Shown here piece after piece: positions 1 through 64,000 of a stretch of DNA of 64,000 nt; within the stretch, counting starts at the first letter, position 1; each line of letters starts with the position of its first letter. The position numbers and the translations under genes were made by a program. The notes under the pieces were generated by a model. It worked only from the letters and a program-made list of their open reading frames with translations. It was not told where the DNA came from and did no database searches. Location: assembly GCA_965208325.1 (NCBI GenBank), contig OZ242326.1, forward strand, positions 2,688,001-2,752,000, read 5' to 3'. Source of the DNA: Candidatus Poribacteria bacterium. Lineage in GTDB: Bacteria; Poribacteria; WGA-4E; PCPOR2b.

Positions 1-122
1 GTGTTTATCAGGTTACCTCGCCCATTGACCAACGCGGGCAGGGAACTTCCAACCATACAGATTGAGTCGATTTTGGTCAAACAGCCTACAGCAGTCCAAA
101 ATCGTATCTGATTCTGACAAAA

Positions 123-145
123 GGGTTGGGGAACCCAACCCCTAC
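123..145 (-). repeat. GTAG-type REP-like hairpin
   Basis: gggttgggg-aa-cccaaccc-ctac; the minus strand reads GTAG followed by a palindrome; lies downstream of rpe. Confidence 0.6.
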
Positions 146-255
146 GAAGCGTCATGTGTATGTGCACCGTTCTTGATTGTCCAGTTGCGATGAAATGTCA
201 ACAGAACCTAATTTATTTCAGGTATTCCCGCTTCATTTAATCTTATTGCACCACT

Positions 256-927
256 TCATGCCGAAGCGGCTTCCCGCAATCCATTTATCGCCTCTTTAAC
301 GTTATCGCTGCGGAAAATTGCCGTGCCTGCCACTAAAATTGTTGCCCCGCGGCTTCCCACCAAACGAGCAGTATCGAACGTGATTCCTCCGTCGACCTCA
401 ATCTCAATACTAGTGTTCCGTTCACGAACAAGTTGCTTCAACCGATCCAGTTTTTCGAGGGTGCCCATCATGAATGATTGACCGCTAAAGCCTGGGTCGA
501 CGCTCATAGGCAGAACAAGATCCAAATCGGCAAGGTACGGTTCTACCGAAGATATCGGTGTTGAAGGACGGAGGGCGATGCCCGCCTGTATCCCACGTGT
601 CTTAATTTGGTCAATCACTTTCTGGATGGGAAAATCAATTTCGATATGAAACGTGATGAACTCCGCGCCGGCGTCCGCGAATACACCAATGTAATCTTGA
701 GGATGCGTAATCATCAAATGCACATCGAAAGGGAGATTGGTATAGCGCCTGATGGATTTGATGAGTTGCGGCCCCATCGTCAAATTGGGAGTAAAATGGC
801 CATCCATAACGTCGAGGTGGATCAGATCGGCGCCCGCCGCAACGATTTTGCTAACTTCCTCACCCATCCGGCTGAAATCCGCTGATAGCATTGACGGGGC
901 AATCTTGATTTTTTTTTCGGTCACCAC
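256..927 (-). CDS. rpe: ribulose-phosphate 3-epimerase
   Basis: IAPSMLSADF, HLDVMDGHF, DVHLM, MSVDPGFSGQ, EVDGGI motifs. Confidence 0.97.
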   Translation of the reverse strand: MVTEKKIKIAPSMLSADFSRMGEEVSKIVAAGADLIHLDVMDGHFTPNLTMGPQLIKSIRRYTNLPFDVHLMITHPQDYIGVFADAGAEFITFHIEIDFPIQKVIDQIKTRGIQAGIALRPSTPISSVEPYLADLDLVLPMSVDPGFSGQSFMMGTLEKLDRLKQLVRERNTSIEIEVDGGITFDTARLVGSRGATILVAGTAIFRSDNVKEAINGLREAASA

Positions 928-1898
928 AGTTCTTTCCTCACTACTTCATTATTATCTTCATAGACAACCATCGTCGCTTCGCCGAGGACTTTATACGGCT
1001 GAGAAATCTTAAACCCGGCTTGGTAGCGGCTATCAATCACTTTTTTTCTTCCGCGGTCGTCTACCACAAAAATGGTCACCTTTTTCGAAGCGGCAGTCGT
1101 CGAGGACACTTCGTGTTTAATGACGACGAATTCCCCTTTTTCCGCCGGCCCTATCGGTGAGCCGCTAATCACGAGATCAACAACCTGACCCACTGGAATC
1201 AGGGTGCCCGCGTCCGGTTGATGGCTGATAATCAACCCTTGATTAATTTCTGCATGCAGCGCGTAATTTTCTACTCCAATTTTAAGGCTGTGCGATTCAA
1301 GTAAATTACGAACTTCATCAAGACCCATACGGCGTAAATCCGGCATACGCAAAATTTTTGGACGCGGACCCGAACTTAACAGAAGATTCACTAGAGTTCC
1401 GCGCACATGCGCGGCGCCGGCTTGCGGCGTTTGCGCAATCACCGTATTGACTTCAGGATAGCGGTCCGAATGCACAACCGCAACGCGCCCACGGCGAAAT
1501 CCGGCGTCTTTGAGGATTCTTTCCCCGTCCTCCAAGGATTGATTGACAACGTCTGGCACTGAAATACTCTCGTTGCCTACACTCAAAGTCAGTCGAACCG
1601 GCTTCTTGCGTTTCACTTTGAAGTCGGCGAGAGGTTCTTGTGCGATTACATGGCCTTCCGGAATCACATCGCTCGGTTTCTGCTCAAGCTCCGGATCGAG
1701 TTGCAATCCCGCGTTGTAGACCATCTGGATGGCTTGCTGGTGGCTCTGACTTATCAGATTAGGAACTGCAACCTCGCCGCCCCGAACCAAACTAGGAATA
1801 ACGACGAACAACAAAACCAATCCAACCATGCAAACAACAATGAGGCTAAAAAAGGCAACTTTGATAATCGCAAAGAAAACGGCATTTAGGTTCATCAT
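921..1898 (-). CDS. membrane-anchored PASTA-domain protein (3 PASTA repeats, no kinase domain)
   Basis: N-terminal TM segment; three repeats starting VPNL/VPDV/MPDL, each with a VIAQxP-type motif. Confidence 0.9.
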   Translation of the reverse strand: MMNLNAVFFAIIKVAFFSLIVVCMVGLVLLFVVIPSLVRGGEVAVPNLISQSHQQAIQMVYNAGLQLDPELEQKPSDVIPEGHVIAQEPLADFKVKRKKPVRLTLSVGNESISVPDVVNQSLEDGERILKDAGFRRGRVAVVHSDRYPEVNTVIAQTPQAGAAHVRGTLVNLLLSSGPRPKILRMPDLRRMGLDEVRNLLESHSLKIGVENYALHAEINQGLIISHQPDAGTLIPVGQVVDLVISGSPIGPAEKGEFVVIKHEVSSTTAASKKVTIFVVDDRGRKKVIDSRYQAGFKISQPYKVLGEATMVVYEDNNEVVRKELW

Positions 1899-1946
1899 TT
1901 TAGTACCATCAAGCGGCCAAACAGAAAGCGTGATAGATTTTGAAGT

Positions 1947-2084
1947 CTATCGCCGTCATTATTCGTACCTTTCAGGTTGTACCTGCTCGTCAGTTAGTAT
2001 TATCACCCTCGTATTCGCTCGGTTGAAATTGTACCTGCTTATCGGTTAAAACTATCGCCCTCGCTATTCGCTCGGTTGATCCCT
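1947..2084. repeat. about 2.7 degenerate tandem copies of a ~52-bp unit
   Basis: tatc(g/a)cc at 1948, 2001 and 2053; ttgtacctgct at 1977 and 2029; tattcgctcggttga at 2012 and 2065. Confidence 0.65.
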
Positions 2085-3023
2085 ACGGAAAAATCGATCC
2101 CCAGTTTTCAAACGATGACCGTTAATAAAATCGTAACCACGTATTTTTTGTCTGTTTGCAGGTTGCACACAATCCAGCCGCACTGCTCGGTGTCCTGCAA
2201 CCACAATGAGCTCCTTATCAGGCGTAATCTGGATTGTACCCGGCGGATTATCTGAGGAATTCGTACAATCGACAGCAGCGCAGTCGATTATCTTCAAGCG
2301 AAGGTTATCCCCCAAATAGGTGTATGCGCTGGGCCAAACAACGGTACCTCGCACTAAATTGCAGATTTCAGCCGCGGATTTTCGCCAGTCAATCTGCCCA
2401 ATCTCTTTTGTCAGTCGAGGCGCTTGCGTCGCCTCCGCGTGGTCCTGCGGCGAATGAGGCGGAGGTACGCCTGATGCGTTTTCCAAAGCTTGAATCAAAA
2501 GCGGAGCGGCTAAGCGCGCCAAGCGGTTGGAGAGGGTCGCGGCTGTATCTTGAGGGTCAATTTTCACCCGCCTTTGCAGGATAATGCCCCCGGTATCCGC
2601 CCCTTCATCAAGCAGCATTATGGTAACTCCTGTCTCCGTCTCCCCATTGATTAAAGCCCATTGAATTGGCGCAGCGCCGCGGTATTTGGGAAGTAGAGAC
2701 GGATGCGAGTTGATACATCCACAAGGTGGGATAGCTAACACCGATTTGGGCAGCAATTGACCGAATGCGGCGACTACGATAGCCATCGGCCGGAGGTTTT
2801 TCAAAACTCGAATAAACTCTCGATGGCGTACCTTCTCAGGTTGATATACCGGCAAATTATGCGCAGCGGCAATAATCTTGACGGGCGGCGGCGTGAGCCG
2901 CTTGCCTCTGCCGCTGGGTTTATCCGGTTGGGTCACGACACCGACGATATCGAAGTTTTCAGCGATTAGCTGTTCCAGGCTAGGAATAGCAAATTCGCTC
3001 GTCCCCATGAAAACGATTCTCAT
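2064..3023 (-). CDS. fmt: methionyl-tRNA formyltransferase
   Basis: MRIVFMGT, VVTQPDKPSGRG, INSHPSLLPKYRGAAPIQWA. Confidence 0.97.
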   Translation of the reverse strand: MRIVFMGTSEFAIPSLEQLIAENFDIVGVVTQPDKPSGRGKRLTPPPVKIIAAAHNLPVYQPEKVRHREFIRVLKNLRPMAIVVAAFGQLLPKSVLAIPPCGCINSHPSLLPKYRGAAPIQWALINGETETGVTIMLLDEGADTGGIILQRRVKIDPQDTAATLSNRLARLAAPLLIQALENASGVPPPHSPQDHAEATQAPRLTKEIGQIDWRKSAAEICNLVRGTVVWPSAYTYLGDNLRLKIIDCAAVDCTNSSDNPPGTIQITPDKELIVVAGHRAVRLDCVQPANRQKIRGYDFINGHRLKTGDRFFRRDQPSE

Positions 3024-3073
3024 TTTTCAATAGCGCTGTCCTTTCGCTCAGTCGTCCCTATTCGGTCGCCTGA

Positions 3074-3589
3074 TCATTTACTATTTGTTCGCTTAATCCT
3101 TTCAGGTTGAGTTTCCAGCAACTCCTGATCCTCAAGAATCAATCGGTCAATGAACAGAACCCCGTCAAGATGATCGATTTCATGCTGTAAGACTCGCGCC
3201 ATTAACCCGCTCGCTTCAAATTCGACTTCATCCGTGTTCAGAAGCAGGCCCTTAACCGTTACATCCATGGCACGCCTCACAATGCCCCTGTAACCGGGCA
3301 AACTCAAGCACCCTTCCTCTCCCAGTTCCTCACCTTCCGCACGCGTAATTACAGGATTAATCAACGCAATTGGCGGAATTTCAGGGTGATAGTCATTGAT
3401 GTCGATGGCAATAATCCTATTGGAAACACCAACCTGCGGCGCAGCCAAACCAATGCCTTGAGCTGACCGCATGGTCTCAAACATATCCTGAACCAATTTA
3501 GAAATATTCGCGGAAATCTGTTCGACGGGCGAGGCCTTCTCACGTAAAATGGGTGTGTTTTCACCGACCACAATATTCAAAACTGCCAT
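3074..3589 (-). CDS. def: peptide deformylase
   Basis: GIGLAAPQVG, EGCLS, QHEIDHLDG motifs. Confidence 0.98.
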   Translation of the reverse strand: MAVLNIVVGENTPILREKASPVEQISANISKLVQDMFETMRSAQGIGLAAPQVGVSNRIIAIDINDYHPEIPPIALINPVITRAEGEELGEEGCLSLPGYRGIVRRAMDVTVKGLLLNTDEVEFEASGLMARVLQHEIDHLDGVLFIDRLILEDQELLETQPERIKRTNSK

Positions 3590-3666
3590 AGCTTGTTATG
3601 TAGCATATAAGCAGATAAGCCAATTCCAATTGATTATAGCACTATTGGTTATAATTGGCAAAACAG

Positions 3667-4149
3667 CTAAAATCGAATGTGGACCAACGGAACAAAAAGA
3701 CCCTGCGAATCTTCCAATTCCCATTCGTTCTCACTGACTCTTTCCGGGGTCGGTGCGGAGGGTGGAGACGTTGGAATGAGCTGCTCGGACAAGTTTTTAT
3801 CGCGTGTATGAAGCCAATCCCAGAAACCAATGAAGAGTGCGAGTGACGCGGCTGACGCACCCATAATTTTAAAGTCCAGGCTGTCAAGGTCAGGCGCAAC
3901 TTGGTTTTGCCGAATCATTTCAACGCCGCGCACAGCAAGAAAACTGTGAATTGCTGTAAATGGTAGTGAAACGAGTGTCACAATCTCAAATCGCCGCAAT
4001 GCGCTCTCTTGATATACTTCTCTTTCTTGGGCTTTGCCCTGTCCTCTGCGCACCGACGCCCTTTCCCCCGACGAATTTTGAGATTGGCCATAGGAATTCC
4101 CTGACGCTAACAACGCAATTATTAGAACAGACAGTAGTTTAGCTTTCAT
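3667..4149 (-). CDS. hypothetical exported/membrane protein
   Basis: signal-peptide-like MKAKLLSVLIIALLA (ATG 4149; the ORF track starts at 4164), two hydrophobic segments, C-terminal Phe; overlaps the lspA end. Confidence 0.7.
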   Translation of the reverse strand: MKAKLLSVLIIALLASGNSYGQSQNSSGERASVRRGQGKAQEREVYQESALRRFEIVTLVSLPFTAIHSFLAVRGVEMIRQNQVAPDLDSLDFKIMGASAASLALFIGFWDWLHTRDKNLSEQLIPTSPPSAPTPERVSENEWELEDSQGLFVPLVHIRF

Positions 4150-4648
4150 TTTGTTTGCGATCATCGTAATCTCCTCGATGACGAAGCAGGTGAATTATAA
4201 GCATTCCCGCCCCGACACAGACTGCCACATCGGCAAGGTTAAATGTTGGCCACCAAAAATTCGGCAGCAATCGAAACCGAAGGAAATCTGTAACCTCGCC
4301 GTGGCGAATTCGATCCAAAAAATTTCCGAGCGCCCCGCCTAGTAGGACGCTGAGGGCAATTCTCATCCACAAACTGTGCAGGTATTGCTTGTAATAGACA
4401 AATATAAAGCCGATAGCAACGATTGTTATTATCGTAAGAATCAAATTTTGCCCGCGCATCAGTCCGAAGGCAGCACCGGTGTTTGTGGTATAGCTTAGTT
4501 CAAATATTCCTTCAATGACAACAATAACCTGTGGATTGCGCGGTACAATGATTTCTTGGACCAACCATTTGGTCAACTGATCTGCGGCGAGTACGAGAGA
4601 GGTAATCCCCAATAACGGAAGAAACAGCTTGATTCTATCTTTCAACAT
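4139..4648 (-). CDS. lspA: lipoprotein signal peptidase II
   Basis: DQLTK, NTGAAFG, GGALGNFLDR, VTDF, FNLAD motifs. Confidence 0.96.
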   Translation of the reverse strand: MLKDRIKLFLPLLGITSLVLAADQLTKWLVQEIIVPRNPQVIVVIEGIFELSYTTNTGAAFGLMRGQNLILTIITIVAIGFIFVYYKQYLHSLWMRIALSVLLGGALGNFLDRIRHGEVTDFLRFRLLPNFWWPTFNLADVAVCVGAGMLIIHLLRHRGDYDDRKQNES

Positions 4649-4720
4649 GGTTAACTTTCCCTATGTACCATATTGCTGCGGTTCTAGTTGGTTTGCGCAT
4701 TAAACGCACCGCGATTAAAA

Positions 4721-5023
4721 TTAACTGCCCCGCATTGCATGAATTGTATCGAGAGTATATGCCTCATAGGGGGTCTCCAATAGCTCCGCTAACCGGTCAA
4801 ATTCACTTGCATCTTGCGCTTGTTCGACCATTGCCTCGTGCGATTCAGCGGATTCCCATTCCTCAATCTCAAATATGTGATGTTTTTGTGTTTGATCTTG
4901 AAGCAGTGAAATACGTTTACAACCTGCGTCAAGCAACATAGGTTGTAAATCGGTCAAAAAATCCAATAGGGCATCAATTTTGTCCGGCTTAGCTTGGTAA
5001 CGGACGATAACCGTAACGCTCAT
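4721..5023 (-). CDS. antibiotic biosynthesis monooxygenase (ABM/dimeric alpha-beta barrel) family protein
   Basis: VIVRYQAKPDK...AGC...IEEWESAESH pattern; probable start ATG 5023 after GGAGAGG. Confidence 0.8.
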   Translation of the reverse strand: MSVTVIVRYQAKPDKIDALLDFLTDLQPMLLDAGCKRISLLQDQTQKHHIFEIEEWESAESHEAMVEQAQDASEFDRLAELLETPYEAYTLDTIHAMRGS

Positions 5024-5192
5024 CACGCCTCTCCGTATATGCAGTAGATTGTGCCGTTGGCACTTTGGCCGGCAAAAAAACAAAATTCAATCGTGGTGTA
5101 ACTTTATGTATCCAAGGCACCTGCGTTTCTTCTAATTTTTTTCTTGGTTTAACGGGTCGCGCAAATCGATAGATCTGAATCAATCCCAAGTA

Positions 5193-5459
5193 TTAAAATG
5201 CCGCGTTCACGAAATTTTGTAGTACGGTCAACAGAAGAATTAGAACGATTGGCGAGATGTCGAATGGGACATTGCCCATTAACGGTCTGAGTAACTGGCG
5301 GATTGGATCTAAAAGCGGATCTACCAATTGCCCCGTCGTCCAATAGAATCTCCGAATCGTCATATTCGGGTTGCCAATATGCACCAACCAAGACAAAATC
5401 ACGTTGGCAACCACAATCAGTGTATAGATTCCAATCAATTTGCTCAATATCCAACCCAT
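5193..5459 (-). CDS. yggT: YggT family membrane protein
   Basis: ILSW, DPLLDPIRQLL, DISPIVLI; follows proC. Confidence 0.9.
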   Translation of the reverse strand: MGWILSKLIGIYTLIVVANVILSWLVHIGNPNMTIRRFYWTTGQLVDPLLDPIRQLLRPLMGNVPFDISPIVLILLLTVLQNFVNAAF

Positions 5460-5484
5460 ATTCTCGGTTCCTTGTCGGTAGTTT

Positions 5485-6294
5485 TTATTTCGCTAGTGCC
5501 TCTGCACGCTTGGTCGCTGCAATTACCGCATCAGCAACTATTGCCCGCAGGCGTCCACGTTCCAGTTCGTACAGTCCCGCCGCCGTAGTTCCACCCGGCG
5601 TCGTCACAAGGTTTTTCAGCACCGCCGGGTGTTCCTCAGTCTTCTCCAACATCTTGCTCGCCCCAAGCACCGTTTGCACTGCAAGTTGAAATGCATCCGT
5701 TCGGGTTAATCCAACCTGCACGCCAGCGTCCGCAAGCGCTTCAATAAACAGGAAGACAAATGCAGGTCCGCTGCCGCTTAAACCGGTAACAGCGTTAAGA
5801 TAGGTGTCGTCCCTGATAAACGATTTGCCCACAGTATCAAAAATAGCCTGTGTTAGCGTAAGATGGTCGTCTGTTGCAGCGCTGCCCCCGGCAATGACCG
5901 AGACTGCGGCGCCAACAGAAATCGTGATGTTTGGCATCACGCGAACAATTGGTGCGGGAGGAGAAAAATAGGATTCCAATTTAACTGCAGGGACGCCCGC
6001 TGCAATCGAGATTAGCCATTGATGCGCACTAATTGAAGCTGCGATTTCAGGAAAAATTTCTGGCACATTATTCGGCTTGGCTGCATACAAAATGCAGTCA
6101 ACGTTCTCAACTAGTTGAGAGACATCCGCGGCGCGGTTAACGCCCAATTCTTCGCACAACTCATCTACGGGTGGTTTGTAAATATCCGTAATCCAAATCT
6201 GTTCCGGTGGGAGTAAATCGCCCGCAACTCCTCTAACGATTGCACATCCCATGCTACCGACACCTATGGTGCCCAATCGAAGTGTCTTATCCAA
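5485..6294 (-). CDS. proC: pyrroline-5-carboxylate reductase
   Basis: GVGSMG, SIAAGV, RVMPN, TGLSGSGPAF, VTTPGGTT. Confidence 0.97.
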   Translation of the reverse strand: MDKTLRLGTIGVGSMGCAIVRGVAGDLLPPEQIWITDIYKPPVDELCEELGVNRAADVSQLVENVDCILYAAKPNNVPEIFPEIAASISAHQWLISIAAGVPAVKLESYFSPPAPIVRVMPNITISVGAAVSVIAGGSAATDDHLTLTQAIFDTVGKSFIRDDTYLNAVTGLSGSGPAFVFLFIEALADAGVQVGLTRTDAFQLAVQTVLGASKMLEKTEEHPAVLKNLVTTPGGTTAAGLYELERGRLRAIVADAVIAATKRAEALAK

Positions 6295-6310
6295 AGCCTA
6301 TATTCCTTTC

Positions 6311-7000
6311 CTACACCCGTTTGCCGAAAATAGCTGTGCCGATTCGGATAACATTCGCTCCTTCTTCGACAGCAACTTCAAAATCATGCGTCATACCCAT
6401 CGAAAGGTAAGCCATGTCAACCCCCTGAAACCGCTGCGATTTAACCTGTTCCTGAAGACGCCCTAACAATGCAAATGAAGGACGTACCGCATCCACATTC
6501 GGTGCAAACGGCCCAATTGTCATAAGTCCTTTGATCCGGACATGTCTATAATCTAGGGCGCTTTCGATGAAGCTGAGTACCTGTTCCGGCTGAACACCGT
6601 ACTTACTCGACTCGCCCGATGTGTTGACCTGAACCAACACGTCGGTCTGGCAATTCAAACCAGCGGATCGGCGATTTATTTCATTAAGGAGACGCAGGCT
6701 ATCCACCGAGTGAATCAAATCGAAAATTCGTAATGCCGCTTTGACCTTGTTTCTTTGTAAATGCCCAACAAAATGCCACTTCACCGGTCGGTCAATCTGG
6801 TCATATTTGGTTCTGGCTTCTTGAAGTTGGTTTTCCCCAATCTCCGTAACGCCGGCGTCAATCGCTTCTAGAATGAGAGAAGCTGGTTTGGTTTTGGACA
6901 CGGCGACAAGGCGTACCGCTTCGGGGTCGCGTCCAGCACGATCGGCCGCAGCATCAACTCGGTCCCGGACTTGCTTTAAATTTTCATGAATGGAAGCCAA
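6311..7000 (-). CDS. yggS: PLP homeostasis protein YggS/PLPBP
   Basis: LVAVSKTKP, GENQLQE, WHFVGHLQRNK, LSMGMTHDF, RIGTAIFG. Confidence 0.96.
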   Translation of the reverse strand: MASIHENLKQVRDRVDAAADRAGRDPEAVRLVAVSKTKPASLILEAIDAGVTEIGENQLQEARTKYDQIDRPVKWHFVGHLQRNKVKAALRIFDLIHSVDSLRLLNEINRRSAGLNCQTDVLVQVNTSGESSKYGVQPEQVLSFIESALDYRHVRIKGLMTIGPFAPNVDAVRPSFALLGRLQEQVKSQRFQGVDMAYLSMGMTHDFEVAVEEGANVIRIGTAIFGKRV

Positions 7001-7131
7001 ACGATCACTATCCCTCCGCCCTGCAATACCTTAATGTTGGCAGTTGAACTTATTCCCACTGCAATGTTACACCTATTGACACAAGGGTAGATTCAGCGAA
7101 CAGATAGGAAACATTGACCGGCCCAATAGGG

Positions 7132-7167
7132 AGGGATCAACCGACTGTATAGGGAGGGCGATAGTTT
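7132..7167 (-). repeat. dispersed inverted copy of the 2049-2084 repeat
   Basis: the reverse complement matches 2049-2084 at 32 of 36 nt. Confidence 0.7.
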
Positions 7168-7186
7168 CTCTTCCCCATTAACTCAA

Positions 7187-7933
7187 TCATTCAGAGGACG
7201 CCTCATCAGGTAGGGAAGGTGGAACATAGAGAATACGTTGACAACTTCCACATCGGATAATTTGTTCGTTTTTACGAGCCTGCTGTAAGGTCTGAGGCGG
7301 AACTCTGAGATGGCAACTGCCGCACGCATTGTCTACAACCAACGAAATCAGCCCTGTGCCTTGACGTTTGAACCACTCCTGATAACGGTTTATTAAATCG
7401 GGATGGATTTTCGGCTGAAAATTAAGACGCTTTTCTTGATAGTCTGCAATTTGTGATTTGAGGTCATCCGTTTCTTTTTCATATTCGGCTTTCTGCTCAT
7501 TATTTTTCGCTTGCTCCCCGTCGAACGCCTTTTGTTGTTGATTCAGCTCTTCTTTGAGTTGGTCTATCAGTAGCATGATTTCTAAAATTTCGTCTTCAAT
7601 CTCCGCCTCTTTTCCCATGAGAAAACTAATCTCTTGGTCCACCGCCTGATACTCTTTGTTGGTCTTAACCTCCCGTAATCGTGCCTGAGATTTTCGGCGC
7701 TGTTCTTGCTGCATCTCAAGCGCACCCGCTTTTGATCGTTGCTCCTTTTCCGCGTCCGCTAACTTTTTCTGCTTTTCTTCCAGTTTCTGCTGATATACGT
7801 GAATACTCTCCTCCAACCTTTTTATCTTGTTTGGAACCGACTTCAATTTATCTTGAACCGCCAGAATTTCGGTGTCGGTCTGCTGCAGTTCAAATAAGAG
7901 CGGCAACTGTTCTTGTAAGTTAAAATTAAGCAT
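7187..7933 (-). CDS. coiled-coil protein with C-terminal C4 zinc ribbon (CT398/HP0958-like)
   Basis: LFELQQTD start, long coiled coil, KTNKEYQA, CGSCH...CGSCQRILY; probable start ATG 7933 overlapping the tatC stop. Confidence 0.92.
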   Translation of the reverse strand: MLNFNLQEQLPLLFELQQTDTEILAVQDKLKSVPNKIKRLEESIHVYQQKLEEKQKKLADAEKEQRSKAGALEMQQEQRRKSQARLREVKTNKEYQAVDQEISFLMGKEAEIEDEILEIMLLIDQLKEELNQQQKAFDGEQAKNNEQKAEYEKETDDLKSQIADYQEKRLNFQPKIHPDLINRYQEWFKRQGTGLISLVVDNACGSCHLRVPPQTLQQARKNEQIIRCGSCQRILYVPPSLPDEASSE

Positions 7934-8756
7934 AGCTTTCCGGCTCGCTTTCCACGAGAAAAGCGAGAAAAATTCCCAGCTGGTAGAGTCCAATGAGTGG
8001 AATCGCCATCAGAAGCATTGATGCCGGATCTGCTGGCGTCAACATAGCCGACAATACAAAGATCCCGAGGAACGCATAGTTGCGTCGTTCTCGAAACCCT
8101 TGAGAATTAATCACCCCAATCCATGACAGAAACGCCATGACAATCGGAAGTTCAAACGCGATGCCGAACCCGATTAACAAGCGCGTCAGGAAATTCACAT
8201 ACCTGTCCAACTCCCACAAGTTATCATAGTCTTTTAAGAGCTTTGCGGAAAATTCCATTACAACTGGCGCCACGATAAAATATGCGAAAATCGCGCCAAC
8301 CACGAAGAAAAACACGATGACAAAAAACAAGGGAAGTGCATACCTCTTCTCCCGATGTGTCAATGCGGGGAAGATAAACGACCAAATCTGGTACAGCACC
8401 ACCGGCGACGCCATCAGGAAGCCAAAGGTAAAGCTGATTTTGATGTAAGCCATAATGCCTTCGACAACGCCGCCCTTAATGATCTTCGCGTCAACGGTTG
8501 AACCGCTAGCCCTCAGAACAATTGAGAGATACCCAAAGAATGACCCGTCCGGCGCACCAACCCAATCTATCAATGTTGCCAATGATACGTTGATCGGCAT
8601 ATTCAAAGGCAACGTCAAAATTTTGGCGTAAAAATTATGAAACGTCAGACTAGCCGCCACGGAAATACCAACCGCAATAGCAGATATGATTATCCGCCGC
8701 CGGAGCTCCTCAAGATGCTCCCAGAAGGTCATGGACCTACCGTCGTCAGATGCCAT
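7926..8756 (-). CDS. tatC: twin-arginine translocase subunit TatC
   Basis: MTFWEHLEELRRR, YQIWSFIFPAL, FELPI, LTPADP. Confidence 0.96.
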   Translation of the reverse strand: MASDDGRSMTFWEHLEELRRRIIISAIAVGISVAASLTFHNFYAKILTLPLNMPINVSLATLIDWVGAPDGSFFGYLSIVLRASGSTVDAKIIKGGVVEGIMAYIKISFTFGFLMASPVVLYQIWSFIFPALTHREKRYALPLFFVIVFFFVVGAIFAYFIVAPVVMEFSAKLLKDYDNLWELDRYVNFLTRLLIGFGIAFELPIVMAFLSWIGVINSQGFRERRNYAFLGIFVLSAMLTPADPASMLLMAIPLIGLYQLGIFLAFLVESEPESYA

Positions 8757-8768
8757 ACCCTTTCACCG

Positions 8769-8981
8769 CTAGACCCCTTTATCCGTCCGTTTGGACGAAT
8801 TTGCATCCTCTTCGTCCATTGATTTAGCCAAATCGTTTTGAATATCTTTTCCAGCACTCTTGAATTCCCGTATTGCCTTCCCAAGAGAGCGCCCCATCTC
8901 CGGCAATCGCTTTGGTCCAAAGATGACAAGGATGGCCAAAAGAATCAAGAGAATTTCCCATCCACCTAAAGACCCAGGCAT
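8769..8981 (-). CDS. tatA: twin-arginine translocase subunit TatA/E
   Basis: EILLILLAILVIFGPKRLPEMGRSLGKAIREFK. Confidence 0.95.
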   Translation of the reverse strand: MPGSLGGWEILLILLAILVIFGPKRLPEMGRSLGKAIREFKSAGKDIQNDLAKSMDEEDANSSKRTDKGV

Positions 8982-9040
8982 CTGTGATTTCCTCCCAAAT
9001 AGAGATTATAAAGCAGATTGTTCAAGCAAAATGCAGGAAT

Positions 9041-9069
9041 ATTATACTTTAAAAACTGATGAATTTCAA
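9041..9069 (-). promoter_or_regulatory. sigma70-type promoter for tatA
   Basis: minus strand TTGAAA-N17-TATAAT, about 60 bp upstream of tatA. Confidence 0.6.
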
Positions 9070-9270
9070 TCGCTATGTCAAAGATTACCAGAACTGATTT
9101 CTTGAAATCCCATTATCTATCCTAAACACATTCCTCAATTCATCCAACTCGCCGGTTACTGATCGTGGTCATTTACGCCGCTAAAAAACACTTCTTATCG
9201 CGATTCCCGCACTTGATTTCTGTGGAAAAATTACAGGAATTTCTTCAATGGTAATGTAAACGAGGTTTTT

Positions 9271-9942
9271 TCAGTCGTTGCCCTGAACGGACATTTCAAC
9301 GAATACGTTACGCGCTACTTCACGGCCCACATGGTGCTCACATCCCTTAATCTTCAGACATAACGGCCCATTAAACGGCGCCTTGGCCACAACTTGGACA
9401 CGGGCACCCGGAATTAGCCCCAATCCGGCAAGGTAACGCAGCATCTCAGGGATGCCATCATTAACCTGGCGAACCGTGACAAAACTCCCGGCATCGATCT
9501 CCGCCAGAATTTCGTAGGAGGTTTCCTTGAGATTACCCTCTTTTGTTGGAATAGTGTGTCCGTGCGGGTCTATCGTTGGATGGCCCAACGCTTCAGCCAT
9601 CTTCTCCTCAAACTCCTCAGAGATGACATGTTCCAGCTTATCCGCTTCATGGTGCACCTTATCCCAGGTGAACCCCATGATTTCAACCAGATAAAGTTCA
9701 AGCAATCGGTGGTGGCGGACAACCTCTTGAGCGATTTTCTCGCCGCCCTCGGTCAACTTAACGCCGTGGTAAGAGTTGTGATTGAGCAGTTCCATCGACG
9801 CCAACTTTCTAATCATACCAGTCACAGATGCGGCTGAGACGTGCATATGCTGCGCAATGACAGAGGTAGGCACTTTCTCCTCTTTTCCCTTTTGTAGGAG
9901 ATAGATTGCCTTTAGATAATCTTCCATCGCATGAGTTATCAT
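9271..9942 (-). CDS. DtxR/MntR family metal-dependent repressor with C-terminal FeoA domain
   Basis: EDYLKAIY, RHHRLLELYL, HHEADKLEH, DPHGH, then LGLIPGARV (FeoA/SH3). Confidence 0.95.
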   Translation of the reverse strand: MITHAMEDYLKAIYLLQKGKEEKVPTSVIAQHMHVSAASVTGMIRKLASMELLNHNSYHGVKLTEGGEKIAQEVVRHHRLLELYLVEIMGFTWDKVHHEADKLEHVISEEFEEKMAEALGHPTIDPHGHTIPTKEGNLKETSYEILAEIDAGSFVTVRQVNDGIPEMLRYLAGLGLIPGARVQVVAKAPFNGPLCLKIKGCEHHVGREVARNVFVEMSVQGND

Positions 9943-9973
9943 TCTAAACCATCCAACAGTTCCAACTGGCCAT

Positions 9974-9991
9974 ATTTAGGCATGCCTAAAT
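9974..9991. promoter_or_regulatory. DtxR/MntR-family operator (perfect 18-bp palindrome)
   Basis: ATTTAGGCATGCCTAAAT; TTAGG-N4-CCTAA core resembles DtxR/SirR-family boxes; lies between the promoter and the start codon. Confidence 0.75.
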
Positions 9992-10003
9992 TTTAACTGG
10001 AAT

Positions 10004-10033
10004 ATGGTAATATGTACGAATAAACGCTGTCAA
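10004..10033 (-). promoter_or_regulatory. sigma70-type promoter for the DtxR/MntR gene
   Basis: minus strand TTGACA-N18-TACCAT. Confidence 0.55.
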
Positions 10034-10069
10034 GCCAATTTTTGTCTTTATCGTCAAGAAGGTGTTTTG

Positions 10070-12148
10070 TCAGTTGACATCATCGGCTGCCGCCGCTTGG
10101 TCCTGGTAATTGTCGCGTAGGATGCGCCGCATGACCTTGTTGGAAGCCGTGCGAGGCAGGTCGTCAACGATGACTACATCATGAATCCTGAAGAGGGGAT
10201 TGAGATGCTGCCGTATCGCCATACGCAGTGCTGCCTTCAGCGGTTCCCTTTCCATGTCGACGTTTTCCAGAAGGACGGCGTAAATCACTAGTTGACTAGG
10301 CCCCCCGCCTGGAGGCGATACCGCAATGGCTGCGGTTTCCCGTATACCCGCCTCTAAATTGAGGGTTTGTTCAATTTCCGTCGAACTCACTTTAATCCCC
10401 CCAAGATTCATTGTGTCGTCCACTCTGCCGTGAATGCGATAATAGTTCCCCTTCAATCGCTCAATTTGATCTCCGTGGCGCCGCAGCGGTATATCGCCTT
10501 TTTTGGGCGGCATTTTAGGGGTGCCTTCAAAATATACTTGGTGATGGTCTCGGTTTAACAATGACGTGGAAAGCCCGACTGACGGCGATATTAGATAGAC
10601 TTCCCCGTTATTGCAGGGTTGACCGCGCTGGTCAAGAATTAAAAAATCTAATCCCAATGTAGGTGTCGTAAACGTCGATGGTGCGGCTGGCTGCACCATG
10701 GTCCCAGTGATATAGCCGCCGCCAATCTCCGTGCCGCCGCAATACTCGATGACCGGGCGGTATCCTGCGAGCGACATCAAAAACAACATGTCTTCAGGGT
10801 TTGAACACTCGCCAGTTGAACTGTATGATTTGATGGCTGTCCAGTCAAGCCCTTTCATGCAGCCGCTATTTTTCCATGTCCTCACAATACTAGGAACCAC
10901 GCCGAGCACTTTGACGCCGGCATGCTGAACAAACTCACCAAATCCTCTACCCGTTGGGACGCCATAATACAGCCCAATAGTCGCTCGATTGATTAAACTA
11001 GCAAAGATTAACCACGGCCCCATCATCCACCCAATAGACGTTGGCCAAGCTACAACGTCGTTTGATTGAATGTCCTGATGCAAATGGCCGTCTGCGGCGC
11101 ATTTGATTGGGGTAGTGTGCGTCCAAGGAATCGCTTTGGGCACGCCAGTTGTCCCCGAGGAGAATAAAATGTTGGCATGATCGGAGGGTTGACAGGACAC
11201 AGCATCGAACTCACTATTCTCGCAGAGGAATTCGCCCCAAGTCAAATCGCCGTCCCGCAATTGAATCGCACAGGATGGCTGCTTGCTCTCACCGGTAAGC
11301 ACGATTGCTTTTGGAGCATTTGCGGAAACGACTTTGGCATATATTGGCAACTGTTTTTGTGCACGGACAATATAATCCTGAGTGAAAACGGCTTTGGCAT
11401 TTCCGAGTTGCAGGCGGATGGCAATCTCCTCCGGTGCAAAGCTGTCGGCGATGGAGACCACGGCACACCCGGCTGCGACAATGCCGAGGTAAATTGCCAC
11501 TGATTCCACCGTCATTGGCATGTTAACTGCAATAGCGTCGCCCGGACAGAATCCGTCGCGCACCAGTCCATTGGCGACGCGGTTCGTCAATGAACGAAGC
11601 TCCAAATAGGTTACGGTTGAAAGCGCCCCGTCTTCACGTTGGAAGACAATTGCAGGCGCATCGTCCGGCGCATTGAAACAACTCTCGGTAATATTCAACT
11701 GCGCATCTAGAAGCCAATTCGGCGACGTTACACCATCGGACAAACCAACAACTCGGGAGAACTTGCGTTTGAATCGAATCCCCAGTCTTTGAATCATGAG
11801 TTCCCAGAATTCAGCGCGGTGTTTTACCGACCAATCATGGAGATGTTCATAGGAATTCAGATTCAATTCACGCATGGCATGGGCGATATTCGTGGATTCA
11901 ATCTGGTTTTTTGAAGGGAACCAGGCTGGCGGGGGACCTTGCGCTGCATCCCAATCGGCAAAGATTGTTTCGTGCAAAAGTCTGTGTAGGGCAAACGGCA
12001 GATCCGGGGTGAGTAGTTTCTGCGTAATTTCGGTCCAACAAGCTGGACCGGAAAGTGTAGATTTTAACTGATTCACTCGCAGCAGTATATCGGCAGCCGC
12101 ATTTTCTTCCAGTCCGGTTGCGATTAACTGTTGAAGGGAGAGATCCAT
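10070..12148 (-). CDS. AMP-dependent acyl-CoA synthetase (plant AAE17/AAE18-like subfamily)
   Basis: ILFSSGTTGVPK, EYCGGTEIGG, GRVDDTMNLGGIK, LPRTASNKVMRR. Confidence 0.9.
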   Translation of the reverse strand: MDLSLQQLIATGLEENAAADILLRVNQLKSTLSGPACWTEITQKLLTPDLPFALHRLLHETIFADWDAAQGPPPAWFPSKNQIESTNIAHAMRELNLNSYEHLHDWSVKHRAEFWELMIQRLGIRFKRKFSRVVGLSDGVTSPNWLLDAQLNITESCFNAPDDAPAIVFQREDGALSTVTYLELRSLTNRVANGLVRDGFCPGDAIAVNMPMTVESVAIYLGIVAAGCAVVSIADSFAPEEIAIRLQLGNAKAVFTQDYIVRAQKQLPIYAKVVSANAPKAIVLTGESKQPSCAIQLRDGDLTWGEFLCENSEFDAVSCQPSDHANILFSSGTTGVPKAIPWTHTTPIKCAADGHLHQDIQSNDVVAWPTSIGWMMGPWLIFASLINRATIGLYYGVPTGRGFGEFVQHAGVKVLGVVPSIVRTWKNSGCMKGLDWTAIKSYSSTGECSNPEDMLFLMSLAGYRPVIEYCGGTEIGGGYITGTMVQPAAPSTFTTPTLGLDFLILDQRGQPCNNGEVYLISPSVGLSTSLLNRDHHQVYFEGTPKMPPKKGDIPLRRHGDQIERLKGNYYRIHGRVDDTMNLGGIKVSSTEIEQTLNLEAGIRETAAIAVSPPGGGPSQLVIYAVLLENVDMEREPLKAALRMAIRQHLNPLFRIHDVVIVDDLPRTASNKVMRRILRDNYQDQAAAADDVN

Positions 12149-12207
12149 ATCGAATAACTCGGCTTTAATTAGCCGGAGATGTACCTGACACCGATATCAA
12201 TACGTCT

Positions 12208-13218
12208 TCAAGGATTGAACTTGATGATTTCGCGGCACCGTGCGGATTTATGCAACGCATCGCAGATGCGCATGGTATCGACGGCGTCGGTTAGCAAGTC
12301 GCGATTAGGCTGCCCCAACTGAACCCACTCCGAAAACCGTTCGATCATCCGCACCTCCTGAATGCACGACTTAAACTTGTGTTCTGCGGCTTTGCCCTGA
12401 ACGTCGTGCACCCAAAATCGGGACGATTCCTCTTTCCAAGGGTCTACAAAATCGTCGCATATCAAGGAGGCTCGGGTTCCCGCAATCTCAAACCACATGC
12501 GGCTCCCTACGTCGAAACCGCAATCAAACGAAGCCATCCGTTCGTCTCGAAACCAGAGGGTACCCGACACATTGAAATCCGTACCCTGGTAATAGCGCGC
12601 AGTAGCGAAGACCTGATCAGGGAGATCGCCAAAAGCCCAGAGAATCGCGCGGATACAGTAATAACCTAAATCGCCAAGACAGCCGCAGGCAAACTCCTTT
12701 TTCAACCGTATGTTATCTTCGGGAATCTTTTCCCAATTGAAAGTGAACGCCGCTGTTACCCGGCGCATCCGGCCTAAAACACCACTGGCTATGATTTGCT
12801 TCATCGCAAAGGTACGTTCGTGGTGAACCCACATGACGCCATCCATCAAATGCACATTGTGCGTGCGGCACGCAGCCGCCATAGCAGACGCTTCTTCTGC
12901 ATTTGCGGTAAACGGTTTTTCGCACAGCACGTGTTTGCCGCATTCAGCCGCTTTGATGGTCCATTCAGCGTGCATTGATGGCGGCAGGGGAATGTAGACC
13001 GCATCTATTTCCGGGTCCTCTAGTAGAGCATCGTAGTTTCCGTAGGCGCGGTCAACTCCATGCTCTAATGCCCATCCGCGAGCACGTACTTCCGTCCGGC
13101 TAGCGATCGCCGCTAATTCAGCGTTTTCTGCCAAGCGTATCGCACGACTCACCTTATCCGCAATTCTTGCGGTGCTCAAAATCCCCCAGCGTACCTTCTG
13201 CTTCGGTGTAACAGTCAT
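12208..13218 (-). CDS. Gfo/Idh/MocA family oxidoreductase
   Basis: RWGILSTARIA, DAVYIPLP, GKHVLCEKP, DLGYY. Confidence 0.93.
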   Translation of the reverse strand: MTVTPKQKVRWGILSTARIADKVSRAIRLAENAELAAIASRTEVRARGWALEHGVDRAYGNYDALLEDPEIDAVYIPLPPSMHAEWTIKAAECGKHVLCEKPFTANAEEASAMAAACRTHNVHLMDGVMWVHHERTFAMKQIIASGVLGRMRRVTAAFTFNWEKIPEDNIRLKKEFACGCLGDLGYYCIRAILWAFGDLPDQVFATARYYQGTDFNVSGTLWFRDERMASFDCGFDVGSRMWFEIAGTRASLICDDFVDPWKEESSRFWVHDVQGKAAEHKFKSCIQEVRMIERFSEWVQLGQPNRDLLTDAVDTMRICDALHKSARCREIIKFNP

Positions 13219-13599
13219 TATTTTACCGTTCTCTGTCTTATTTTAACCCTACCTGCTTGTCCACGGGCGCAAAACGCCCTAGAAGATACCATAGCACCCT
13301 CAACTAAGAAATTCAAGCAAATACAAGTCGAAAAATGCCTCGTCTTCCGATCTTGAGGTGAACCACTTGTCACATACTTTTTTGCTAAAATTGTTTGAAT
13401 CGCGCCGATGATAAACGCTGACTGCTATTTCTCGCCTGGTCTGAATCTGTGGATTCACCCAGAGTCATTCCAACCCAACTTACCATCAACTCGGCAATAA
13501 AATTAAGTTTTCGGCCGGGCGATTCCTCGCTCCTTTCCACACGCACAACAATTGTAGTACTCTAAACACCGAATCATCCGCTGAGTACGGTCAAACACG

Positions 13600-15231
13600 T
13601 TAACTCACCTTTCCCCTAGCCTCCAACACCTTTGAAACCACGGTTTCTACATCTACTTCATCGACAAACGGGGATAGGATGAATGATTTCAGTGCCACGA
13701 TTGGTTCGCCGTATTCGCTTCGCCGATAGCAGTCGGTAGTGGAAATGACAACGCCCCGCCCTTCCATCGCCTCCGAATGTACGTATTCAAAAATCTTCCG
13801 GTTGTAGTCGTTGTGAGACAGCAAGCTGTCGCGATAATTTGCGTCCTCAAATTCCTGCCGCTTGATTAAAAACGTATCGACGCCAATCGGATAGGTGCGG
13901 AAGAGCGTAACCGTGCCGAAGTTATCTCGATTCAGCACGGTTGTGCCTTCATGTCCTTCCAGATGTTCCCGCAGGAGTTGCGTCATTTCAACGATGTGTC
14001 CGAGGATGACGCGCAATCCTTGCTCGCCAAACAATCGAAAATTGGCGAGGGCAGCGAGAACCCCTGTCCCGGATCGGGAAGTCTCAAGGGTGAACATTCC
14101 GGGGCGATGGTCGCCAAAGTGGTAGAGATACGGCATCTGTTCCGGGTGGCGTGTCACCAATTCCAAATCTGCTTGATTCTTGACGAGGACGAGACTAGAA
14201 ATGTAAGGCGCAAAACCGGTTTTGTGAAAGTCGATTCCGACGGAATCCGCCGTGGACAAATGCCGTATTCGCCGGCATGCCCCCGCCAATGCGCGGATGG
14301 TACGTGGACGGAACCCGAGGGGGTTCTTCTCAACGTCATAGTCATTGAACACCGACCATGCCCACCCAATGACTGCGTCTGCGTGAATGTGCGGCTTGTA
14401 ATCAAGTTTGAACTCTTTGACAAGCGCGTCGCGTAACGCCGCAATGCTCTGCAAATCGTCCAACCCAAACGAATCGGTGGTACCCAATGTCGCAATAATC
14501 GCCGCAATTCGATTCCCGTTTTCTAGTACCGTCCGTGCTTGCTGCTCAAGTTGCACGAGATCGATTTCGTTTTCGACATTGGTCGGGATTGTAATCAGAT
14601 TGTTCGTTCCGATTCCGAGCCAGCCGACGACGTTAGCGGCACAATAGTGGCCCGCGTCGGAAACAAACACAACAGCGTTCTTAGGCACGCCCTTACCTAT
14701 CGTCTCCGGGCAAGCCTTTTCCAAGCCCAACTTCACGCCATAGAGTGTCGTTCCGGTGCCGCCAAAGGTAAACATGCCGCTCGACTCTTTAGGGTCATAT
14801 CCTATCAATTTTGAGGTCATAGCGACCACCTCAACTTCAGCCAATGCAACGAGGCGGCTATATTCATCCCAAGCAATATTCGGATTGTACAGGGAAGCGA
14901 GGAGCACGCCAATCAGACTGGGAATCGTCGGCGGAGGAATAACGTTTTGCTGCGTACGGGGATGCCCAAAGATTGTCATGCCTTGCAAGTAATTCACGAG
15001 TTCGGTCGTGACATCCTCAACGGAGGATACTCCATCCGGCAGCCTGGCCTCCTTTGCACGCTCGAAATTACCGGGAACGACGTTGCCGAGCATCGGCAGT
15101 TGCGTTTTCAGTGCATCAACCTGATCTAAGGCGCGCATGATTGAATGTACGAAATACGAATCATGGATGGGGTGCGATACCGGCTGAGGAAAAGCGAGCC
15201 GGATTTTATCCAAGATTTCGCGGTATGCCAT
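13600..15231 (-). CDS. group II PLP-dependent amino acid decarboxylase
   Basis: FTFGGT, GHYC, TLGTT, IHADAVIG, DSVGIDFHK (PLP Lys), LETSR. Confidence 0.88.
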   Translation of the reverse strand: MAYREILDKIRLAFPQPVSHPIHDSYFVHSIMRALDQVDALKTQLPMLGNVVPGNFERAKEARLPDGVSSVEDVTTELVNYLQGMTIFGHPRTQQNVIPPPTIPSLIGVLLASLYNPNIAWDEYSRLVALAEVEVVAMTSKLIGYDPKESSGMFTFGGTGTTLYGVKLGLEKACPETIGKGVPKNAVVFVSDAGHYCAANVVGWLGIGTNNLITIPTNVENEIDLVQLEQQARTVLENGNRIAAIIATLGTTDSFGLDDLQSIAALRDALVKEFKLDYKPHIHADAVIGWAWSVFNDYDVEKNPLGFRPRTIRALAGACRRIRHLSTADSVGIDFHKTGFAPYISSLVLVKNQADLELVTRHPEQMPYLYHFGDHRPGMFTLETSRSGTGVLAALANFRLFGEQGLRVILGHIVEMTQLLREHLEGHEGTTVLNRDNFGTVTLFRTYPIGVDTFLIKRQEFEDANYRDSLLSHNDYNRKIFEYVHSEAMEGRGVVISTTDCYRRSEYGEPIVALKSFILSPFVDEVDVETVVSKVLEARGKVS

Positions 15232-15502
15232 GTCTATTCTCCGTCTCTATTGCAAATATTGTCGCCTATTTTACAATCGGCACAACGCCTAGGCTGGTGT
15301 CCGGTTCGAGCAAAGTAGAGGATACGTATATAGTGGATCGATAATCTTCGGGCATTATGCAAACGAACTGACAACCACAATTCAGCCAAATTGCCACGCT
15401 GAAATAATAACACATCCACCGCCAGAAGTCACATTTTGCGCGGCTGGAGCGTAACGCAGTAGCCGCATCCAATTGACGGAATAGCAGGCTCACCGTGACG
15501 GG

Positions 15503-16693
15503 TTAAAATTTCGCTCTAATCTGCACTCGAGTCTTGTGCTGATAAGGATTTGATCCGGAAGCGATTATCTTTTTAGCAATGAAATATAGCACTTCCACGC
15601 CGATATTCTTCTCGACCGGCAAGGCAAATTTCAGTTCATGCCCATGTGTATTCGGGTTAAATATATCGGCGTTGTTATAGTTAGATATCATTGATGCCTG
15701 TTCCACCCTAACATAATGGTAGAGCGCACGAAGTTTGTGTAGACGAGGAACGGGGCCAACTCCGACCTCAAACCAATATGCCGTGTCATTCAAATTCGCC
15801 AATCGATTCTGCGCATAAGACGCGAGAAGCCACACCGGCACAGTTTCGATTTCTAGTTCATACTTCGCAAGCCCCTCAATTATCCTGAATCCAAACGGAT
15901 AGACTGAGGTGCCTGTACCCGCGCCTACCCGCGCATTTGTATCCCCGCCGCCCAACCTGCCATCTTCAACCGCTTGGGCGATGTTGTCCTCGTTTCGATA
16001 TTCATAAAGCATGGCACCGAACGACAATCCTTTGAGTTGAAATCCCTTGAAAAACAGTTGCCCCGCGAAAAGGTTCGTATCCGCTCCGCTCTTTGTCTCC
16101 GCGAGAATGAACTGCCCTAGATTTGCCCGCACCTGTGAAATAAATCCTACGTCGTCAATGCGTAACTGTTGGGCTGCCCCTTCCAACTGCACATCGTTGT
16201 GAAAAACCAGCTCAACACGTTCAAACGGGTTGGCAAATTTGCCTATGGCAACCGTAAGGGACGAGTGCGGCGAATACCGGAGAAAAAGCCTATCAAGATT
16301 GAACCCTTTCTTCGAGAAATAGTCGTCTAGGTCAACATTGCCCGTGGTTGGGTCATCCGTCGCACCCGTGACCATTCTGAAACCGAGATTCACGCGCGGA
16401 TGAACTGGAAAGTTGCCGCCCATACGAAAACGTATTCGGTATCGATACCGGCTCGGAGAATCGTCCTGAAAAATGCTCTCTTGGCGGAATCTTGCATCGG
16501 CAAAGAAAAACTCCTGCCAAAGCGGCTGTGCTAGCCGAGACACGTCTTTAACCGTCGGCGATCCATTTTTGAGAACCGCCGATTCCTGCACTTTTTGAAT
16601 CTCAGTTACCGAAATCGTATCGGCAGAGGAGATTTGAAGCAACATAACGGTATTAAATACGATAATCCGGGCGTAAACGCCGAGTCTTTTCAT
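15503..16693 (-). CDS. putative outer-membrane porin (Porin_5-like)
   Basis: signal peptide; RYRYRIRFR...GFRMVTG...DPTTGN, GKFANPF, amphipathic beta strands, C-terminal Phe. Confidence 0.75.
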   Translation of the reverse strand: MKRLGVYARIIVFNTVMLLQISSADTISVTEIQKVQESAVLKNGSPTVKDVSRLAQPLWQEFFFADARFRQESIFQDDSPSRYRYRIRFRMGGNFPVHPRVNLGFRMVTGATDDPTTGNVDLDDYFSKKGFNLDRLFLRYSPHSSLTVAIGKFANPFERVELVFHNDVQLEGAAQQLRIDDVGFISQVRANLGQFILAETKSGADTNLFAGQLFFKGFQLKGLSFGAMLYEYRNEDNIAQAVEDGRLGGGDTNARVGAGTGTSVYPFGFRIIEGLAKYELEIETVPVWLLASYAQNRLANLNDTAYWFEVGVGPVPRLHKLRALYHYVRVEQASMISNYNNADIFNPNTHGHELKFALPVEKNIGVEVLYFIAKKIIASGSNPYQHKTRVQIRAKF

Positions 16694-16827
16694 TGCTGGC
16701 TCCGCTGCAAGGTTTGGTGTTCAATGATTTAACGCTACTGTACAGAATTTGGACAGCAAAAATCACTCTACACAACAAAATCGGTAGAAACTCTGTGTGT
16801 AGAAGTGTTATCCGTTCTAAATCCCAT

Positions 16828-16842
16828 TGGCACGAGGATTGC
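16828..16842 (+). promoter_or_regulatory. sigma54 (-24/-12) promoter upstream of the TonB receptor
   Basis: TGGCAC-GAGGA-TTGC, exact GG-N10-GC spacing, about 70 bp before the ATG. Confidence 0.7.
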
Positions 16843-16911
16843 GTATGCATAATAACAACGATGTCAAAATCTTGCAATCTAAAAAAAAGGTGTTGGGAAG
16901 GAGAGTAACTG

Positions 16912-19224
16912 ATGACAATTGGACGAAAACAACTATGGGTAGGATTGAGTTTTTTTCTAATCAGTATCAATCCCGCATTTTCTACGGTGGACGAGGCGAA
17001 AGTGAACCCCATTGAGTTGGAGGAAATCACCGTCATTACCCGCGTCCCAAAAGATACTTTCCGAACACCGAACTCGATTTCCGTCATTGACCGAACGCAA
17101 ATCGAACGCATCAACGCCGACATCACGCCCCGAATTCTACGCGAAACCGTCGGAATTTGGGCGCAGCAGACGACTGCCGGGCAAGGTTCGCCGATGCTGC
17201 GCGGCCTCACCGGATATCAAGCTTTTCTTTCTATAGATGGCGTCCGACTCAACAACTCTACCTTTCGCTCCGGTCCAAATCAGTATTTGGGGACAATAAG
17301 CCCAGCTAACCTTGACCGAATTGAAGTGTTGCGGGGCGCTGGGTCAATGCTATACGGCAGCGGCGCCATGGGCGGTGTCATTAGCATGTTCACTAAAGAT
17401 GTGATTCTGGACAATGCAACGGATAAATGGAACATCCAGTCCCGCACTTTCGGTCGATTCGCTTCCGGAACTTCAGAACGGCTAGGTCGCTTTGAGGTAA
17501 TGGGAAACCGCAGGCGGCTCGGGTTTTCGTTTGGTGCGTCCGCCCGCCGGTTCGGTGATATCAATTCGGGCAGCGGTTACGACCTGCACTACAAGAACCG
17601 TAAATTTGAAATTGTCAGCGAAAAACCGCCGGGCGTTGAAATCTTTGAAGGTCCGCCGAAAGATGTGCCGGAGCGTTGGCTGATTGACTCTGAAGCGCCG
17701 CTGGATTGGAGCGCATACGACGGCGACGCCAAACTCGCCTACCAACTCACTGACACCAGTGCGGTAAACGTCGCCTACCAACTCTGGCGTCAACCGAAAA
17801 CCCCGCGCTACGACAAGATTGCACCGCGCGAGTTCGACGAGTTCTTTTTCGAACCCCAACACCGAGATCTTCTTTATGCGACTTACTTGAAAGAACCAGC
17901 TAACTCCGAGATAGACCAGTTTCGATTTACCGCCTCTTTTCATCGGCAGAAAGAAGGGCGGAACGAACTCTTGCGGGATGCCACGGAAAGGCGAGAGCGG
18001 TTTGACAAGGTCAACACGTTTGGTCTGAGTGCACAGGCAACCAATGCATCGCTGCCTAACCAACGTATTGTCACAGGCGTCGAATTTTATTTCGATACCC
18101 TTTCGAGCCAAACCGTCAAGACCGACGTCACGACCGGCGCTGAGAAGGTAGACAACACAAAAGGACGCTTTATCGACGGATCTCGCTTCTGGGATGCGAA
18201 CCTCTACGTTCAAGATGAAATTGAGCTGCACGACCGGCTGGAACTCACGCTCGGCGGGCGATTCACCCACTATAATACACAAGCCGACCTTTCGGCGCGT
18301 TCCGATCAATTTAGCGACTTTAACGAATCCGGAAACGCATTGACCGGAAGTGCAGGCGTCGTGATAAGCGTCACGGACGGACTGAACCTCGTCGGCAATT
18401 TCGCCACATCGTTCCGTGCGCCTTCGCTGAATGATACCACCGCCGTTGAAGTCACCAACGAAGGTATAGACTCGCCTTCGCCCGCCCTCAAATCAGAGAC
18501 TGGGTGGACAGCAGAAACCGGTCTTAAAGCACGCTATTCGCAGTTCATTGGCTCGCTTACCCTTTTTCACGGCCGCATCGACAATTTGGTCACGCGCGTC
18601 CCCGTCGAAGAAGCATATGCAGGACAATCGCTTCCAAGCCTGATTACGGAAATTCAACGCAACAATCCAGGCGTTGATGTCTATGTATTCGACAATGTTG
18701 ATGAAGTGCAGACTCAAGGCATCGAGTTGGCTGGAATGTTCACTATCCGAAACAGTTGGGCGTTCTACGGTAACACGGCTTACACACGCGGGAAGGTGTT
18801 GGTGCTTAACGGTGCCGCGCCTAACCCCGATAATCCTTGGGAAGGACGGATTCGCCGTGAACCGCCGCTCAACGGAATGTTCGGTATCCGATGGCACCCG
18901 TCAGCTAAGCGGTACTGGGGAGAAATTTTCGTTCGCGGCGCAACCGAACAGCGGCGATTGAATCGCAGTGACATACGAGACCCGCGAATCCCAGGCACTA
19001 CCCGTGATACCGGTGAGGTCGAGTTTGATTCACACGGTGCAGCGGTTGGGCAAGGTTCGGCGAGTTGGGTCACGCTTAATCTGCGAGGCGGTTATCACCT
19101 GACCGATTACAATCGAATGACGGTTGCACTTGAAAACCTGTTGGATGAGCGGTATCGCGAGCACGGCTCCGGCATCAACGCACCGGGGTTGAATGTGATT
19201 GTCAGTCTAGACAATCGATTCTAA
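16912..19224 (+). CDS. TonB-dependent receptor
   Basis: signal peptide, TonB-box-like EEITVI, plug (LRG...IDGVRLN...RIEVLRGAGSMLYGSGAMGGVI), FRAP, ENLLD, C-terminal Phe. Confidence 0.95.
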   Translation: MTIGRKQLWVGLSFFLISINPAFSTVDEAKVNPIELEEITVITRVPKDTFRTPNSISVIDRTQIERINADITPRILRETVGIWAQQTTAGQGSPMLRGLTGYQAFLSIDGVRLNNSTFRSGPNQYLGTISPANLDRIEVLRGAGSMLYGSGAMGGVISMFTKDVILDNATDKWNIQSRTFGRFASGTSERLGRFEVMGNRRRLGFSFGASARRFGDINSGSGYDLHYKNRKFEIVSEKPPGVEIFEGPPKDVPERWLIDSEAPLDWSAYDGDAKLAYQLTDTSAVNVAYQLWRQPKTPRYDKIAPREFDEFFFEPQHRDLLYATYLKEPANSEIDQFRFTASFHRQKEGRNELLRDATERRERFDKVNTFGLSAQATNASLPNQRIVTGVEFYFDTLSSQTVKTDVTTGAEKVDNTKGRFIDGSRFWDANLYVQDEIELHDRLELTLGGRFTHYNTQADLSARSDQFSDFNESGNALTGSAGVVISVTDGLNLVGNFATSFRAPSLNDTTAVEVTNEGIDSPSPALKSETGWTAETGLKARYSQFIGSLTLFHGRIDNLVTRVPVEEAYAGQSLPSLITEIQRNNPGVDVYVFDNVDEVQTQGIELAGMFTIRNSWAFYGNTAYTRGKVLVLNGAAPNPDNPWEGRIRREPPLNGMFGIRWHPSAKRYWGEIFVRGATEQRRLNRSDIRDPRIPGTTRDTGEVEFDSHGAAVGQGSASWVTLNLRGGYHLTDYNRMTVALENLLDERYREHGSGINAPGLNVIVSLDNRF

Positions 19225-19272
19225 TCGAAGGGAATTTGCTGGAGGTCCAAATGAACCGGAGATATCGAAACG

Positions 19273-19319
19273 TGCACAAAACCGAGCAAGCGTACATCTG
19301 AATTGCACCGTTTTGTGCA
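19273..19319. promoter_or_regulatory. pair of candidate enhancer-binding-protein sites
   Basis: TGCACAAAACCGAGCA (19273-19288) and TGCACCGTTTTGTGCA (19304-19319); 14/16 inverted match; 31 bp apart. Confidence 0.5.
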
Positions 19320-19405
19320 ACGGCCGACACACTAAAAAAACACATACTGTTCGTACGGCTGGACTTAACGCGCATACCGCGCCGAAATTGAAGTGGCGAA
19401 TCCGT

Positions 19406-19420
19406 TGGCACGCATTTTGC
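19406..19420 (+). promoter_or_regulatory. sigma54 (-24/-12) promoter upstream of the WD40 array
   Basis: TGGCAC-GCATT-TTGC, about 97 bp before ATG 19517. Confidence 0.7.
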
Positions 19421-19516
19421 CCGTCCATTTAATCACCTCGAAGACACTAATCTAGTTTCGTTAACTAGAATTCTCAGAAGTGAGTATTCACGTGATGATT
19501 AAAGAGGAGAGAGACA

Positions 19517-21763
19517 ATGCAAACTGACAAGCAAAACCAATTCATGAAAATGGCACAATTTGTAACATTAATACTTCTCGTATTGGTAACGGTCACATTT
19601 GCATCAAACAGCTCCGCCCAAGGTTCTCCGCAATGGAGTCTCCCCGATGGCGCTAAAGCCCGCTTCGGCAAGGGTGAGATAAATGAAATACAGTATTCGC
19701 CCGACGGTACACGGCTTGCGGTGGCTAGCGGTATCGGTATTTGGCTCTACGATACGGCGACCCATCAAGAAGTCGCGCTGCTCGCGGGGAATATGTCCGC
19801 CGAAAGCGCTGCGTTCAGTCCGGATGGGCGTACCATTTTAAGCGCAAATGGAGACTCAATCCGATTCTGGCACGCCGATACTGGCGAATCCATGCGAACC
19901 GTTACCGTATCGGATTCGGTCGAAAGCGTTGGGTTCAGTCCCGATGGGCGCGCTATAGTAAGTAGTGCGAGTTGGGGCGATACCGGTGACGAGGATTGGG
20001 GAGATACCATCCGTCTTTGGGACGCCGATACGGGCGAACTTCTACACACGCTCACCGGGCATTCTAGTATTGTTGAAATCGTTGCGTTTAGTCCAGATGG
20101 ACGCACTGTCGCCAGCGGGGGTTGGGATGCTACCGTCCGGATGTGGAACGCTGACACGGGCGAAATCCTTCAAACCCTCATCGGGCATTTTGGTAGTGTC
20201 GATAGCATTGCATTCAGCCCCGATGGTGCAATGCTTGCCAGCGCGGACTTTTTCGACATTCGGTTGTGGGACATTGCTACAGGCGAACTTCTCCGGACGT
20301 TCGAGCCGGAAAGAAGTGGCGTCAATGGCGTCGCATTCAGCCCGGACGGCACAACGCTTGCCAGTGGGATTTGGGAAGAAATTCATCTGTGGGACACTGC
20401 TTCGGGCGAACTCATCCGAACGCTCAACGGACATACGAGTTGGGTCAATAGCGTTGCGTTCAATCCTGATGGGCGCACTATCACCAGTCACAGCCGAAAC
20501 GGCGCCATCCGGATGTGGGACGTTACCTCGGGCAACCACCTCGGAACGCTCAACGGGCATACGAGTTCGCTCAGGAGCATCGCGCTCGCCCCTGACGGCG
20601 CGACGCTCGCTGGCGGGAGCGATACCGGGACCGTACGGCTGTGGGACATTGCGTCTCGCCAACACCTGCGTACACTCACTGGAAACAGCCGTAGTGTCAG
20701 TAGCGTCGCTTTCAGCCCAGGTGGCACAACGATCGCTACCGGGAGTGATGACAGTAATGTACGGCTGTTAGACATTGCGGATGGGGAACTCCTACGAACA
20801 CTCAGCGGACATAGCTTGAGTGTCCATAGCGTAGCCTTCAGCCCAGATGGTGACAGAATCGTTAGCGGAGGTTATGACAGTCGGGCGCGGCTTTGGGACG
20901 CTGCCACAGGAAACCACCTGTTCACGTTCGACGAGCATGCGGGTTCTGTCAACACCGTCGCATTCCACCCAAATGGGCGCACGGTCGCCAGTGCGGGTAG
21001 GGACACCCTCATCCGCCTGTGGGACGCCGCCACGGGCAAGCAATTAAAAACGCTCGAAGGACATACGGGTGCCGTCGGTAACGTCGCTTTCAGTCCTGAC
21101 GGTGCGATGCTCGCTAGTGGAAGCTGGAGTGAGATTATTCTGTGGGACACAGCATCGGGCGAACTACTGCAAATACTCAGCGGGCATACGAGTTCGGCCA
21201 GTAGCCTCGCTTTCAGCCCGAATGGCAATACGCTCGCGGGCGGAAGCTCGGAAGAGATTCACCTGTGGGACATCGCCACAGGCAACCACCTGCGAACACT
21301 CGCCGGGCATGCGAAGTCGGTCAGTAGTGTCGCTTTCAACCATGATGGTGACACTCTCGCGAGTGCAAGTTCGGACGGCACCGTGCTGCTTTGGGAAATT
21401 TCCCCATCAACCGGTGTTGGGATTTCGGTAGAACCTTTGGAAAGCCGCATCACGACGTTGGGAAACATCAAACGCACGGCGCTGCTGCAGAATTATCCAA
21501 ATCCGTTCAACCCTGAAACCTGGATGCCATATCAGTTGGAACAAGACGCTTACGTCACCTTAACCATCTATGACCAGAGCGGTAATGTCGTCCGCATCCT
21601 TGACATTGGACATCAAAAACCGGGAGTCTACCGAGACAAATCAGAAGCGGCGTATTGGGACGGCCGCAACCAAAACGGAGAACCCGTCACCAGCGGCACG
21701 TATTACTACCAACTCCGTGCGGGCGATTACACCGCATTACGGCGGATGGTGATTGTCAAGTAG
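19517..21763 (+). CDS. secreted WD40-repeat protein with FlgD-Ig/T9SS-CTD-like C-terminal domain
   Basis: signal peptide, about 14 GH...FSPDG...WD repeats, ALLQNYPNPFNPETW...YWDGRN...GTYYYQL...RRMVIVK. Confidence 0.93.
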   Translation: MQTDKQNQFMKMAQFVTLILLVLVTVTFASNSSAQGSPQWSLPDGAKARFGKGEINEIQYSPDGTRLAVASGIGIWLYDTATHQEVALLAGNMSAESAAFSPDGRTILSANGDSIRFWHADTGESMRTVTVSDSVESVGFSPDGRAIVSSASWGDTGDEDWGDTIRLWDADTGELLHTLTGHSSIVEIVAFSPDGRTVASGGWDATVRMWNADTGEILQTLIGHFGSVDSIAFSPDGAMLASADFFDIRLWDIATGELLRTFEPERSGVNGVAFSPDGTTLASGIWEEIHLWDTASGELIRTLNGHTSWVNSVAFNPDGRTITSHSRNGAIRMWDVTSGNHLGTLNGHTSSLRSIALAPDGATLAGGSDTGTVRLWDIASRQHLRTLTGNSRSVSSVAFSPGGTTIATGSDDSNVRLLDIADGELLRTLSGHSLSVHSVAFSPDGDRIVSGGYDSRARLWDAATGNHLFTFDEHAGSVNTVAFHPNGRTVASAGRDTLIRLWDAATGKQLKTLEGHTGAVGNVAFSPDGAMLASGSWSEIILWDTASGELLQILSGHTSSASSLAFSPNGNTLAGGSSEEIHLWDIATGNHLRTLAGHAKSVSSVAFNHDGDTLASASSDGTVLLWEISPSTGVGISVEPLESRITTLGNIKRTALLQNYPNPFNPETWMPYQLEQDAYVTLTIYDQSGNVVRILDIGHQKPGVYRDKSEAAYWDGRNQNGEPVTSGTYYYQLRAGDYTALRRMVIVK

Positions 21764-21864
21764 CGGCAAATCGTTGCAGCGATTCCGCGTTATTTTATAA
21801 CCTCGTTTCTGCAATTACTGAGGACGACGTGATTTACGATACTCAACCATCCAGGGCAACTGTT

Positions 21865-24141
21865 ATGAAGATAGCGTTGATTTTCAAAATTAGCTTACTG
21901 TGCGTTTCCGCTCTTTGTCTGCCGCATAGCCTCGCTCAAAAATCTCCGCAATGGAGCCTGCCCGAAGGCGCAATAGCTCGCCTTGGAAAGGGTAGGATAA
22001 GCGATATACAGTATTCGCCCGACGGCACTCGACTTGCGGTAGCGAGCAGCATCGGTATTTGGCTCTATGATACGGCGACCCATCAAGAGGTTACACTGCT
22101 CGCCCCGCATATTTATGTCGAAAGCGTTGCGTATAGTCCGGATGGGCGCACCATCGCGGGCGGAAGCAGTGACAACATCATCCGACTGTGGGACGCACAT
22201 ACGGGTGAACAACGGCGAATACTCATCGGACATACGAGTTGGGTCAGGACAGTTGCGTTCAGCCCTGACGGACGCACACTCGCAAGTGGGAGCAGTGACG
22301 ACACCGTCCGGCTGTGGGATGCGCTCACGGGAAAACTCCTTCACACACTCACCGGGCATTCGGACGAAATTCGCAGCGTTGCGTTTAGTCCTGATGGCAA
22401 CTCGCTCGTAAGCGGGAGCAGCGACAATTCCATCCGTCAGTGGGACTCATTTACGGGCGAACACCGGCGAACACTCACCGGACACACGTCTGGCGTAGTA
22501 AGCGTCGTGTTCAGTCCAAATGGGCGTACCATTGCAAGTGCGAGCGGGATCAGTGATGGAGACGGCATCCGGCTGTGGAACACCGATACGGGACAACTTC
22601 GGAGCACGCTCATCGGACATTCGGGGCGGGTCACGAGCGCCGCGTTTAGTCCCGATGGTGACAGAATCGCAAGTACTAGTTGGGACAATACAATCCAACT
22701 GTGGGACGCACATACGGGTGAACACCGACGAACACTCACCGGACACACGTCTGGAGTAGTCAGCGTCGTGTTCAATCCTGATGAACGTACGCTCGCAAGT
22801 GGTAGTGGAGACGGTACTATCCGGTTATGGGACATTGAATCGGGAGAATTCCTGCGATCAATCCCCGGGCATACGGGTTGGGTCGACACCGTTGAATTCA
22901 GTCCCGATGGACAAACGCTCGCAAGTGTGAGTTCGAGCTATATCGTTGAGCACAGTCCAAACCGCCGCGCAGGAAGTGGGGGCGGCAACGCAACTATCCG
23001 GCTGTGGAACGCCGATACCGGAAAACTCAGGCTATCAATTAACGAGTACAAGAATGGAATTGATGACGTTTCGTTTAGTCCCGATGGGCGCACTCTCGCT
23101 GGTGTTGGCTGGAACAGTATCCAATTATGGGACACCAACACCGGAGAACTTCTGCGAACACTCAGGGAGCATGAAGGTTGGGTCAATACTATTGCGTTCA
23201 GCCCCAATGGACGCACAATTGCTACTGGAGGGAGTTGGGACAACGTCGTCCGTCTTTGGGACGCCGATACCGGAAAACTCCGGCAATCGCTCATCGGACA
23301 TACCGATTCGGTCACGAGCGTTGCCTTCAGCTCCGACGGACACACGCTCGCAAGTTGTGCGGGATTAGACAATACCATCCGTATGTGGGACGCCAATGCG
23401 GGAAAACTCCTGCGTACGTTCACTGGAACTACCGGTTTGGGAGCGAGCGTTGCCCTAAGTGCCGATGGAAGCACGCTCGCAAACGCCGGTAATTGGGATG
23501 GCACCGTCCTGCTCTGGGATACCGATTCAGGCGAACTCCTACATACCCTCACCGGACATAGATTTGACGTCGAAAGCATTGCGTTCAGTCCCGATGGACT
23601 CATCCTCGCCAGCGGAGGGAGTTGGGACGACACCATTCGACTGTGGAACATCAAATCGGGGAAACTCCACCAAACACTCAAAGGCCATGCGATTGGGGTG
23701 CGAAGCGTGGCGTTTAGTCCGAATGGACGTACGATGGCTAGCGCCGGTTTGGACGGCACAATACTCCTTTGGGATTTTACTCTCAGCACCTCCGATGACG
23801 TTGCGGTTGAGAATTTGCCGCAGCTCACCACGACCCTGGGAAACATCAAACGGACGGCGTTGCTGCAAAATTACCCGAATCCGTTCAACCCCGAAACCTG
23901 GATACCGTATCAGTTGGAAAAGAATTCACTGGTGACCTTGATTATCTACAACCAAAGCGGCCATATCGTCCGCACACTTGACATAGGGCATCAAAGTTCG
24001 GGAGCTTACCTAGACAAATCAGAAGCGGCGTATTGGGATGGATGCAACCAGAACGGAGAACCCGTTACCAGCGGCGCGTATTTTTGTCAACTCAGGACGG
24101 GTGATTACAGCGCGTTACGGCGAATGTTGATTGTCAAGTAA
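21865..24141 (+). CDS. secreted WD40-repeat protein with FlgD-Ig/CTD, paralog 2
   Basis: probable start MKIALIF at 21865 (the ORF track extends into the upstream gene); same N-terminal block and CTD. Confidence 0.93.
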   Translation: MKIALIFKISLLCVSALCLPHSLAQKSPQWSLPEGAIARLGKGRISDIQYSPDGTRLAVASSIGIWLYDTATHQEVTLLAPHIYVESVAYSPDGRTIAGGSSDNIIRLWDAHTGEQRRILIGHTSWVRTVAFSPDGRTLASGSSDDTVRLWDALTGKLLHTLTGHSDEIRSVAFSPDGNSLVSGSSDNSIRQWDSFTGEHRRTLTGHTSGVVSVVFSPNGRTIASASGISDGDGIRLWNTDTGQLRSTLIGHSGRVTSAAFSPDGDRIASTSWDNTIQLWDAHTGEHRRTLTGHTSGVVSVVFNPDERTLASGSGDGTIRLWDIESGEFLRSIPGHTGWVDTVEFSPDGQTLASVSSSYIVEHSPNRRAGSGGGNATIRLWNADTGKLRLSINEYKNGIDDVSFSPDGRTLAGVGWNSIQLWDTNTGELLRTLREHEGWVNTIAFSPNGRTIATGGSWDNVVRLWDADTGKLRQSLIGHTDSVTSVAFSSDGHTLASCAGLDNTIRMWDANAGKLLRTFTGTTGLGASVALSADGSTLANAGNWDGTVLLWDTDSGELLHTLTGHRFDVESIAFSPDGLILASGGSWDDTIRLWNIKSGKLHQTLKGHAIGVRSVAFSPNGRTMASAGLDGTILLWDFTLSTSDDVAVENLPQLTTTLGNIKRTALLQNYPNPFNPETWIPYQLEKNSLVTLIIYNQSGHIVRTLDIGHQSSGAYLDKSEAAYWDGCNQNGEPVTSGAYFCQLRTGDYSALRRMLIVK

Positions 24142-24249
24142 CTCCACACAATTGAAGCAAGAAACCAACCGTTTTAAAAAAACTGGACTCTATGGTTACT
24201 GCGTGCGGTATGAATCAGATGCGGCACACCAACATGGAGGGTTATTGCA

Positions 24250-26481
24250 ATGAAGTTAGCGGTATTCTTGATGCTTAGCTCATTGTTCGTTTCAAATCTA
24301 TCGATTCCGCATAGCTTCGCCCGAGATTTTCCACGATGGGGGCCGCCCGAAGGGGCAATTGCACGTATCGGCAAAGGCAGGATAAGTGAAATCCAATATT
24401 CGCCCGACGGCACTCGACTCGCGGTCGCAAGCAGTATGGGTATTTGGCTTTACGATACCGCCGCCCATCAGGAGCTCGCCCTGCTCACCGGGCAAACGCC
24501 TGTGACTACCGTGGCATTCAGCCCCAATGGGCACACCATTGCGGGTGGGGGTGAGAACACTATCCGTTTGTGGAACGCTGCTTCCGGTAAACACGTACTA
24601 TCGCTCAACGGGAATACGAAATTGGTCAGGAGCGTTGTATTCAGTCCCGATGGCCGCACAATCACAAGTGGAGGTGAGGACAAGAATATCAGTCTGTGGG
24701 ATGCCGACACAGGAAATCAACTACTTACGCTAAGCGGGCACACTGGCTCGGTCAATAGCATCGCGTTCAGTCCTGACGGAAAAACACTTGCTAGCGGCAG
24801 TAGTGACGGCACTGTCCGTTTCTGGAACACGGATACTGGAAAACACCTGAGAACGATTACCCAGAATAAATCTGGAGTCGGAATCGTTGCATTCAGTCGC
24901 GATGGAAACACACTCGCCAGCGGGGGTAGCTCCATCATCCGCTTGTGGGACGTCAATACCGGGATTCAGCGGCGAATTCTCACCGGGCATACGTCCGGAG
25001 TCGAAAGCGTCGCTTTCGGTCCCGATGGTAACACAATCGCTAGTGGGGACGGTGCCGGCATCATCTATCTGCGGGACGCTGATACGGGTAATCGCCGGTT
25101 TACGTTCACCGGGCACACAGATTCAGTCACGAGCCTGGCGTTTAGTCCCGATGGAAACACAATCGCTAGCGCGAGCGCAGACGGCACAATCCGTCTGTGG
25201 GACACCGATTCGGGAAGACACCGGCAGACGCTCACTAGACCGGGCACGGTCAATAGCATTGCGTTCAGTCCCGATGGTAACACAATCGCTAGTGGGAGCG
25301 GGGATAACACCATCCGTCTTTGGAACGCAGATACACGGGATTATCAGCGTACACTCACCGGACATTCGGATTGGGTCTATAGCGTAGCCTTCAGTCCCGA
25401 TGGTAACACAATCGCTAGTGGGAGTTGGGACAATACCATCCGCCTATGGGAGGCGGATACAGGAAAACACCTGCGTACACTAGACGGGCATAGGGGTTTT
25501 GTCAACAGCATCGTATTCAGTCCCAATGGCAAAACACTCGCTAGTGGGAGCGCGGACGATACCATCCGTCTGTGGGACACCGAATCGGGAGCACATCAAC
25601 GTACGCTCATCGGGCATACAGATTGGGTCTACAGCGTCGCGTATAGTCCAGATGGAAACACAATCGCTAGTGGAAGCGGCGATGGCACCATCCGTCTTTG
25701 GAACGCAGTTACAGGAAAACCGCGACGCACGCTCACCGGACACACGCATTGGGTCTTTTGCGTCGCCTTTAGCCTAGATGGAAACACAATCGCTAGTGGA
25801 AGCGGCGACGATACTATCCGTCTGTGGGACTCAAACACAGGAAATCTTCGACGAACACTTACAGGGCATGCACTTCCGGTCGAAAGCGTCGCATTCAGTC
25901 CAGATGGAAACACACTCGGTAGTGGAAGTACGGACCATACTATTCGGCTCTGGGACACTGATACTGGCGAACACTTGAGGACACTCACCGGACACACGGC
26001 TACGGTCTATGATTGGGTCTTTAGTGTAGCGTTCAGTCCCGACGGCAAAACACTCGCTAGCGGCGGAAGTTGGACTGGCGATGGAAATCGGGACGGTACC
26101 GTGTTGCTGTGGGAATTTCCCGCTTCTAGCGGCGTTGGGGTCGGTGTGAAACCGTTGGCAAAACTTACCACGAAACTCGGAAACATCAAACGAACGGCGC
26201 TGTTACAGAATTTCCCGAATCCGTTCAATCCCGAAACCTGGATACCGTATCAGTTGGAAAAAGGTGCTTGGGTCACATTAACCATCTATGACCAGAGCGG
26301 TCACATGGTCCGCACCCTAGACATCGGAAATCAAGTTTCAGGAGTGTACCTAGACAAATCAGATGCGGCGTATTGGGATGGCCGCAATCAAAACGGAGAA
26401 CCCGTAACCAGCGGCACGTATTACTATCAACTCCATGCGGGCGATTACGCCGCATTACGGCAGATGGCGATCGTCAAGTAG
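24250..26481 (+). CDS. secreted WD40-repeat protein with FlgD-Ig/CTD, paralog 3
   Basis: GGAGG RBS, signal peptide, highly regular 42-aa WD40 repeats, CTD. Confidence 0.94.
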   Translation: MKLAVFLMLSSLFVSNLSIPHSFARDFPRWGPPEGAIARIGKGRISEIQYSPDGTRLAVASSMGIWLYDTAAHQELALLTGQTPVTTVAFSPNGHTIAGGGENTIRLWNAASGKHVLSLNGNTKLVRSVVFSPDGRTITSGGEDKNISLWDADTGNQLLTLSGHTGSVNSIAFSPDGKTLASGSSDGTVRFWNTDTGKHLRTITQNKSGVGIVAFSRDGNTLASGGSSIIRLWDVNTGIQRRILTGHTSGVESVAFGPDGNTIASGDGAGIIYLRDADTGNRRFTFTGHTDSVTSLAFSPDGNTIASASADGTIRLWDTDSGRHRQTLTRPGTVNSIAFSPDGNTIASGSGDNTIRLWNADTRDYQRTLTGHSDWVYSVAFSPDGNTIASGSWDNTIRLWEADTGKHLRTLDGHRGFVNSIVFSPNGKTLASGSADDTIRLWDTESGAHQRTLIGHTDWVYSVAYSPDGNTIASGSGDGTIRLWNAVTGKPRRTLTGHTHWVFCVAFSLDGNTIASGSGDDTIRLWDSNTGNLRRTLTGHALPVESVAFSPDGNTLGSGSTDHTIRLWDTDTGEHLRTLTGHTATVYDWVFSVAFSPDGKTLASGGSWTGDGNRDGTVLLWEFPASSGVGVGVKPLAKLTTKLGNIKRTALLQNFPNPFNPETWIPYQLEKGAWVTLTIYDQSGHMVRTLDIGNQVSGVYLDKSDAAYWDGRNQNGEPVTSGTYYYQLHAGDYAALRQMAIVK

Positions 26482-26547
26482 GAGAACGACGTGTTCAATG
26501 ACTATTCTGCGGATTACGTTATTTATGTCGCAGTTTACAGAACTATA

Positions 26548-28767
26548 ATGAAAACAGTCTCCACGTTAATTTTCTGTCTGACGTTAACTTCAGTTGTTTT
26601 TGCCGAACTTCGGCCCATCGGTTCATTGGGAAAGGGTGAACTCCGGGATATTACCTTCCTGCCAGATGGGAGAATTCTGCGCGTTCTTTCTAACCGTATT
26701 GAGTTAGCCGACCCAAATACTAGGGAAACTATAGGACGATTTGCTGACAGAACAGTGTCTATGGGGAATGTCACGGTCAGCAGAGACAGTTTGAGGTTAG
26801 CAATTGTACGGACAAAGCGCTCCCCATCGCAAACTGCGATTGAAATATGGGAGTTGGCATCACAACGAAAAATCCTTCAACGCACGATCCCGCTGACCCT
26901 TTATCACACAGCATTGAGCCCAGATCTAATGGTTTTTGCTGGACACAATGAGGGAATAATTCGCCTCTGGAGTGTCGAAACGGGCGAATCTCTCGGTGAG
27001 GTTAAATGGACGGATCAGCCCAGCTTTGTCCGGTTAGCGTTCAACTCAGATGGGCGGCAACTACTCTCCATCAATTCTTATATCTCCCGTGAGCTTCCCG
27101 GTGGCGACGACCATTGGGAGACGGCCATAAGCAACTGGGATATTGCTTCTCGTCAACGCTTGTGGAGCTACACAAGAACTTTTAGGGTAATACGTGCGAT
27201 ATACAGTCCTGATGGTCGTTGGATTGTTATGGCTGACACCAATGATCGGATTCAGTTTTGGGACGCGAAGCTAGGGACGCAACAGCTTGTTTTGCACGTC
27301 ACAGGTAATGCGCAAAAAATGCGATTCAGTCCCGATAGCAAGAGGATTTACATTGCATCCGGCACAAGCGGTTACCCAAGGCAACCCAATCGGGTAAGCA
27401 TCTGGGATATCGAAACCGGTGAACAACTCCAGGAATTGGGCGACGAAACACTTGGCATTGAGGGGCTTACTATTTCGCGCGATGAAACACAAGCAGTGAT
27501 CTGGTATCACAATGGATTTGTCTCGCTATGGGACATTCAACAACGCCGCCGTCTCGCGCTCCAAACCGATTACGTTTCTCCGAGTTGGGGATCTGTTACG
27601 CCGGATGGGCACTACCTAGTCAGTGGATCGAACGCTGCCCTCATAATCTGGAATCTCCGTACACAATCGCTCCAGGCAACAATCTTCCCCAACGAGTATG
27701 TTTTCCGTCATGTTGCGATGTCGCCGCACGGACAGTATTTTGCTGTAGGTCATGACCCATGGATAGAAATACGGGAGGCACGCAGCGGTCAAATTCTTTT
27801 AAAAGTTCCAAATAATGTTGGATCGACACCCTACGTTTTCAGTAACGACGGGAGGCGGCTTGCCGTAGGCCAGCATAGCAGTGTAGTCATTTACAATCTT
27901 CACAATCCCGATAAACGGGAAGAACTGTTGCCAAAGGAACAAGCTTACATCTCAGAACGTCATATCGTTTTCAGCCCGGACGACCGCTATCTGGCAGTAT
28001 CGGATTGGGACAACGAGGTGCATCTGTGGGAAAATAACATGGACAGATATGTCCATCGCTATTCGTGGCAAATTCCGGCATCTCAGATCGACGACATCGA
28101 ATTTGAGCCGAAACCGACGAATCCTGCGCTAGTTGTTATCGGAAATGGGGATGAGTTACAGGTGTGGGAACTTGGAGACACCGCCCCGAAGCAATCAATG
28201 CGTTTCAATGCCTCCGCTCCAATCCATTTTGTGCACGGCGGTGCTGAGTCTCTCCATCTGCAAAGGGATTACCTGTTTGTTAATCACGGGGGAAGACTTC
28301 AGATTTGGGATTGGGCAATCAAAACACCCGTCACGGCACCTGACATCCCACGCTACTTTGCTGCAAATCGGGATGGTTCAGTCGTGGTAGCCCGGGATTA
28401 TGTTTCCGACCAAACGCGAATCTGGAACGTCCGACAACTAATCTTTCCCAAACCGATACTTTTGGGCGAAGTTAGACGGACAGCGCTCTTGGCAAATTTC
28501 CCGAATCCACTCAACCCTGAAACATGGATTCCCTACCAACTTGCAGATTCTGCTAATGTGCAAATCCATATTTATGATGTTGCGGGGCATCTGGTACGGA
28601 CGTTAGATTTAGGCACGAAACTCGCGGGGAGTTATCTCTCACGAGAGACTGCGGCCTATTGGGACGGCCGCAATAATATGGGCGAGGCGGTCGGCAGCGG
28701 GGCATACTTCTACACGCTGGAGACCGGTGATTTTCGGACCACGAGACGCGTGACTGTTGTGAAATAG
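26548..28767 (+). CDS. secreted divergent beta-propeller (WD40-like) protein with FlgD-Ig/CTD
   Basis: probable start MKTVSTLIFC at 26548; degenerate SPDG/WD blades; ALLANFPNPLNPETWIPYQL CTD. Confidence 0.88.
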   Translation: MKTVSTLIFCLTLTSVVFAELRPIGSLGKGELRDITFLPDGRILRVLSNRIELADPNTRETIGRFADRTVSMGNVTVSRDSLRLAIVRTKRSPSQTAIEIWELASQRKILQRTIPLTLYHTALSPDLMVFAGHNEGIIRLWSVETGESLGEVKWTDQPSFVRLAFNSDGRQLLSINSYISRELPGGDDHWETAISNWDIASRQRLWSYTRTFRVIRAIYSPDGRWIVMADTNDRIQFWDAKLGTQQLVLHVTGNAQKMRFSPDSKRIYIASGTSGYPRQPNRVSIWDIETGEQLQELGDETLGIEGLTISRDETQAVIWYHNGFVSLWDIQQRRRLALQTDYVSPSWGSVTPDGHYLVSGSNAALIIWNLRTQSLQATIFPNEYVFRHVAMSPHGQYFAVGHDPWIEIREARSGQILLKVPNNVGSTPYVFSNDGRRLAVGQHSSVVIYNLHNPDKREELLPKEQAYISERHIVFSPDDRYLAVSDWDNEVHLWENNMDRYVHRYSWQIPASQIDDIEFEPKPTNPALVVIGNGDELQVWELGDTAPKQSMRFNASAPIHFVHGGAESLHLQRDYLFVNHGGRLQIWDWAIKTPVTAPDIPRYFAANRDGSVVVARDYVSDQTRIWNVRQLIFPKPILLGEVRRTALLANFPNPLNPETWIPYQLADSANVQIHIYDVAGHLVRTLDLGTKLAGSYLSRETAAYWDGRNNMGEAVGSGAYFYTLETGDFRTTRRVTVVK

Positions 28768-28821
28768 GATTGCTCCTCAAATCGCCGCCGCCAATAAACA
28801 TCAATTGACCTTAATGCCGTT

Positions 28822-30873
28822 ATGTTAAAGCGATACTTTAAGCAGATCGCGCTTGCCGTAATCTGCATCAGCAATCCATTGCCGACGGTTTTTCTCGGAA
28901 ATGCCCTAGGCGATCAGCCCGATTCAGAACTGACCGATGCGAAACCTGTTGAACTCGACGAGATTGTCGTGACACCCGGCCGGTTTGCGATTGATGACGA
29001 AACGCCGTCAAGGATATCCCTCTCAAAACGGCTCATTGAACGCTTTCCGCTGGTTGATAACGACGTGATGCGGGCTGCACATGTTTTCCCGGGGGTCGTT
29101 GCAAGCGATTACAGTGCGCGATTCAGCGTGCGAGGCGGCGAAAAGGACGACGTTCTGGTGAGGTTGGACGGCATGGAGCTCTTCAATCCGTACCACCTGC
29201 AAGACTTTGGCGGCGCAGTTTCACTCGTTGGGCTAGATTTAATTCAACGCGTCGAACTGTTGATGGGCGGCTTCCCCGTGGAATACGGGGACAAAATGTC
29301 TGGCGTGTTCGACATGACAACAAAGTCCAAGAAAATCGACAAGGTTTCCGCGAATTTCGGAGTTGACCTTATCAATACAACCGCGATGGTGGAAGGCCCC
29401 TTATCAGAGAAAGGGTCGTGGCGCCTATCTGCACGCCGCGGCTACGTTGACCTGATTCTTGCGCTAATCGATCTTGATGAGGACTACAAGCCGCAATATG
29501 CTGATGCCTACGCCAAACTTACCTATTCGCCGACACAGACGGACACAATCACTCTAAACGGTCTATACGGTTGGGACAAGAACCGGATTCGGCAAGAAGA
29601 CATCGAAAATAACTTAGATTCGAGATATGACAACTTGACCGTTTGGACGCGGTGGCGGCATCGCTTTGGAAATGCGAACTGGTCAGATGTGTTTGTTTTT
29701 GGGGGAAACGCAGCGCAAGACCGGCGCACCGGAGCCGAGGACTTCGATGTACGCTCGTTCGGTTTCTTCGGAGCCAAAACCGAATTTACAGCCGGATTTC
29801 TGGACAAACACCTGTTTCGCAGCGGAATTGAATGGCGCAGGATGACAGCGCAATACGAGTACGATGTCCGCGAGCGGCAACCCGGTGTCAATAATTATGC
29901 AAGGGTAGTTGCGGACCTAGAAGGCAGCGGCGGCGAACTGAAGGCATACATTCAAGATGAGTGGCAGCTCCACCCGAAACTCGCGTTCAACTTTGGCGGG
30001 CGGTATATATTCCAAGACTATCGCGCTGCGGGTATCCAAAACTACGAATTAGGACCCCGCGCGGCGCTTGCCGTTCGCCCAACAGAGAAGCTAGTGTTGC
30101 GCGGGGCGTGGGGGTTTTATCACCAACCCATCCGTTTGATGAATATCCCTGTCGAGGACGGTGTTCAGACTGTCGGGCGCGCTGAACAAGCGGTTCATTA
30201 CATTCTCGGCGGCGAATACCGTCCAAGCGATAATTTCCTGTTCCGTTTGGAGTCGTATTCAAAAACATTGGACAATCTTGCGGGTCGGCTCAGGGAATTT
30301 GGCCGGCAGGCACAGATTTTCACGCCTCCGGAATCCGGGGCGGCAAAAGGGGTAGATATATTTGTCACGCATGCGGTTTCAAACCGGTTCACGTGGAGCA
30401 TCGGCTATGCATACACGGTTGCCAAAGAAAGTGCAGGCGGCGAGACATTTTTCCGGCAGTCTGACCGGCGGCATGCAGTCGCAGTCAGCAGCAGCCATCA
30501 ACTTTCGCGCGGGCGGCATCTCTATCTGACGTGGCGTTTCCATTCCGGCGAACCGAGAACGCCGTTGACGCATTCGCTGGTCTCTCTGCCGAAGGGAAAC
30601 ATCGCCTGCGACCGGCAGTTCGAGGCGACGCATTCAGAGCGGATGCCGCCCTATCACAGTCTCGATTTTCGGTTCACGGATCGGAATCCATACAGCCGGT
30701 GGGAACTCACCTGGTATTTCCAAATTTTAAATCTTTACAATCGAACTAACCTTGACCAGTATGCTTTCAGTGAGGTGCGAGACGAGGAAACGGGAGCGCT
30801 CATCCGATGCGAAATTGATGAAGAGCCGATGCTGCCGATTCTGCCGACATTGGGCGTTATGGTCGCGTTTTAA
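28822..30873 (+). CDS. TonB-dependent receptor
   Basis: DEIVVT, plug VRGG...LDG...NPYHL...GGFPVEYG..MSGV, YIQDEW, NLYNRTN, C-terminal Phe. Confidence 0.92.
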   Translation: MLKRYFKQIALAVICISNPLPTVFLGNALGDQPDSELTDAKPVELDEIVVTPGRFAIDDETPSRISLSKRLIERFPLVDNDVMRAAHVFPGVVASDYSARFSVRGGEKDDVLVRLDGMELFNPYHLQDFGGAVSLVGLDLIQRVELLMGGFPVEYGDKMSGVFDMTTKSKKIDKVSANFGVDLINTTAMVEGPLSEKGSWRLSARRGYVDLILALIDLDEDYKPQYADAYAKLTYSPTQTDTITLNGLYGWDKNRIRQEDIENNLDSRYDNLTVWTRWRHRFGNANWSDVFVFGGNAAQDRRTGAEDFDVRSFGFFGAKTEFTAGFLDKHLFRSGIEWRRMTAQYEYDVRERQPGVNNYARVVADLEGSGGELKAYIQDEWQLHPKLAFNFGGRYIFQDYRAAGIQNYELGPRAALAVRPTEKLVLRGAWGFYHQPIRLMNIPVEDGVQTVGRAEQAVHYILGGEYRPSDNFLFRLESYSKTLDNLAGRLREFGRQAQIFTPPESGAAKGVDIFVTHAVSNRFTWSIGYAYTVAKESAGGETFFRQSDRRHAVAVSSSHQLSRGRHLYLTWRFHSGEPRTPLTHSLVSLPKGNIACDRQFEATHSERMPPYHSLDFRFTDRNPYSRWELTWYFQILNLYNRTNLDQYAFSEVRDEETGALIRCEIDEEPMLPILPTLGVMVAF

Positions 30874-31169
30874 TAATTACTGAATCCAGTTAGATGGGCC
30901 CGCAACGGGAAGCAAGTTTTGCTGAATAAAGAGAGTGGATTGTCTTAAAATAGTATCAAATGACCAGATGATAGCTGGTATGCTGATGTTTATTGACTTC
31001 TAGCCATCACCAATAAGCAAGTTCGGTTTGGCTTAGTTAGCGTATCCATCTAGAATGCCATGCGACTAGATATATTAGAAAGGATAGCGTATACCAAGTC
31101 TAATGTTCAATTACTGTGACTTCTAGCTTCAAAGGCGATTGACTTTTTTAGACGAAAGGAGTAATAATT

Positions 31170-32198
31170 ATGTGGACTCGTATTATACGCACGGTTTTCT
31201 TTTGTATCTTAGTGGGAACGATATGGGCGCAGAAACTCGATTCGCAATTGAAGTGGACGTTACTCGATAATGGAATGCAGATGCGCCATGTATATTCGCT
31301 CGAAGCGACGGGACATCGGTTGTATGCCGGGACATCATTCGGGATATTCATCTCTTCTGACGATGGAAAAACGTGGCTGCCAACTGCCATCAATAAAGCG
31401 ATTAGTACGCTTACCGTAAGTGGGAATACCGTCTATGCAGGAACAGGGTCTCAAGGTGTGTACCGGTCAGATGATACCGGAGTGACGTGGAAACCTATTC
31501 GAGACGGATTACGCTTTAAAGTCGACGATGACGGACGCTATTTCGGTGATGTCCGTCGCATTCTCATTACAAACAACAGCATTATCAGCGTGATGTACCA
31601 TGGTGGCACCTATACATCAACGGATCGTGGGGAAACGTGGCACGACGTTTCAAAGGAATGGCCATCGGGCGACAGCATCTTCTCAATGACGGAGTTCGGT
31701 GGTTATCTCTGGAGCGCGTTCTCAATCACCGGCATGCATCGTTCGCCCGACAACGGGCAGACATGGGAATTGATTCCCCGATTCGAACGGGGCCGCGTAT
31801 ATGATTGGGCAGCTCTTGATGGACGACTCTACGCCGCTGGTGGGGAAGGCATCGGGCGCTGGAATGAGGCGACGCAGATGTGGGAATACCCGATGAACGG
31901 ACTTCCAACCGGTAGTTTCGTCACTAGTTTCGCCGTATGGAATGGTCGTCTGTTCGCCGGATTATTGAACAAGCACGGTGTTTATGCCTTTGACGCATCG
32001 TCGGAAACATGGTCATATGTGAATCTTGTCGGACATTCTGTGTCGTGCATTCTATCGCACAGAAAGGCTCTCTACGCAGGTACGGAGAATTATGGTGGCA
32101 TCTATCGCGCCGAACCCATGTCCGTCTCGGTCCAGGTACATGGGAAAGTACCCACGGTGTTGGCCCGCGTGAAATGGGACGTTCTCAAGCGAAAGTGA
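31170..32198 (+). CDS. secreted BNR/Asp-box beta-propeller protein
   Basis: signal peptide; SSDDGKTW, SDDTGVTW, STDRGETW, SPDNGQTW Asp-boxes. Confidence 0.85.
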   Translation: MWTRIIRTVFFCILVGTIWAQKLDSQLKWTLLDNGMQMRHVYSLEATGHRLYAGTSFGIFISSDDGKTWLPTAINKAISTLTVSGNTVYAGTGSQGVYRSDDTGVTWKPIRDGLRFKVDDDGRYFGDVRRILITNNSIISVMYHGGTYTSTDRGETWHDVSKEWPSGDSIFSMTEFGGYLWSAFSITGMHRSPDNGQTWELIPRFERGRVYDWAALDGRLYAAGGEGIGRWNEATQMWEYPMNGLPTGSFVTSFAVWNGRLFAGLLNKHGVYAFDASSETWSYVNLVGHSVSCILSHRKALYAGTENYGGIYRAEPMSVSVQVHGKVPTVLARVKWDVLKRK

Positions 32199-32459
32199 TT
32201 AGCCCTATCCGAAACAGAGTTTCTTGGCGAATTAAGTCCTAGAATTCTGTTGTTCATTGTAATTGTCGTACACCTGTGTTCAATTTATGAACTGCAATCC
32301 GTGATGAAATCCGCTGCATTCTCCAACAGCAGCGGACTTAGCCTCGGGAGGGGAGTTACGTCGAGATGGGATTCGGGTTGAGAAATCAAGTTAGATATTG
32401 TTAAAATATCTGAAGCAGCGTCTCAGATTCACATTTTAAACGAACAAAAGGAGGAGAAA

Positions 32460-33434
32460 ATGAGAGTGAACAATGTTATGTTTTGCCTCATCGCGCTTTG
32501 GGGCGTAGTTCCATTCGTCCGTGCCGACACCGCTCGGGCAGATGAGGAGGCTTTAATCAATAGCAGATTGGCTTCCATGTTTCAGAAGGCGGAGAATTTT
32601 GAGGAGAAGCGCGTAACATTGTCCGAAGATAAAGCCGCATCCATCGAAAAGAAGATTGGCGCAACGTTACTCGACGAGGACCGCAACCCCATATTTTACA
32701 TCGCGTACAACGACAAAAAGAAGCCGATGGGATTAGTACGATTCGTCAAGGTCAAAGGACCGCACGGTATCATAAGCGGCGGGGTTGCCTTAAATATGAG
32801 CGGAAAAGTAGTCAAGGTCGACGTTTACAAGCACAAGGAATCCTCCAAAATCGGCGAGGAAGCGTTCCTTTCACAATTCATCGGCAAGGGAATCGATGAC
32901 AAGTTTAAGCTTGGGAAGGACATTAAGCCCGTCGAAGGGGAGTCGGAAGCCTCTCAAGCCGTTGCGATGATCCCCAAAAAAACGCTCGTGATGAGCTACG
33001 CACTCTTCTTCAAAAAGAAAGAGAAGCCAAAACCGGTAGGTGATGAAGATTATAAAATCGAAGACCTACATGCGCTAATGCACGAGATGCACGAATCTTA
33101 CATCTTGATACGGGAATATTTCAAGACCGGCGAAAATCAAGCCGATGCGGTTAAGGCAGCAAATCAGCTTTGGGAATATGCAAATTTAATCGCCGATTTT
33201 GAACCTCCGAAGAATCCGAATAACCAGGAAGAATACCTCCATTTGCAGAAAAAGACCCAAGATGCACTTCTTGAATTCGCCGAATCGCTCGAAAAAGATG
33301 GGGTTACAGAAAAGACTCGCAAACAGTGGCAGCAGCTCCTTGATGTGGTTAACCAGGCGCATCTTCGATTTAGCGTGGAGGAGATTGACCTTGACGAAGA
33401 TTTAAAGGAGGATAATGGAGAGGAAGAAAAATGA
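32460..33434 (+). CDS. periplasmic fusion: FMN_bind (RnfG/NqrC-like) domain plus cytochrome b562/c'-like four-helix bundle
   Basis: signal peptide; FLSQFIGK...LGKDIKPVEGESEASQAV (degenerate DxxSGAT region); C-terminal EDLHALM...EPPK...VNQAHLRF. Confidence 0.65.
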   Translation: MRVNNVMFCLIALWGVVPFVRADTARADEEALINSRLASMFQKAENFEEKRVTLSEDKAASIEKKIGATLLDEDRNPIFYIAYNDKKKPMGLVRFVKVKGPHGIISGGVALNMSGKVVKVDVYKHKESSKIGEEAFLSQFIGKGIDDKFKLGKDIKPVEGESEASQAVAMIPKKTLVMSYALFFKKKEKPKPVGDEDYKIEDLHALMHEMHESYILIREYFKTGENQADAVKAANQLWEYANLIADFEPPKNPNNQEEYLHLQKKTQDALLEFAESLEKDGVTEKTRKQWQQLLDVVNQAHLRFSVEEIDLDEDLKEDNGEEEK

Positions 33435-33916
33435 CTTCTGAAACGCATTTCGAACAATCTAAACGGCGCACCTTCTTTAAATCCGGCATCGCCTTCATCA
33501 GCGGTGTCATTAGCTTGGCGATGGCGGTGCCGCTAATCGGTGCTGCGATAGCTCCTGCGTTCAAAAAAGGGCAAAAAAAATGGGTGGATCTGGGGCTCGT
33601 CGAGCTGCTTAAAGGCGCCCGCCACAAGAAGATTAACTACACTTTTCAAGCCAAAGATGGCTGGGTCCAAGCGACTAGAGAACGCTCCGTTTATGTGACG
33701 GATGAAGGCGGCGGACGTTTTGTGGTTTTTTCGCGCGTCTGCACACACCTCGGTTGCCTCGTCCGATGGGACGAAAAGAAAAGGCACTACCACTGCCCCT
33801 GCCACGGCGGTATCTTTGACGAAACTGGGAATGTCATCGCCGGACCGCCGCCGCGTCCTTTGGAGCGGCCGTCGGTCAAGGTGGAAAACGGCATTCTGTA
33901 CGTCAGGGAGGTATAG
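33431..33916 (+). CDS. Rieske 2Fe-2S subunit of a Rieske/cytochrome b complex
   Basis: Tat motif KRRTFF plus TM segment; CTHLGC and CPCHGG boxes; GPPPRPL. Confidence 0.96.
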   Translation: MTSETHFEQSKRRTFFKSGIAFISGVISLAMAVPLIGAAIAPAFKKGQKKWVDLGLVELLKGARHKKINYTFQAKDGWVQATRERSVYVTDEGGGRFVVFSRVCTHLGCLVRWDEKKRHYHCPCHGGIFDETGNVIAGPPPRPLERPSVKVENGILYVREV

Positions 33917-33919
33917 CAA

Positions 33920-35092
33920 TTGAGACGCAGGATTGCCGCATTTTTTGAATCTCGCCTTCCTTTAAGCGATGTAGTAAATCATCTCAAAAAACCGCTCCCG
34001 AAGCATATCAACTGGCTCTTCTCTTTGGGTAGTATGGCGGCCTTCCTTCTGATTCTTCAAGCCGTCACGGGGGCGTTTTTGGCGCTCTATTATTCGCCCT
34101 CGCCCGATCACGCCTATAATTCGGTGAAATACATCAGTCACGAAGTCCCCTTCGGCGCTTTTGTCCGCGGCCTACACCACTGGGGCTCCAGCGCGTTGGT
34201 GATTGTCGTGTTCTTGCATCTCCTGCGGGTCGCACTTTACGGTTCCTACAAAGCCCCAAGGGAACTGACGTGGATAGTCGGTGTTATTCTTTTTATGGTC
34301 GTGTTAGGATTTGGTTTTACAGGCTATCTGCTGCCATGGGACCAAAAGGCGTACTGGGCAACGGTGGTCGGTGTGGAGATTGCAGGCACAGTACCGTTAG
34401 TAGGTGACTTCATCGCAAAGATTCTTCGCGGCGGCGCCGAAGTCGGCGCTGTCACCCTGACACGATTTTACACCCTCCATACCATCTGGCTGCCGTGGCT
34501 CGTTTTTGTGCTCGTCGGGCTCCATCTGTTTTTCGTGCGCTACTACGGCTCTGCCGGATTGCCCCAAAACAGACCCGAAGAAATGCAGGGCGGCAAACCC
34601 TTCTATCCGGATCAGCTCTTTGAAGATGCGGTCGCCATTTTGGTGCTGTTCATTTTGCTCGCCGCAGCAGCGATTTTTATTCCTGTTCCGCTCGAAGAAC
34701 TCGCCGATTCGACCGACGCTAGCTACGACCCGCGTCCGGAATGGTATTTCCTGTTTCTGTTTCAATTGCTCAGATATTTCGAGGGACCGCTTGAAGTAAT
34801 CGGCACTTTCGTGATTCCTACAGCTGCCATCGTCCTCCTTCTACTCCTGCCCTTTTTGGATAAGCGCGAGCGAGTACCCCTGCGAAAACGACCGGTTGCA
34901 CTTGCTGTCACCAGCCTATCCGTGCTTGCCATTGTCACACTCACCATCCTCGGTGGGCGTTCTCCAAAACTGGAAACCCCATCGGAACCCTCAATTAAGC
35001 AATCTGAATCCCCGTCCAATGGCGCAAATCAGAGCGAGGATGCGACTCCCGATGAAGATGCAGACGACACTCCAGTATTCGATTTCAACTGA
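33920..35092 (+). CDS. cytochrome b subunit (fused b6 plus subunit-IV type)
   Basis: RGLHHWGSS...HLLR, GYLLPWDQKAYWA, RFYTLH...GLH, PFYP, PEWYFLF, LPFLD; TTG start. Confidence 0.96.
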   Translation: MRRRIAAFFESRLPLSDVVNHLKKPLPKHINWLFSLGSMAAFLLILQAVTGAFLALYYSPSPDHAYNSVKYISHEVPFGAFVRGLHHWGSSALVIVVFLHLLRVALYGSYKAPRELTWIVGVILFMVVLGFGFTGYLLPWDQKAYWATVVGVEIAGTVPLVGDFIAKILRGGAEVGAVTLTRFYTLHTIWLPWLVFVLVGLHLFFVRYYGSAGLPQNRPEEMQGGKPFYPDQLFEDAVAILVLFILLAAAAIFIPVPLEELADSTDASYDPRPEWYFLFLFQLLRYFEGPLEVIGTFVIPTAAIVLLLLLPFLDKRERVPLRKRPVALAVTSLSVLAIVTLTILGGRSPKLETPSEPSIKQSESPSNGANQSEDATPDEDADDTPVFDFN

Positions 35093-35189
35093 CGTTTTGC
35101 CCTCCCACAACTCCCGCTCTCCCTAATCCTGAATATCATTTAATCACAAAAATCACAGTTCAGACAATGCGAGTCCCAACACAATTTGC

Positions 35190-35218
35190 TTGCGCCAACT
35201 GTGCCTGTATGCTAAAAT
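35190..35218 (+). promoter_or_regulatory. sigma70-type promoter for yebC-ruvCAB
   Basis: TTGCGC-N17-TAAAAT with extended -10 TG. Confidence 0.5.
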
Positions 35219-35253
35219 AGGTTTGACTCAACAAACAATAAAGGAAAAATCAA

Positions 35254-36000
35254 ATGTCCGGTCACTCTAAGTGGGCGCAAATCAAACACCGTAAAGCCGC
35301 AGTTGATTCCAAGCGCGGAAAACTTTTCTCAAGACTCATTAAGGAAATTACCGTTGCAGCGCGTCTTGACGGTTCCGATATTGACATGAATCCCCGCTTG
35401 AGGACTGCCGTGTCAACTGCGAAATCAAACAATGTACCGAACGACAACATTGAAAAGGCAATCCTTCGCGGAACCGGCGAACTCGAAGGGGTTGATTACG
35501 AAGAGGTAACATATGAGGGATACGGCCCCGACGGTGTCGCAATTATGATTGAAGTCTTAACGGACAATAAAAATCGGGCAATTGCCGCTGTGAGGCACAT
35601 CTTAAACAAACACGGCGGAAGTATTGGGGAGCGGGGCTGCGTGTCTTGGCTTTTTGAAAAGCGCGGGCTAATCGTTGTCGCAAAACAAAATGTCGATGAA
35701 GATGAACTTTTCATGCTCGCCCTCGATTCCGGGGCGGACGACCTCATACCTTCAGATGACCAGATTGAGATTGTTTCTTCCGTTGAGCAATTCGATCGGG
35801 TGAGAGCGGCAGTGGAAGAATCCGGTGCGGCCATTCTTGCAGCCGATCTCAGCATGATTCCTCAGACTACCGTGAAATTAGAAGGCAAAGCAGCGGAACG
35901 AATGCTGCGCTTGATGGAATCGCTCGAAGAAAATGACGATGTTCAGAAAGTGCATGCGAATTTTGACATCCCCGATGAAATATTGGAAGCGGCTGCCTAA
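35254..36000 (+). CDS. yebC: YebC/PmpR family protein
   Basis: MSGHSKWAQIKHRK, YEGYGPDG, TDNKNR, DDVQKVHAN. Confidence 0.97.
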   Translation: MSGHSKWAQIKHRKAAVDSKRGKLFSRLIKEITVAARLDGSDIDMNPRLRTAVSTAKSNNVPNDNIEKAILRGTGELEGVDYEEVTYEGYGPDGVAIMIEVLTDNKNRAIAAVRHILNKHGGSIGERGCVSWLFEKRGLIVVAKQNVDEDELFMLALDSGADDLIPSDDQIEIVSSVEQFDRVRAAVEESGAAILAADLSMIPQTTVKLEGKAAERMLRLMESLEENDDVQKVHANFDIPDEILEAAA

Positions 36001-36497
36001 TGGTTGTCCTCGGCATTGATCCGGGAATTGCAAATACCGGCTACGGACTCATAGAAGCCGATAGAACCCCGCTCAGGCTCATTGATTTTGGAACCATCAC
36101 GACGAGCTCCCAAACCGAATCCCCTCATCGCTTGAAATCCATCTACGACCGGCTCAACCGCCTCGCGTCTCAACACCACCCCGATTTTTTTGTGTTTGAA
36201 GATCTATTTTTTAGCAAAAATGTTAGCAGTGCACTAGCAGTTGGCGAAGCTAGAGGCATCGCGAAATTGGTAGCTGCAAACATGAATCGGGATGTATTCA
36301 GCTACACGCCCGCACATGTAAAACAATCTGTTGTTGGATTCGGCAAAGCCAGCAAACGCCAAATTCAGGAAATGGTCAAAACCTTACTACGATTGGATAC
36401 AATACCGCACCCGGATCACGCCGCCGATGCACTTGCCGTTGCGATTTGTCATGCTCGTTCCCACAAAATGCTGCAGCTGCAAGAAAGGTTGAGTTGA
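36000..36497 (+). CDS. ruvC: Holliday junction resolvase RuvC
   Basis: LGIDPG, EDLFFSKN, EARG, GKASKRQ, DHAADALAVAICH. Confidence 0.97.
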   Translation: MVVLGIDPGIANTGYGLIEADRTPLRLIDFGTITTSSQTESPHRLKSIYDRLNRLASQHHPDFFVFEDLFFSKNVSSALAVGEARGIAKLVAANMNRDVFSYTPAHVKQSVVGFGKASKRQIQEMVKTLLRLDTIPHPDHAADALAVAICHARSHKMLQLQERLS

Positions 36498-37105
36498 TGA
36501 TTGCGTTTGTCAAGGGAATTTTGGAGTTTAGCGGCCCCCAACGAGCAGTCGTCGAAGTCAATGACATCGGTTACAGCATTGAAATCCCATCGAACGCTGC
36601 GGCAAAATTGCCCGATATTGGATCGGAAGTCAAGTTTTACACCTACCACCACTGTCGAGAGAATGAAATCAAACTTTTTGGCTTTACCACAAGGGATGAA
36701 TTAAAAGTCTTCGAAATAGCCCTTACCGTAAAGGGTATCGGCCCATCCCTTGCGCAAAATATTGTTTCTAAGCTATCGCCTGTCGAATTTCAACGGGCTG
36801 TCCGCGATGGCGACCATGAAACGTTGACGGCAGTGCCGCGGCTGAATGAAGAGATGGCGCAACTCATTATTATTAAGCTGAAAAACGCCATCGGCAAAAT
36901 TCACTTTGATGAAAAATCAGATGGCACCGCGCCGCAGCAGCGTGCAGAGGAAGGAATTAAAGCGATTGTTGGCTTAGGCGCTTCTGAAAATACCGCAGAA
37001 TGGGCGATGGCGGAGGCGCAGAAGGCGTTGGGAAAAGCCGCAGAATTAGAAGAATTGATTCGGCTCGCACTCCGATATATATCTAAGAGGCCTTCAAGAA
37101 TTTAA
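36497..37105 (+). CDS. ruvA: Holliday junction branch migration protein RuvA
   Basis: MIAFVKG (ATG 36497), VNDIGY, RE..IKLFGF, VKGIGP; between ruvC and ruvB. Confidence 0.93.
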   Translation: MIAFVKGILEFSGPQRAVVEVNDIGYSIEIPSNAAAKLPDIGSEVKFYTYHHCRENEIKLFGFTTRDELKVFEIALTVKGIGPSLAQNIVSKLSPVEFQRAVRDGDHETLTAVPRLNEEMAQLIIIKLKNAIGKIHFDEKSDGTAPQQRAEEGIKAIVGLGASENTAEWAMAEAQKALGKAAELEELIRLALRYISKRPSRI

Positions 37106-37177
37106 AGGAATTGGGTGCTTCAACAATTTTAACTTCGATCGGGAACATTCGTTGCCGCAGGTCGGTGTGAGTTGAAA

Positions 37178-38191
37178 ATGAGCAAACAGGTACAGGAATT
37201 GTTGGAGGCATACGACGAAACCCAATATAGCCTTAGACCTCAAACTCTGAAGGAGTTTATCGGTCAAGAGACAATTAAAGAACGATTGCACATTCACATC
37301 AATGCAGCGAAACAGAGGAAACAGGCATTAGAGCACATTCTCCTAGTTGGCCCTCCCGGACTCGGAAAAACTACGCTTGCAAAGATAATCTCCAACGAAA
37401 TGGGAGGCGGCTTTAAGTCTGCGGTCGGTCCAACCATGGAACGGCTTGACCTGGCAACAATTCTAACAAATCTTGAAGCGGGCGATATTTTATTTGTCGA
37501 TGAAATTCATCGCATGAAGGGATATGTTCAGGAATCTATGTATCCCGCAATGGAGGATTATAAGATTGATTTGCCAGTCGGACAGGGACCTTCGGCGGAT
37601 ATCATTACGGTACCACTTTCCCGTTTCACGCTAGTGGGGGCGACGACGCGGGAGGGTCTGTTATCGGGACCTTTCCAAAATCGATTTGGTATTCGTATCC
37701 ATCTCGGTTATTACACCGACGATGAAATTCAGATTGCTATCAACCAATACAGCCATCGGCTGCAACCTCCGGTCGAGATTGAGGAAGAGGCGGAACGCGA
37801 GCTTGCTTGCCGCTCACGCGGTACGATGCGAATCGCCAAAAACCTGTTGCTAAACGTACGGGATTATGCAACTGTGAAATCTACCGGTGTTATCACCCAT
37901 GCAGTTGCGCAGGAAGCTTTAGAATTCTTCAGTATTGACGAACTCGGTTTGGACAAAGGCGATAGGGATTATTTGAGCACATTGATTGAAAAATTCAGCG
38001 GGCGTGCAGGGCTTAAGTCGCTAGCTGTCGCTGTCAGCGAAGATGAACGAACCATTGAGGAAGTGATCGAGCCTTATCTACTCAAAATCGGATTTCTGTC
38101 ACTCACGCCGACTGGACGCGTCGCGGCGGACCCGGCTTATGCACATTTGGGTTTTCCCTCGCCGCAAGACGCCCAACCCACGTTTTTCTAG
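37178..38191 (+). CDS. ruvB: Holliday junction branch migration ATPase RuvB
   Basis: LRPQTLKEFIGQ, GPPGLGKTTLA, FVDEIHR, GATTR, EPYLL. Confidence 0.97.
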   Translation: MSKQVQELLEAYDETQYSLRPQTLKEFIGQETIKERLHIHINAAKQRKQALEHILLVGPPGLGKTTLAKIISNEMGGGFKSAVGPTMERLDLATILTNLEAGDILFVDEIHRMKGYVQESMYPAMEDYKIDLPVGQGPSADIITVPLSRFTLVGATTREGLLSGPFQNRFGIRIHLGYYTDDEIQIAINQYSHRLQPPVEIEEEAERELACRSRGTMRIAKNLLLNVRDYATVKSTGVITHAVAQEALEFFSIDELGLDKGDRDYLSTLIEKFSGRAGLKSLAVAVSEDERTIEEVIEPYLLKIGFLSLTPTGRVAADPAYAHLGFPSPQDAQPTFF

Positions 38192-38280
38192 GCGCTGTCT
38201 TCCTCATGAGATGTTGCAACCATCAATAACTCGCCTTTTATGCATAACATAATAAATTTACTAAAAAGGAAGGTTTTACG

Positions 38281-38490
38281 ATGTCATCGCCTGTCTATAC
38301 TGCTGTTATTAAGAATGAAGGCAATTGGTGGATCGGTTGGGTTCAGGAAGTACCAGGTGTAAACTGTCAAGAAGCAACTCGAGAGGAGTTAATCGATACA
38401 CTTAAAACTACACTGAGAGAGTTCATAGAGGACGACCTTGCAGCTCTTTCAGCGCTAAGTGAATATGAAAGAGTTTCAATTAAATTGTGA
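38281..38490 (+). CDS. hicB: short HicB-like antitoxin
   Basis: YTAVIKNEGNWWIGWVQEVPGVNCQEATREEL pattern. Confidence 0.85.
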   Translation: MSSPVYTAVIKNEGNWWIGWVQEVPGVNCQEATREELIDTLKTTLREFIEDDLAALSALSEYERVSIKL

Positions 38491-38677
38491 TCTTACGTTC
38501 CTTAAAAAACATTCAAAACAGGATGAATGTTACTTGTATAGAGAAGGGGCTAAACACTAAATATGTAAGAATAACTCCACAGGGCAACGGTCATCAGTGC
38601 CGCGGCACACCGAAATTACCAATACACTGGTAAGGAAAATATGTAAAGACTTAGGCATTCCTTCTCCGTTTCGATAA
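38465..38677 (+). pseudogene. hicA: hicA toxin pseudogene (in-frame TAA at 38558-38560)
   Basis: translates as ...KKHSKQDECYLYREGAKH*ICKNNSTGQRSSVPRHTEITNTLVRKICKDLGIPSPFR*; absent from the ORF track; start uncertain. Confidence 0.85.
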
Positions 38678-38826
38678 CTTTCATTCCCTAGCGGCTGATT
38701 AGCAAATCCGAGAATTCAGTTTAAGCCAAATGGCAGGTGCCCATGGGAAACTGCGTTTTTCACCGCCTTCTAGGAAAGACTACTCATATTTACCGCTGAC
38801 GCTGAATTGTGTAAGTCTTTAGAAAT

Positions 38827-39855
38827 ATGAAACTCGCCGATTACGATTATAATCTGCCCGATACGCTTATCCCGCAGTTTCCGCTGCAACGCAGAGATGC
38901 ATCCCGCTTAATGGTCATCAATCGGCGAACACGGGAAATACGCCATGCGCAGTTCTCGCAAATTGGCGAGTTTCTACCCCCTCGGTCGCTGCTCGTGCTC
39001 AACGACACCAAAGTCATTCCGGCGCGGCTGATTGGCGAAAAGTTGCCGACAGGCGGTAAGATTCAACTACTGTTAATCCGTCCAAAAGGGGAGAGAATTT
39101 GGGAAACGCTGGTTAGGCCTAGCCGGCGCGTCAGCCGAGGCACCCGCTTGGTGTTTGGTCAGGGCGCTTTAACCGCCCAAATAGGCCAAAAAAATAAGCA
39201 TGGCATTTGCATCGTCCGTTTCACATATGACGGCGAATTCCACTCGATTCTCGCGCGAGTCGGTCAAATACCGCTGCCGCCTTACATCAAACGAGAACCC
39301 GACGCGGAAGATCGAGAGCGGTATCAATGTGTCTACGCTTCGTCCGAAGGCGCCGTTGCCGCCCCAACAGCAGGGCTCCACTTCACACAATCCTTGCTGA
39401 ATCAACTCAAGCGGGATGGGTTCGACTGGGTTACGCTAACGCTGCACGTCGGGCTTGGCACGTTTCAACCGGTCAAAGTCGAGGACATTGAAAACCATAA
39501 ATTGCATGAAGAGTATTTTGACATCTCTCAAACATCTGCCGACCAACTCAATTCCATAATCGAGGAAAGGAGAAAGGTGGTAGCTGTCGGAACTACCTCG
39601 GTTCGAGCCCTCGAAGCAGTCGCTTCGGATGGGAGAATCCGCCCTTATCGCGGATTCACAGACATTTTTATTTATCCCGGCTATCAATTCAAAGCCGTTG
39701 ACGCTTTGATTACCAACTTTCATCTGCCGCGCTCGACGCTGCTGATGCTTGTCAGCGCATTCGCTGACCGCGAATTTATTCTCGAAGCTTACCGGCAGGC
39801 TATCGCTCGGGAATATCGTTTCTATAGCTATGGTGATGCAATGCTAATACTTTAA
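38827..39855 (+). CDS. queA: S-adenosylmethionine:tRNA ribosyltransferase-isomerase
   Basis: NDTKVIPARL, PLPPYI, AAPTAGLHF, LHVGLGTF, VGTTSVRALE, FYSYGDAM. Confidence 0.98.
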   Translation: MKLADYDYNLPDTLIPQFPLQRRDASRLMVINRRTREIRHAQFSQIGEFLPPRSLLVLNDTKVIPARLIGEKLPTGGKIQLLLIRPKGERIWETLVRPSRRVSRGTRLVFGQGALTAQIGQKNKHGICIVRFTYDGEFHSILARVGQIPLPPYIKREPDAEDRERYQCVYASSEGAVAAPTAGLHFTQSLLNQLKRDGFDWVTLTLHVGLGTFQPVKVEDIENHKLHEEYFDISQTSADQLNSIIEERRKVVAVGTTSVRALEAVASDGRIRPYRGFTDIFIYPGYQFKAVDALITNFHLPRSTLLMLVSAFADREFILEAYRQAIAREYRFYSYGDAMLIL

Positions 39856-39874
39856 ATCTAAAGGAGACTAAACT

Positions 39875-40147
39875 ATGGAAATGTTTTTTATGTTTATTCC
39901 GATGCTGGCAATTCTTTATTTCCTCATATGGCGTCCTGAACAGCTTAAACGGAAAAAACATCAAGCCATGTTAGATAATCTCGCGAAGGGAAATCTCGTC
40001 GTTACAACGGGAGGGTTACACGGGAAAGTCATCGGCGTTGACAAAGAGATTGTTGTGCTCGCAATTGCCGAGAACGTAAAGGTCGAGGTTTCGCGCGGCT
40101 GTATTGCTTTCCTGAAGAAGGGCGGAGAGTTAATCGAAGGTGAATAG
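39875..40147 (+). CDS. yajC: preprotein translocase subunit YajC
   Basis: YFLIWRPEQ...L.KG..VVTTGGLHGKV. Confidence 0.93.
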   Translation: MEMFFMFIPMLAILYFLIWRPEQLKRKKHQAMLDNLAKGNLVVTTGGLHGKVIGVDKEIVVLAIAENVKVEVSRGCIAFLKKGGELIEGE

Positions 40148-40211
40148 GAGATAAACCGCCGATTCTGCAAAGGGTCGCTCACTTCGAGAATTTGTGCAAC
40201 AGCGTCAAGGT

Positions 40212-41048
40212 TTATCTGAAATCCTTCATTGAGCCCCACGTCACGGCAAGTTTCGCCGAAGGATTGACGGCAAATCCCTTTGACTTAAAATTCGCTAGGA
40301 CTTCTCCTTTGTCCAACGCACGATTATAGATAGCGACTTCATCGACGGCGCCGTCCGCCCAGGTTCGATCCGCAAAGGTAAAAATCTTTTTGCCGAACGT
40401 CGCTCGTGTCCCATCTCCGGTCTGGAACGGTTGTACCTTCGCGTTGTCATACACCACATCATCGCCGTCGACATAAATTTTAAGCTCAGTCTTATTGTCG
40501 TAGGTCACGGTTACATGGTACCAACGGCCTACTTTTGCACCGAATTGCGATTCATGATCGTTACATACGCCCCACATTGTAATCTGGTTTGAATGCCAAG
40601 TTGTAATGCAGAACAACTCCCCTTTACAGGCTTGACCGGATTCGCCTTCCCACCCCCAACCAACGAGAACGTGAAACTGGTCGCTCTTTGTGTTCCATTT
40701 GACCCAAGCGCTCAATGTCCGGGGGTCGGAGCCGGTTATTCCAATCTCCTCTGTCGATTGCGCATAGTCGCCGTCGCCGTCAAACTCCAATGCAGTACCC
40801 AGTTTCCCTTTAACAACCTTTGGATCGCTTCTTCCGCCAGCTAACAACGGCGGTGATTTGCCGCGTATAATTTCCACATCGTTTTTGCCGACAAGGTCTG
40901 GAACGATGTCTTTGTCAATTTTATCAAATGACCAGTAGTGAACTAACCCCTTTTCAATCACTTGACCGTCCGCCGTACTCGTGTACGCCACTGCGGCCGC
41001 GGCAACTGCTACAACATAGGCCAACCGTACAATTTTGTCTGAAATCAT
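40212..41048 (-). CDS. secreted LamG-like jellyroll (concanavalin A-like) protein with short C-terminal motif
   Basis: probable start MISDK at 41048; HYWSFD, GKLGTALEFDG, WYHVTVTYD, DEVAIYNRAL, AVNPSAKLAVTWGSMK. Confidence 0.88.
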   Translation of the reverse strand: MISDKIVRLAYVVAVAAAAVAYTSTADGQVIEKGLVHYWSFDKIDKDIVPDLVGKNDVEIIRGKSPPLLAGGRSDPKVVKGKLGTALEFDGDGDYAQSTEEIGITGSDPRTLSAWVKWNTKSDQFHVLVGWGWEGESGQACKGELFCITTWHSNQITMWGVCNDHESQFGAKVGRWYHVTVTYDNKTELKIYVDGDDVVYDNAKVQPFQTGDGTRATFGKKIFTFADRTWADGAVDEVAIYNRALDKGEVLANFKSKGFAVNPSAKLAVTWGSMKDFR

Positions 41049-41192
41049 CCGTACCCGTCCTTTCTTTATTTTGCGTGTGGCGGATTGCTTGCAATTACGC
41101 TCACCCTTTAAGTAACCGCGTTCTCGCACAAGCGTTATAATTATCATAGCACAACCGATATTGGAAAACAATATCATTGAAAGGAGACAACG

Positions 41193-41945
41193 ATGAATCT
41201 GGCAGGCAAAGTGGCAATAGTCACTGGGGGTGCCCAGGGGCTCGGACGGGCAACCGTGGAAGCCTTTGTCGCAGCGGACGCACTCGGCGTCATCATCGCC
41301 GACCTGCAAGCTGACCAGGCGGAGGCAACTGCCCAAGAAATTATGGATGTTCAAAAAGGGCAAGTGGTAGCGCTGCCAACTGATGTGTGCAATCCCTCGC
41401 AGGTCGAGGCAATGGTTCAGGCTGCGACGAGTCGTTTCGGTCGAATTGACATCTTGGTCAACAACGCCGGCATGTGTCCAATTGCGGACTGGGACAGCGT
41501 AACGCTTGAAGACTGGAATCGAATCCTTGCGGTCAATGTGACCGGCATGTTTCTCTGCACAAAAGCCGTCATTCCTCACATGAAGCTTCAGAAATACGGA
41601 CGCATCGTCTATGTGTCCTCGCCCGCGGGCCGCGTCGGCAGTATTATCGCGAACGTCGCATACGGCGTGAGCAAAGGCGGCTGCTTGGCATTGATGAAAT
41701 CGGTGGCGAAGGGTTTCGCAAAGCACGGTATCTTGGCAAACGCAATCCTTCCGGGTCCGATAGATACACCGCTCTCGCGCTCTTTCGGGCAGGACTTTTG
41801 GGATTCGCAGGAGGAACGTCCCCTACTCAAGCGTCACGCTTCGGCAAAGGAGGTGGCTGACGCCGTGTTGTTCTTGGTCTCTGATCGCAGCACCTATATC
41901 ACGGGTCATGAACTGTGGGTAGACGGGGGCTGGAGTCTGGGATAG
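41193..41945 (+). CDS. short-chain dehydrogenase/reductase (SDR)
   Basis: TGGAQGLG, LVNNAG, YGVSK, PGPIDT, VDGG. Confidence 0.95.
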   Translation: MNLAGKVAIVTGGAQGLGRATVEAFVAADALGVIIADLQADQAEATAQEIMDVQKGQVVALPTDVCNPSQVEAMVQAATSRFGRIDILVNNAGMCPIADWDSVTLEDWNRILAVNVTGMFLCTKAVIPHMKLQKYGRIVYVSSPAGRVGSIIANVAYGVSKGGCLALMKSVAKGFAKHGILANAILPGPIDTPLSRSFGQDFWDSQEERPLLKRHASAKEVADAVLFLVSDRSTYITGHELWVDGGWSLG

Positions 41946-42038
41946 CGGTTCGTACCACATTGTCGGGCTCCGTAGAAAATCGACGAGGGGCGTCCTCTCG
42001 CGATGGTGGTTAAGATAGCAAATTGATACATTATTTTC

Positions 42039-42068
42039 TTGACGAGATTTTTGTCAACGTGATATTAT
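42039..42068 (+). promoter_or_regulatory. sigma70-type promoter for the ABC operon, overlapped by a TTGAC-N9-GTCAA palindrome
   Basis: TTGACG-N18-TATTAT with extended TG. Confidence 0.45.
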
Positions 42069-42131
42069 TCTCTGTCGTTTGGTCATTAAACTTCGGTTCT
42101 CGAAAATTCATAATCGAGGTGACATACCTAT

Positions 42132-43088
42132 ATGATTGAAGTCAAAAATTTGACAAAACGCTACGGCGCAACCGTCGCTGTAAACGATGTTTCTTTCGAT
42201 GCACAAGCCGGCGAAGTAGTGGGTTTCATAGGTCCAAACGGCGCTGGAAAAACTACAACCATGCGTATCTTGACCTGCTATCTTTCAGCAGATGCAGGTA
42301 CAGCTAAAGTCGCCGGATACGACGTTTTTGAGGAGTCCATTGAAGTTCGCAAGCAGATTGGTTACTTGCCTGAAAGTACACCGCTCTACACCGATATGGG
42401 CGTCCTCGATTATCTCAACTTTATCGCGCAGATCCGCAACATTCCAAAGAACCAGCGAAAAAAGCGCATTAAGGAAGTGATTGAAGTTTGCGGCCTCGGG
42501 AAAGTCATCCAAAAAGATATCGGCGAACTCTCCAAAGGCTACCGCCAACGCCTCGGCTTGTCACAAGCCCTCGTCCACGACCCATCAATACTCATCCTAG
42601 ATGAAGCCACTTCTGGACTTGACCCTAGGCAAATTGTAGAATTTCGCAGTCTGATTAAAGAACTCGGCAAAGAGAAGATGATTCTTCTCAGTTCACATAT
42701 CCTGCCGGAGGTCTCTGCGACATGCAGTCGAATTTTGGTTATTGATGAAGGGCATCTTGTGGCAAACGGCACGCCGGAGGAATTAGCCGGGCGTGCAAAG
42801 GGACAGGAAGTTGTCCATATCTCGATTCGCGGCCCCCGTGAGGAGATTGAGGCTAAACTGGATGAACTGAGTTTTGTATCCGACTACAAGTGCGTGAAAT
42901 CCGACGACGAAATTCTCGGATACCGGATTGCGTGCCAGAAAGGCAAAAACGCGGTAGAGAAAATCTCCCAGTTTGTCGCAGAGAACCACTGGAGACTATT
43001 GGAGGCACATCAGGAAACGGTTAGCTTGGAAGATGTGTTCCTGCAGTTGACTAGCAGCGATTCGGCGGCTGATGAAAGTAATGCGTAA
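42132..43088 (+). CDS. ABC transporter ATP-binding protein (GldA-like)
   Basis: GPNGAGKTT, LSKGYRQR, LILDE, SSH. Confidence 0.95.
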   Translation: MIEVKNLTKRYGATVAVNDVSFDAQAGEVVGFIGPNGAGKTTTMRILTCYLSADAGTAKVAGYDVFEESIEVRKQIGYLPESTPLYTDMGVLDYLNFIAQIRNIPKNQRKKRIKEVIEVCGLGKVIQKDIGELSKGYRQRLGLSQALVHDPSILILDEATSGLDPRQIVEFRSLIKELGKEKMILLSSHILPEVSATCSRILVIDEGHLVANGTPEELAGRAKGQEVVHISIRGPREEIEAKLDELSFVSDYKCVKSDDEILGYRIACQKGKNAVEKISQFVAENHWRLLEAHQETVSLEDVFLQLTSSDSAADESNA

Positions 43089-43211
43089 TGCGTAATGGGC
43101 ATCTTCGCCTTAAATATGGCTACTCCCATAGTGCAACTTTTAAAATGTCTTGTGGCAGCACACTAAAAGCGTCTAATGATATCGATTCAAGGAGGTTGGG
43201 CACGAAGGCTT

Positions 43212-43952
43212 ATGAACAACATCGCGGCCATTTTCAAGAAGGAGTTCAGGAGTTACTTTAATTCTCCAATCGCATACATTTTTATCACATTCTTCTTGGC
43301 GATTTCCGCTTGGTTTTTCTTTCTTAGCTTTTTCATCATGAACCGAGCCGCATTGCCGATGTATTTTGGGTTAATGCCCTGGTTTTTTCTTCTCTTTGTT
43401 CCAGCAGTGACGATGAAACTCTGGGCAGAAGAGAAAAAGTTAGGGACAGTTGAAATCTTGATGACTCTGCCGATTAAGGATTACGAAGTCGTCATCGGCA
43501 AATTCCTCGCGAGTTTTGCCCTGCTTGCGGTAACCGTTATCTTCTCGTTTTCGGTGCCATTGACGGTCGCCTACTTGGGCAACCCCGATAGCGGTCCCAT
43601 CGTAGGAGGCTACATTGGGCTCATTCTGATGGGCGGCGCTTACATCTCCATTGGGCTCCTCGCTTCAACATTGACGGAAAACCAGATTGTCGCTTTTATT
43701 CTTGGGATTGTCATGTCTTTTGTGCTGTTTATCATTGGTGAGGACTTTGTGCTTGCCAATCGTCCGGACTGGATTCCAAACTTGGTTTGGAATTGGTTCG
43801 TCCCGATATTCAGGTACCTCGGGTTAGGCGCGCATTTTAGCAGCATCCTAAGAGGCGTAATCGATTCTCGGGATCTCATCTACTATCTTTCCGTTATCGG
43901 GTTTTTTCTCTACCTGAGCGTTTTATCTCTTGAAAGTCGAAAATGGAGGTAG
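43212..43952 (+). CDS. ABC-2 permease (GldF-like)
   Basis: KKEFRSYFNSPIAY, AEEKKLGTVEILMTLP, GKF, TENQIVA; probable start 43212. Confidence 0.93.
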   Translation: MNNIAAIFKKEFRSYFNSPIAYIFITFFLAISAWFFFLSFFIMNRAALPMYFGLMPWFFLLFVPAVTMKLWAEEKKLGTVEILMTLPIKDYEVVIGKFLASFALLAVTVIFSFSVPLTVAYLGNPDSGPIVGGYIGLILMGGAYISIGLLASTLTENQIVAFILGIVMSFVLFIIGEDFVLANRPDWIPNLVWNWFVPIFRYLGLGAHFSSILRGVIDSRDLIYYLSVIGFFLYLSVLSLESRKWR

Positions 43953-43956
43953 ACCT

Positions 43957-45615
43957 GTGGCAAACAGAACACTAAAATACGGAAGCAATACGTTCGTCTT
44001 TATCCTTGTTGTATTTGGCATTGTTGCGGCAATCAATTTTCTGTCAAGCCATCGTTTCCTAAGAGCGGATCTCACCGATGACAAGCGATATACCATTTCA
44101 GCATCGACAAAGGATGTTATTAAGCGTCTGGACGACGTTGTGACGATTAACGCCTACTTTTCGCGCGAACCCGAGCGGGTCGCCCAAATTCGCCGCGATG
44201 TCCGCGATGTACTTGATGAGTACCGCGCTTTCTCAAACAAACTGCAAATTGACTTTATTGATCCCAGCGAGGACGAGGCAGAAAAGAACAAGCTTCGGTT
44301 CATGGGCATTCCTGAAGTGCAAATGAACGTAATTGAGAAGGACAAAGCACAAGTTGCCAACGTTTATATGGGGCTTGCCGTGATATATGAAGACAAGAAG
44401 GAAATCCTACCTGTGGTCCAGAATACCTTCGCGCTCGAATACAACCTGACATCCGCCATTCTCAAGGTGACCAGAACTGAAGTTAAAACCGTTGGTTTCC
44501 TCTCAGGGCACGATGAACTCGATATTGATGACACCCAACGGTTTGGAGACATGCGCCGGGAGTTAAGCAAGCAGTACAATGTCAAAAAAGTTGCCATTAA
44601 CCAAGGGAGAGAAATTGATAGTGATGTTGCGACGCTTGTCGTCGCTGGCCCTAAACAAGAAATTACTGAGAGTGAAAAGTATGAAATCGATCAGTTCATT
44701 ATGCGCGGCGGGCGGGCGATTTTTTTGGTCGACACAATTCAAATTCCGGAAGGAACACTACAGGCACAGACGCTGACAACCGGACTGAATGATCTTCTTG
44801 AACATTACGGCGTAAAACTCGGCAACAATCTCGTGCTTGACGATGCATCCCAGGGGCAACTCACCTATACACAGGGTTATTTCACAGTCAGAAGCGACTA
44901 CCCGTACTTCGTCAGGGTACTAAATCAATACCGAAATCGTTCGGGGGAGATTGCTAAGGGGCTGTCCGATGAGAGCATCGTCACCAGCCAGTTGGAAAGC
45001 CTGACGTTGAATTGGGCAAGTTCGCTCGAACTGTTGTCGAATGAAGAGGACGCCATTGAGGCGATTGCGCTTGCGAAAACAACCGATCGGAGCTGGACGG
45101 TACAAAGCCCATACGACCTTGCCCCGAACGCCCAACTTAAACCGCCATCATCTGTGCGAAAAAGTCATACGGTCGCGGCATCGCTTTCGGGGGTTTTCAA
45201 GAGTTTCTATGCCGGTAAAGATATCCCGTCTAACGAAACAGCTTCATCAGATGAACTAGAAGGTAAAGTCCAGGTGGAGTCAGCAATCAGTGAAGATCGT
45301 ACCACGATAACCGAGAGCCAGCCGACACAGATTGTTGTGGTCGGAAATTCTGCGTTTCTGCAATTTAGCGGCGGAGATGCTCTGAACTTTTTGTTTAACA
45401 CAATTGACTGGCTTACGCTCGGCGAGGACCTTATCCACATCCGATCCCACAGTGTAACGGAACGCCCGTTAAAGGAGGTGTCTGGGAGCGAGAAATTCTT
45501 CCTCAGATTTGTAAATATATTGGGCGTTCCGTTAGTCGTGGTCGCCTTTGGTTTAATTCGATACCTTTTGAGAAGGAGGGCAAAACGGTTGGTTGAAACC
45601 TATGGAACGGCGTAG
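43957..45615 (+). CDS. GldG-like ABC auxiliary component
   Basis: RADLTDDKRYTIS, EYNLTSAI, GFLSGHDE, NTIDWL, C-terminal TM; GTG start after GGAGGT. Confidence 0.92.
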   Translation: MANRTLKYGSNTFVFILVVFGIVAAINFLSSHRFLRADLTDDKRYTISASTKDVIKRLDDVVTINAYFSREPERVAQIRRDVRDVLDEYRAFSNKLQIDFIDPSEDEAEKNKLRFMGIPEVQMNVIEKDKAQVANVYMGLAVIYEDKKEILPVVQNTFALEYNLTSAILKVTRTEVKTVGFLSGHDELDIDDTQRFGDMRRELSKQYNVKKVAINQGREIDSDVATLVVAGPKQEITESEKYEIDQFIMRGGRAIFLVDTIQIPEGTLQAQTLTTGLNDLLEHYGVKLGNNLVLDDASQGQLTYTQGYFTVRSDYPYFVRVLNQYRNRSGEIAKGLSDESIVTSQLESLTLNWASSLELLSNEEDAIEAIALAKTTDRSWTVQSPYDLAPNAQLKPPSSVRKSHTVAASLSGVFKSFYAGKDIPSNETASSDELEGKVQVESAISEDRTTITESQPTQIVVVGNSAFLQFSGGDALNFLFNTIDWLTLGEDLIHIRSHSVTERPLKEVSGSEKFFLRFVNILGVPLVVVAFGLIRYLLRRRAKRLVETYGTA

Positions 45616-45643
45616 TGTGCCTCGCACCAACCCGTATTGAATC

Positions 45644-46660
45644 ATGAAAACGAAGCAACTCCTAGTATTAGTTGGCGTTTTGGTAGTGTTAGGGTTACTC
45701 ATCTTGACCCTGGAGAACCCTTTCGGTAAGAGCGAACGCGAAAAGAAAGTCGAAGCGGCATTGCCGCTATTCCCAAACTTCAAGCGCGAGAGCGTAGCTC
45801 GAGTTGAGATTACGGCATTAGCGCAAACCACCACCCTTGTCAAAGAAGCCGATCAGTGGTTGGTGGCGACAATGGACAACTATCCCGCGGATCCGGAAGC
45901 CGTTGATGAGATGTTCGACAAAGTCGCCGAATTCAAGACTGTCGATCTTGTGTCCACGAATCCCGATAAACAATCGGTATTCCAAGTCGATGCCTCAGGT
46001 GCCGAAGCAAAACTCTTGGATGCAAACGACAATATACTCGCTCACCTCTTCGTCGGAAAGACCACCCCCGGTGTCTTCAGCAGCTACATTCGCGCAGCAG
46101 ATTCCAATAACGTTTACACCGGCGAAGGATACCTCAAAGCAACTTTCGATAAGGGGTACCGGACTTGGAGAGATCGGACAATCTTCAACTTCAATAAGGG
46201 AAACGCTACCAATCTCACCATAAACTCGGAAGAAGAGGACATTGAGCTTCAGGTTGACGCCGAGGGCAAATGGCAAATGCTCAAGCCAGTCGCCTCCGCC
46301 GTTAATCCGACAGAAGTCGATAGTCTCCTGGAAACGCTCAGTTCACTTAAAACAGACGATTTTGAAGAAGAGCAAGACCCCGTTGAACATGAGCTAGATG
46401 ACCCGCGCGCAACGGTTACGGCGAGGTTAAACGACGGCTCAACACGGGTGCTTTTAATTGGGAAACAAGAGGAAGGCAACGACAGGAACCCCGTAAAACG
46501 CTCGGACAAAGATCATATCTTTATGTTGTATAGTTCTAACCTAGACTCGCTGCTCAAGAAGTCCACAGATTTGCAGGAAGACGCGCCAACCGCAGAATCT
46601 GACGCAGAAAACATCACAGCGCCCATAGATGAAGCCGGAGGCGTTCAGGTAATCGAATAG
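45644..46660 (+). CDS. DUF4340 domain protein
   Basis: N-terminal TM anchor; two repeats with W...YPAD, L.VGK, WRDR; usual position after gldG-like genes. Confidence 0.85.
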   Translation: MKTKQLLVLVGVLVVLGLLILTLENPFGKSEREKKVEAALPLFPNFKRESVARVEITALAQTTTLVKEADQWLVATMDNYPADPEAVDEMFDKVAEFKTVDLVSTNPDKQSVFQVDASGAEAKLLDANDNILAHLFVGKTTPGVFSSYIRAADSNNVYTGEGYLKATFDKGYRTWRDRTIFNFNKGNATNLTINSEEEDIELQVDAEGKWQMLKPVASAVNPTEVDSLLETLSSLKTDDFEEEQDPVEHELDDPRATVTARLNDGSTRVLLIGKQEEGNDRNPVKRSDKDHIFMLYSSNLDSLLKKSTDLQEDAPTAESDAENITAPIDEAGGVQVIE

Positions 46661-46757
46661 CCAAAAATCAATCGAGCGGATAGCAATGGTAATAGTCTTT
46701 ACCAATTGAAATCTAATAGCACACAACATAAAACGCACTAATCAGGGAGAATTATTC

Positions 46758-47723
46758 ATGGAACAGGTTGTTTGGGGAATTATGGGTTCAACGGCATGGG
46801 CGGATACGATGTTCGGTCCAGCAATTCAAGGGGCAAGCAATGCTCGGCTCCACGCCGTGTTGAGCAGCAGTCAGGCAAATGCGGATGTATTTTGTGCGAA
46901 ACACAGCGTCGAATGTGGTTATAGTAATCTAGACGAGTTCCTCGCAGACGATGAGATAGAAGCCATCTGGATTGCCACGCCGCAAAACCTCCACGCTGAA
47001 CAGACAATTGCAGCGCTCGAACACGGCAAACATGTCCTGTGCGAGAAGACAATGGCTGTCACCGCCGAGGAGTGCGTATTGATGATCCACGCAGCCGAAC
47101 GGACAGGCAACCTTCTTAGCATCGGCTATCATATGCGGCATCATCCGCTTCACCAGGAATTGCAGCAGGATTGGAATGACGGACAATTCGGAACCCCAAT
47201 CTATGCGCGGGCACAAATTTACTTCCCGTACGGGGAAGCACCCACGACATGGCGCGCGAAAAAGGAGACAAGCGGCGGTTGGGCGATTAACGATGTCGGG
47301 ACGCACGGCATCGATCTCCTCCGTTGGTTCTTAGGCGATGCTGCTGCCGTGCATGGCGAACTGTCCAGTCTGCGTTTCGGCTTGGAGACGGATGACCACG
47401 CCGTTGTTACGATACGTTTCCAAAACGGTGCGGTCGGCGTTGCGGATGCCTCTACAGCAGTAGGCGCCCCCGCCCCGCGGTTGGAACTCTACGGCAGCGA
47501 GGGGTACTGCATCTTGGACGGAACCCTATTCGGCGGCGGCGGAACCGTCACCCAAAGCCGTGCCGGCGCCGATGCGGTTGTTACGGAAGCCCCAATGGCG
47601 CCGCTCTACCAGAATCAGGCTGAAGCGTTCAGCCGCGCAGTCCGAGGGGAAGAAGAACTTATCGTCACCGCAGAAGATGGTCTTGAAAATGTAAAGATTA
47701 TCCAACAAGCGCGGGGTTGGTAG
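46758..47723 (+). CDS. Gfo/Idh/MocA family oxidoreductase
   Basis: WGIMG, IATPQNLH, GKHVLCEK, DVGTHGID. Confidence 0.93.
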   Translation: MEQVVWGIMGSTAWADTMFGPAIQGASNARLHAVLSSSQANADVFCAKHSVECGYSNLDEFLADDEIEAIWIATPQNLHAEQTIAALEHGKHVLCEKTMAVTAEECVLMIHAAERTGNLLSIGYHMRHHPLHQELQQDWNDGQFGTPIYARAQIYFPYGEAPTTWRAKKETSGGWAINDVGTHGIDLLRWFLGDAAAVHGELSSLRFGLETDDHAVVTIRFQNGAVGVADASTAVGAPAPRLELYGSEGYCILDGTLFGGGGTVTQSRAGADAVVTEAPMAPLYQNQAEAFSRAVRGEEELIVTAEDGLENVKIIQQARGW

Positions 47724-47773
47724 GAGCGATCTCCGAATCGCGGCCAATTCCCTCATGCACGCCGCGCTCCTAC
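47720..47773. repeat. GTAG-type REP pair (GTAGGAGCG...CGCTCCTAC)
   Basis: 9-bp inverted arms starting at the stop codon of the upstream gene. Confidence 0.6.
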
Positions 47774-48067
47774 ACAAGACCCGAATTCAATGGCGTCGCT
47801 GTGAATCGTGTTAAAACCTGATCGAAAATTCAATTTTTTTCTGCGATTATTGCCGTAAGCCATAGCCCTAGCGCGGGTTCAACTGAGCAGTTAGCGAAGG
47901 CGATAGTAAATCCCGCTGGATAGTAGTTCCACACAGCATAGCAACTCTAATGCCCAAATATGACTTTCTCACCTAATATTCAAACAGGCTTTTAAGTAAC
48001 AGAAGCGCACTTAATACTGATTTGCCGCAACCGCTAGTCTAATTCCATTCTTTAACCGGATTTCGCT

Positions 48068-48784
48068 ATGTCTAAATCTATCGAATCACAACGCACGCAA
48101 TGGGAAGAAGAAGGCTATCTTGTATTTGATAACGCTATTCAAGGTGAGGACTTGGCGCGGCTTCAGCACGCCTTCGACTACTGGGCTGATCAGTGCAAAT
48201 CCGACTGGCTAATGCGCGTCGAAGCTGGCGAAGCCGTGAGCACATTTTATGACATACCGGGGGTTTTCGAAAAGGACGAAATCTTCGTAGATTTGGTCGA
48301 CCATCCCAGCTACTACCCCTATCTCAAGGCGGTTACGGACGAGGAGGTAATTTTCATGTCACCGCAAGCCCGAACCGTCCCGGCATGGCCAGTGACTTAC
48401 TCCGGCTGGCACCCCGACGTACCCCACACCCATCCGCTGCACATCAAGGTTCAGGTCTATGTGAACGACGTAGAACCCAAATGCGGCGAATTTGCCTTCG
48501 TGCCGGGCAGCCACAAACCGGACGCGGGACCCTATTCCAAAGTGCACCGGTTGGAAAGCATGCCCGGCCACAAAACCTTTCCCGGCGGTGCGGGTACCGC
48601 CATCATGTTTAACTCCTACGGATGGCATGCCGCTATAGATAACCCTACAGGCACGCCCAGAAAATCCGTCATACTGATCTATGAGAAATACACCCCGAAC
48701 CGTGTGTCACCGGGTGCCCATGCCTCCATCGCTCACTTCTGTACGACACCGGAGCGTCGAAGACTCTTCAGCCTGGGGGAGTGA
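48068..48784 (+). CDS. PhyH-family Fe(II)/2-oxoglutarate dioxygenase
   Basis: EEGYLV, WHPD (HxD), FVPGSH, GWHA, PRKS. Confidence 0.9.
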   Translation: MSKSIESQRTQWEEEGYLVFDNAIQGEDLARLQHAFDYWADQCKSDWLMRVEAGEAVSTFYDIPGVFEKDEIFVDLVDHPSYYPYLKAVTDEEVIFMSPQARTVPAWPVTYSGWHPDVPHTHPLHIKVQVYVNDVEPKCGEFAFVPGSHKPDAGPYSKVHRLESMPGHKTFPGGAGTAIMFNSYGWHAAIDNPTGTPRKSVILIYEKYTPNRVSPGAHASIAHFCTTPERRRLFSLGE

Positions 48785-49683
48785 TGCCGCGAATTGACTC
48801 ACACGTTCACGTTTTTGCCAAGCCATCCGCCGAGTTTCCGCGAGAAACCGATGCGCTAGCGCCGGCGGAGTTGGAAGCGCCGGTCGAAAACCTTCTCGCC
48901 GAGATGGACGCGCACCGGGTTGACCGTGCAATTCTTGTACAGTTGGGCGGCGAGGAAATTGAACACCACGCATACCTGCTTCACTGCTTAAAGACCTACC
49001 CCGACCGTTTTCTTGGCATCGGCACGATTCCCGCGGACATCTCTGACCCGGCGCCGCATATGGATAAATTGTGTCAGGAGACAGGGATTATCGGCTTTCG
49101 GCTCTTCTCGATTGGAGGACCTAAGGACCCTTTTGCTCAAATAGATGTCCGGAAATTCAGAACCTATCGTATCTGGGAACATGCGGCGGCGCAGGGCTAC
49201 CTAATCTCGCTTTACGCACGAGCAGTTGACGCGCACCTAATCCCCTATTTACTGGAAGCGTTTCCCCAGCTTAGAATCGCCATAAACCATCTCGGGGTTT
49301 GTCCCGGCAAAGGGAAATTCTCCATTGACGCAAAAGGGCGCCCCCACGTCGAAACACCGATGTACAATCCGGCATTTCATACCACCCACCGGCTTGCCCG
49401 ATATGAAAACGTGATGCTCCAGTTATCCGGCCAATACGCCTTCAGCGCGGAAGCCTACCCCTATCGAGACCTTACCGGATGGCATCAACATATCATGGGC
49501 ATTTACGGTGCGGCGCGTCTCATGTGGGCGAGCGATTTCCCATGGATTCAGAAAGACCCCGGTTACGGTCAACTCACAAATATCATTAAGGAACTTTTGC
49601 CCAATCTATCCGACGTTGAATACGATGACATCATGGGTGGCACTGCAACGAGGTTTTTCCAATTTGCAGATTGTCGGCTATAA
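48781..49683 (+). CDS. amidohydrolase_2 family metallohydrolase
   Basis: IDSHVHV, INHLG, LMWASDFP; start 48781 or 48784. Confidence 0.9.
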   Translation: MMPRIDSHVHVFAKPSAEFPRETDALAPAELEAPVENLLAEMDAHRVDRAILVQLGGEEIEHHAYLLHCLKTYPDRFLGIGTIPADISDPAPHMDKLCQETGIIGFRLFSIGGPKDPFAQIDVRKFRTYRIWEHAAAQGYLISLYARAVDAHLIPYLLEAFPQLRIAINHLGVCPGKGKFSIDAKGRPHVETPMYNPAFHTTHRLARYENVMLQLSGQYAFSAEAYPYRDLTGWHQHIMGIYGAARLMWASDFPWIQKDPGYGQLTNIIKELLPNLSDVEYDDIMGGTATRFFQFADCRL

Positions 49684-49702
49684 GATACCCCCCTGATAAG
49701 GG

Positions 49703-51356
49703 CTTACTATTACCCACAAGTCTTCGGAGGTAGTGGTTTTCTATGTTAGTGCTAAGAACTATCGTTCAATTCGACACTGTGAAAAAGGCGAAAGGTGTCA
49801 GAAATATCTCTTAACCGCTGCCACCCTCGCCAGATAACAGTCACCCCAGGCTCACCGTCGGACCTGCGCGCTAAAAAACCACCGAGCTTGGCAATCCAAA
49901 TCACTACCTCAGAAACGGTAGGAATTTGCTTGGGCAAAGTGCTACGCCGATGAGACACACAATAGAGCGCTTTCCACTCATCAGATGTTAGCACACACCT
50001 ACAATCCGCAGTCGGGGCATGGCGGTTCATCATCGTCAGCCAGTACAACCGCCACGCAATCACACTGGTTAGCGCAAAGTATCGTAAAAGCCGACTTTTA
50101 GTTTGCAGACGGCACGATTCGATTTTGGTGCCGGATTTGAGGACCTTGAAATAGACTTCAATTTGCCATCTTAAACTGTACCAACGTATTCGTTCCAGAG
50201 CGTCCGAAAAATTGGCCACTTCTACATTCGTGATTAACAGCCATTCAATCGGGGTTGCCCTCGCGGGTGGATTCACCTCTGCTACCCAGATGACATTCAC
50301 CTCAATTGCAGGTAGATTTGGCGATTGTGACGCCTGCGAACGATAGGGAGGAACCAGCGTCGTTGCCGTAAAATGAACACTGACCGTAGCCTCACGAGAT
50401 GCTTGGTTCCCACGAGCGGGTACCTTAACAACTAGCATACCGGAAGCAGGTTGACTTTTGACCAAGGGATTGAGTTTACCCAGCTCATCATCAACAATTC
50501 GATTCTGAACCGCTCGAATCACGAAGGGTGTGTCTTGTGATTCAACAAAAAATTCATAAATATCGGCTTCACGGTCACAGATGGAAATTACCTCAACCCC
50601 TGCTGGAGTTTGCGCTTTGATTTCATTTAACGCTTCAATCCATTTGTAACTCTCTTTTTCAGTCAGTGGCGGATTGGTTTTGCGAACGGTTTGCTCGGAA
50701 TCTTCCCGGACCCAAACTTTATCCGTGAGTCACCCCAATGGCAATCCCGACTCAGTGAGCACTAGCGTCGTGTGTTTGACAAACCCGTAGATTTGCTGCG
50801 ACTTTGTCCCAATTGGACCTAAGCCCTCGGTCAACGGGTGATGCGTGTAATTCAGATAGGTCGTATCCTGTACTGCAAAAACACGTTGATGTTCACTCAT
50901 TCGTTCAACAGTACGTTGAAAGTGAGGCACTAGAATTTTTTCTGCTGTGACCTTCTGGTTATCAAATAAACGATAAGCTGCTTTTGTGGCTGCCCAATCA
51001 CCACAGGCAGCGTTGATGGAGGATTGCGGATAGCCTGATAATTCTTCGGCGACATCAATCAGTCGCTCAGTGAGACGTTTATCTCCCAAATGAATCGTCC
51101 CAAATTCTTGGCGACTCCAAGGGAGCTTGAACTCATCATGGTTTGAAGGCATAGTTGACTCCAATTTCGTAGTGAGGTCGTTATGATTTTCGGTAACCTA
51201 GCCCCTCGAATTTATCACATTTGCTTTCGCCAAGCAAATACTGATTCTCGATTCCGATATGTTACCCGCCTAACTTGCACGCAATCATGTTAGGCAAATA
51301 AGAGACGCAAAAAAACGCTCACCTTCCAGATTACATGACTTGTGGGTAATAGTAAG
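49703..51356 (-). mobile_element. IS4-family (IS50/Tn5-like) insertion sequence
   Basis: perfect 20-bp IRs CTTACTATTACCCACAAGTC (49703-49722 and 51337-51356); flanking duplication CTGATAAGGG (49693-49702 and 51357-51366). Confidence 0.93.
49752..51164 (-). pseudogene. IS4-family transposase with a single in-frame TGA (50730-50732)
   Basis: GLPLG*LTDKVWVRE continues in frame; QDTT, CDREAD and YSLRWQIEVYFK (DDE/YREK) intact. Confidence 0.9.
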
Positions 51357-51378
51357 CTGATAAGGGGGGCTAGGGGGG

Positions 51379-51407
51379 TTGACACCTCTTATTGATTGGA
51401 TTAATAT
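51379..51407 (+). promoter_or_regulatory. sigma70-type promoter for the peptidase-amidohydrolase genes
   Basis: TTGACA-N17-TAATAT. Confidence 0.55.
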
Positions 51408-51458
51408 GTGTATTTTTTATTTCCAGTGGTTATAGCTGTATCACAGGAGGCAGAACTG

Positions 51459-52580
51459 ATGTTGACACAATCGGGTTGTCTCAATAGGCAACACAGATTC
51501 CGAGCGCGGCTCGCCGCAGAGAACATCGACGCAGCCGTGCTGACAGATTATCGCGACGTCTACTATTTCACGGGGATGCTCTCCGCTCAGTTTCCCATAT
51601 TCTTGCTCCTGGAAACCGGCGGCGGTTGTTGGCTGGTGGCGAACACGGATGACGGCGTGTCGTGTGTGGACGATTGTACCGCCTACGAATGGAACAAACT
51701 GGGCACGATGAATCCCAACATATTGGACGGCATGAATGAGGTCGTAGCGAAACGAATTCGGGATACCGGGGCAGTCAAACGGCTCGGTTGGCAAGCGGAG
51801 GCGATGCCGCACCTGCTCAGGCAAACCGTTGACAGCGGATTGCAGCCTGATGAATGGGTAGCCGTTGACAATCTGCTCAGGACGATGCAATCGTTAAAAG
51901 ATCCCGATGAGGTAGCGCTCATTCGAAATAGCATTCAAGCCGATCTGGCAGCGTATACCGCGGTGCAGAAGGCGATTTTACCGGGCGAAAACGAACTCGC
52001 CGTGCTGGCAGCCGGCCAACGCGGCGCCATGATTGGAGCGGGTGAGAAGGTCTTTCACGATGGCGACTATCAATGCGGGGTATTTAACGGTCCCGCCCGA
52101 AACCGAGTCATTGAGCAGGGCGAAATCTACATCGTTGATGCCTGGACCTGTTATCGAGGGTACTGGTCCGACCTCTCGCGCGCCTTCGTCGTCGGAGGTA
52201 CGCCGACCGACCTCCAGCAGTCCGTGTACGACCACATTGCGTCGGTTCAGCGAGAAGTACCTGCACTCTTAACACCGGGAACCGACGGCACAGAAGTGTG
52301 GCGCACACTCGACGCGCAAATCCGCGAACACCCGGTGCTAGCGGATACCGGTTTAGTTCATCACGGAGGGCACGCCATCGGTCTGCGCGCCCATGAAATG
52401 CCAGACCTCAACCGCGACCGCGGCGGCACGCTCGAAGTCGGCAACGTTGTCTCCGTAGAACCCGGAGGGTACGCGGACGCCCTGAACTACGGCGTGCGCA
52501 TCGAAAATATGTACCTCATCACCGAGTGGGGCGCAGAGAACCTGTCCGAGTATCCGATGGAAATTGTTCCGCGCGCGTAA
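51459..52580 (+). CDS. M24B (Xaa-Pro peptidase/creatinase-fold) metallopeptidase
   Basis: metal ligands D, D (VDAW...YWSD), H (GHAIG), E (VEPG), E (RIEN); ATG 51459 after AGGAGG. Confidence 0.9.
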   Translation: MLTQSGCLNRQHRFRARLAAENIDAAVLTDYRDVYYFTGMLSAQFPIFLLLETGGGCWLVANTDDGVSCVDDCTAYEWNKLGTMNPNILDGMNEVVAKRIRDTGAVKRLGWQAEAMPHLLRQTVDSGLQPDEWVAVDNLLRTMQSLKDPDEVALIRNSIQADLAAYTAVQKAILPGENELAVLAAGQRGAMIGAGEKVFHDGDYQCGVFNGPARNRVIEQGEIYIVDAWTCYRGYWSDLSRAFVVGGTPTDLQQSVYDHIASVQREVPALLTPGTDGTEVWRTLDAQIREHPVLADTGLVHHGGHAIGLRAHEMPDLNRDRGGTLEVGNVVSVEPGGYADALNYGVRIENMYLITEWGAENLSEYPMEIVPRA

Positions 52581-52601
52581 GAATGTTGAAAGGATTACGC
52601 T

Positions 52602-53963
52602 ATGGCAACTGATCTTGCCCATCACATTCAAGGTATATCTCTCGTGGACACCCATGAACACCTGCAGAAGGATAACGAGTGGGTGGAGAATGGACCCGAT
52701 ATCCTTCAAGACCTTTTTGGAAACTATGTTGCCGCAGACCTACACACGGCAGGCGCATCGCCCGAAGCCATGCAACGCCTGTTGAGCATCAACGGGCATT
52801 ATTCTTATGCAAACCCTTCAACGGGCGGTACGCCAGAATTGATGAACCCGTCCGGCGGCGGAATCGCAGCGCGATTCGAGGATATCCGAGAAGCGTGGGA
52901 AGCGTCGCAGTTCACTGGCTACGGCGAGGCTGTGCGGCTGATGGCAAAGGAAGTGTACGGAATTGAAGAAATCACGGGCGAAAACCTCGCAGCCGCGCAA
53001 GAAAAACTACAGGCGTTACGTCGCCCGGGTGAACGCTATCGGTTGCTGTACGAATTGGCTAACCTCGATCATGTCCAAATCGACGACTTCTGTTGGGCGT
53101 GCCTGCCCGATTACTCCGGACCCGACTTCTTCCTGTACGACTTGTCCTGGGTAGGGTTTTGCGAGGGACAGGTCAATGCCGAGCAAATCCACGCTGAAAT
53201 CGGTGTAGAGGTGAGCGGCTTGGCGTCGCTGAGACGGGCGATGGAGGCAATTTTCGAGAAGTGGGCGCCGTGCGCAATCGCCGTAAAATCCCAGCACGCC
53301 TACAGCCGAACCCTTAACTGGATCGAACGTACCGATGCGGAAGCCGCCGCTGCCCTCGAAACCGTGCTGTGCAAACCCGCTGAAGAGGTGAGCGTCGAAA
53401 CCCGCCTGTGCCTCGGTGATTGGTGTTGGGCGCGCGGCGTCGAATTGTCGGCCGAGCACAACCTCCCGTTCAAGATTCATACCGGCTACTACGCCGGCAA
53501 CGACCGCTTGCCCATAAGCCGAATTCCCGCCGGAAACATGTGCGCCCTATTCGCCCGCTATCCGGAGGCTAAATTTGTCCTGATGCACATCGCCTATCCC
53601 TACAGTGATGAGCTGGTCGCGCTCGCGAAGCACTACCGCAACATCTGGGTGGATCTCTGCTGGGCGTGGAGCATCGACCCGTATACCTCACGCGACTTTT
53701 TGCGGCGCTTTCTCCATGCGGTTCCGGCAAATAAGCTCTTCGCCTTCGGCGGGGATACCGGATGGCCAGCCGCAACCGTGGCTTACGCCATTCAAGCACG
53801 CCGCGAAATTCAACGCGCACTCGAAGCGGAAATTGACGAAGGGTACATGACCGAAAAGGACACCATGGCGATTGCAACGCGCATCATGCGGAGCAACCAG
53901 TTCTCCTGCTTCGATGTCGAAGGCACCCGCGCAAATATTCTTAAAGCGCACGCACTATTGTAG
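52602..53963 (+). CDS. amidohydrolase superfamily protein
   Basis: VDTHEH, AVKSQHAY, KIHTG, LMH, FGGD. Confidence 0.88.
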   Translation: MATDLAHHIQGISLVDTHEHLQKDNEWVENGPDILQDLFGNYVAADLHTAGASPEAMQRLLSINGHYSYANPSTGGTPELMNPSGGGIAARFEDIREAWEASQFTGYGEAVRLMAKEVYGIEEITGENLAAAQEKLQALRRPGERYRLLYELANLDHVQIDDFCWACLPDYSGPDFFLYDLSWVGFCEGQVNAEQIHAEIGVEVSGLASLRRAMEAIFEKWAPCAIAVKSQHAYSRTLNWIERTDAEAAAALETVLCKPAEEVSVETRLCLGDWCWARGVELSAEHNLPFKIHTGYYAGNDRLPISRIPAGNMCALFARYPEAKFVLMHIAYPYSDELVALAKHYRNIWVDLCWAWSIDPYTSRDFLRRFLHAVPANKLFAFGGDTGWPAATVAYAIQARREIQRALEAEIDEGYMTEKDTMAIATRIMRSNQFSCFDVEGTRANILKAHALL

Positions 53964-54104
53964 GCGGGGCATCTTGCCCCGCATGCTTCACATTGACGCC
54001 GTTAAATTCATAAAGCCTCAAAGACCATTGTCACACACTACACCCATCGTACGCGGGAAATCTTAACCCACTACAGCCGCCGTAGGCGGGGCATCTTGCG
54101 CCGC
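53960..54104 (+). repeat. two direct copies of a GTAG REP-like hairpin GTAGGCGGGGCATCTTGC(C/G)CCGC
   Basis: 53960-53982 and 54082-54104, 22/23 identical. Confidence 0.7.
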
Positions 54105-54163
54105 ACGCTTCTAATTTCTTCAATTTCGATCGAACAAATTTCTGATTTCTAACAGAGGAAAAT

Positions 54164-55228
54164 ATGCCAACATTTGCAGCAGACAAACTTAGAGAATTTT
54201 CAATAGATATATTTGAGGGCGTCGGGGTGCCCCATACGGAAGCGGAGATCGTCAGCGATCATCTCATTGACGCGAGTTTATCTGGACTAGATTCCCACGG
54301 CGTTCTTCGTATCCCCCAATACGTGAACGCAATCCGAGTGGAACGCAAAATCCTACCGGGCGCTAAGCTGGAAATCGTGCGAGACACGCCATCCGGCTTG
54401 CTCATCAACGGAAACTTCGGGTTCGGCCAGGTCGTGGCGCATGAGGCGATGGAATTGGCGATTCGTAAAGCGCGCCAGACAGCTATCTGCGCTGCCAGCG
54501 TATATAACTGCTTCCACACAGGCCGACTCGGCAGTTATACCGAGATGGCAGCGAATCAAGGGCTAATCGGGATGATGATGGTGAATGCGGGTGGATGCGG
54601 ACAGTGGGTTGCACCGTTCGGCGGCATTGCCAAGCGTATCGGAACCAACCCAATCTCAATCGGCGTACCCACAGGCGAAGGCGATCCAATCGTGGTGGAT
54701 ATCGCTACCAGCACTGCGCCCGAGGGAAAAATTCGCGCCCTGCACAACAAAGGCGCAAAAGTTCCCGAGGGGCTGATAATCGACCACGAGGGACAGCCCG
54801 CAACGAATACATCAGACTTCTATGGACCTCCGGCGGGGGCGTTGCTCCCATTGGGCGGGGCTCTCGGATACAAAGGAACTGGACTCGGCCTTATTGTCGA
54901 TATCATGGCGGGTGGCATCTCTGGAATTGGATGTTGCCGCCCTGACGCGCCGCAAGAACCCGACAGCGATGGCGTGTTCATGATTGCTATTGATATCCAG
55001 CAGTTCACGCCGTTGGATGAGTTTTACCCTCGCGTTACGCAACTGGTTGAGCACGTCAAATCCTCGCCGCCGGCGCCGGGCTTCAGTGAAGTGCTAGTGC
55101 CCGGCGAACCGGAATCGCGCCAGAAACAACACCGCACCGTACACGGCATCTCCGTCGATGAGAAAACATGGAGCCAAATCCGAGAAATCGCCGACGGATT
55201 AGACCTTGCGAGCCCCAATCCCCTGTAA
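54164..55228 (+). CDS. Ldh_2 family (type 2 malate/L-lactate dehydrogenase-like) oxidoreductase
   Basis: DSHGV, GFGQ, HTGRLG, GTNPI, DIATS, YKGTGL, PGEPE. Confidence 0.93.
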   Translation: MPTFAADKLREFSIDIFEGVGVPHTEAEIVSDHLIDASLSGLDSHGVLRIPQYVNAIRVERKILPGAKLEIVRDTPSGLLINGNFGFGQVVAHEAMELAIRKARQTAICAASVYNCFHTGRLGSYTEMAANQGLIGMMMVNAGGCGQWVAPFGGIAKRIGTNPISIGVPTGEGDPIVVDIATSTAPEGKIRALHNKGAKVPEGLIIDHEGQPATNTSDFYGPPAGALLPLGGALGYKGTGLGLIVDIMAGGISGIGCCRPDAPQEPDSDGVFMIAIDIQQFTPLDEFYPRVTQLVEHVKSSPPAPGFSEVLVPGEPESRQKQHRTVHGISVDEKTWSQIREIADGLDLASPNPL

Positions 55229-55352
55229 AATCAACCTTGAAAACATCTGTGGGAGGGGCTTCCCAGCCACGATTTTCTAGACAAGCATATCCCTCTGACA
55301 GATGAATTTGTTAACCGTAAATCCAAATTCAGGTACAACGGAGGTAAATTCC

Positions 55353-57248
55353 ATGAAAAAGACCTTGCTGTTAAGGGTCAGTCTCTTCGTCGTCTCTATT
55401 CTAATTTTGCGGTGCAGCTTTGCACAAGACTACACGCGAACGAATTTGCCTCAAGGTGCCTTTGCACGCCTCGGTAAAAGCGTAATAAATGACATCGCGT
55501 TTTCACCCGATGGGGCTCAACTTGCGGTGGCGAGCGATATCGGGATTTGGCTATATGATGCGTACACCGGCGCAGAAATTGCCTTGCTTACGGGACATAC
55601 AGATTATGTCAGTTGCGTAGTGTATTCACCAAGGGGCAACACGCTCGTGAGTGGGAGCGGAGACAATACGATTCGATTGTGGGATACAGTGACCGGATGG
55701 TATAAGGCAACCCTCGCGGGCCATACAGACGGAGTCAACTCCGTGGCGCATTCGCTGGATGGGAGCACGCTGGTCAGTGCGAGTTCGGACGGCACGATTC
55801 GGCTGTGGGATGCCACCACAGGACAGCACAAGCGCACTCATGGGGAACGTGGGAAGCCGGTCTTTTCCGTCGCGTATTCTCGACTTACGCACACCATAGC
55901 TAGTGGGTGTGTTGACGGTACGGTTCGGCTGTGGGATGCCACCACAGGGCAACTCAAACAGACTCTTGAGGGACATAGGTCGGGGGTTATGTGCGTAGTA
56001 TTCTCCCCGGATGGTGCAACGCTGGTAAGTGGAAGTGGTGACGATACAATTTGGCTCTGGGACGCCGCAACTGGACAACACAAGCATATGCTTCGGCAGC
56101 GTACGGGATCGAGCATGTCTGTGGCATATTCCCCAGATGGTAAGACACTAGCAATTGGAAGTATAGACACGATTCAGTTGTGGGATTCTATCACGTGGCA
56201 ACAAAAGCACACCTTTGAGACAACTGGTTGGGCTCACGTGAAATATTCTCCAGATGGTGGCACGCTTGCAATTGTGGAGGACTTCAGCCGGATTCGGTTG
56301 TGGGATGCCGCAACTGGACAACCCAAACCGATGCTTGCTACGCATATGGGTGGAGTTAACTCCGTAACATATTCTCCAGATGGAATGACATTAGCCAGTG
56401 GGAGTATTAACGGCATGATTCGCCTGTGGGACGCTGTAACCGGACGACTTAAGCACACCATAGAGATACCTGCGGATTTAGTTTATTCCGTGGTGTATTC
56501 ACCTGATGGAAGCATGCTGGCAAGTGGGAGTCACCGGGAGATTCATTTGGTTGATGCTGTGACGGGTCAACGCAGGGCTACGCTTGAAGGGCATAAAGGG
56601 CCAATTGAAACTGTCGCGTTCTCTCCAGACGGAAACACGCTGGCGAGTGGGAGTAAGGACGGAACCATTCGGTTGTGGGATACAATGACAGAACGACTCC
56701 GATGGCCCCTTGTGGGACACACGAGTTGGGTCACGTCTGTAGCATATTCTCCAGATGGAAGCACGCTTGCTAGCGGAGGCAATGACGATACGATTCGGTT
56801 GTGGGACGCCGTGACAGGACGACCTAAGGAAATATTATCCGGGTGGCGTTCGCACACCGAGCATATTACGTGCCTTGCGTATTCTCCAGATGGTCAGATT
56901 CTAGCGAGTGGTAGCTGGGACAAGACGATTCGGTTGTGGGAGGCTGCGACAGGCAAACACATACGAACCCTTAAGGGACATACTGGTTTAATCGCCTGCT
57001 TGGCGTATTCCCCAGACGGTGGTGTCCTCGCTAGTGGTAGTAGTCCAGGCTATAGGGACAATGACAATACAATACGGTTGTGGGACACCCAGACAGGACA
57101 ACACAAACGGACTATTGAAGGACATACCGGTGGGGTTAATTCCGTGGCGTTTTCGCCGGATGGAATTACGCTAGCAAGTGGAGGTACGGACGGAACAATT
57201 CTCCTATGGGATGTAGAGCCACTGGTGATAACCCCATCCTCACGCTGA
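55353..57248 (+). CDS. secreted WD40-repeat protein lacking the FlgD-Ig/CTD
   Basis: ATG 55353 after GGAGG; LPQGAFARLGK...SPDG..LAVAS.IGIWLYD N-terminal block; ends DGTILLWDVEPLVITPSSR. Confidence 0.93.
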   Translation: MKKTLLLRVSLFVVSILILRCSFAQDYTRTNLPQGAFARLGKSVINDIAFSPDGAQLAVASDIGIWLYDAYTGAEIALLTGHTDYVSCVVYSPRGNTLVSGSGDNTIRLWDTVTGWYKATLAGHTDGVNSVAHSLDGSTLVSASSDGTIRLWDATTGQHKRTHGERGKPVFSVAYSRLTHTIASGCVDGTVRLWDATTGQLKQTLEGHRSGVMCVVFSPDGATLVSGSGDDTIWLWDAATGQHKHMLRQRTGSSMSVAYSPDGKTLAIGSIDTIQLWDSITWQQKHTFETTGWAHVKYSPDGGTLAIVEDFSRIRLWDAATGQPKPMLATHMGGVNSVTYSPDGMTLASGSINGMIRLWDAVTGRLKHTIEIPADLVYSVVYSPDGSMLASGSHREIHLVDAVTGQRRATLEGHKGPIETVAFSPDGNTLASGSKDGTIRLWDTMTERLRWPLVGHTSWVTSVAYSPDGSTLASGGNDDTIRLWDAVTGRPKEILSGWRSHTEHITCLAYSPDGQILASGSWDKTIRLWEAATGKHIRTLKGHTGLIACLAYSPDGGVLASGSSPGYRDNDNTIRLWDTQTGQHKRTIEGHTGGVNSVAFSPDGITLASGGTDGTILLWDVEPLVITPSSR

Positions 57249-57275
57249 ACATGTCAAAGTGCAAAGCACCAGCTT

Positions 57276-57542
57276 TTGTAGGTTGGGTTAAGCGGATTAT
57301 CCCAAAAAAATATCTATGGTAAAATAACGCCAGAAACACAAAACCGCGCTCTTGGCAAAATACATAAAGCGTAACCCAACGCTTTTCGTATACCTAAACC
57401 ACCTCCACCCAACGACACACTTCCGAATTACCAAAAACGTTGGGTTACGCTACATCATACAAATTCGTTAACACAATCAAACCACGATACGCCCGCGGTA
57501 TAATCACACATTTCCCTAAACCCCGCTTAACCCAACCTACAA
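57276..57542. repeat. nested inverted-repeat (REPIN/MITE-like) element
   Basis: outer perfect 20-bp IR 57276-57295 and 57523-57542; inner perfect 14-bp IR 57368-57381 and 57438-57451. Confidence 0.75.
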
Positions 57543-57604
57543 GAAATTCCTCTCCCAACCGATGCAGATTTACACAAATTAGGCGAGACTCCAAAACCAC
57601 AGAA

Positions 57605-57669
57605 GGGCAACCACGAGGGTTGCCCCTACAAGGATTGCCTCAATGTAGGGGCAGGTCTTGTGCCTGCCC
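57605..57669. repeat. two GTAG-type REP hairpins in opposite orientation
   Basis: gggcaacc-acgag-ggttgccc-ctac (57605-57629) and gtag-gggcagg-tcttgtg-cctgccc (57645-57669). Confidence 0.65.
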
Positions 57670-57675
57670 AATACG

Positions 57676-60030
57676 CTAATCCCTAACAACCAGCGTTCGG
57701 CTCGACGAACGCCCTTCGTCGTCAACGCAGGTCAGTTGATGCCTCCCCGCAATGGGCGTTAAAAAAACCGGCTCGCCGGGCGCCCCTTTAAAAATCAATT
57801 CTCCATTCACAAACCAGAAAACCTGTTTCGTTCGATTGGACACGGACGCAGCTAAAAGGAGTTTTTGATATTCAAGTTCCACACCCGACCGAATGAGGTA
57901 TTCGCTGTCCTCTGACGGCGATCGAATGACGGGTCCTTGTCCGGCAACGACCCCAACGCAATCTGGATTGTGCGGCGGAATCGGTTGAATCGCGCAGCCG
58001 TTTTTGCTCAACCATGTCCCGACCGCCGGATGCCACTCCTCAAAGACCGCGTGATGGTAAGATCTCCCGATTCGGCAGTGCGAGCAGAGCGACGCCCCGG
58101 TTTCATTATCGATTGTAATTTGCTTGTGAACGCGGCACGGCATGTTGGTAGAGCGGTTAGCGATGTAATCGTCAACTTTGGTGGTCGGACAGTTCGCCGA
58201 CGTCAGCATCCCGCTTAAGGCGCATACCTCTCGCGTGCTGACTTGATATGGACGCGTATACCATCGGTTGGCAGTGGAGTTCGTCAGCGCATTGAACAGC
58301 GCAAATAGAATCGGCGCCGCAACTTCGGACCCCACGAGCGACGGCGCACCGTGCCCGTCGAAGTTTCCCACCCAAACCCCGATTGTGTATGACGGCGTGT
58401 ACCCGACGCTCCACGCATCTCTATGTCCGTAAGAAGTGCCCGTCTTCCATGCGACCTTGGGTAGGTTTATCGACGCTTCATAGGCGGTAGGCAAATCCGG
58501 GCGGCGTACTTCCGTCAACATCTCTGTAAGAATGAAACTTGCGCCCCTGCTCAAAAGCCGCTTGGCGGAAGGAGCGGGCACAGTGTCTCCGCTCGGTTTA
58601 ATCAACTGATGCTGCCCAAACTCCCCAAGATTGGCGAGTCCGGCGTAGAGCGCTGTCAACTCCAGCAATGTAACCTCGCAACTGCCCAAGATTAACGACA
58701 ATCCGTAGTGTGGCTTAGGCTCTGATAGTGTAGAAATCCCAGCCCGTTTGAGAAAAGTGTAGATGCCGTCATTGCCGAGTTGCGCGCATAGGTTAACCGC
58801 GGGCACGTTGAGCGAATGGGCGAGCGCATCCCGCGCCGTCACATAACCGCGGTAATCCCCGTCATAGTTGACAGGGGTGAAGCCTGCGTAATCGACGGGA
58901 ACATCGTGCAAAAGGCTTTCCGGCGTGATCAATCCTCGCTCTAAAGCCAACCCAAAGATGAACGGCTTGAGCGCTGAACCTGGCGAACGCGGAGCCATTG
59001 CACCGTTGACCTGACCCTCGCTTGGGTAATCGAAGAAATCGTGCGAGCCGACCATCGCCAGCACTTCTCGGCTTTTCGTATCCATCACCACAACCGCACC
59101 GGTCGAAATGTCCGCCCGCCTCACGGGCGCGAGATGTTCACGAAGTACGCGCGCCGACAGTTCCTGGACTTCGGAGTCGATTGTCGAATAGATTAGGTGA
59201 CCATTGGACGACTCTGTTTTCGCCAGCAGCCGAGCTAAGTGGGGTGCCTTAAACGGCATTAGGTAACGTTTCGCCGGAATTGAATCGCTGGCGGCTTCTT
59301 GCATCTCGCTCAAGCCGATTTTCCCAAATCTGCGCATCTGCCGCAGCACCTTCTTTCGCGCTGCCCGCGCGTTATCCGGATAAACATCCGGCCGCAGATA
59401 CGTCGGCGAGTTCGGAATAGCAGCCAGCAGCGCGGCTTCCCCTAAACTGAGGCGGCTTTGGGGTTTATTGAAGTAGACGCGAGACGCCGCTGCAGACCCA
59501 ACGATATTGCCGCCGTAGGGCGCCATGTTGAAGTAAATGGTCAAAATTTCGTCTTTAGTGTAGGCAAGTTCAAGCTGGAGGGCGCGGAACATCTCAACCA
59601 ATTTGTTCGGAACCGTACGCGCTTTCGGCTCCATCATGCGCGCAACCTGCATTGTTATGGTCGATCCGCCTCGGACGATTTTCCCCGCCTTAATGTTGTC
59701 GATCGCCGCTTGCAACATTGAGAACGGATTAATCCCAAAGTGACGGTAAAACCAGCGGTCTTCGTATGTCAACACCGCGCTTTTCAGCTTTGGCGAAATC
59801 TCATCCAAGGAGGGTTCGGGGATGTGCCACGACTCGTCGGTCGCGATGAAAGCCCGGAGCCATTCGCCGCTGCGGTCGAAAACTATGGTTGAAGCCGGCA
59901 GATGCAGCTTCTCCACAGGCAGCGGGTACAGCCGATTCGCCAACTGGAACAGCACTAATGGAACGAGCACGGTTCCTGATATCAGATAGAGGTGCAACCG
60001 GACCCGTTTCGAATGTAGGTATTTACGCAT
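57676..60030 (-). CDS. pbpC: penicillin-binding protein 1C
   Basis: EDRWFYRHFG, GGSTITMQVAR, SALKPF, SLNVPAV, KTGTS, C-terminal BiPBP domain; follows the A2M gene. Confidence 0.95.
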   Translation of the reverse strand: MRKYLHSKRVRLHLYLISGTVLVPLVLFQLANRLYPLPVEKLHLPASTIVFDRSGEWLRAFIATDESWHIPEPSLDEISPKLKSAVLTYEDRWFYRHFGINPFSMLQAAIDNIKAGKIVRGGSTITMQVARMMEPKARTVPNKLVEMFRALQLELAYTKDEILTIYFNMAPYGGNIVGSAAASRVYFNKPQSRLSLGEAALLAAIPNSPTYLRPDVYPDNARAARKKVLRQMRRFGKIGLSEMQEAASDSIPAKRYLMPFKAPHLARLLAKTESSNGHLIYSTIDSEVQELSARVLREHLAPVRRADISTGAVVVMDTKSREVLAMVGSHDFFDYPSEGQVNGAMAPRSPGSALKPFIFGLALERGLITPESLLHDVPVDYAGFTPVNYDGDYRGYVTARDALAHSLNVPAVNLCAQLGNDGIYTFLKRAGISTLSEPKPHYGLSLILGSCEVTLLELTALYAGLANLGEFGQHQLIKPSGDTVPAPSAKRLLSRGASFILTEMLTEVRRPDLPTAYEASINLPKVAWKTGTSYGHRDAWSVGYTPSYTIGVWVGNFDGHGAPSLVGSEVAAPILFALFNALTNSTANRWYTRPYQVSTREVCALSGMLTSANCPTTKVDDYIANRSTNMPCRVHKQITIDNETGASLCSHCRIGRSYHHAVFEEWHPAVGTWLSKNGCAIQPIPPHNPDCVGVVAGQGPVIRSPSEDSEYLIRSGVELEYQKLLLAASVSNRTKQVFWFVNGELIFKGAPGEPVFLTPIAGRHQLTCVDDEGRSSSRTLVVRD

Positions 60031-60102
60031 TTTCGCCTCTGATTAGGTTGCTTGACAATCACGGTCGAACGATATCAATGTGACTCCACGTTCGTTCAAA
60101 AA

Positions 60103-63100
60103 TTACTCCACAACACGTATCCTCCCGCTCGATGCCGCCGAAGATTTCGTTGGATCGTACATGGCTTCGGCAGCTACCGGCGGCAGTGCAAAATCGCCGC
60201 GGGTCACGGCTCGAAGGGCATAGTAAAACTTCTGCTCCTTCTGGCGCGGGAATTTACCGAAAAAGATGAGGCGGTCATCGCGGATATCCATGTAGTCCGG
60301 TTGAAATCCACTCTTGGAAATCCACGGCACACCGGCACGCGACTCCAAGCGCGGATTCTCAATTTCAAAACCCGCCGGCAAGACATCTACCACGGCGACG
60401 TTTTCCAGCGTATCGGTCAACGCCTTAATCGTAATCTCCGCAACGAGCAGACCGCCATGCTGAAAATTCCCGTCTTCAATCGGTACGCCGTTTTCAGAGA
60501 AATAGCTGCGCCTCACCTGCAGTTCATTGTCAAACTCCTGAATAGTTGAATTGGTCTGAACACCGAATGCCGTCCAATAATAGTAACAATTCCCGGTGCC
60601 CTCGACGTTCACCTGAATCTGCGCCCCGCCCCAGTTTTCGTTCGCAAATTGCTGCTCCGCGGCGTCGAAGTCCGCGAATTGCTCGCCGTTCAGCGCCACT
60701 GTACCGATGTAGTCGCTCTGCATCTGTGTTTTGAAGGTTTTGCCAAGTGCGAGAAATGCGAACGCATTCTCCTGCGTCGTGTACCAGCGATTGTTGTTCG
60801 AAGCGGAATCGGCGAGACGCTTAACAAGGTTCGGAATTGAGGGGTGATTTGGATTAACCTCTGCCAATACATCTAGCATTATGGCTTGCGCACGGACGGA
60901 CGAGTTTAAGTTGCCTCCCGATTCGCGCACATCATCATCAGTTCGTGGGGCGACGGTGGTGGGAAGCATGGATAGGGCGGTGTTAAGGTCACCTGAGAGT
61001 GCAAAAGCGCCAGCAAGCTGAAACTGGCTGTAATCGCTGAGTGAATCCAGGCGGTTGTTCTTCAAGTAGACCATCGTGCTCTTTTCTGGGTGCCCGGCCG
61101 CGGCTAACACATAGCAGGCGTACGCAACGCGCTCCATTTCATGTCTGACATCGCCGCCGCTCTGTTTTGCCTCATGCTTCAGTCCCTTCAACATCGCATC
61201 GTAGACGCGGTCAGAAACCTGATACCCAGCCTTCCGCGCTTCAACCAAAAAGTGCGCGGCGTAGATGCTGCCCCAATGGTGCGTGTGTGTCTCGCCCGGC
61301 CAATACGCAAAATAATTGGAGGGCAGGAGCATACTTTCAAGCTTTGCAATGCCCTCCATGATAAAATAGTCTGAACCGCCGCTCTGGAACAGTTCCGGTT
61401 CAACCAAACGTGCAAACTCGTCGAAATAGAGCAGCGGAAAGACCATTGAGGTCGCCTGCTCGATACAACCGTGCGGATAGCTCAATAGATACTGAAGTCC
61501 GCCCGCGAATTGCACCGCGGGGAAGGGCGAAATAGTAAGCGTATACGCCGCTGTCCCTTCGATGAAGTTCGACGGGAAGGTAAAGTCCGCCGGTTGACTC
61601 GCAGAAACCACACCAAAACCTGTCAGGGTCACTGGCGGCGCCGCTGGACGTAGCGGGAGGTGGGTCGCAATCTGGGAACGCTCACCGTTGCCCGCTGCGG
61701 AGAGATTGAACCTGACTTCCCCCATCGCATCTGAGGCCTCAAGATTGAATAAGACCTGCTTTTCTGTTTCAAGGTCAAGATGAACCGACTGCGTGTGGCC
61801 GCCGGTGATGTCAACAAACGATGTCGCACTCAATTGGACTTCAAAGTCCCCCGGTTTGCCGGTACCGTTAAAAACAGTAACCGGAACTCGGAACCGGTCG
61901 CCGCCAGAGATAAAGCGGGGAAAAGTCGGCGTCATCACAATCGGCTCGCGCACGCTGACAAACGCTTGCGCCGAACCGAATCGATCGCCGTCAAACGCAA
62001 CTGCCATCAAACGTAACTGCCCGTTAAAGGTCGGCACATCAAACCGAACCACGCCCTTTCCGGCGGCATCCGTTTTGAGCAGGCCAGACCACAGCGAAAC
62101 CGGCTTGACCCGTGTCACGCTAATAGTGCTAAGACGCTTTTTGCGCCCCGCTTCGATGCCATCACCGCCGCCCGTGCTCAAATCCCCTTTTGCAGCTTCT
62201 ATCTCCGGCAAAATTGCGGAATACAGGTCATAGGACGCGGTGTTTAGCCCGCGCTGTTGGAAGAAAAAGCCGTGCGGGTCGGGCGTCCGAAAATCGGTCA
62301 ACTGGAGTATGCCCTCGTCCACTGCCGCAATCGTGACATGCCTCGCACCGGAACCGCCTTTAACACGGAACCCAATCTCAACCGTCCGGTTTGGACGAAT
62401 CTTCTCGGGTGCATTGAGTTGAACTGCTAACCGCTTCGCCTCGCTATCAATCTTTAGCGGCGCAACGCCAAATGCACGCGCCGGGGCGTGTCGTTCCAAC
62501 GACTTCGTCGAACGGATGAGATTAGCAGAGATGTAAACGTTCGGTGCGTATTCGGCGCGAACCGGGATGTCAATTACGGCTGTATTCTCGCGTAGCATAA
62601 CTGTCCGATAACTTAATGGGTTGTCCCGCTCAATTGTTAAAATAAGTTTCCCTGAGAAGGGCGCTTTAATCTGTGCCTTAGCGATTTCGCCTGGTTGGTA
62701 CGCCGCTTTATCAAGGTCAATCTCTATACGGCCGGGTTGGTCCATCGCCCAAGGTGCGTAGCCCCAGCCGGTGACGGTGAAGTTTGTCGATGTTGACGCA
62801 CCGGATGCCAAGTCTCGAAGCTGAACTCGGTATTCCCCGTATTCGCCCGGTGAAAAGACGATGGGTTTGATGCTGCCAGACGATACCAGCGGATAAGACT
62901 CGACTTCAATCCCCTGCTTTTCTGAAACATATTTATAGCGTCCGCGATTATCGCGTTTTAAAATTGTGTTCCACTGAAGTTTGAAAAGTGTCAACTCCAA
63001 ATCCCGTCCCGGCGCAGGAATTCCCTCCTTGTCGAGGGCGATGTATTCAAACCGGGTCTCCGCGTTGATTTTCACATGCCATTCCGATACCCTACGGATA

Positions 63101-64000
63101 CCGGGGTAATGAGAGTAGGGGTGAATAGTAATGCGGTGGTAAGCACTCACAGCTCTGCCGCCCGGTTCGCTGACCGTCGCCGCGACAACGCCGCGCAAAG
63201 CGGACGGGGATTTCAGACCCGCAGGAATTTTCAGCTGATAGGTCGTTTGGCCGTTTTCGTCCGTCTGCGTTTCGCCCAAATCGATGCGTTGTTTCTGGAA
63301 CCCAATCTCGGCGTCGTTGAAGGTAAACGAACGCCATTCCGCCGGAGCAAAAATGTCCGCCTCAATATCGCATGCCGCTTGCGCCCTTCTCCCTACCGCC
63401 GGCGGCCCAAACAAGTTCACCGCCGCAACACTGATTTCCGCTTCATCGCCAAGGGCATAGACCGGTTTATCTGTGTTGAGCTTGACCTTAATCCTATCCG
63501 GCACAAATTCCTCAACTTGAAAATGCGAACGTCCAATTTCCTGGTCGGCAACTAACAACTTGGCAGTATATCTTCCCGTCTTCACATAGGGTGGCAGTGC
63601 AATCTGAAATTCGCACGCCCCTTCCGTATCGGTTTGAGCCCGGAACTCTCGCATTATCCGCCGGTTTGGCCCCAGCACCCGCATCAGCACCGGAAATCGC
63701 GGCGGTGTCGCACGATTTACTGCACGTACAATCCCCACCACGTTGGCGACCTCTCCGGGACGGTACACACCGCGGTCGGTGTAGATAAACGCCTCATATC
63801 CCCGACTCAGGTACGGTGCACCCGTGACATCGAAATCGGTAGTAGCAAGTTTATGTTGATTCAATTGAATGAACGCGAGGTCGCTCCCCTTGGCAGCGGT
63901 GACCATGAACGGCGTGAAATCCTTAATCTTCTCCACGATAGACGTAAACTTGACCCAACCATTTTCATCGGTCGTACCGCTCAACAAGGTCTGGTTGTTG
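60103..64000 (-). CDS. bacterial alpha-2-macroglobulin (5' end outside the window)
   Basis: TDRGVYRPGE, VEEFVPDR, AAVDEGIL, YPHGCIEQ thioester motif, WYTTQE, EAMYDP. Confidence 0.95.
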   Translation of the reverse strand, partial: NNQTLLSGTTDENGWVKFTSIVEKIKDFTPFMVTAAKGSDLAFIQLNQHKLATTDFDVTGAPYLSRGYEAFIYTDRGVYRPGEVANVVGIVRAVNRATPPRFPVLMRVLGPNRRIMREFRAQTDTEGACEFQIALPPYVKTGRYTAKLLVADQEIGRSHFQVEEFVPDRIKVKLNTDKPVYALGDEAEISVAAVNLFGPPAVGRRAQAACDIEADIFAPAEWRSFTFNDAEIGFQKQRIDLGETQTDENGQTTYQLKIPAGLKSPSALRGVVAATVSEPGGRAVSAYHRITIHPYSHYPGIRRVSEWHVKINAETRFEYIALDKEGIPAPGRDLELTLFKLQWNTILKRDNRGRYKYVSEKQGIEVESYPLVSSGSIKPIVFSPGEYGEYRVQLRDLASGASTSTNFTVTGWGYAPWAMDQPGRIEIDLDKAAYQPGEIAKAQIKAPFSGKLILTIERDNPLSYRTVMLRENTAVIDIPVRAEYAPNVYISANLIRSTKSLERHAPARAFGVAPLKIDSEAKRLAVQLNAPEKIRPNRTVEIGFRVKGGSGARHVTIAAVDEGILQLTDFRTPDPHGFFFQQRGLNTASYDLYSAILPEIEAAKGDLSTGGGDGIEAGRKKRLSTISVTRVKPVSLWSGLLKTDAAGKGVVRFDVPTFNGQLRLMAVAFDGDRFGSAQAFVSVREPIVMTPTFPRFISGGDRFRVPVTVFNGTGKPGDFEVQLSATSFVDITGGHTQSVHLDLETEKQVLFNLEASDAMGEVRFNLSAAGNGERSQIATHLPLRPAAPPVTLTGFGVVSASQPADFTFPSNFIEGTAAYTLTISPFPAVQFAGGLQYLLSYPHGCIEQATSMVFPLLYFDEFARLVEPELFQSGGSDYFIMEGIAKLESMLLPSNYFAYWPGETHTHHWGSIYAAHFLVEARKAGYQVSDRVYDAMLKGLKHEAKQSGGDVRHEMERVAYACYVLAAAGHPEKSTMVYLKNNRLDSLSDYSQFQLAGAFALSGDLNTALSMLPTTVAPRTDDDVRESGGNLNSSVRAQAIMLDVLAEVNPNHPSIPNLVKRLADSASNNNRWYTTQENAFAFLALGKTFKTQMQSDYIGTVALNGEQFADFDAAEQQFANENWGGAQIQVNVEGTGNCYYYWTAFGVQTNSTIQEFDNELQVRRSYFSENGVPIEDGNFQHGGLLVAEITIKALTDTLENVAVVDVLPAGFEIENPRLESRAGVPWISKSGFQPDYMDIRDDRLIFFGKFPRQKEQKFYYALRAVTRGDFALPPVAAEAMYDPTKSSAASSGRIRVVE

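Follow-up and report, generated by a model that had tools for sequence, protein, structure and literature searches.

The locus described here raises the question of which protein accepts electrons from a Rieske cluster when the operon that encodes the Rieske protein and its cytochrome b holds no gene for a c-type cytochrome. Rieske/cytochrome b complexes are a core of respiration and photosynthesis. Two of their subunits, cytochrome b and the Rieske protein, are conserved, while the one that accepts electrons from the Rieske cluster varies by lineage. The locus lies in a window of 64,000 nucleotides, by which we mean the whole stretch of DNA that was analysed, and the setting is that of sponge-associated Poribacteria, with three families (f1 to f3) that carry the first gene of the operon.

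We propose, with a probability of about 55%, that a four-helix bundle in the product of the first gene of this operon, here called ORF1, acts as a haem-b stand-in for cytochrome c1 that takes electrons from the Rieske/cytochrome b unit. In the following paragraphs, the evidence from gene arrangement, predicted folds, residue conservation, gene fusions, phyletic pattern and the absence of ApbE is brought together and weighed against other explanations.

An operon without a cytochrome c gene

Positions 32460-35092 of the window hold three translationally coupled genes in the order ORF1, Rieske, cytochrome b. The features of this region are as follows.

32378..32407, + strand: promoter-like site TTGAGA, 18-nt spacer, TAAAAT, with TG (consensus match only, 10/12 positions)
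32460..33434, + strand: ORF1, predicted exported two-domain protein, first gene of the operon, 324 aa
32460..32531, + strand: N-terminal hydrophobic segment of ORF1, residues 1-24 (from the sequence; hydropathy peak at residues 2-20)
32547..33014, + strand: predicted RnfG/NqrC-fold domain of ORF1, residues ~30-185, without flavinylation site (Foldseek, VIA)
33057..33374, + strand: predicted cytochrome b562-like four-helix bundle of ORF1, residues 200-305 (AF2 model, structure comparison)
33078-33080, + strand: codon of Met207, invariant
33360-33362, + strand: codon of His301, invariant
33375..33431, + strand: acidic C-terminal tail of ORF1, S-x-E-E-I-D-L-D-E-D-L... (conservation)
33431..33916, + strand: Rieske [2Fe-2S] subunit, 161 aa
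33920..35092, + strand: cytochrome b, 390 aa, TTG start
34736-34747, + strand: PEWY Qo motif of cytochrome b, residues 273-276 (P273-E-W-Y276 invariant in 22 sequences)
34958..35089, + strand: acidic tail of cytochrome b, residues 347-390 (11 D/E against 3 K/R)
35075-35086, + strand: V-F-D-F motif at the tail end of cytochrome b, conserved

ORF1 and the Rieske gene overlap by 4 bp (ATGA), cytochrome b starts after a gap of 3 bp behind the Rieske stop, and all three genes have a GGAGG-type ribosome-binding site in front of them, which confirms the tight coupling claimed in a preliminary description of this DNA. The promoter-like site lies about 50 bp 5' of ORF1, and a scan 3' of cytochrome b returned no convincing terminator. 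The data sets listed as containing this sequence are metagenomes from sponges, coral reefs and the sea, with no RNA set among them. The same description had pointed to an operon without a c-type cytochrome, and this holds, as a motif scan of the three genes found neither CxxCH nor CxxxCH nor CxxxxCH. None of the three encodes a third redox subunit with covalent haem c, such as c1, f or a mono- or dihaem c, and the orthologous loci examined have no cytochrome c gene next to them.

The Rieske and cytochrome b subunits

The Rieske protein (PF00355, E 9.6e-12) carries a twin-arginine pair (R12 R13) and one membrane helix, and the cluster-binding residues in its two motifs, C104-T-H-L-G-C109 and C122-P-C-H-G-G-I-F, are invariant in 40 sequences. 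A Ser and a Tyr in the Rieske motif raise the potential in bc1 and b6f complexes; the motif found here, CPCHG[GA]xF, is without both. Among solved chains, the protein is closest to 8hn2_A ('b6-f complex iron-sulfur subunit', 110 residues, E 1.1e-18), which we take to be a Chlorobaculum protein, and to 3fou_A/1nyk_A, whose entries read quinol-cytochrome c reductase Rieske subunit and Rieske iron-sulfur protein, respectively, and which are presumably from Thermus.

Cytochrome b is of the fused b6 plus subunit-IV type (PF00033, E 2.3e-55; PF00032, E 1.6e-11), with cyanobacterial b6 as its best solved matches, seven membrane helices predicted from hydropathy, and haem ligands H86/H100 and H187/H202 that are invariant in 22 sequences. 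As the protein contains no Cys, it has no site for haem ci, which b6 binds through a conserved Cys close to its N-terminus, and this cofactor was rejected. Seven helices and a cytoplasmic N-terminus would place the tail of cytochrome b in the periplasm, so that its C-terminus, together with the bundle that is fused to it in some genomes (see below), would lie on the side of the Rieske head. The acidic character of this tail had been claimed before and is borne out. The pattern VF[DE][FL] occurs in 19/19 non-fused cytochrome b orthologues, four of which have two copies, and in 0/3 fused ones. Furthermore, menaquinone is suggested as the quinone of the complex by three hits in the Pfam family of MqnA/MqnD, which are enzymes of the futalosine pathway.

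The two domains of ORF1

More than 500 relatives of ORF1 with lengths of 318-331 aa were found, and all named ones belong to Candidatus Poribacteria. In ORF1 itself, residues 1-24 are probably a Sec signal peptide with cleavage at V-R-A|D; an uncleaved anchor as in RnfG is conceivable as an alternative. The only Cys of ORF1 lies within this segment. As the signal peptide looks cleavable, the mature protein is probably soluble. Pfam FMN_bind (PF04205) matches the window's ORF1 with 18.5 bits (E 0.0033), below the cut-off of 22 that some relatives pass (P0121, 28.1 bits), and the Pfam families for b562 (PF07361) and c' (PF01322) give no match to ORF1 at E <= 1; the domain labels used here therefore rest on fold prediction.

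The model of ORF1 aligns with RnfG over residues 1-185, its N-terminal helix included. The predicted N domain matches 9eri_G with a Foldseek E of 1.2e-6 and a VIA Z of 17.8 (rmsd 4.0, 174 residues aligned). The position that corresponds to the flavinylated Thr, residue 162, is occupied by E in 58, Q in 15, A in 4, K in 3 and S in 1 of 84 rows, and the (S/T)GA(T/S) motif, whose last residue carries the FMN, is confined to distant relatives in which the N domain stands alone; a scan of genome contigs with a single one of these proteins (~185 aa) found no relative. ApbE has no match in the window's genome (G000, a single 4.7-Mb contig with 95.6% completeness) and is found in 0/135 genomes of f1 to f3, the families that carry ORF1, and in 8/16 genomes of the remaining phylum sample. 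Covalent FMN on the N domain was rejected, since the flavinylation residue is lost and ApbE was not found, and it is more likely that the domain serves as a docking or scaffold module than as a redox centre. The preliminary description had assigned an FMN-binding/b562-like fusion to the third gene; the two folds reappear in the predicted models, while the protein turns out to be encoded by the first gene and the FMN binding is not supported.

The AF2 model of the second domain shows an up-down bundle of four helices (residues 203-223, 227-246, 256-280 and 284-304), with pLDDT values of 84-96 in the corresponding blocks 21-30. In the full ORF1 model, the bundle aligns with wild-type b562 (256b_A; model 200..305 against chain 1..106) at Z 13.3 and rmsd 1.9 Å over 100 residues and with cytochromes c' at Z 13.5-13.8, and when a separate model of the bundle alone was searched without Foldseek against 48,161 representative chains, cytochrome c' 6a3k_A ranked first (Z 12.4) and the Kusta0087/0088 complex 6r6n_A second (Z 12.2), with the caveat that helical bundles can reach Z near 12-13 through their common architecture. 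Most of the top 30 in this unbiased search were cytochromes c', b562 and b562 (BRIL) fusion constructs. Foldseek E values for the bundle are 0.03-0.1, its profile gives a weak, collinear match to b562 of the PDB (E 0.33), and the top named cluster in the ESM Atlas, 'Cytochrome b562 family' (score 0.85), is taken as a lead only.

ORF1 sequences are only 40-50% identical overall, yet Met207 and His301 are strictly kept, in 125/125 and 84/84 sequences, fused forms included. By alignment offsets, His301 corresponds to b562 residue 102 and Met207 to residue 7 or 8; the haem ligands of b562 are Met7 and His102. The modelled bundle looks like a member of the b562/c' class (class II cytochromes, with up-down four-helix bundles of about 100-130 residues) with a candidate haem-b site formed by Met207 and His301. 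The acidic tail behind it is conserved as well: E[IV][DE]L[DE] occurs within the last 30 residues in 77/84 ORF1 rows, and the columns E307-D312 are conserved in 114-123 of 125 sequences.

Genomic links between ORF1 and the complex

The Rieske/cytochrome b complex is genetically tied to ORF1 by the operon and, in two genera, by fusion. ORF1 is followed by the Rieske gene at 29/80 species loci, nine of which have cytochrome b next, and it lies apart from both at 50/80 and in most of f3. The preliminary description had made its reading depend on the conservation of the first gene with the other two, and the 50 loci at which ORF1 lies elsewhere count in part against it. In f3, Rieske and cytochrome b form a two-gene unit, and the neighbours of ORF1 are VWA, YtkA-like and barrel proteins, the last with one CxxCH; in the genus g2, the Rieske gene stays with ORF1 and cytochrome b is found at another locus. 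In g2 and g3 (19/80 loci), the genes directly upstream of ORF1 encode an outer-membrane efflux protein and a Tat multicopper oxidase; in g2, these neighbours resemble genes of copper homeostasis. In G060, ORF1 adjoins the gene of a CusA-like pump that has a heavy-metal-binding domain. The window's own genome lacks the copper-type neighbours as well as the multicopper oxidase and the barrel proteins.

In 4/151 sampled genomes, which are all four of g9 and g12, cytochrome b carries the bundle alone as a fusion at its C-terminus. The fused frames have 494-528 aa, with the bundle as C-terminal part and a long disordered linker, and they make up 10 of the 120 protein clusters listed. One of these genomes (G032) has no separate match to ORF1. 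Because cytochrome b and the candidate acceptor share one polypeptide, the fused forms are a ready expression construct.

ORF1 is present in 25/25 genomes of f1, 10/10 of f2 and 99/100 of f3 and in 0/14 genomes of f4 to f8, and the single f9 genome has a weak match to its N domain only (E 7.4e-5). Among the matches listed, orthologous cytochrome b (at least 67% identity) comes only from genomes of f1 to f3. One f1 genome (G140) is without such an orthologue (best match 51% identity, residues 12-213), and its ORF1 match is weak and confined to the N domain. These counts overstate the phyletic match, because related genomes do not amount to independent observations.

c-type cytochromes elsewhere in the genome

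The window's genome possesses Ccm genes and 75 ORFs with CxxCH. It also has another Rieske/b6 cluster, which is c-dependent (bc/aa3) and includes multihaem cytochromes c together with an aa3 oxidase. The architecture had previously been called maturation-independent, a term that fails as a property of the organism, and we rejected the idea that this bacterium avoids haem-c maturation. Poribacteria of the three families run two different bc-type complexes, and one of them feeds multihaem cytochromes c together with an aa3 oxidase. The many c-type cytochromes of the genome could also provide the acceptor of the complex described here.

A proposed mechanism and its rivals

From the lines of evidence given above, we infer haem binding by the bundle, electron transfer from the Rieske protein, tethering and the role of the N domain. 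The operon would encode a menaquinol-oxidising, b6-type Rieske/cytochrome b complex whose high-potential acceptor is the C-terminal domain of ORF1 instead of a cytochrome c, with one non-covalent haem b held between Met207 and His301 of the putative cytochrome bundle. Quinol would be oxidised at the Qo site (PEWY), one electron would pass to the cluster of the Tat-exported Rieske protein, the mobile Rieske head would reduce the bundle haem, and the latter would hand the electron to a further periplasmic or outer acceptor. The bundle would be kept near the complex by covalent fusion to the periplasmic C-terminus of cytochrome b in two genera; elsewhere it would be part of the exported ORF1, which may be tethered by the conserved acidic V-F-D-F tail of cytochrome b, and the RnfG-like domain would work without covalent flavin. 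Co-folding of cytochrome b, Rieske and ORF1 24-324 with three haems gave a score of 0.33-0.34, compared with 0.00 when ORF1 was replaced and 0.29 when cytochrome b was replaced, and these scores are counted neither for nor against the proposal.

ORF1 might instead be a periplasmic handler of metal, namely copper, that is loosely linked to respiration, with a cytochrome c or copper protein encoded elsewhere as the true acceptor, which we consider clearly unlikely. The efflux protein and multicopper oxidase genes upstream of ORF1 in g2 and g3, the adjacent CusA-like pump in G060 and the YtkA-like protein in f3 speak for copper, as do the conserved M207, M210, H301 and W290, which we believe to resemble Cu(I) ligand sets; the Met, Met, His set of the bundle could serve as Cu(I) ligands. 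The Ccm genes and many cytochromes c of the genome would fit, and so would the two-gene Rieske-cytochrome b unit of f3, which is as in Chlorobi, where passages of PMC10172866 describe a petCB operon without a c1 gene. However, this explanation accounts neither for the fusion of the bundle alone to the C-terminus of cytochrome b (four genomes, 10 protein clusters) nor for the translational coupling of ORF1 and Rieske or the common range of ORF1 and the cytochrome b clade. Moreover, the copper-type neighbours are missing from the genome in question, and the closest structural class binds haem, with matching ligand positions.

The loss of the flavin site and the failure to find ApbE imply that one of the two 'redox' domains of ORF1 is already without its cofactor, which favours a non-redox accessory, i.e., an assembly factor, stabiliser or regulator in which the bundle is a cofactor-free scaffold and the RnfG-like domain a degenerate remnant. 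Four-helix bundles are common, and the sequence match to b562 is not significant. Nevertheless, a scaffold would hardly be expected to keep Met207 (helix 1) and His301 (end of helix 4) invariant at the b562 ligand positions, and the complex needs an acceptor, none of which is encoded at the loci examined, so that we regard an accessory role as very unlikely. A cleavable-looking signal peptide, a set of seemingly redox-active neighbours that differs from family to family, and the long linker of the fused forms are also compatible with a mobile or tethered periplasmic electron shuttle to distant partners in place of a fixed c1-like subunit, the multicopper oxidase of g2 and g3 and the outer-membrane barrel proteins of f3 with one haem-c motif being candidate partners. 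These partners are missing from the window's genome, and such a shuttle, which we see as possible and rather unlikely, is a variant of the haem-b acceptor and no alternative to haem binding.

For the haem-b acceptor proposed here, a wider statement is made tentatively, at odds a little short of even: a b562-type haem-b domain may have taken the place of cytochrome c1 throughout a bacterial order, in some members as a fusion to cytochrome b and in others as an exported protein, which the short acidic V-F-D-F motif of the cytochrome b tail may hold in place. If true, this would be the first case of a bacterial bc-type complex with a high-potential branch that does not depend on covalently attached haem, and such a branch could work without a cytochrome c maturation step. 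It would likewise give the much-used b562 fold its first physiological electron-transfer context and natural partner, and the solutions at the variable acceptor position would be joined by a new one, that of a b562-like protein with haem b.

Comparison with known systems

A survey of Rieske acceptors was reportedly made by Dibrova et al. in 2013. Titles and abstract beginnings retrieved for Poribacteria, Rieske, b562 and CbsA describe no b562-like or FMN_bind-like partner of a Rieske/cytochrome b unit, and according to a 2017 review (PMC5600118), the acceptors in the newly defined Rieske/cytochrome b subfamilies had gone unexamined. Residues 1-185 of ORF1 share the predicted fold of RnfG/NqrC, and both are extracytoplasmic; in contrast, the Thr that carries covalent FMN in RnfG/NqrC is not conserved in ORF1, and no Rnf or Nqr partner genes lie nearby. 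The bundle resembles E. coli b562 and cytochromes c', which are likewise periplasmic up-down bundles of ~106 residues in which helix 1 has a Met near its start and helix 4 a His near its end, but there is no significant sequence match, and b562 is a stand-alone protein whereas the bundle is joined to the RnfG-like domain or to cytochrome b. We know of no physiological partner of E. coli b562.

Bacillus is a case in which a redox domain sits at the C-terminal end of cytochrome b/subunit IV. For other lineages, a class I cytochrome c fused at the C-terminus of cytochrome b is described by Kao and Hunte (2014, PMC4122944). In the Poribacteria fusions, the bundle matches these redox domains in place and topology, at the periplasmic end of cytochrome b or subunit IV. 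The Poribacteria differ in that the bundle is of the b562/c' class, without a covalent attachment motif, and in most genomes resides in a separate exported protein with an RnfG-like domain.

A non-covalent haem-b protein in the place of c1 would also have an archaeal counterpart, since CbsA (cytochrome b558/566) is thought to be an extracytoplasmic b-type protein with non-covalent haem that replaces cytochrome c1. CbsA is glycosylated and unrelated to four-helix-bundle cytochromes, and the Qo motif of that system is PPWF. The SoxNL-CbsAB complex of Sulfolobales is named in parts of PMC4122944.

The nearest solved Rieske relative of the window protein, 8hn2_A, would point to green sulfur bacteria if our attribution to Chlorobaculum is right. 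These share with the present locus a unit without a c1 gene, low-potential menaquinol oxidation and PEWY, according to passages of PMC10172866 and PMC4122944. Their acceptor (PMC10172866) is the membrane-bound cytochrome c-556 (CT0073), which is encoded elsewhere and has an Em of +190 mV in Chlorobaculum. The Chlorobi acceptor is thus a class I c-type cytochrome, whereas the candidate in Poribacteria is a haem-b-type bundle without CxxCH, encoded in the operon (29/80) or fused to cytochrome b.

Operon and gene arrangement

The operon comprises three genes, the first of which encodes ORF1, an exported protein with an RnfG/NqrC-like N-terminal domain and a C-terminal four-helix bundle. The relevant features of the window are:

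32378-32407, promoter-like site upstream of ORF1, assigned by resemblance
32460-33434, + strand, ORF1, 324 aa, operon gene 1
33431-33916, + strand, Rieske protein, 161 aa, operon gene 2
33920-35092, + strand, cytochrome b, 390 aa, TTG start, operon gene 3
35075-35086, + strand, V-F-D-F motif closing the acidic, disordered cytochrome b tail

The end of ORF1 and the start of the Rieske gene overlap in the sequence ATGA, a gap of 3 bp separates the Rieske gene from that of cytochrome b, and a GGAGG-type site lies 5' of each of the three starts. A motif scan of the three proteins detected neither CxxCH nor longer variants; ORF1 has a single Cys, located in the signal peptide, and cytochrome b is free of Cys. 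Three tightly coupled genes devoid of a c-type haem motif, as noted in the preliminary description, are thus confirmed, with the correction that the unusual partner is encoded by the first gene and not the third.

The neighbours are unrelated to the operon and encode, upstream, a BNR-repeat protein, TonB-dependent receptors and four WD40 proteins and, downstream, yebC, ruvCAB and queA. The four large WD40-repeat proteins (748, 828, 743 and 758 aa) are encoded in a row between two TonB-dependent receptor genes (16912-19224 and 28822-30873), the receptor genes included spanning 16912-30873; eukaryote-like repeat proteins are typical of sponge symbionts. The DNA of the window occurs in sponge, coral-reef and marine metagenome runs, and the named relatives closest to ORF1 are from Candidatus Poribacteria.

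The Rieske and cytochrome b subunits

The Rieske protein has one helix, carries a twin-arginine motif and contains both cluster motifs. In 40 of 40 aligned sequences the second cluster motif reads CPCHG[G/A]xF, without the Ser and Tyr to which bc1 and b6f complexes owe their raised potential. Among solved structures, the protein is closest to 8hn2_A (E 1.1e-18), presumably from Chlorobaculum, and to 3fou_A/1nyk_A, presumably from Thermus. Three genome matches to the Pfam family of MqnA/MqnD, enzymes of the futalosine pathway, point to menaquinone as the quinone.

Cytochrome b consists of b6 and subunit IV in one chain, with seven predicted helices, the ligands H86, H100, H187 and H202, and PEWY at 273-276. 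The acidic tail noted previously is indeed present, with 11 acidic residues in the C-terminal residues 347-390, and would be periplasmic, given seven helices and a cytoplasmic N-terminus. Near its end, V-F-[D/E]-[F/L] occurs in all 19 aligned cytochrome b orthologues that are not fused to a bundle, twice in four of them, and in none of the three fused forms aligned, which end in E-E-I-D-L-D, as ORF1 does. One might speculate that V-F-D-F acts as a tether or docking motif. In the tails of loci L039-L058 it is sometimes duplicated together with the following L-T-E-E-E.

The RnfG-like domain of ORF1

The AlphaFold2 model of ORF1, built from 61 sequences (mean pLDDT 85.8), begins with an N-terminal helix and an alpha/beta domain that extends to about residue 185, followed by a low-confidence linker (186-197) and a four-helix bundle (203-304). 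The N domain resembles RnfG and NqrC (Foldseek E 1.2e-6; VIA Z 17.8 over 174 residues), and Pfam FMN_bind scores below the cut-off for the ORF1 of the window but passes it in a few related proteins. The (T/S)GAT(I)SS motif is kept by distant stand-alone N-domain relatives and is missing from ORF1 and its close stand-alone relatives. Among 84 ORF1 sequences, the position corresponding to the flavinylated Thr holds E in 58, Q in 15, A in 4, K in 3 and S in 1. Furthermore, ApbE was found neither in the window's genome nor in any of the 135 sampled genomes of the three ORF1-bearing families, and is present in 8 of the 16 remaining genomes of the phylum sample. Because the flavinylation residue is not kept and ApbE was not found, the N domain is, judged from sequence, an RnfG-fold module lacking covalent flavin. 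Of the FMN-binding domain proposed earlier, the fold thus stands (RnfG/NqrC match) and the flavin features do not; covalent FMN was rejected on the E/Q at the Thr position and the absence of ApbE from the 135 genomes.

The flavinylation motif has also been lost from stand-alone relatives of about 185 aa (P0129, P0133, P0140, P0143 and others), in which a conserved His directly follows the point where the signal peptide is predicted to be cleaved (A|H-E-x-x-W-P-G-K-R-L), a start that in our view resembles N-terminal His copper sites. In a genome of genus g5 (G001, L041:7920-9341), ORF1 is extended to 473 aa by DUF7088 (E 6.5e-17) between the RnfG-like domain and the bundle, and is still followed by the Rieske protein and then cytochrome b.

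The four-helix bundle

Wild-type E. coli cytochrome b562 (256b_A, chain 1..106) superimposes on residues 200..305 of the ORF1 model with 100 residues aligned, an rmsd of 1.9 Å and Z 13.3, and cytochromes c' score Z 13.5-13.8, values near 13 being within reach of helical-bundle architecture alone and the Foldseek E for the bundle being only 0.03-0.1. The bundle was also modelled alone from 45 sequences (pLDDT 84.6, pTM 0.78) and aligned, bypassing Foldseek, to 48,161 representative chains. Cytochrome c' 6a3k_A ranked first (Z 12.4), ahead of the Kusta0087/0088 complex 6r6n_A (Z 12.2) and another cytochrome c', 1bbh_A (Z 12.0), and most of the 30 that follow are cytochromes c', b562 itself or constructs with a b562 (BRIL) fusion.

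What sets the ORF1 bundle above a generic helical bundle is its invariant Met/His pattern: Met207 and His301 are present in 125/125 and 84/84 sequences of two alignments, fused forms included. By structural-alignment offsets, Met207 corresponds to b562 residue 7 or 8 and His301 to residue 102, the haem ligands of b562 being Met7 and His102. Weak leads are a collinear match of the bundle profile to b562 (E 0.33) and the nearest named ESM Atlas cluster, 'Cytochrome b562 family' (0.85). The Pfam b562 and c' models do not match ORF1, which by sequence profile thus falls outside both families. The b562-like bundle of the preliminary description is therefore upheld in its predicted fold and ligand positions and fails in the Pfam family match. 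Taken as a model-based assignment, the bundle probably functions like, and descends from, the b562/c' class, with haem binding putative.

Gene order, fusion and phyletic range

A C-domain profile was run on species-representative genomes, and the best 80 of 128 loci were analysed; all those naming an organism are from Poribacteria, and two are labelled 'uncultured bacterium'. Among these best 80, ORF1 is followed by the Rieske gene in 29 loci (with cytochrome b next in 9 and a multicopper oxidase upstream in 19), stands in another setting in 50 and is represented by a bundle fusion in one. Conservation of the first gene with the other two is thus partial, seen in the 29 loci with the Rieske gene next and not in the 50 elsewhere. 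Genus g2 keeps the Rieske gene beside ORF1 and has cytochrome b alone at a separate locus. In g2 (L031:5106-9450) and g3 (L065), an outer-membrane efflux protein and a Tat-exported multicopper oxidase are encoded upstream of ORF1-Rieske, and such a pair lies directly 5' of it in 19 of the best 80 loci; this oxidase could be a copper-resistance gene product or the oxidant of the putative ORF1 haem.

In most of family f3, Rieske and cytochrome b form a two-gene unit, and ORF1 lies elsewhere, beside genes for a Cys-rich 142-aa protein, a barrel-like 311-aa protein, a YtkA-like 346-aa protein, a VWA protein and a 519-aa protein with a single CxxCH before a barrel-like part ending in Phe. This conserved cluster (L035:5174-12004 in G056; alike in L033, L038 and L043) might serve as an electron outlet at the outer membrane or as a metal system; apart from VWA paralogues, no homologue of its proteins was found in the window's genome.

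Genera g9 and g12 carry the bundle as the C-terminal part of cytochrome b, without the N domain, in all four of their sampled genomes. The fused frames are 494-528 aa long, with Pfam Cytochrome_B and Cytochrom_B_C in the same protein, and 10 of 120 protein clusters listed from a large protein collection are fusions of 490-509 aa. One such genome, G032, has no separate ORF1 match, and therefore the bundle can dispense with the RnfG-like domain. In other lineages, a class I cytochrome c is fused at this C-terminus (PMC4122944).

The phyletic sample comprised 151 genomes of the phylum, which through kinship are not independent. ORF1 was found in 25/25 genomes of f1, 10/10 of f2 and 99/100 of f3, in none of the 14 genomes of f4-f8, and as a weak N-domain match only (E 7.4e-5) in the single f9 genome. 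Orthologous cytochrome b (at least 67% identity) is confined, among the matches listed, to f1, f2 and f3; the listed f4-f7 matches have 38-43% identity or are weaker, and f8 and f9 gave none at E <= 1e-20. At L060, one locus examined among these genomes, an octahaem cytochrome c adjoins cytochrome b. G140, the sole f1 genome lacking the orthologue (best match 51% identity, residues 12-213 only), has only a weak N-domain match to ORF1, and G083 (f3, 160 contigs) has cytochrome b and no ORF1 match. That ORF1 and this cytochrome b clade share the same three families is suggestive, at the level of sequence, of a link between ORF1 and the complex.

Other respiratory genes of the organism

The genome is a single 4.7-Mb contig. 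It holds three above-cut-off matches to the cytochrome c assembly family, one within a 682-residue open frame, and CxxCH occurs in 75 of its ORFs, of which several are multihaem. A second respiratory cluster of about 25 kb lies outside the window:

3415320-3439600 of the genome (G000:C1; loci L061, L062), second respiratory cluster

It encodes a Rieske protein, b6 and subunit IV as separate chains, an octahaem cytochrome c of 1084 aa, a 616-aa cytochrome-bd-I-like protein and several cytochromes c of the mono- and dihaem kinds, and contains the genome's only COX1 match, with COX2, COX3, COX4, CtaB and SCO1, a complete aa3 oxidase gene set. One of its cytochromes c has an ethylbenzene-dehydrogenase-like domain. 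The window thus encodes a second, different Rieske/cytochrome b unit of this genome. Since assembly genes, 75 CxxCH ORFs and a c-rich cluster with multihaem cytochromes are present, the organism does not avoid haem-c maturation; this possibility was discarded, and with it the term 'maturation-independent' as a trait of the organism.

Proposed electron path and alternatives

We favour, with a probability of roughly 0.55, the ORF1 bundle as the putative haem-b acceptor of this Rieske/cytochrome b complex. Menaquinol would be oxidised at the Qo site; one electron would pass to the low-potential Rieske cluster and, via its mobile head, to a haem b on Met207/His301 of the periplasmic bundle, which would be delivered as a cytochrome b fusion or as ORF1, and the other would enter the b haems as usual. 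Candidate next acceptors differ by lineage: in g2 and g3 it would be the multicopper oxidase, in f3 the barrel proteins with a single haem-c motif, and neither is present in the window's genome. The bundle is as likely to act as a mobile or tethered shuttle as it is to be a fixed subunit.

It is rather improbable that ORF1 is instead a copper-handling protein and that, as in Chlorobi, the true acceptor has its gene elsewhere. Neighbours of copper type and the Rieske-cytochrome b units of two genes speak for such a role, and the fusions of bundle and cytochrome b, the coupling of ORF1 to the Rieske gene and the haem-class fold of the bundle speak against it. Even less credit is due to an accessory subunit devoid of a cofactor, with which the invariant Met and His are at odds.

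Comparison with known systems

The complex of the window fits the Rieske/cytochrome b superfamily, as a fused b6-like type, in every feature but one, the missing third subunit with haem c. The N domain of ORF1 shares the RnfG fold and differs from RnfG in its missing flavin features. In Sulfolobales, the b-type cytochrome CbsA probably pairs with SoxNL. The SoxNL-CbsAB complex itself is named in PMC4122944. According to a 2017 review, the acceptors of newly defined subfamilies were not examined (PMC5600118). Judged by titles and abstract openings, no description of a b562-like partner of Rieske/cytochrome b was found in the literature surveyed. The interest of the finding is real but depends on haem binding by the bundle. 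Closest in gene content and Rieske type are the green sulfur bacteria, whose acceptor is cytochrome c-556 (Em +190 mV), encoded by a gene elsewhere (PMC10172866).
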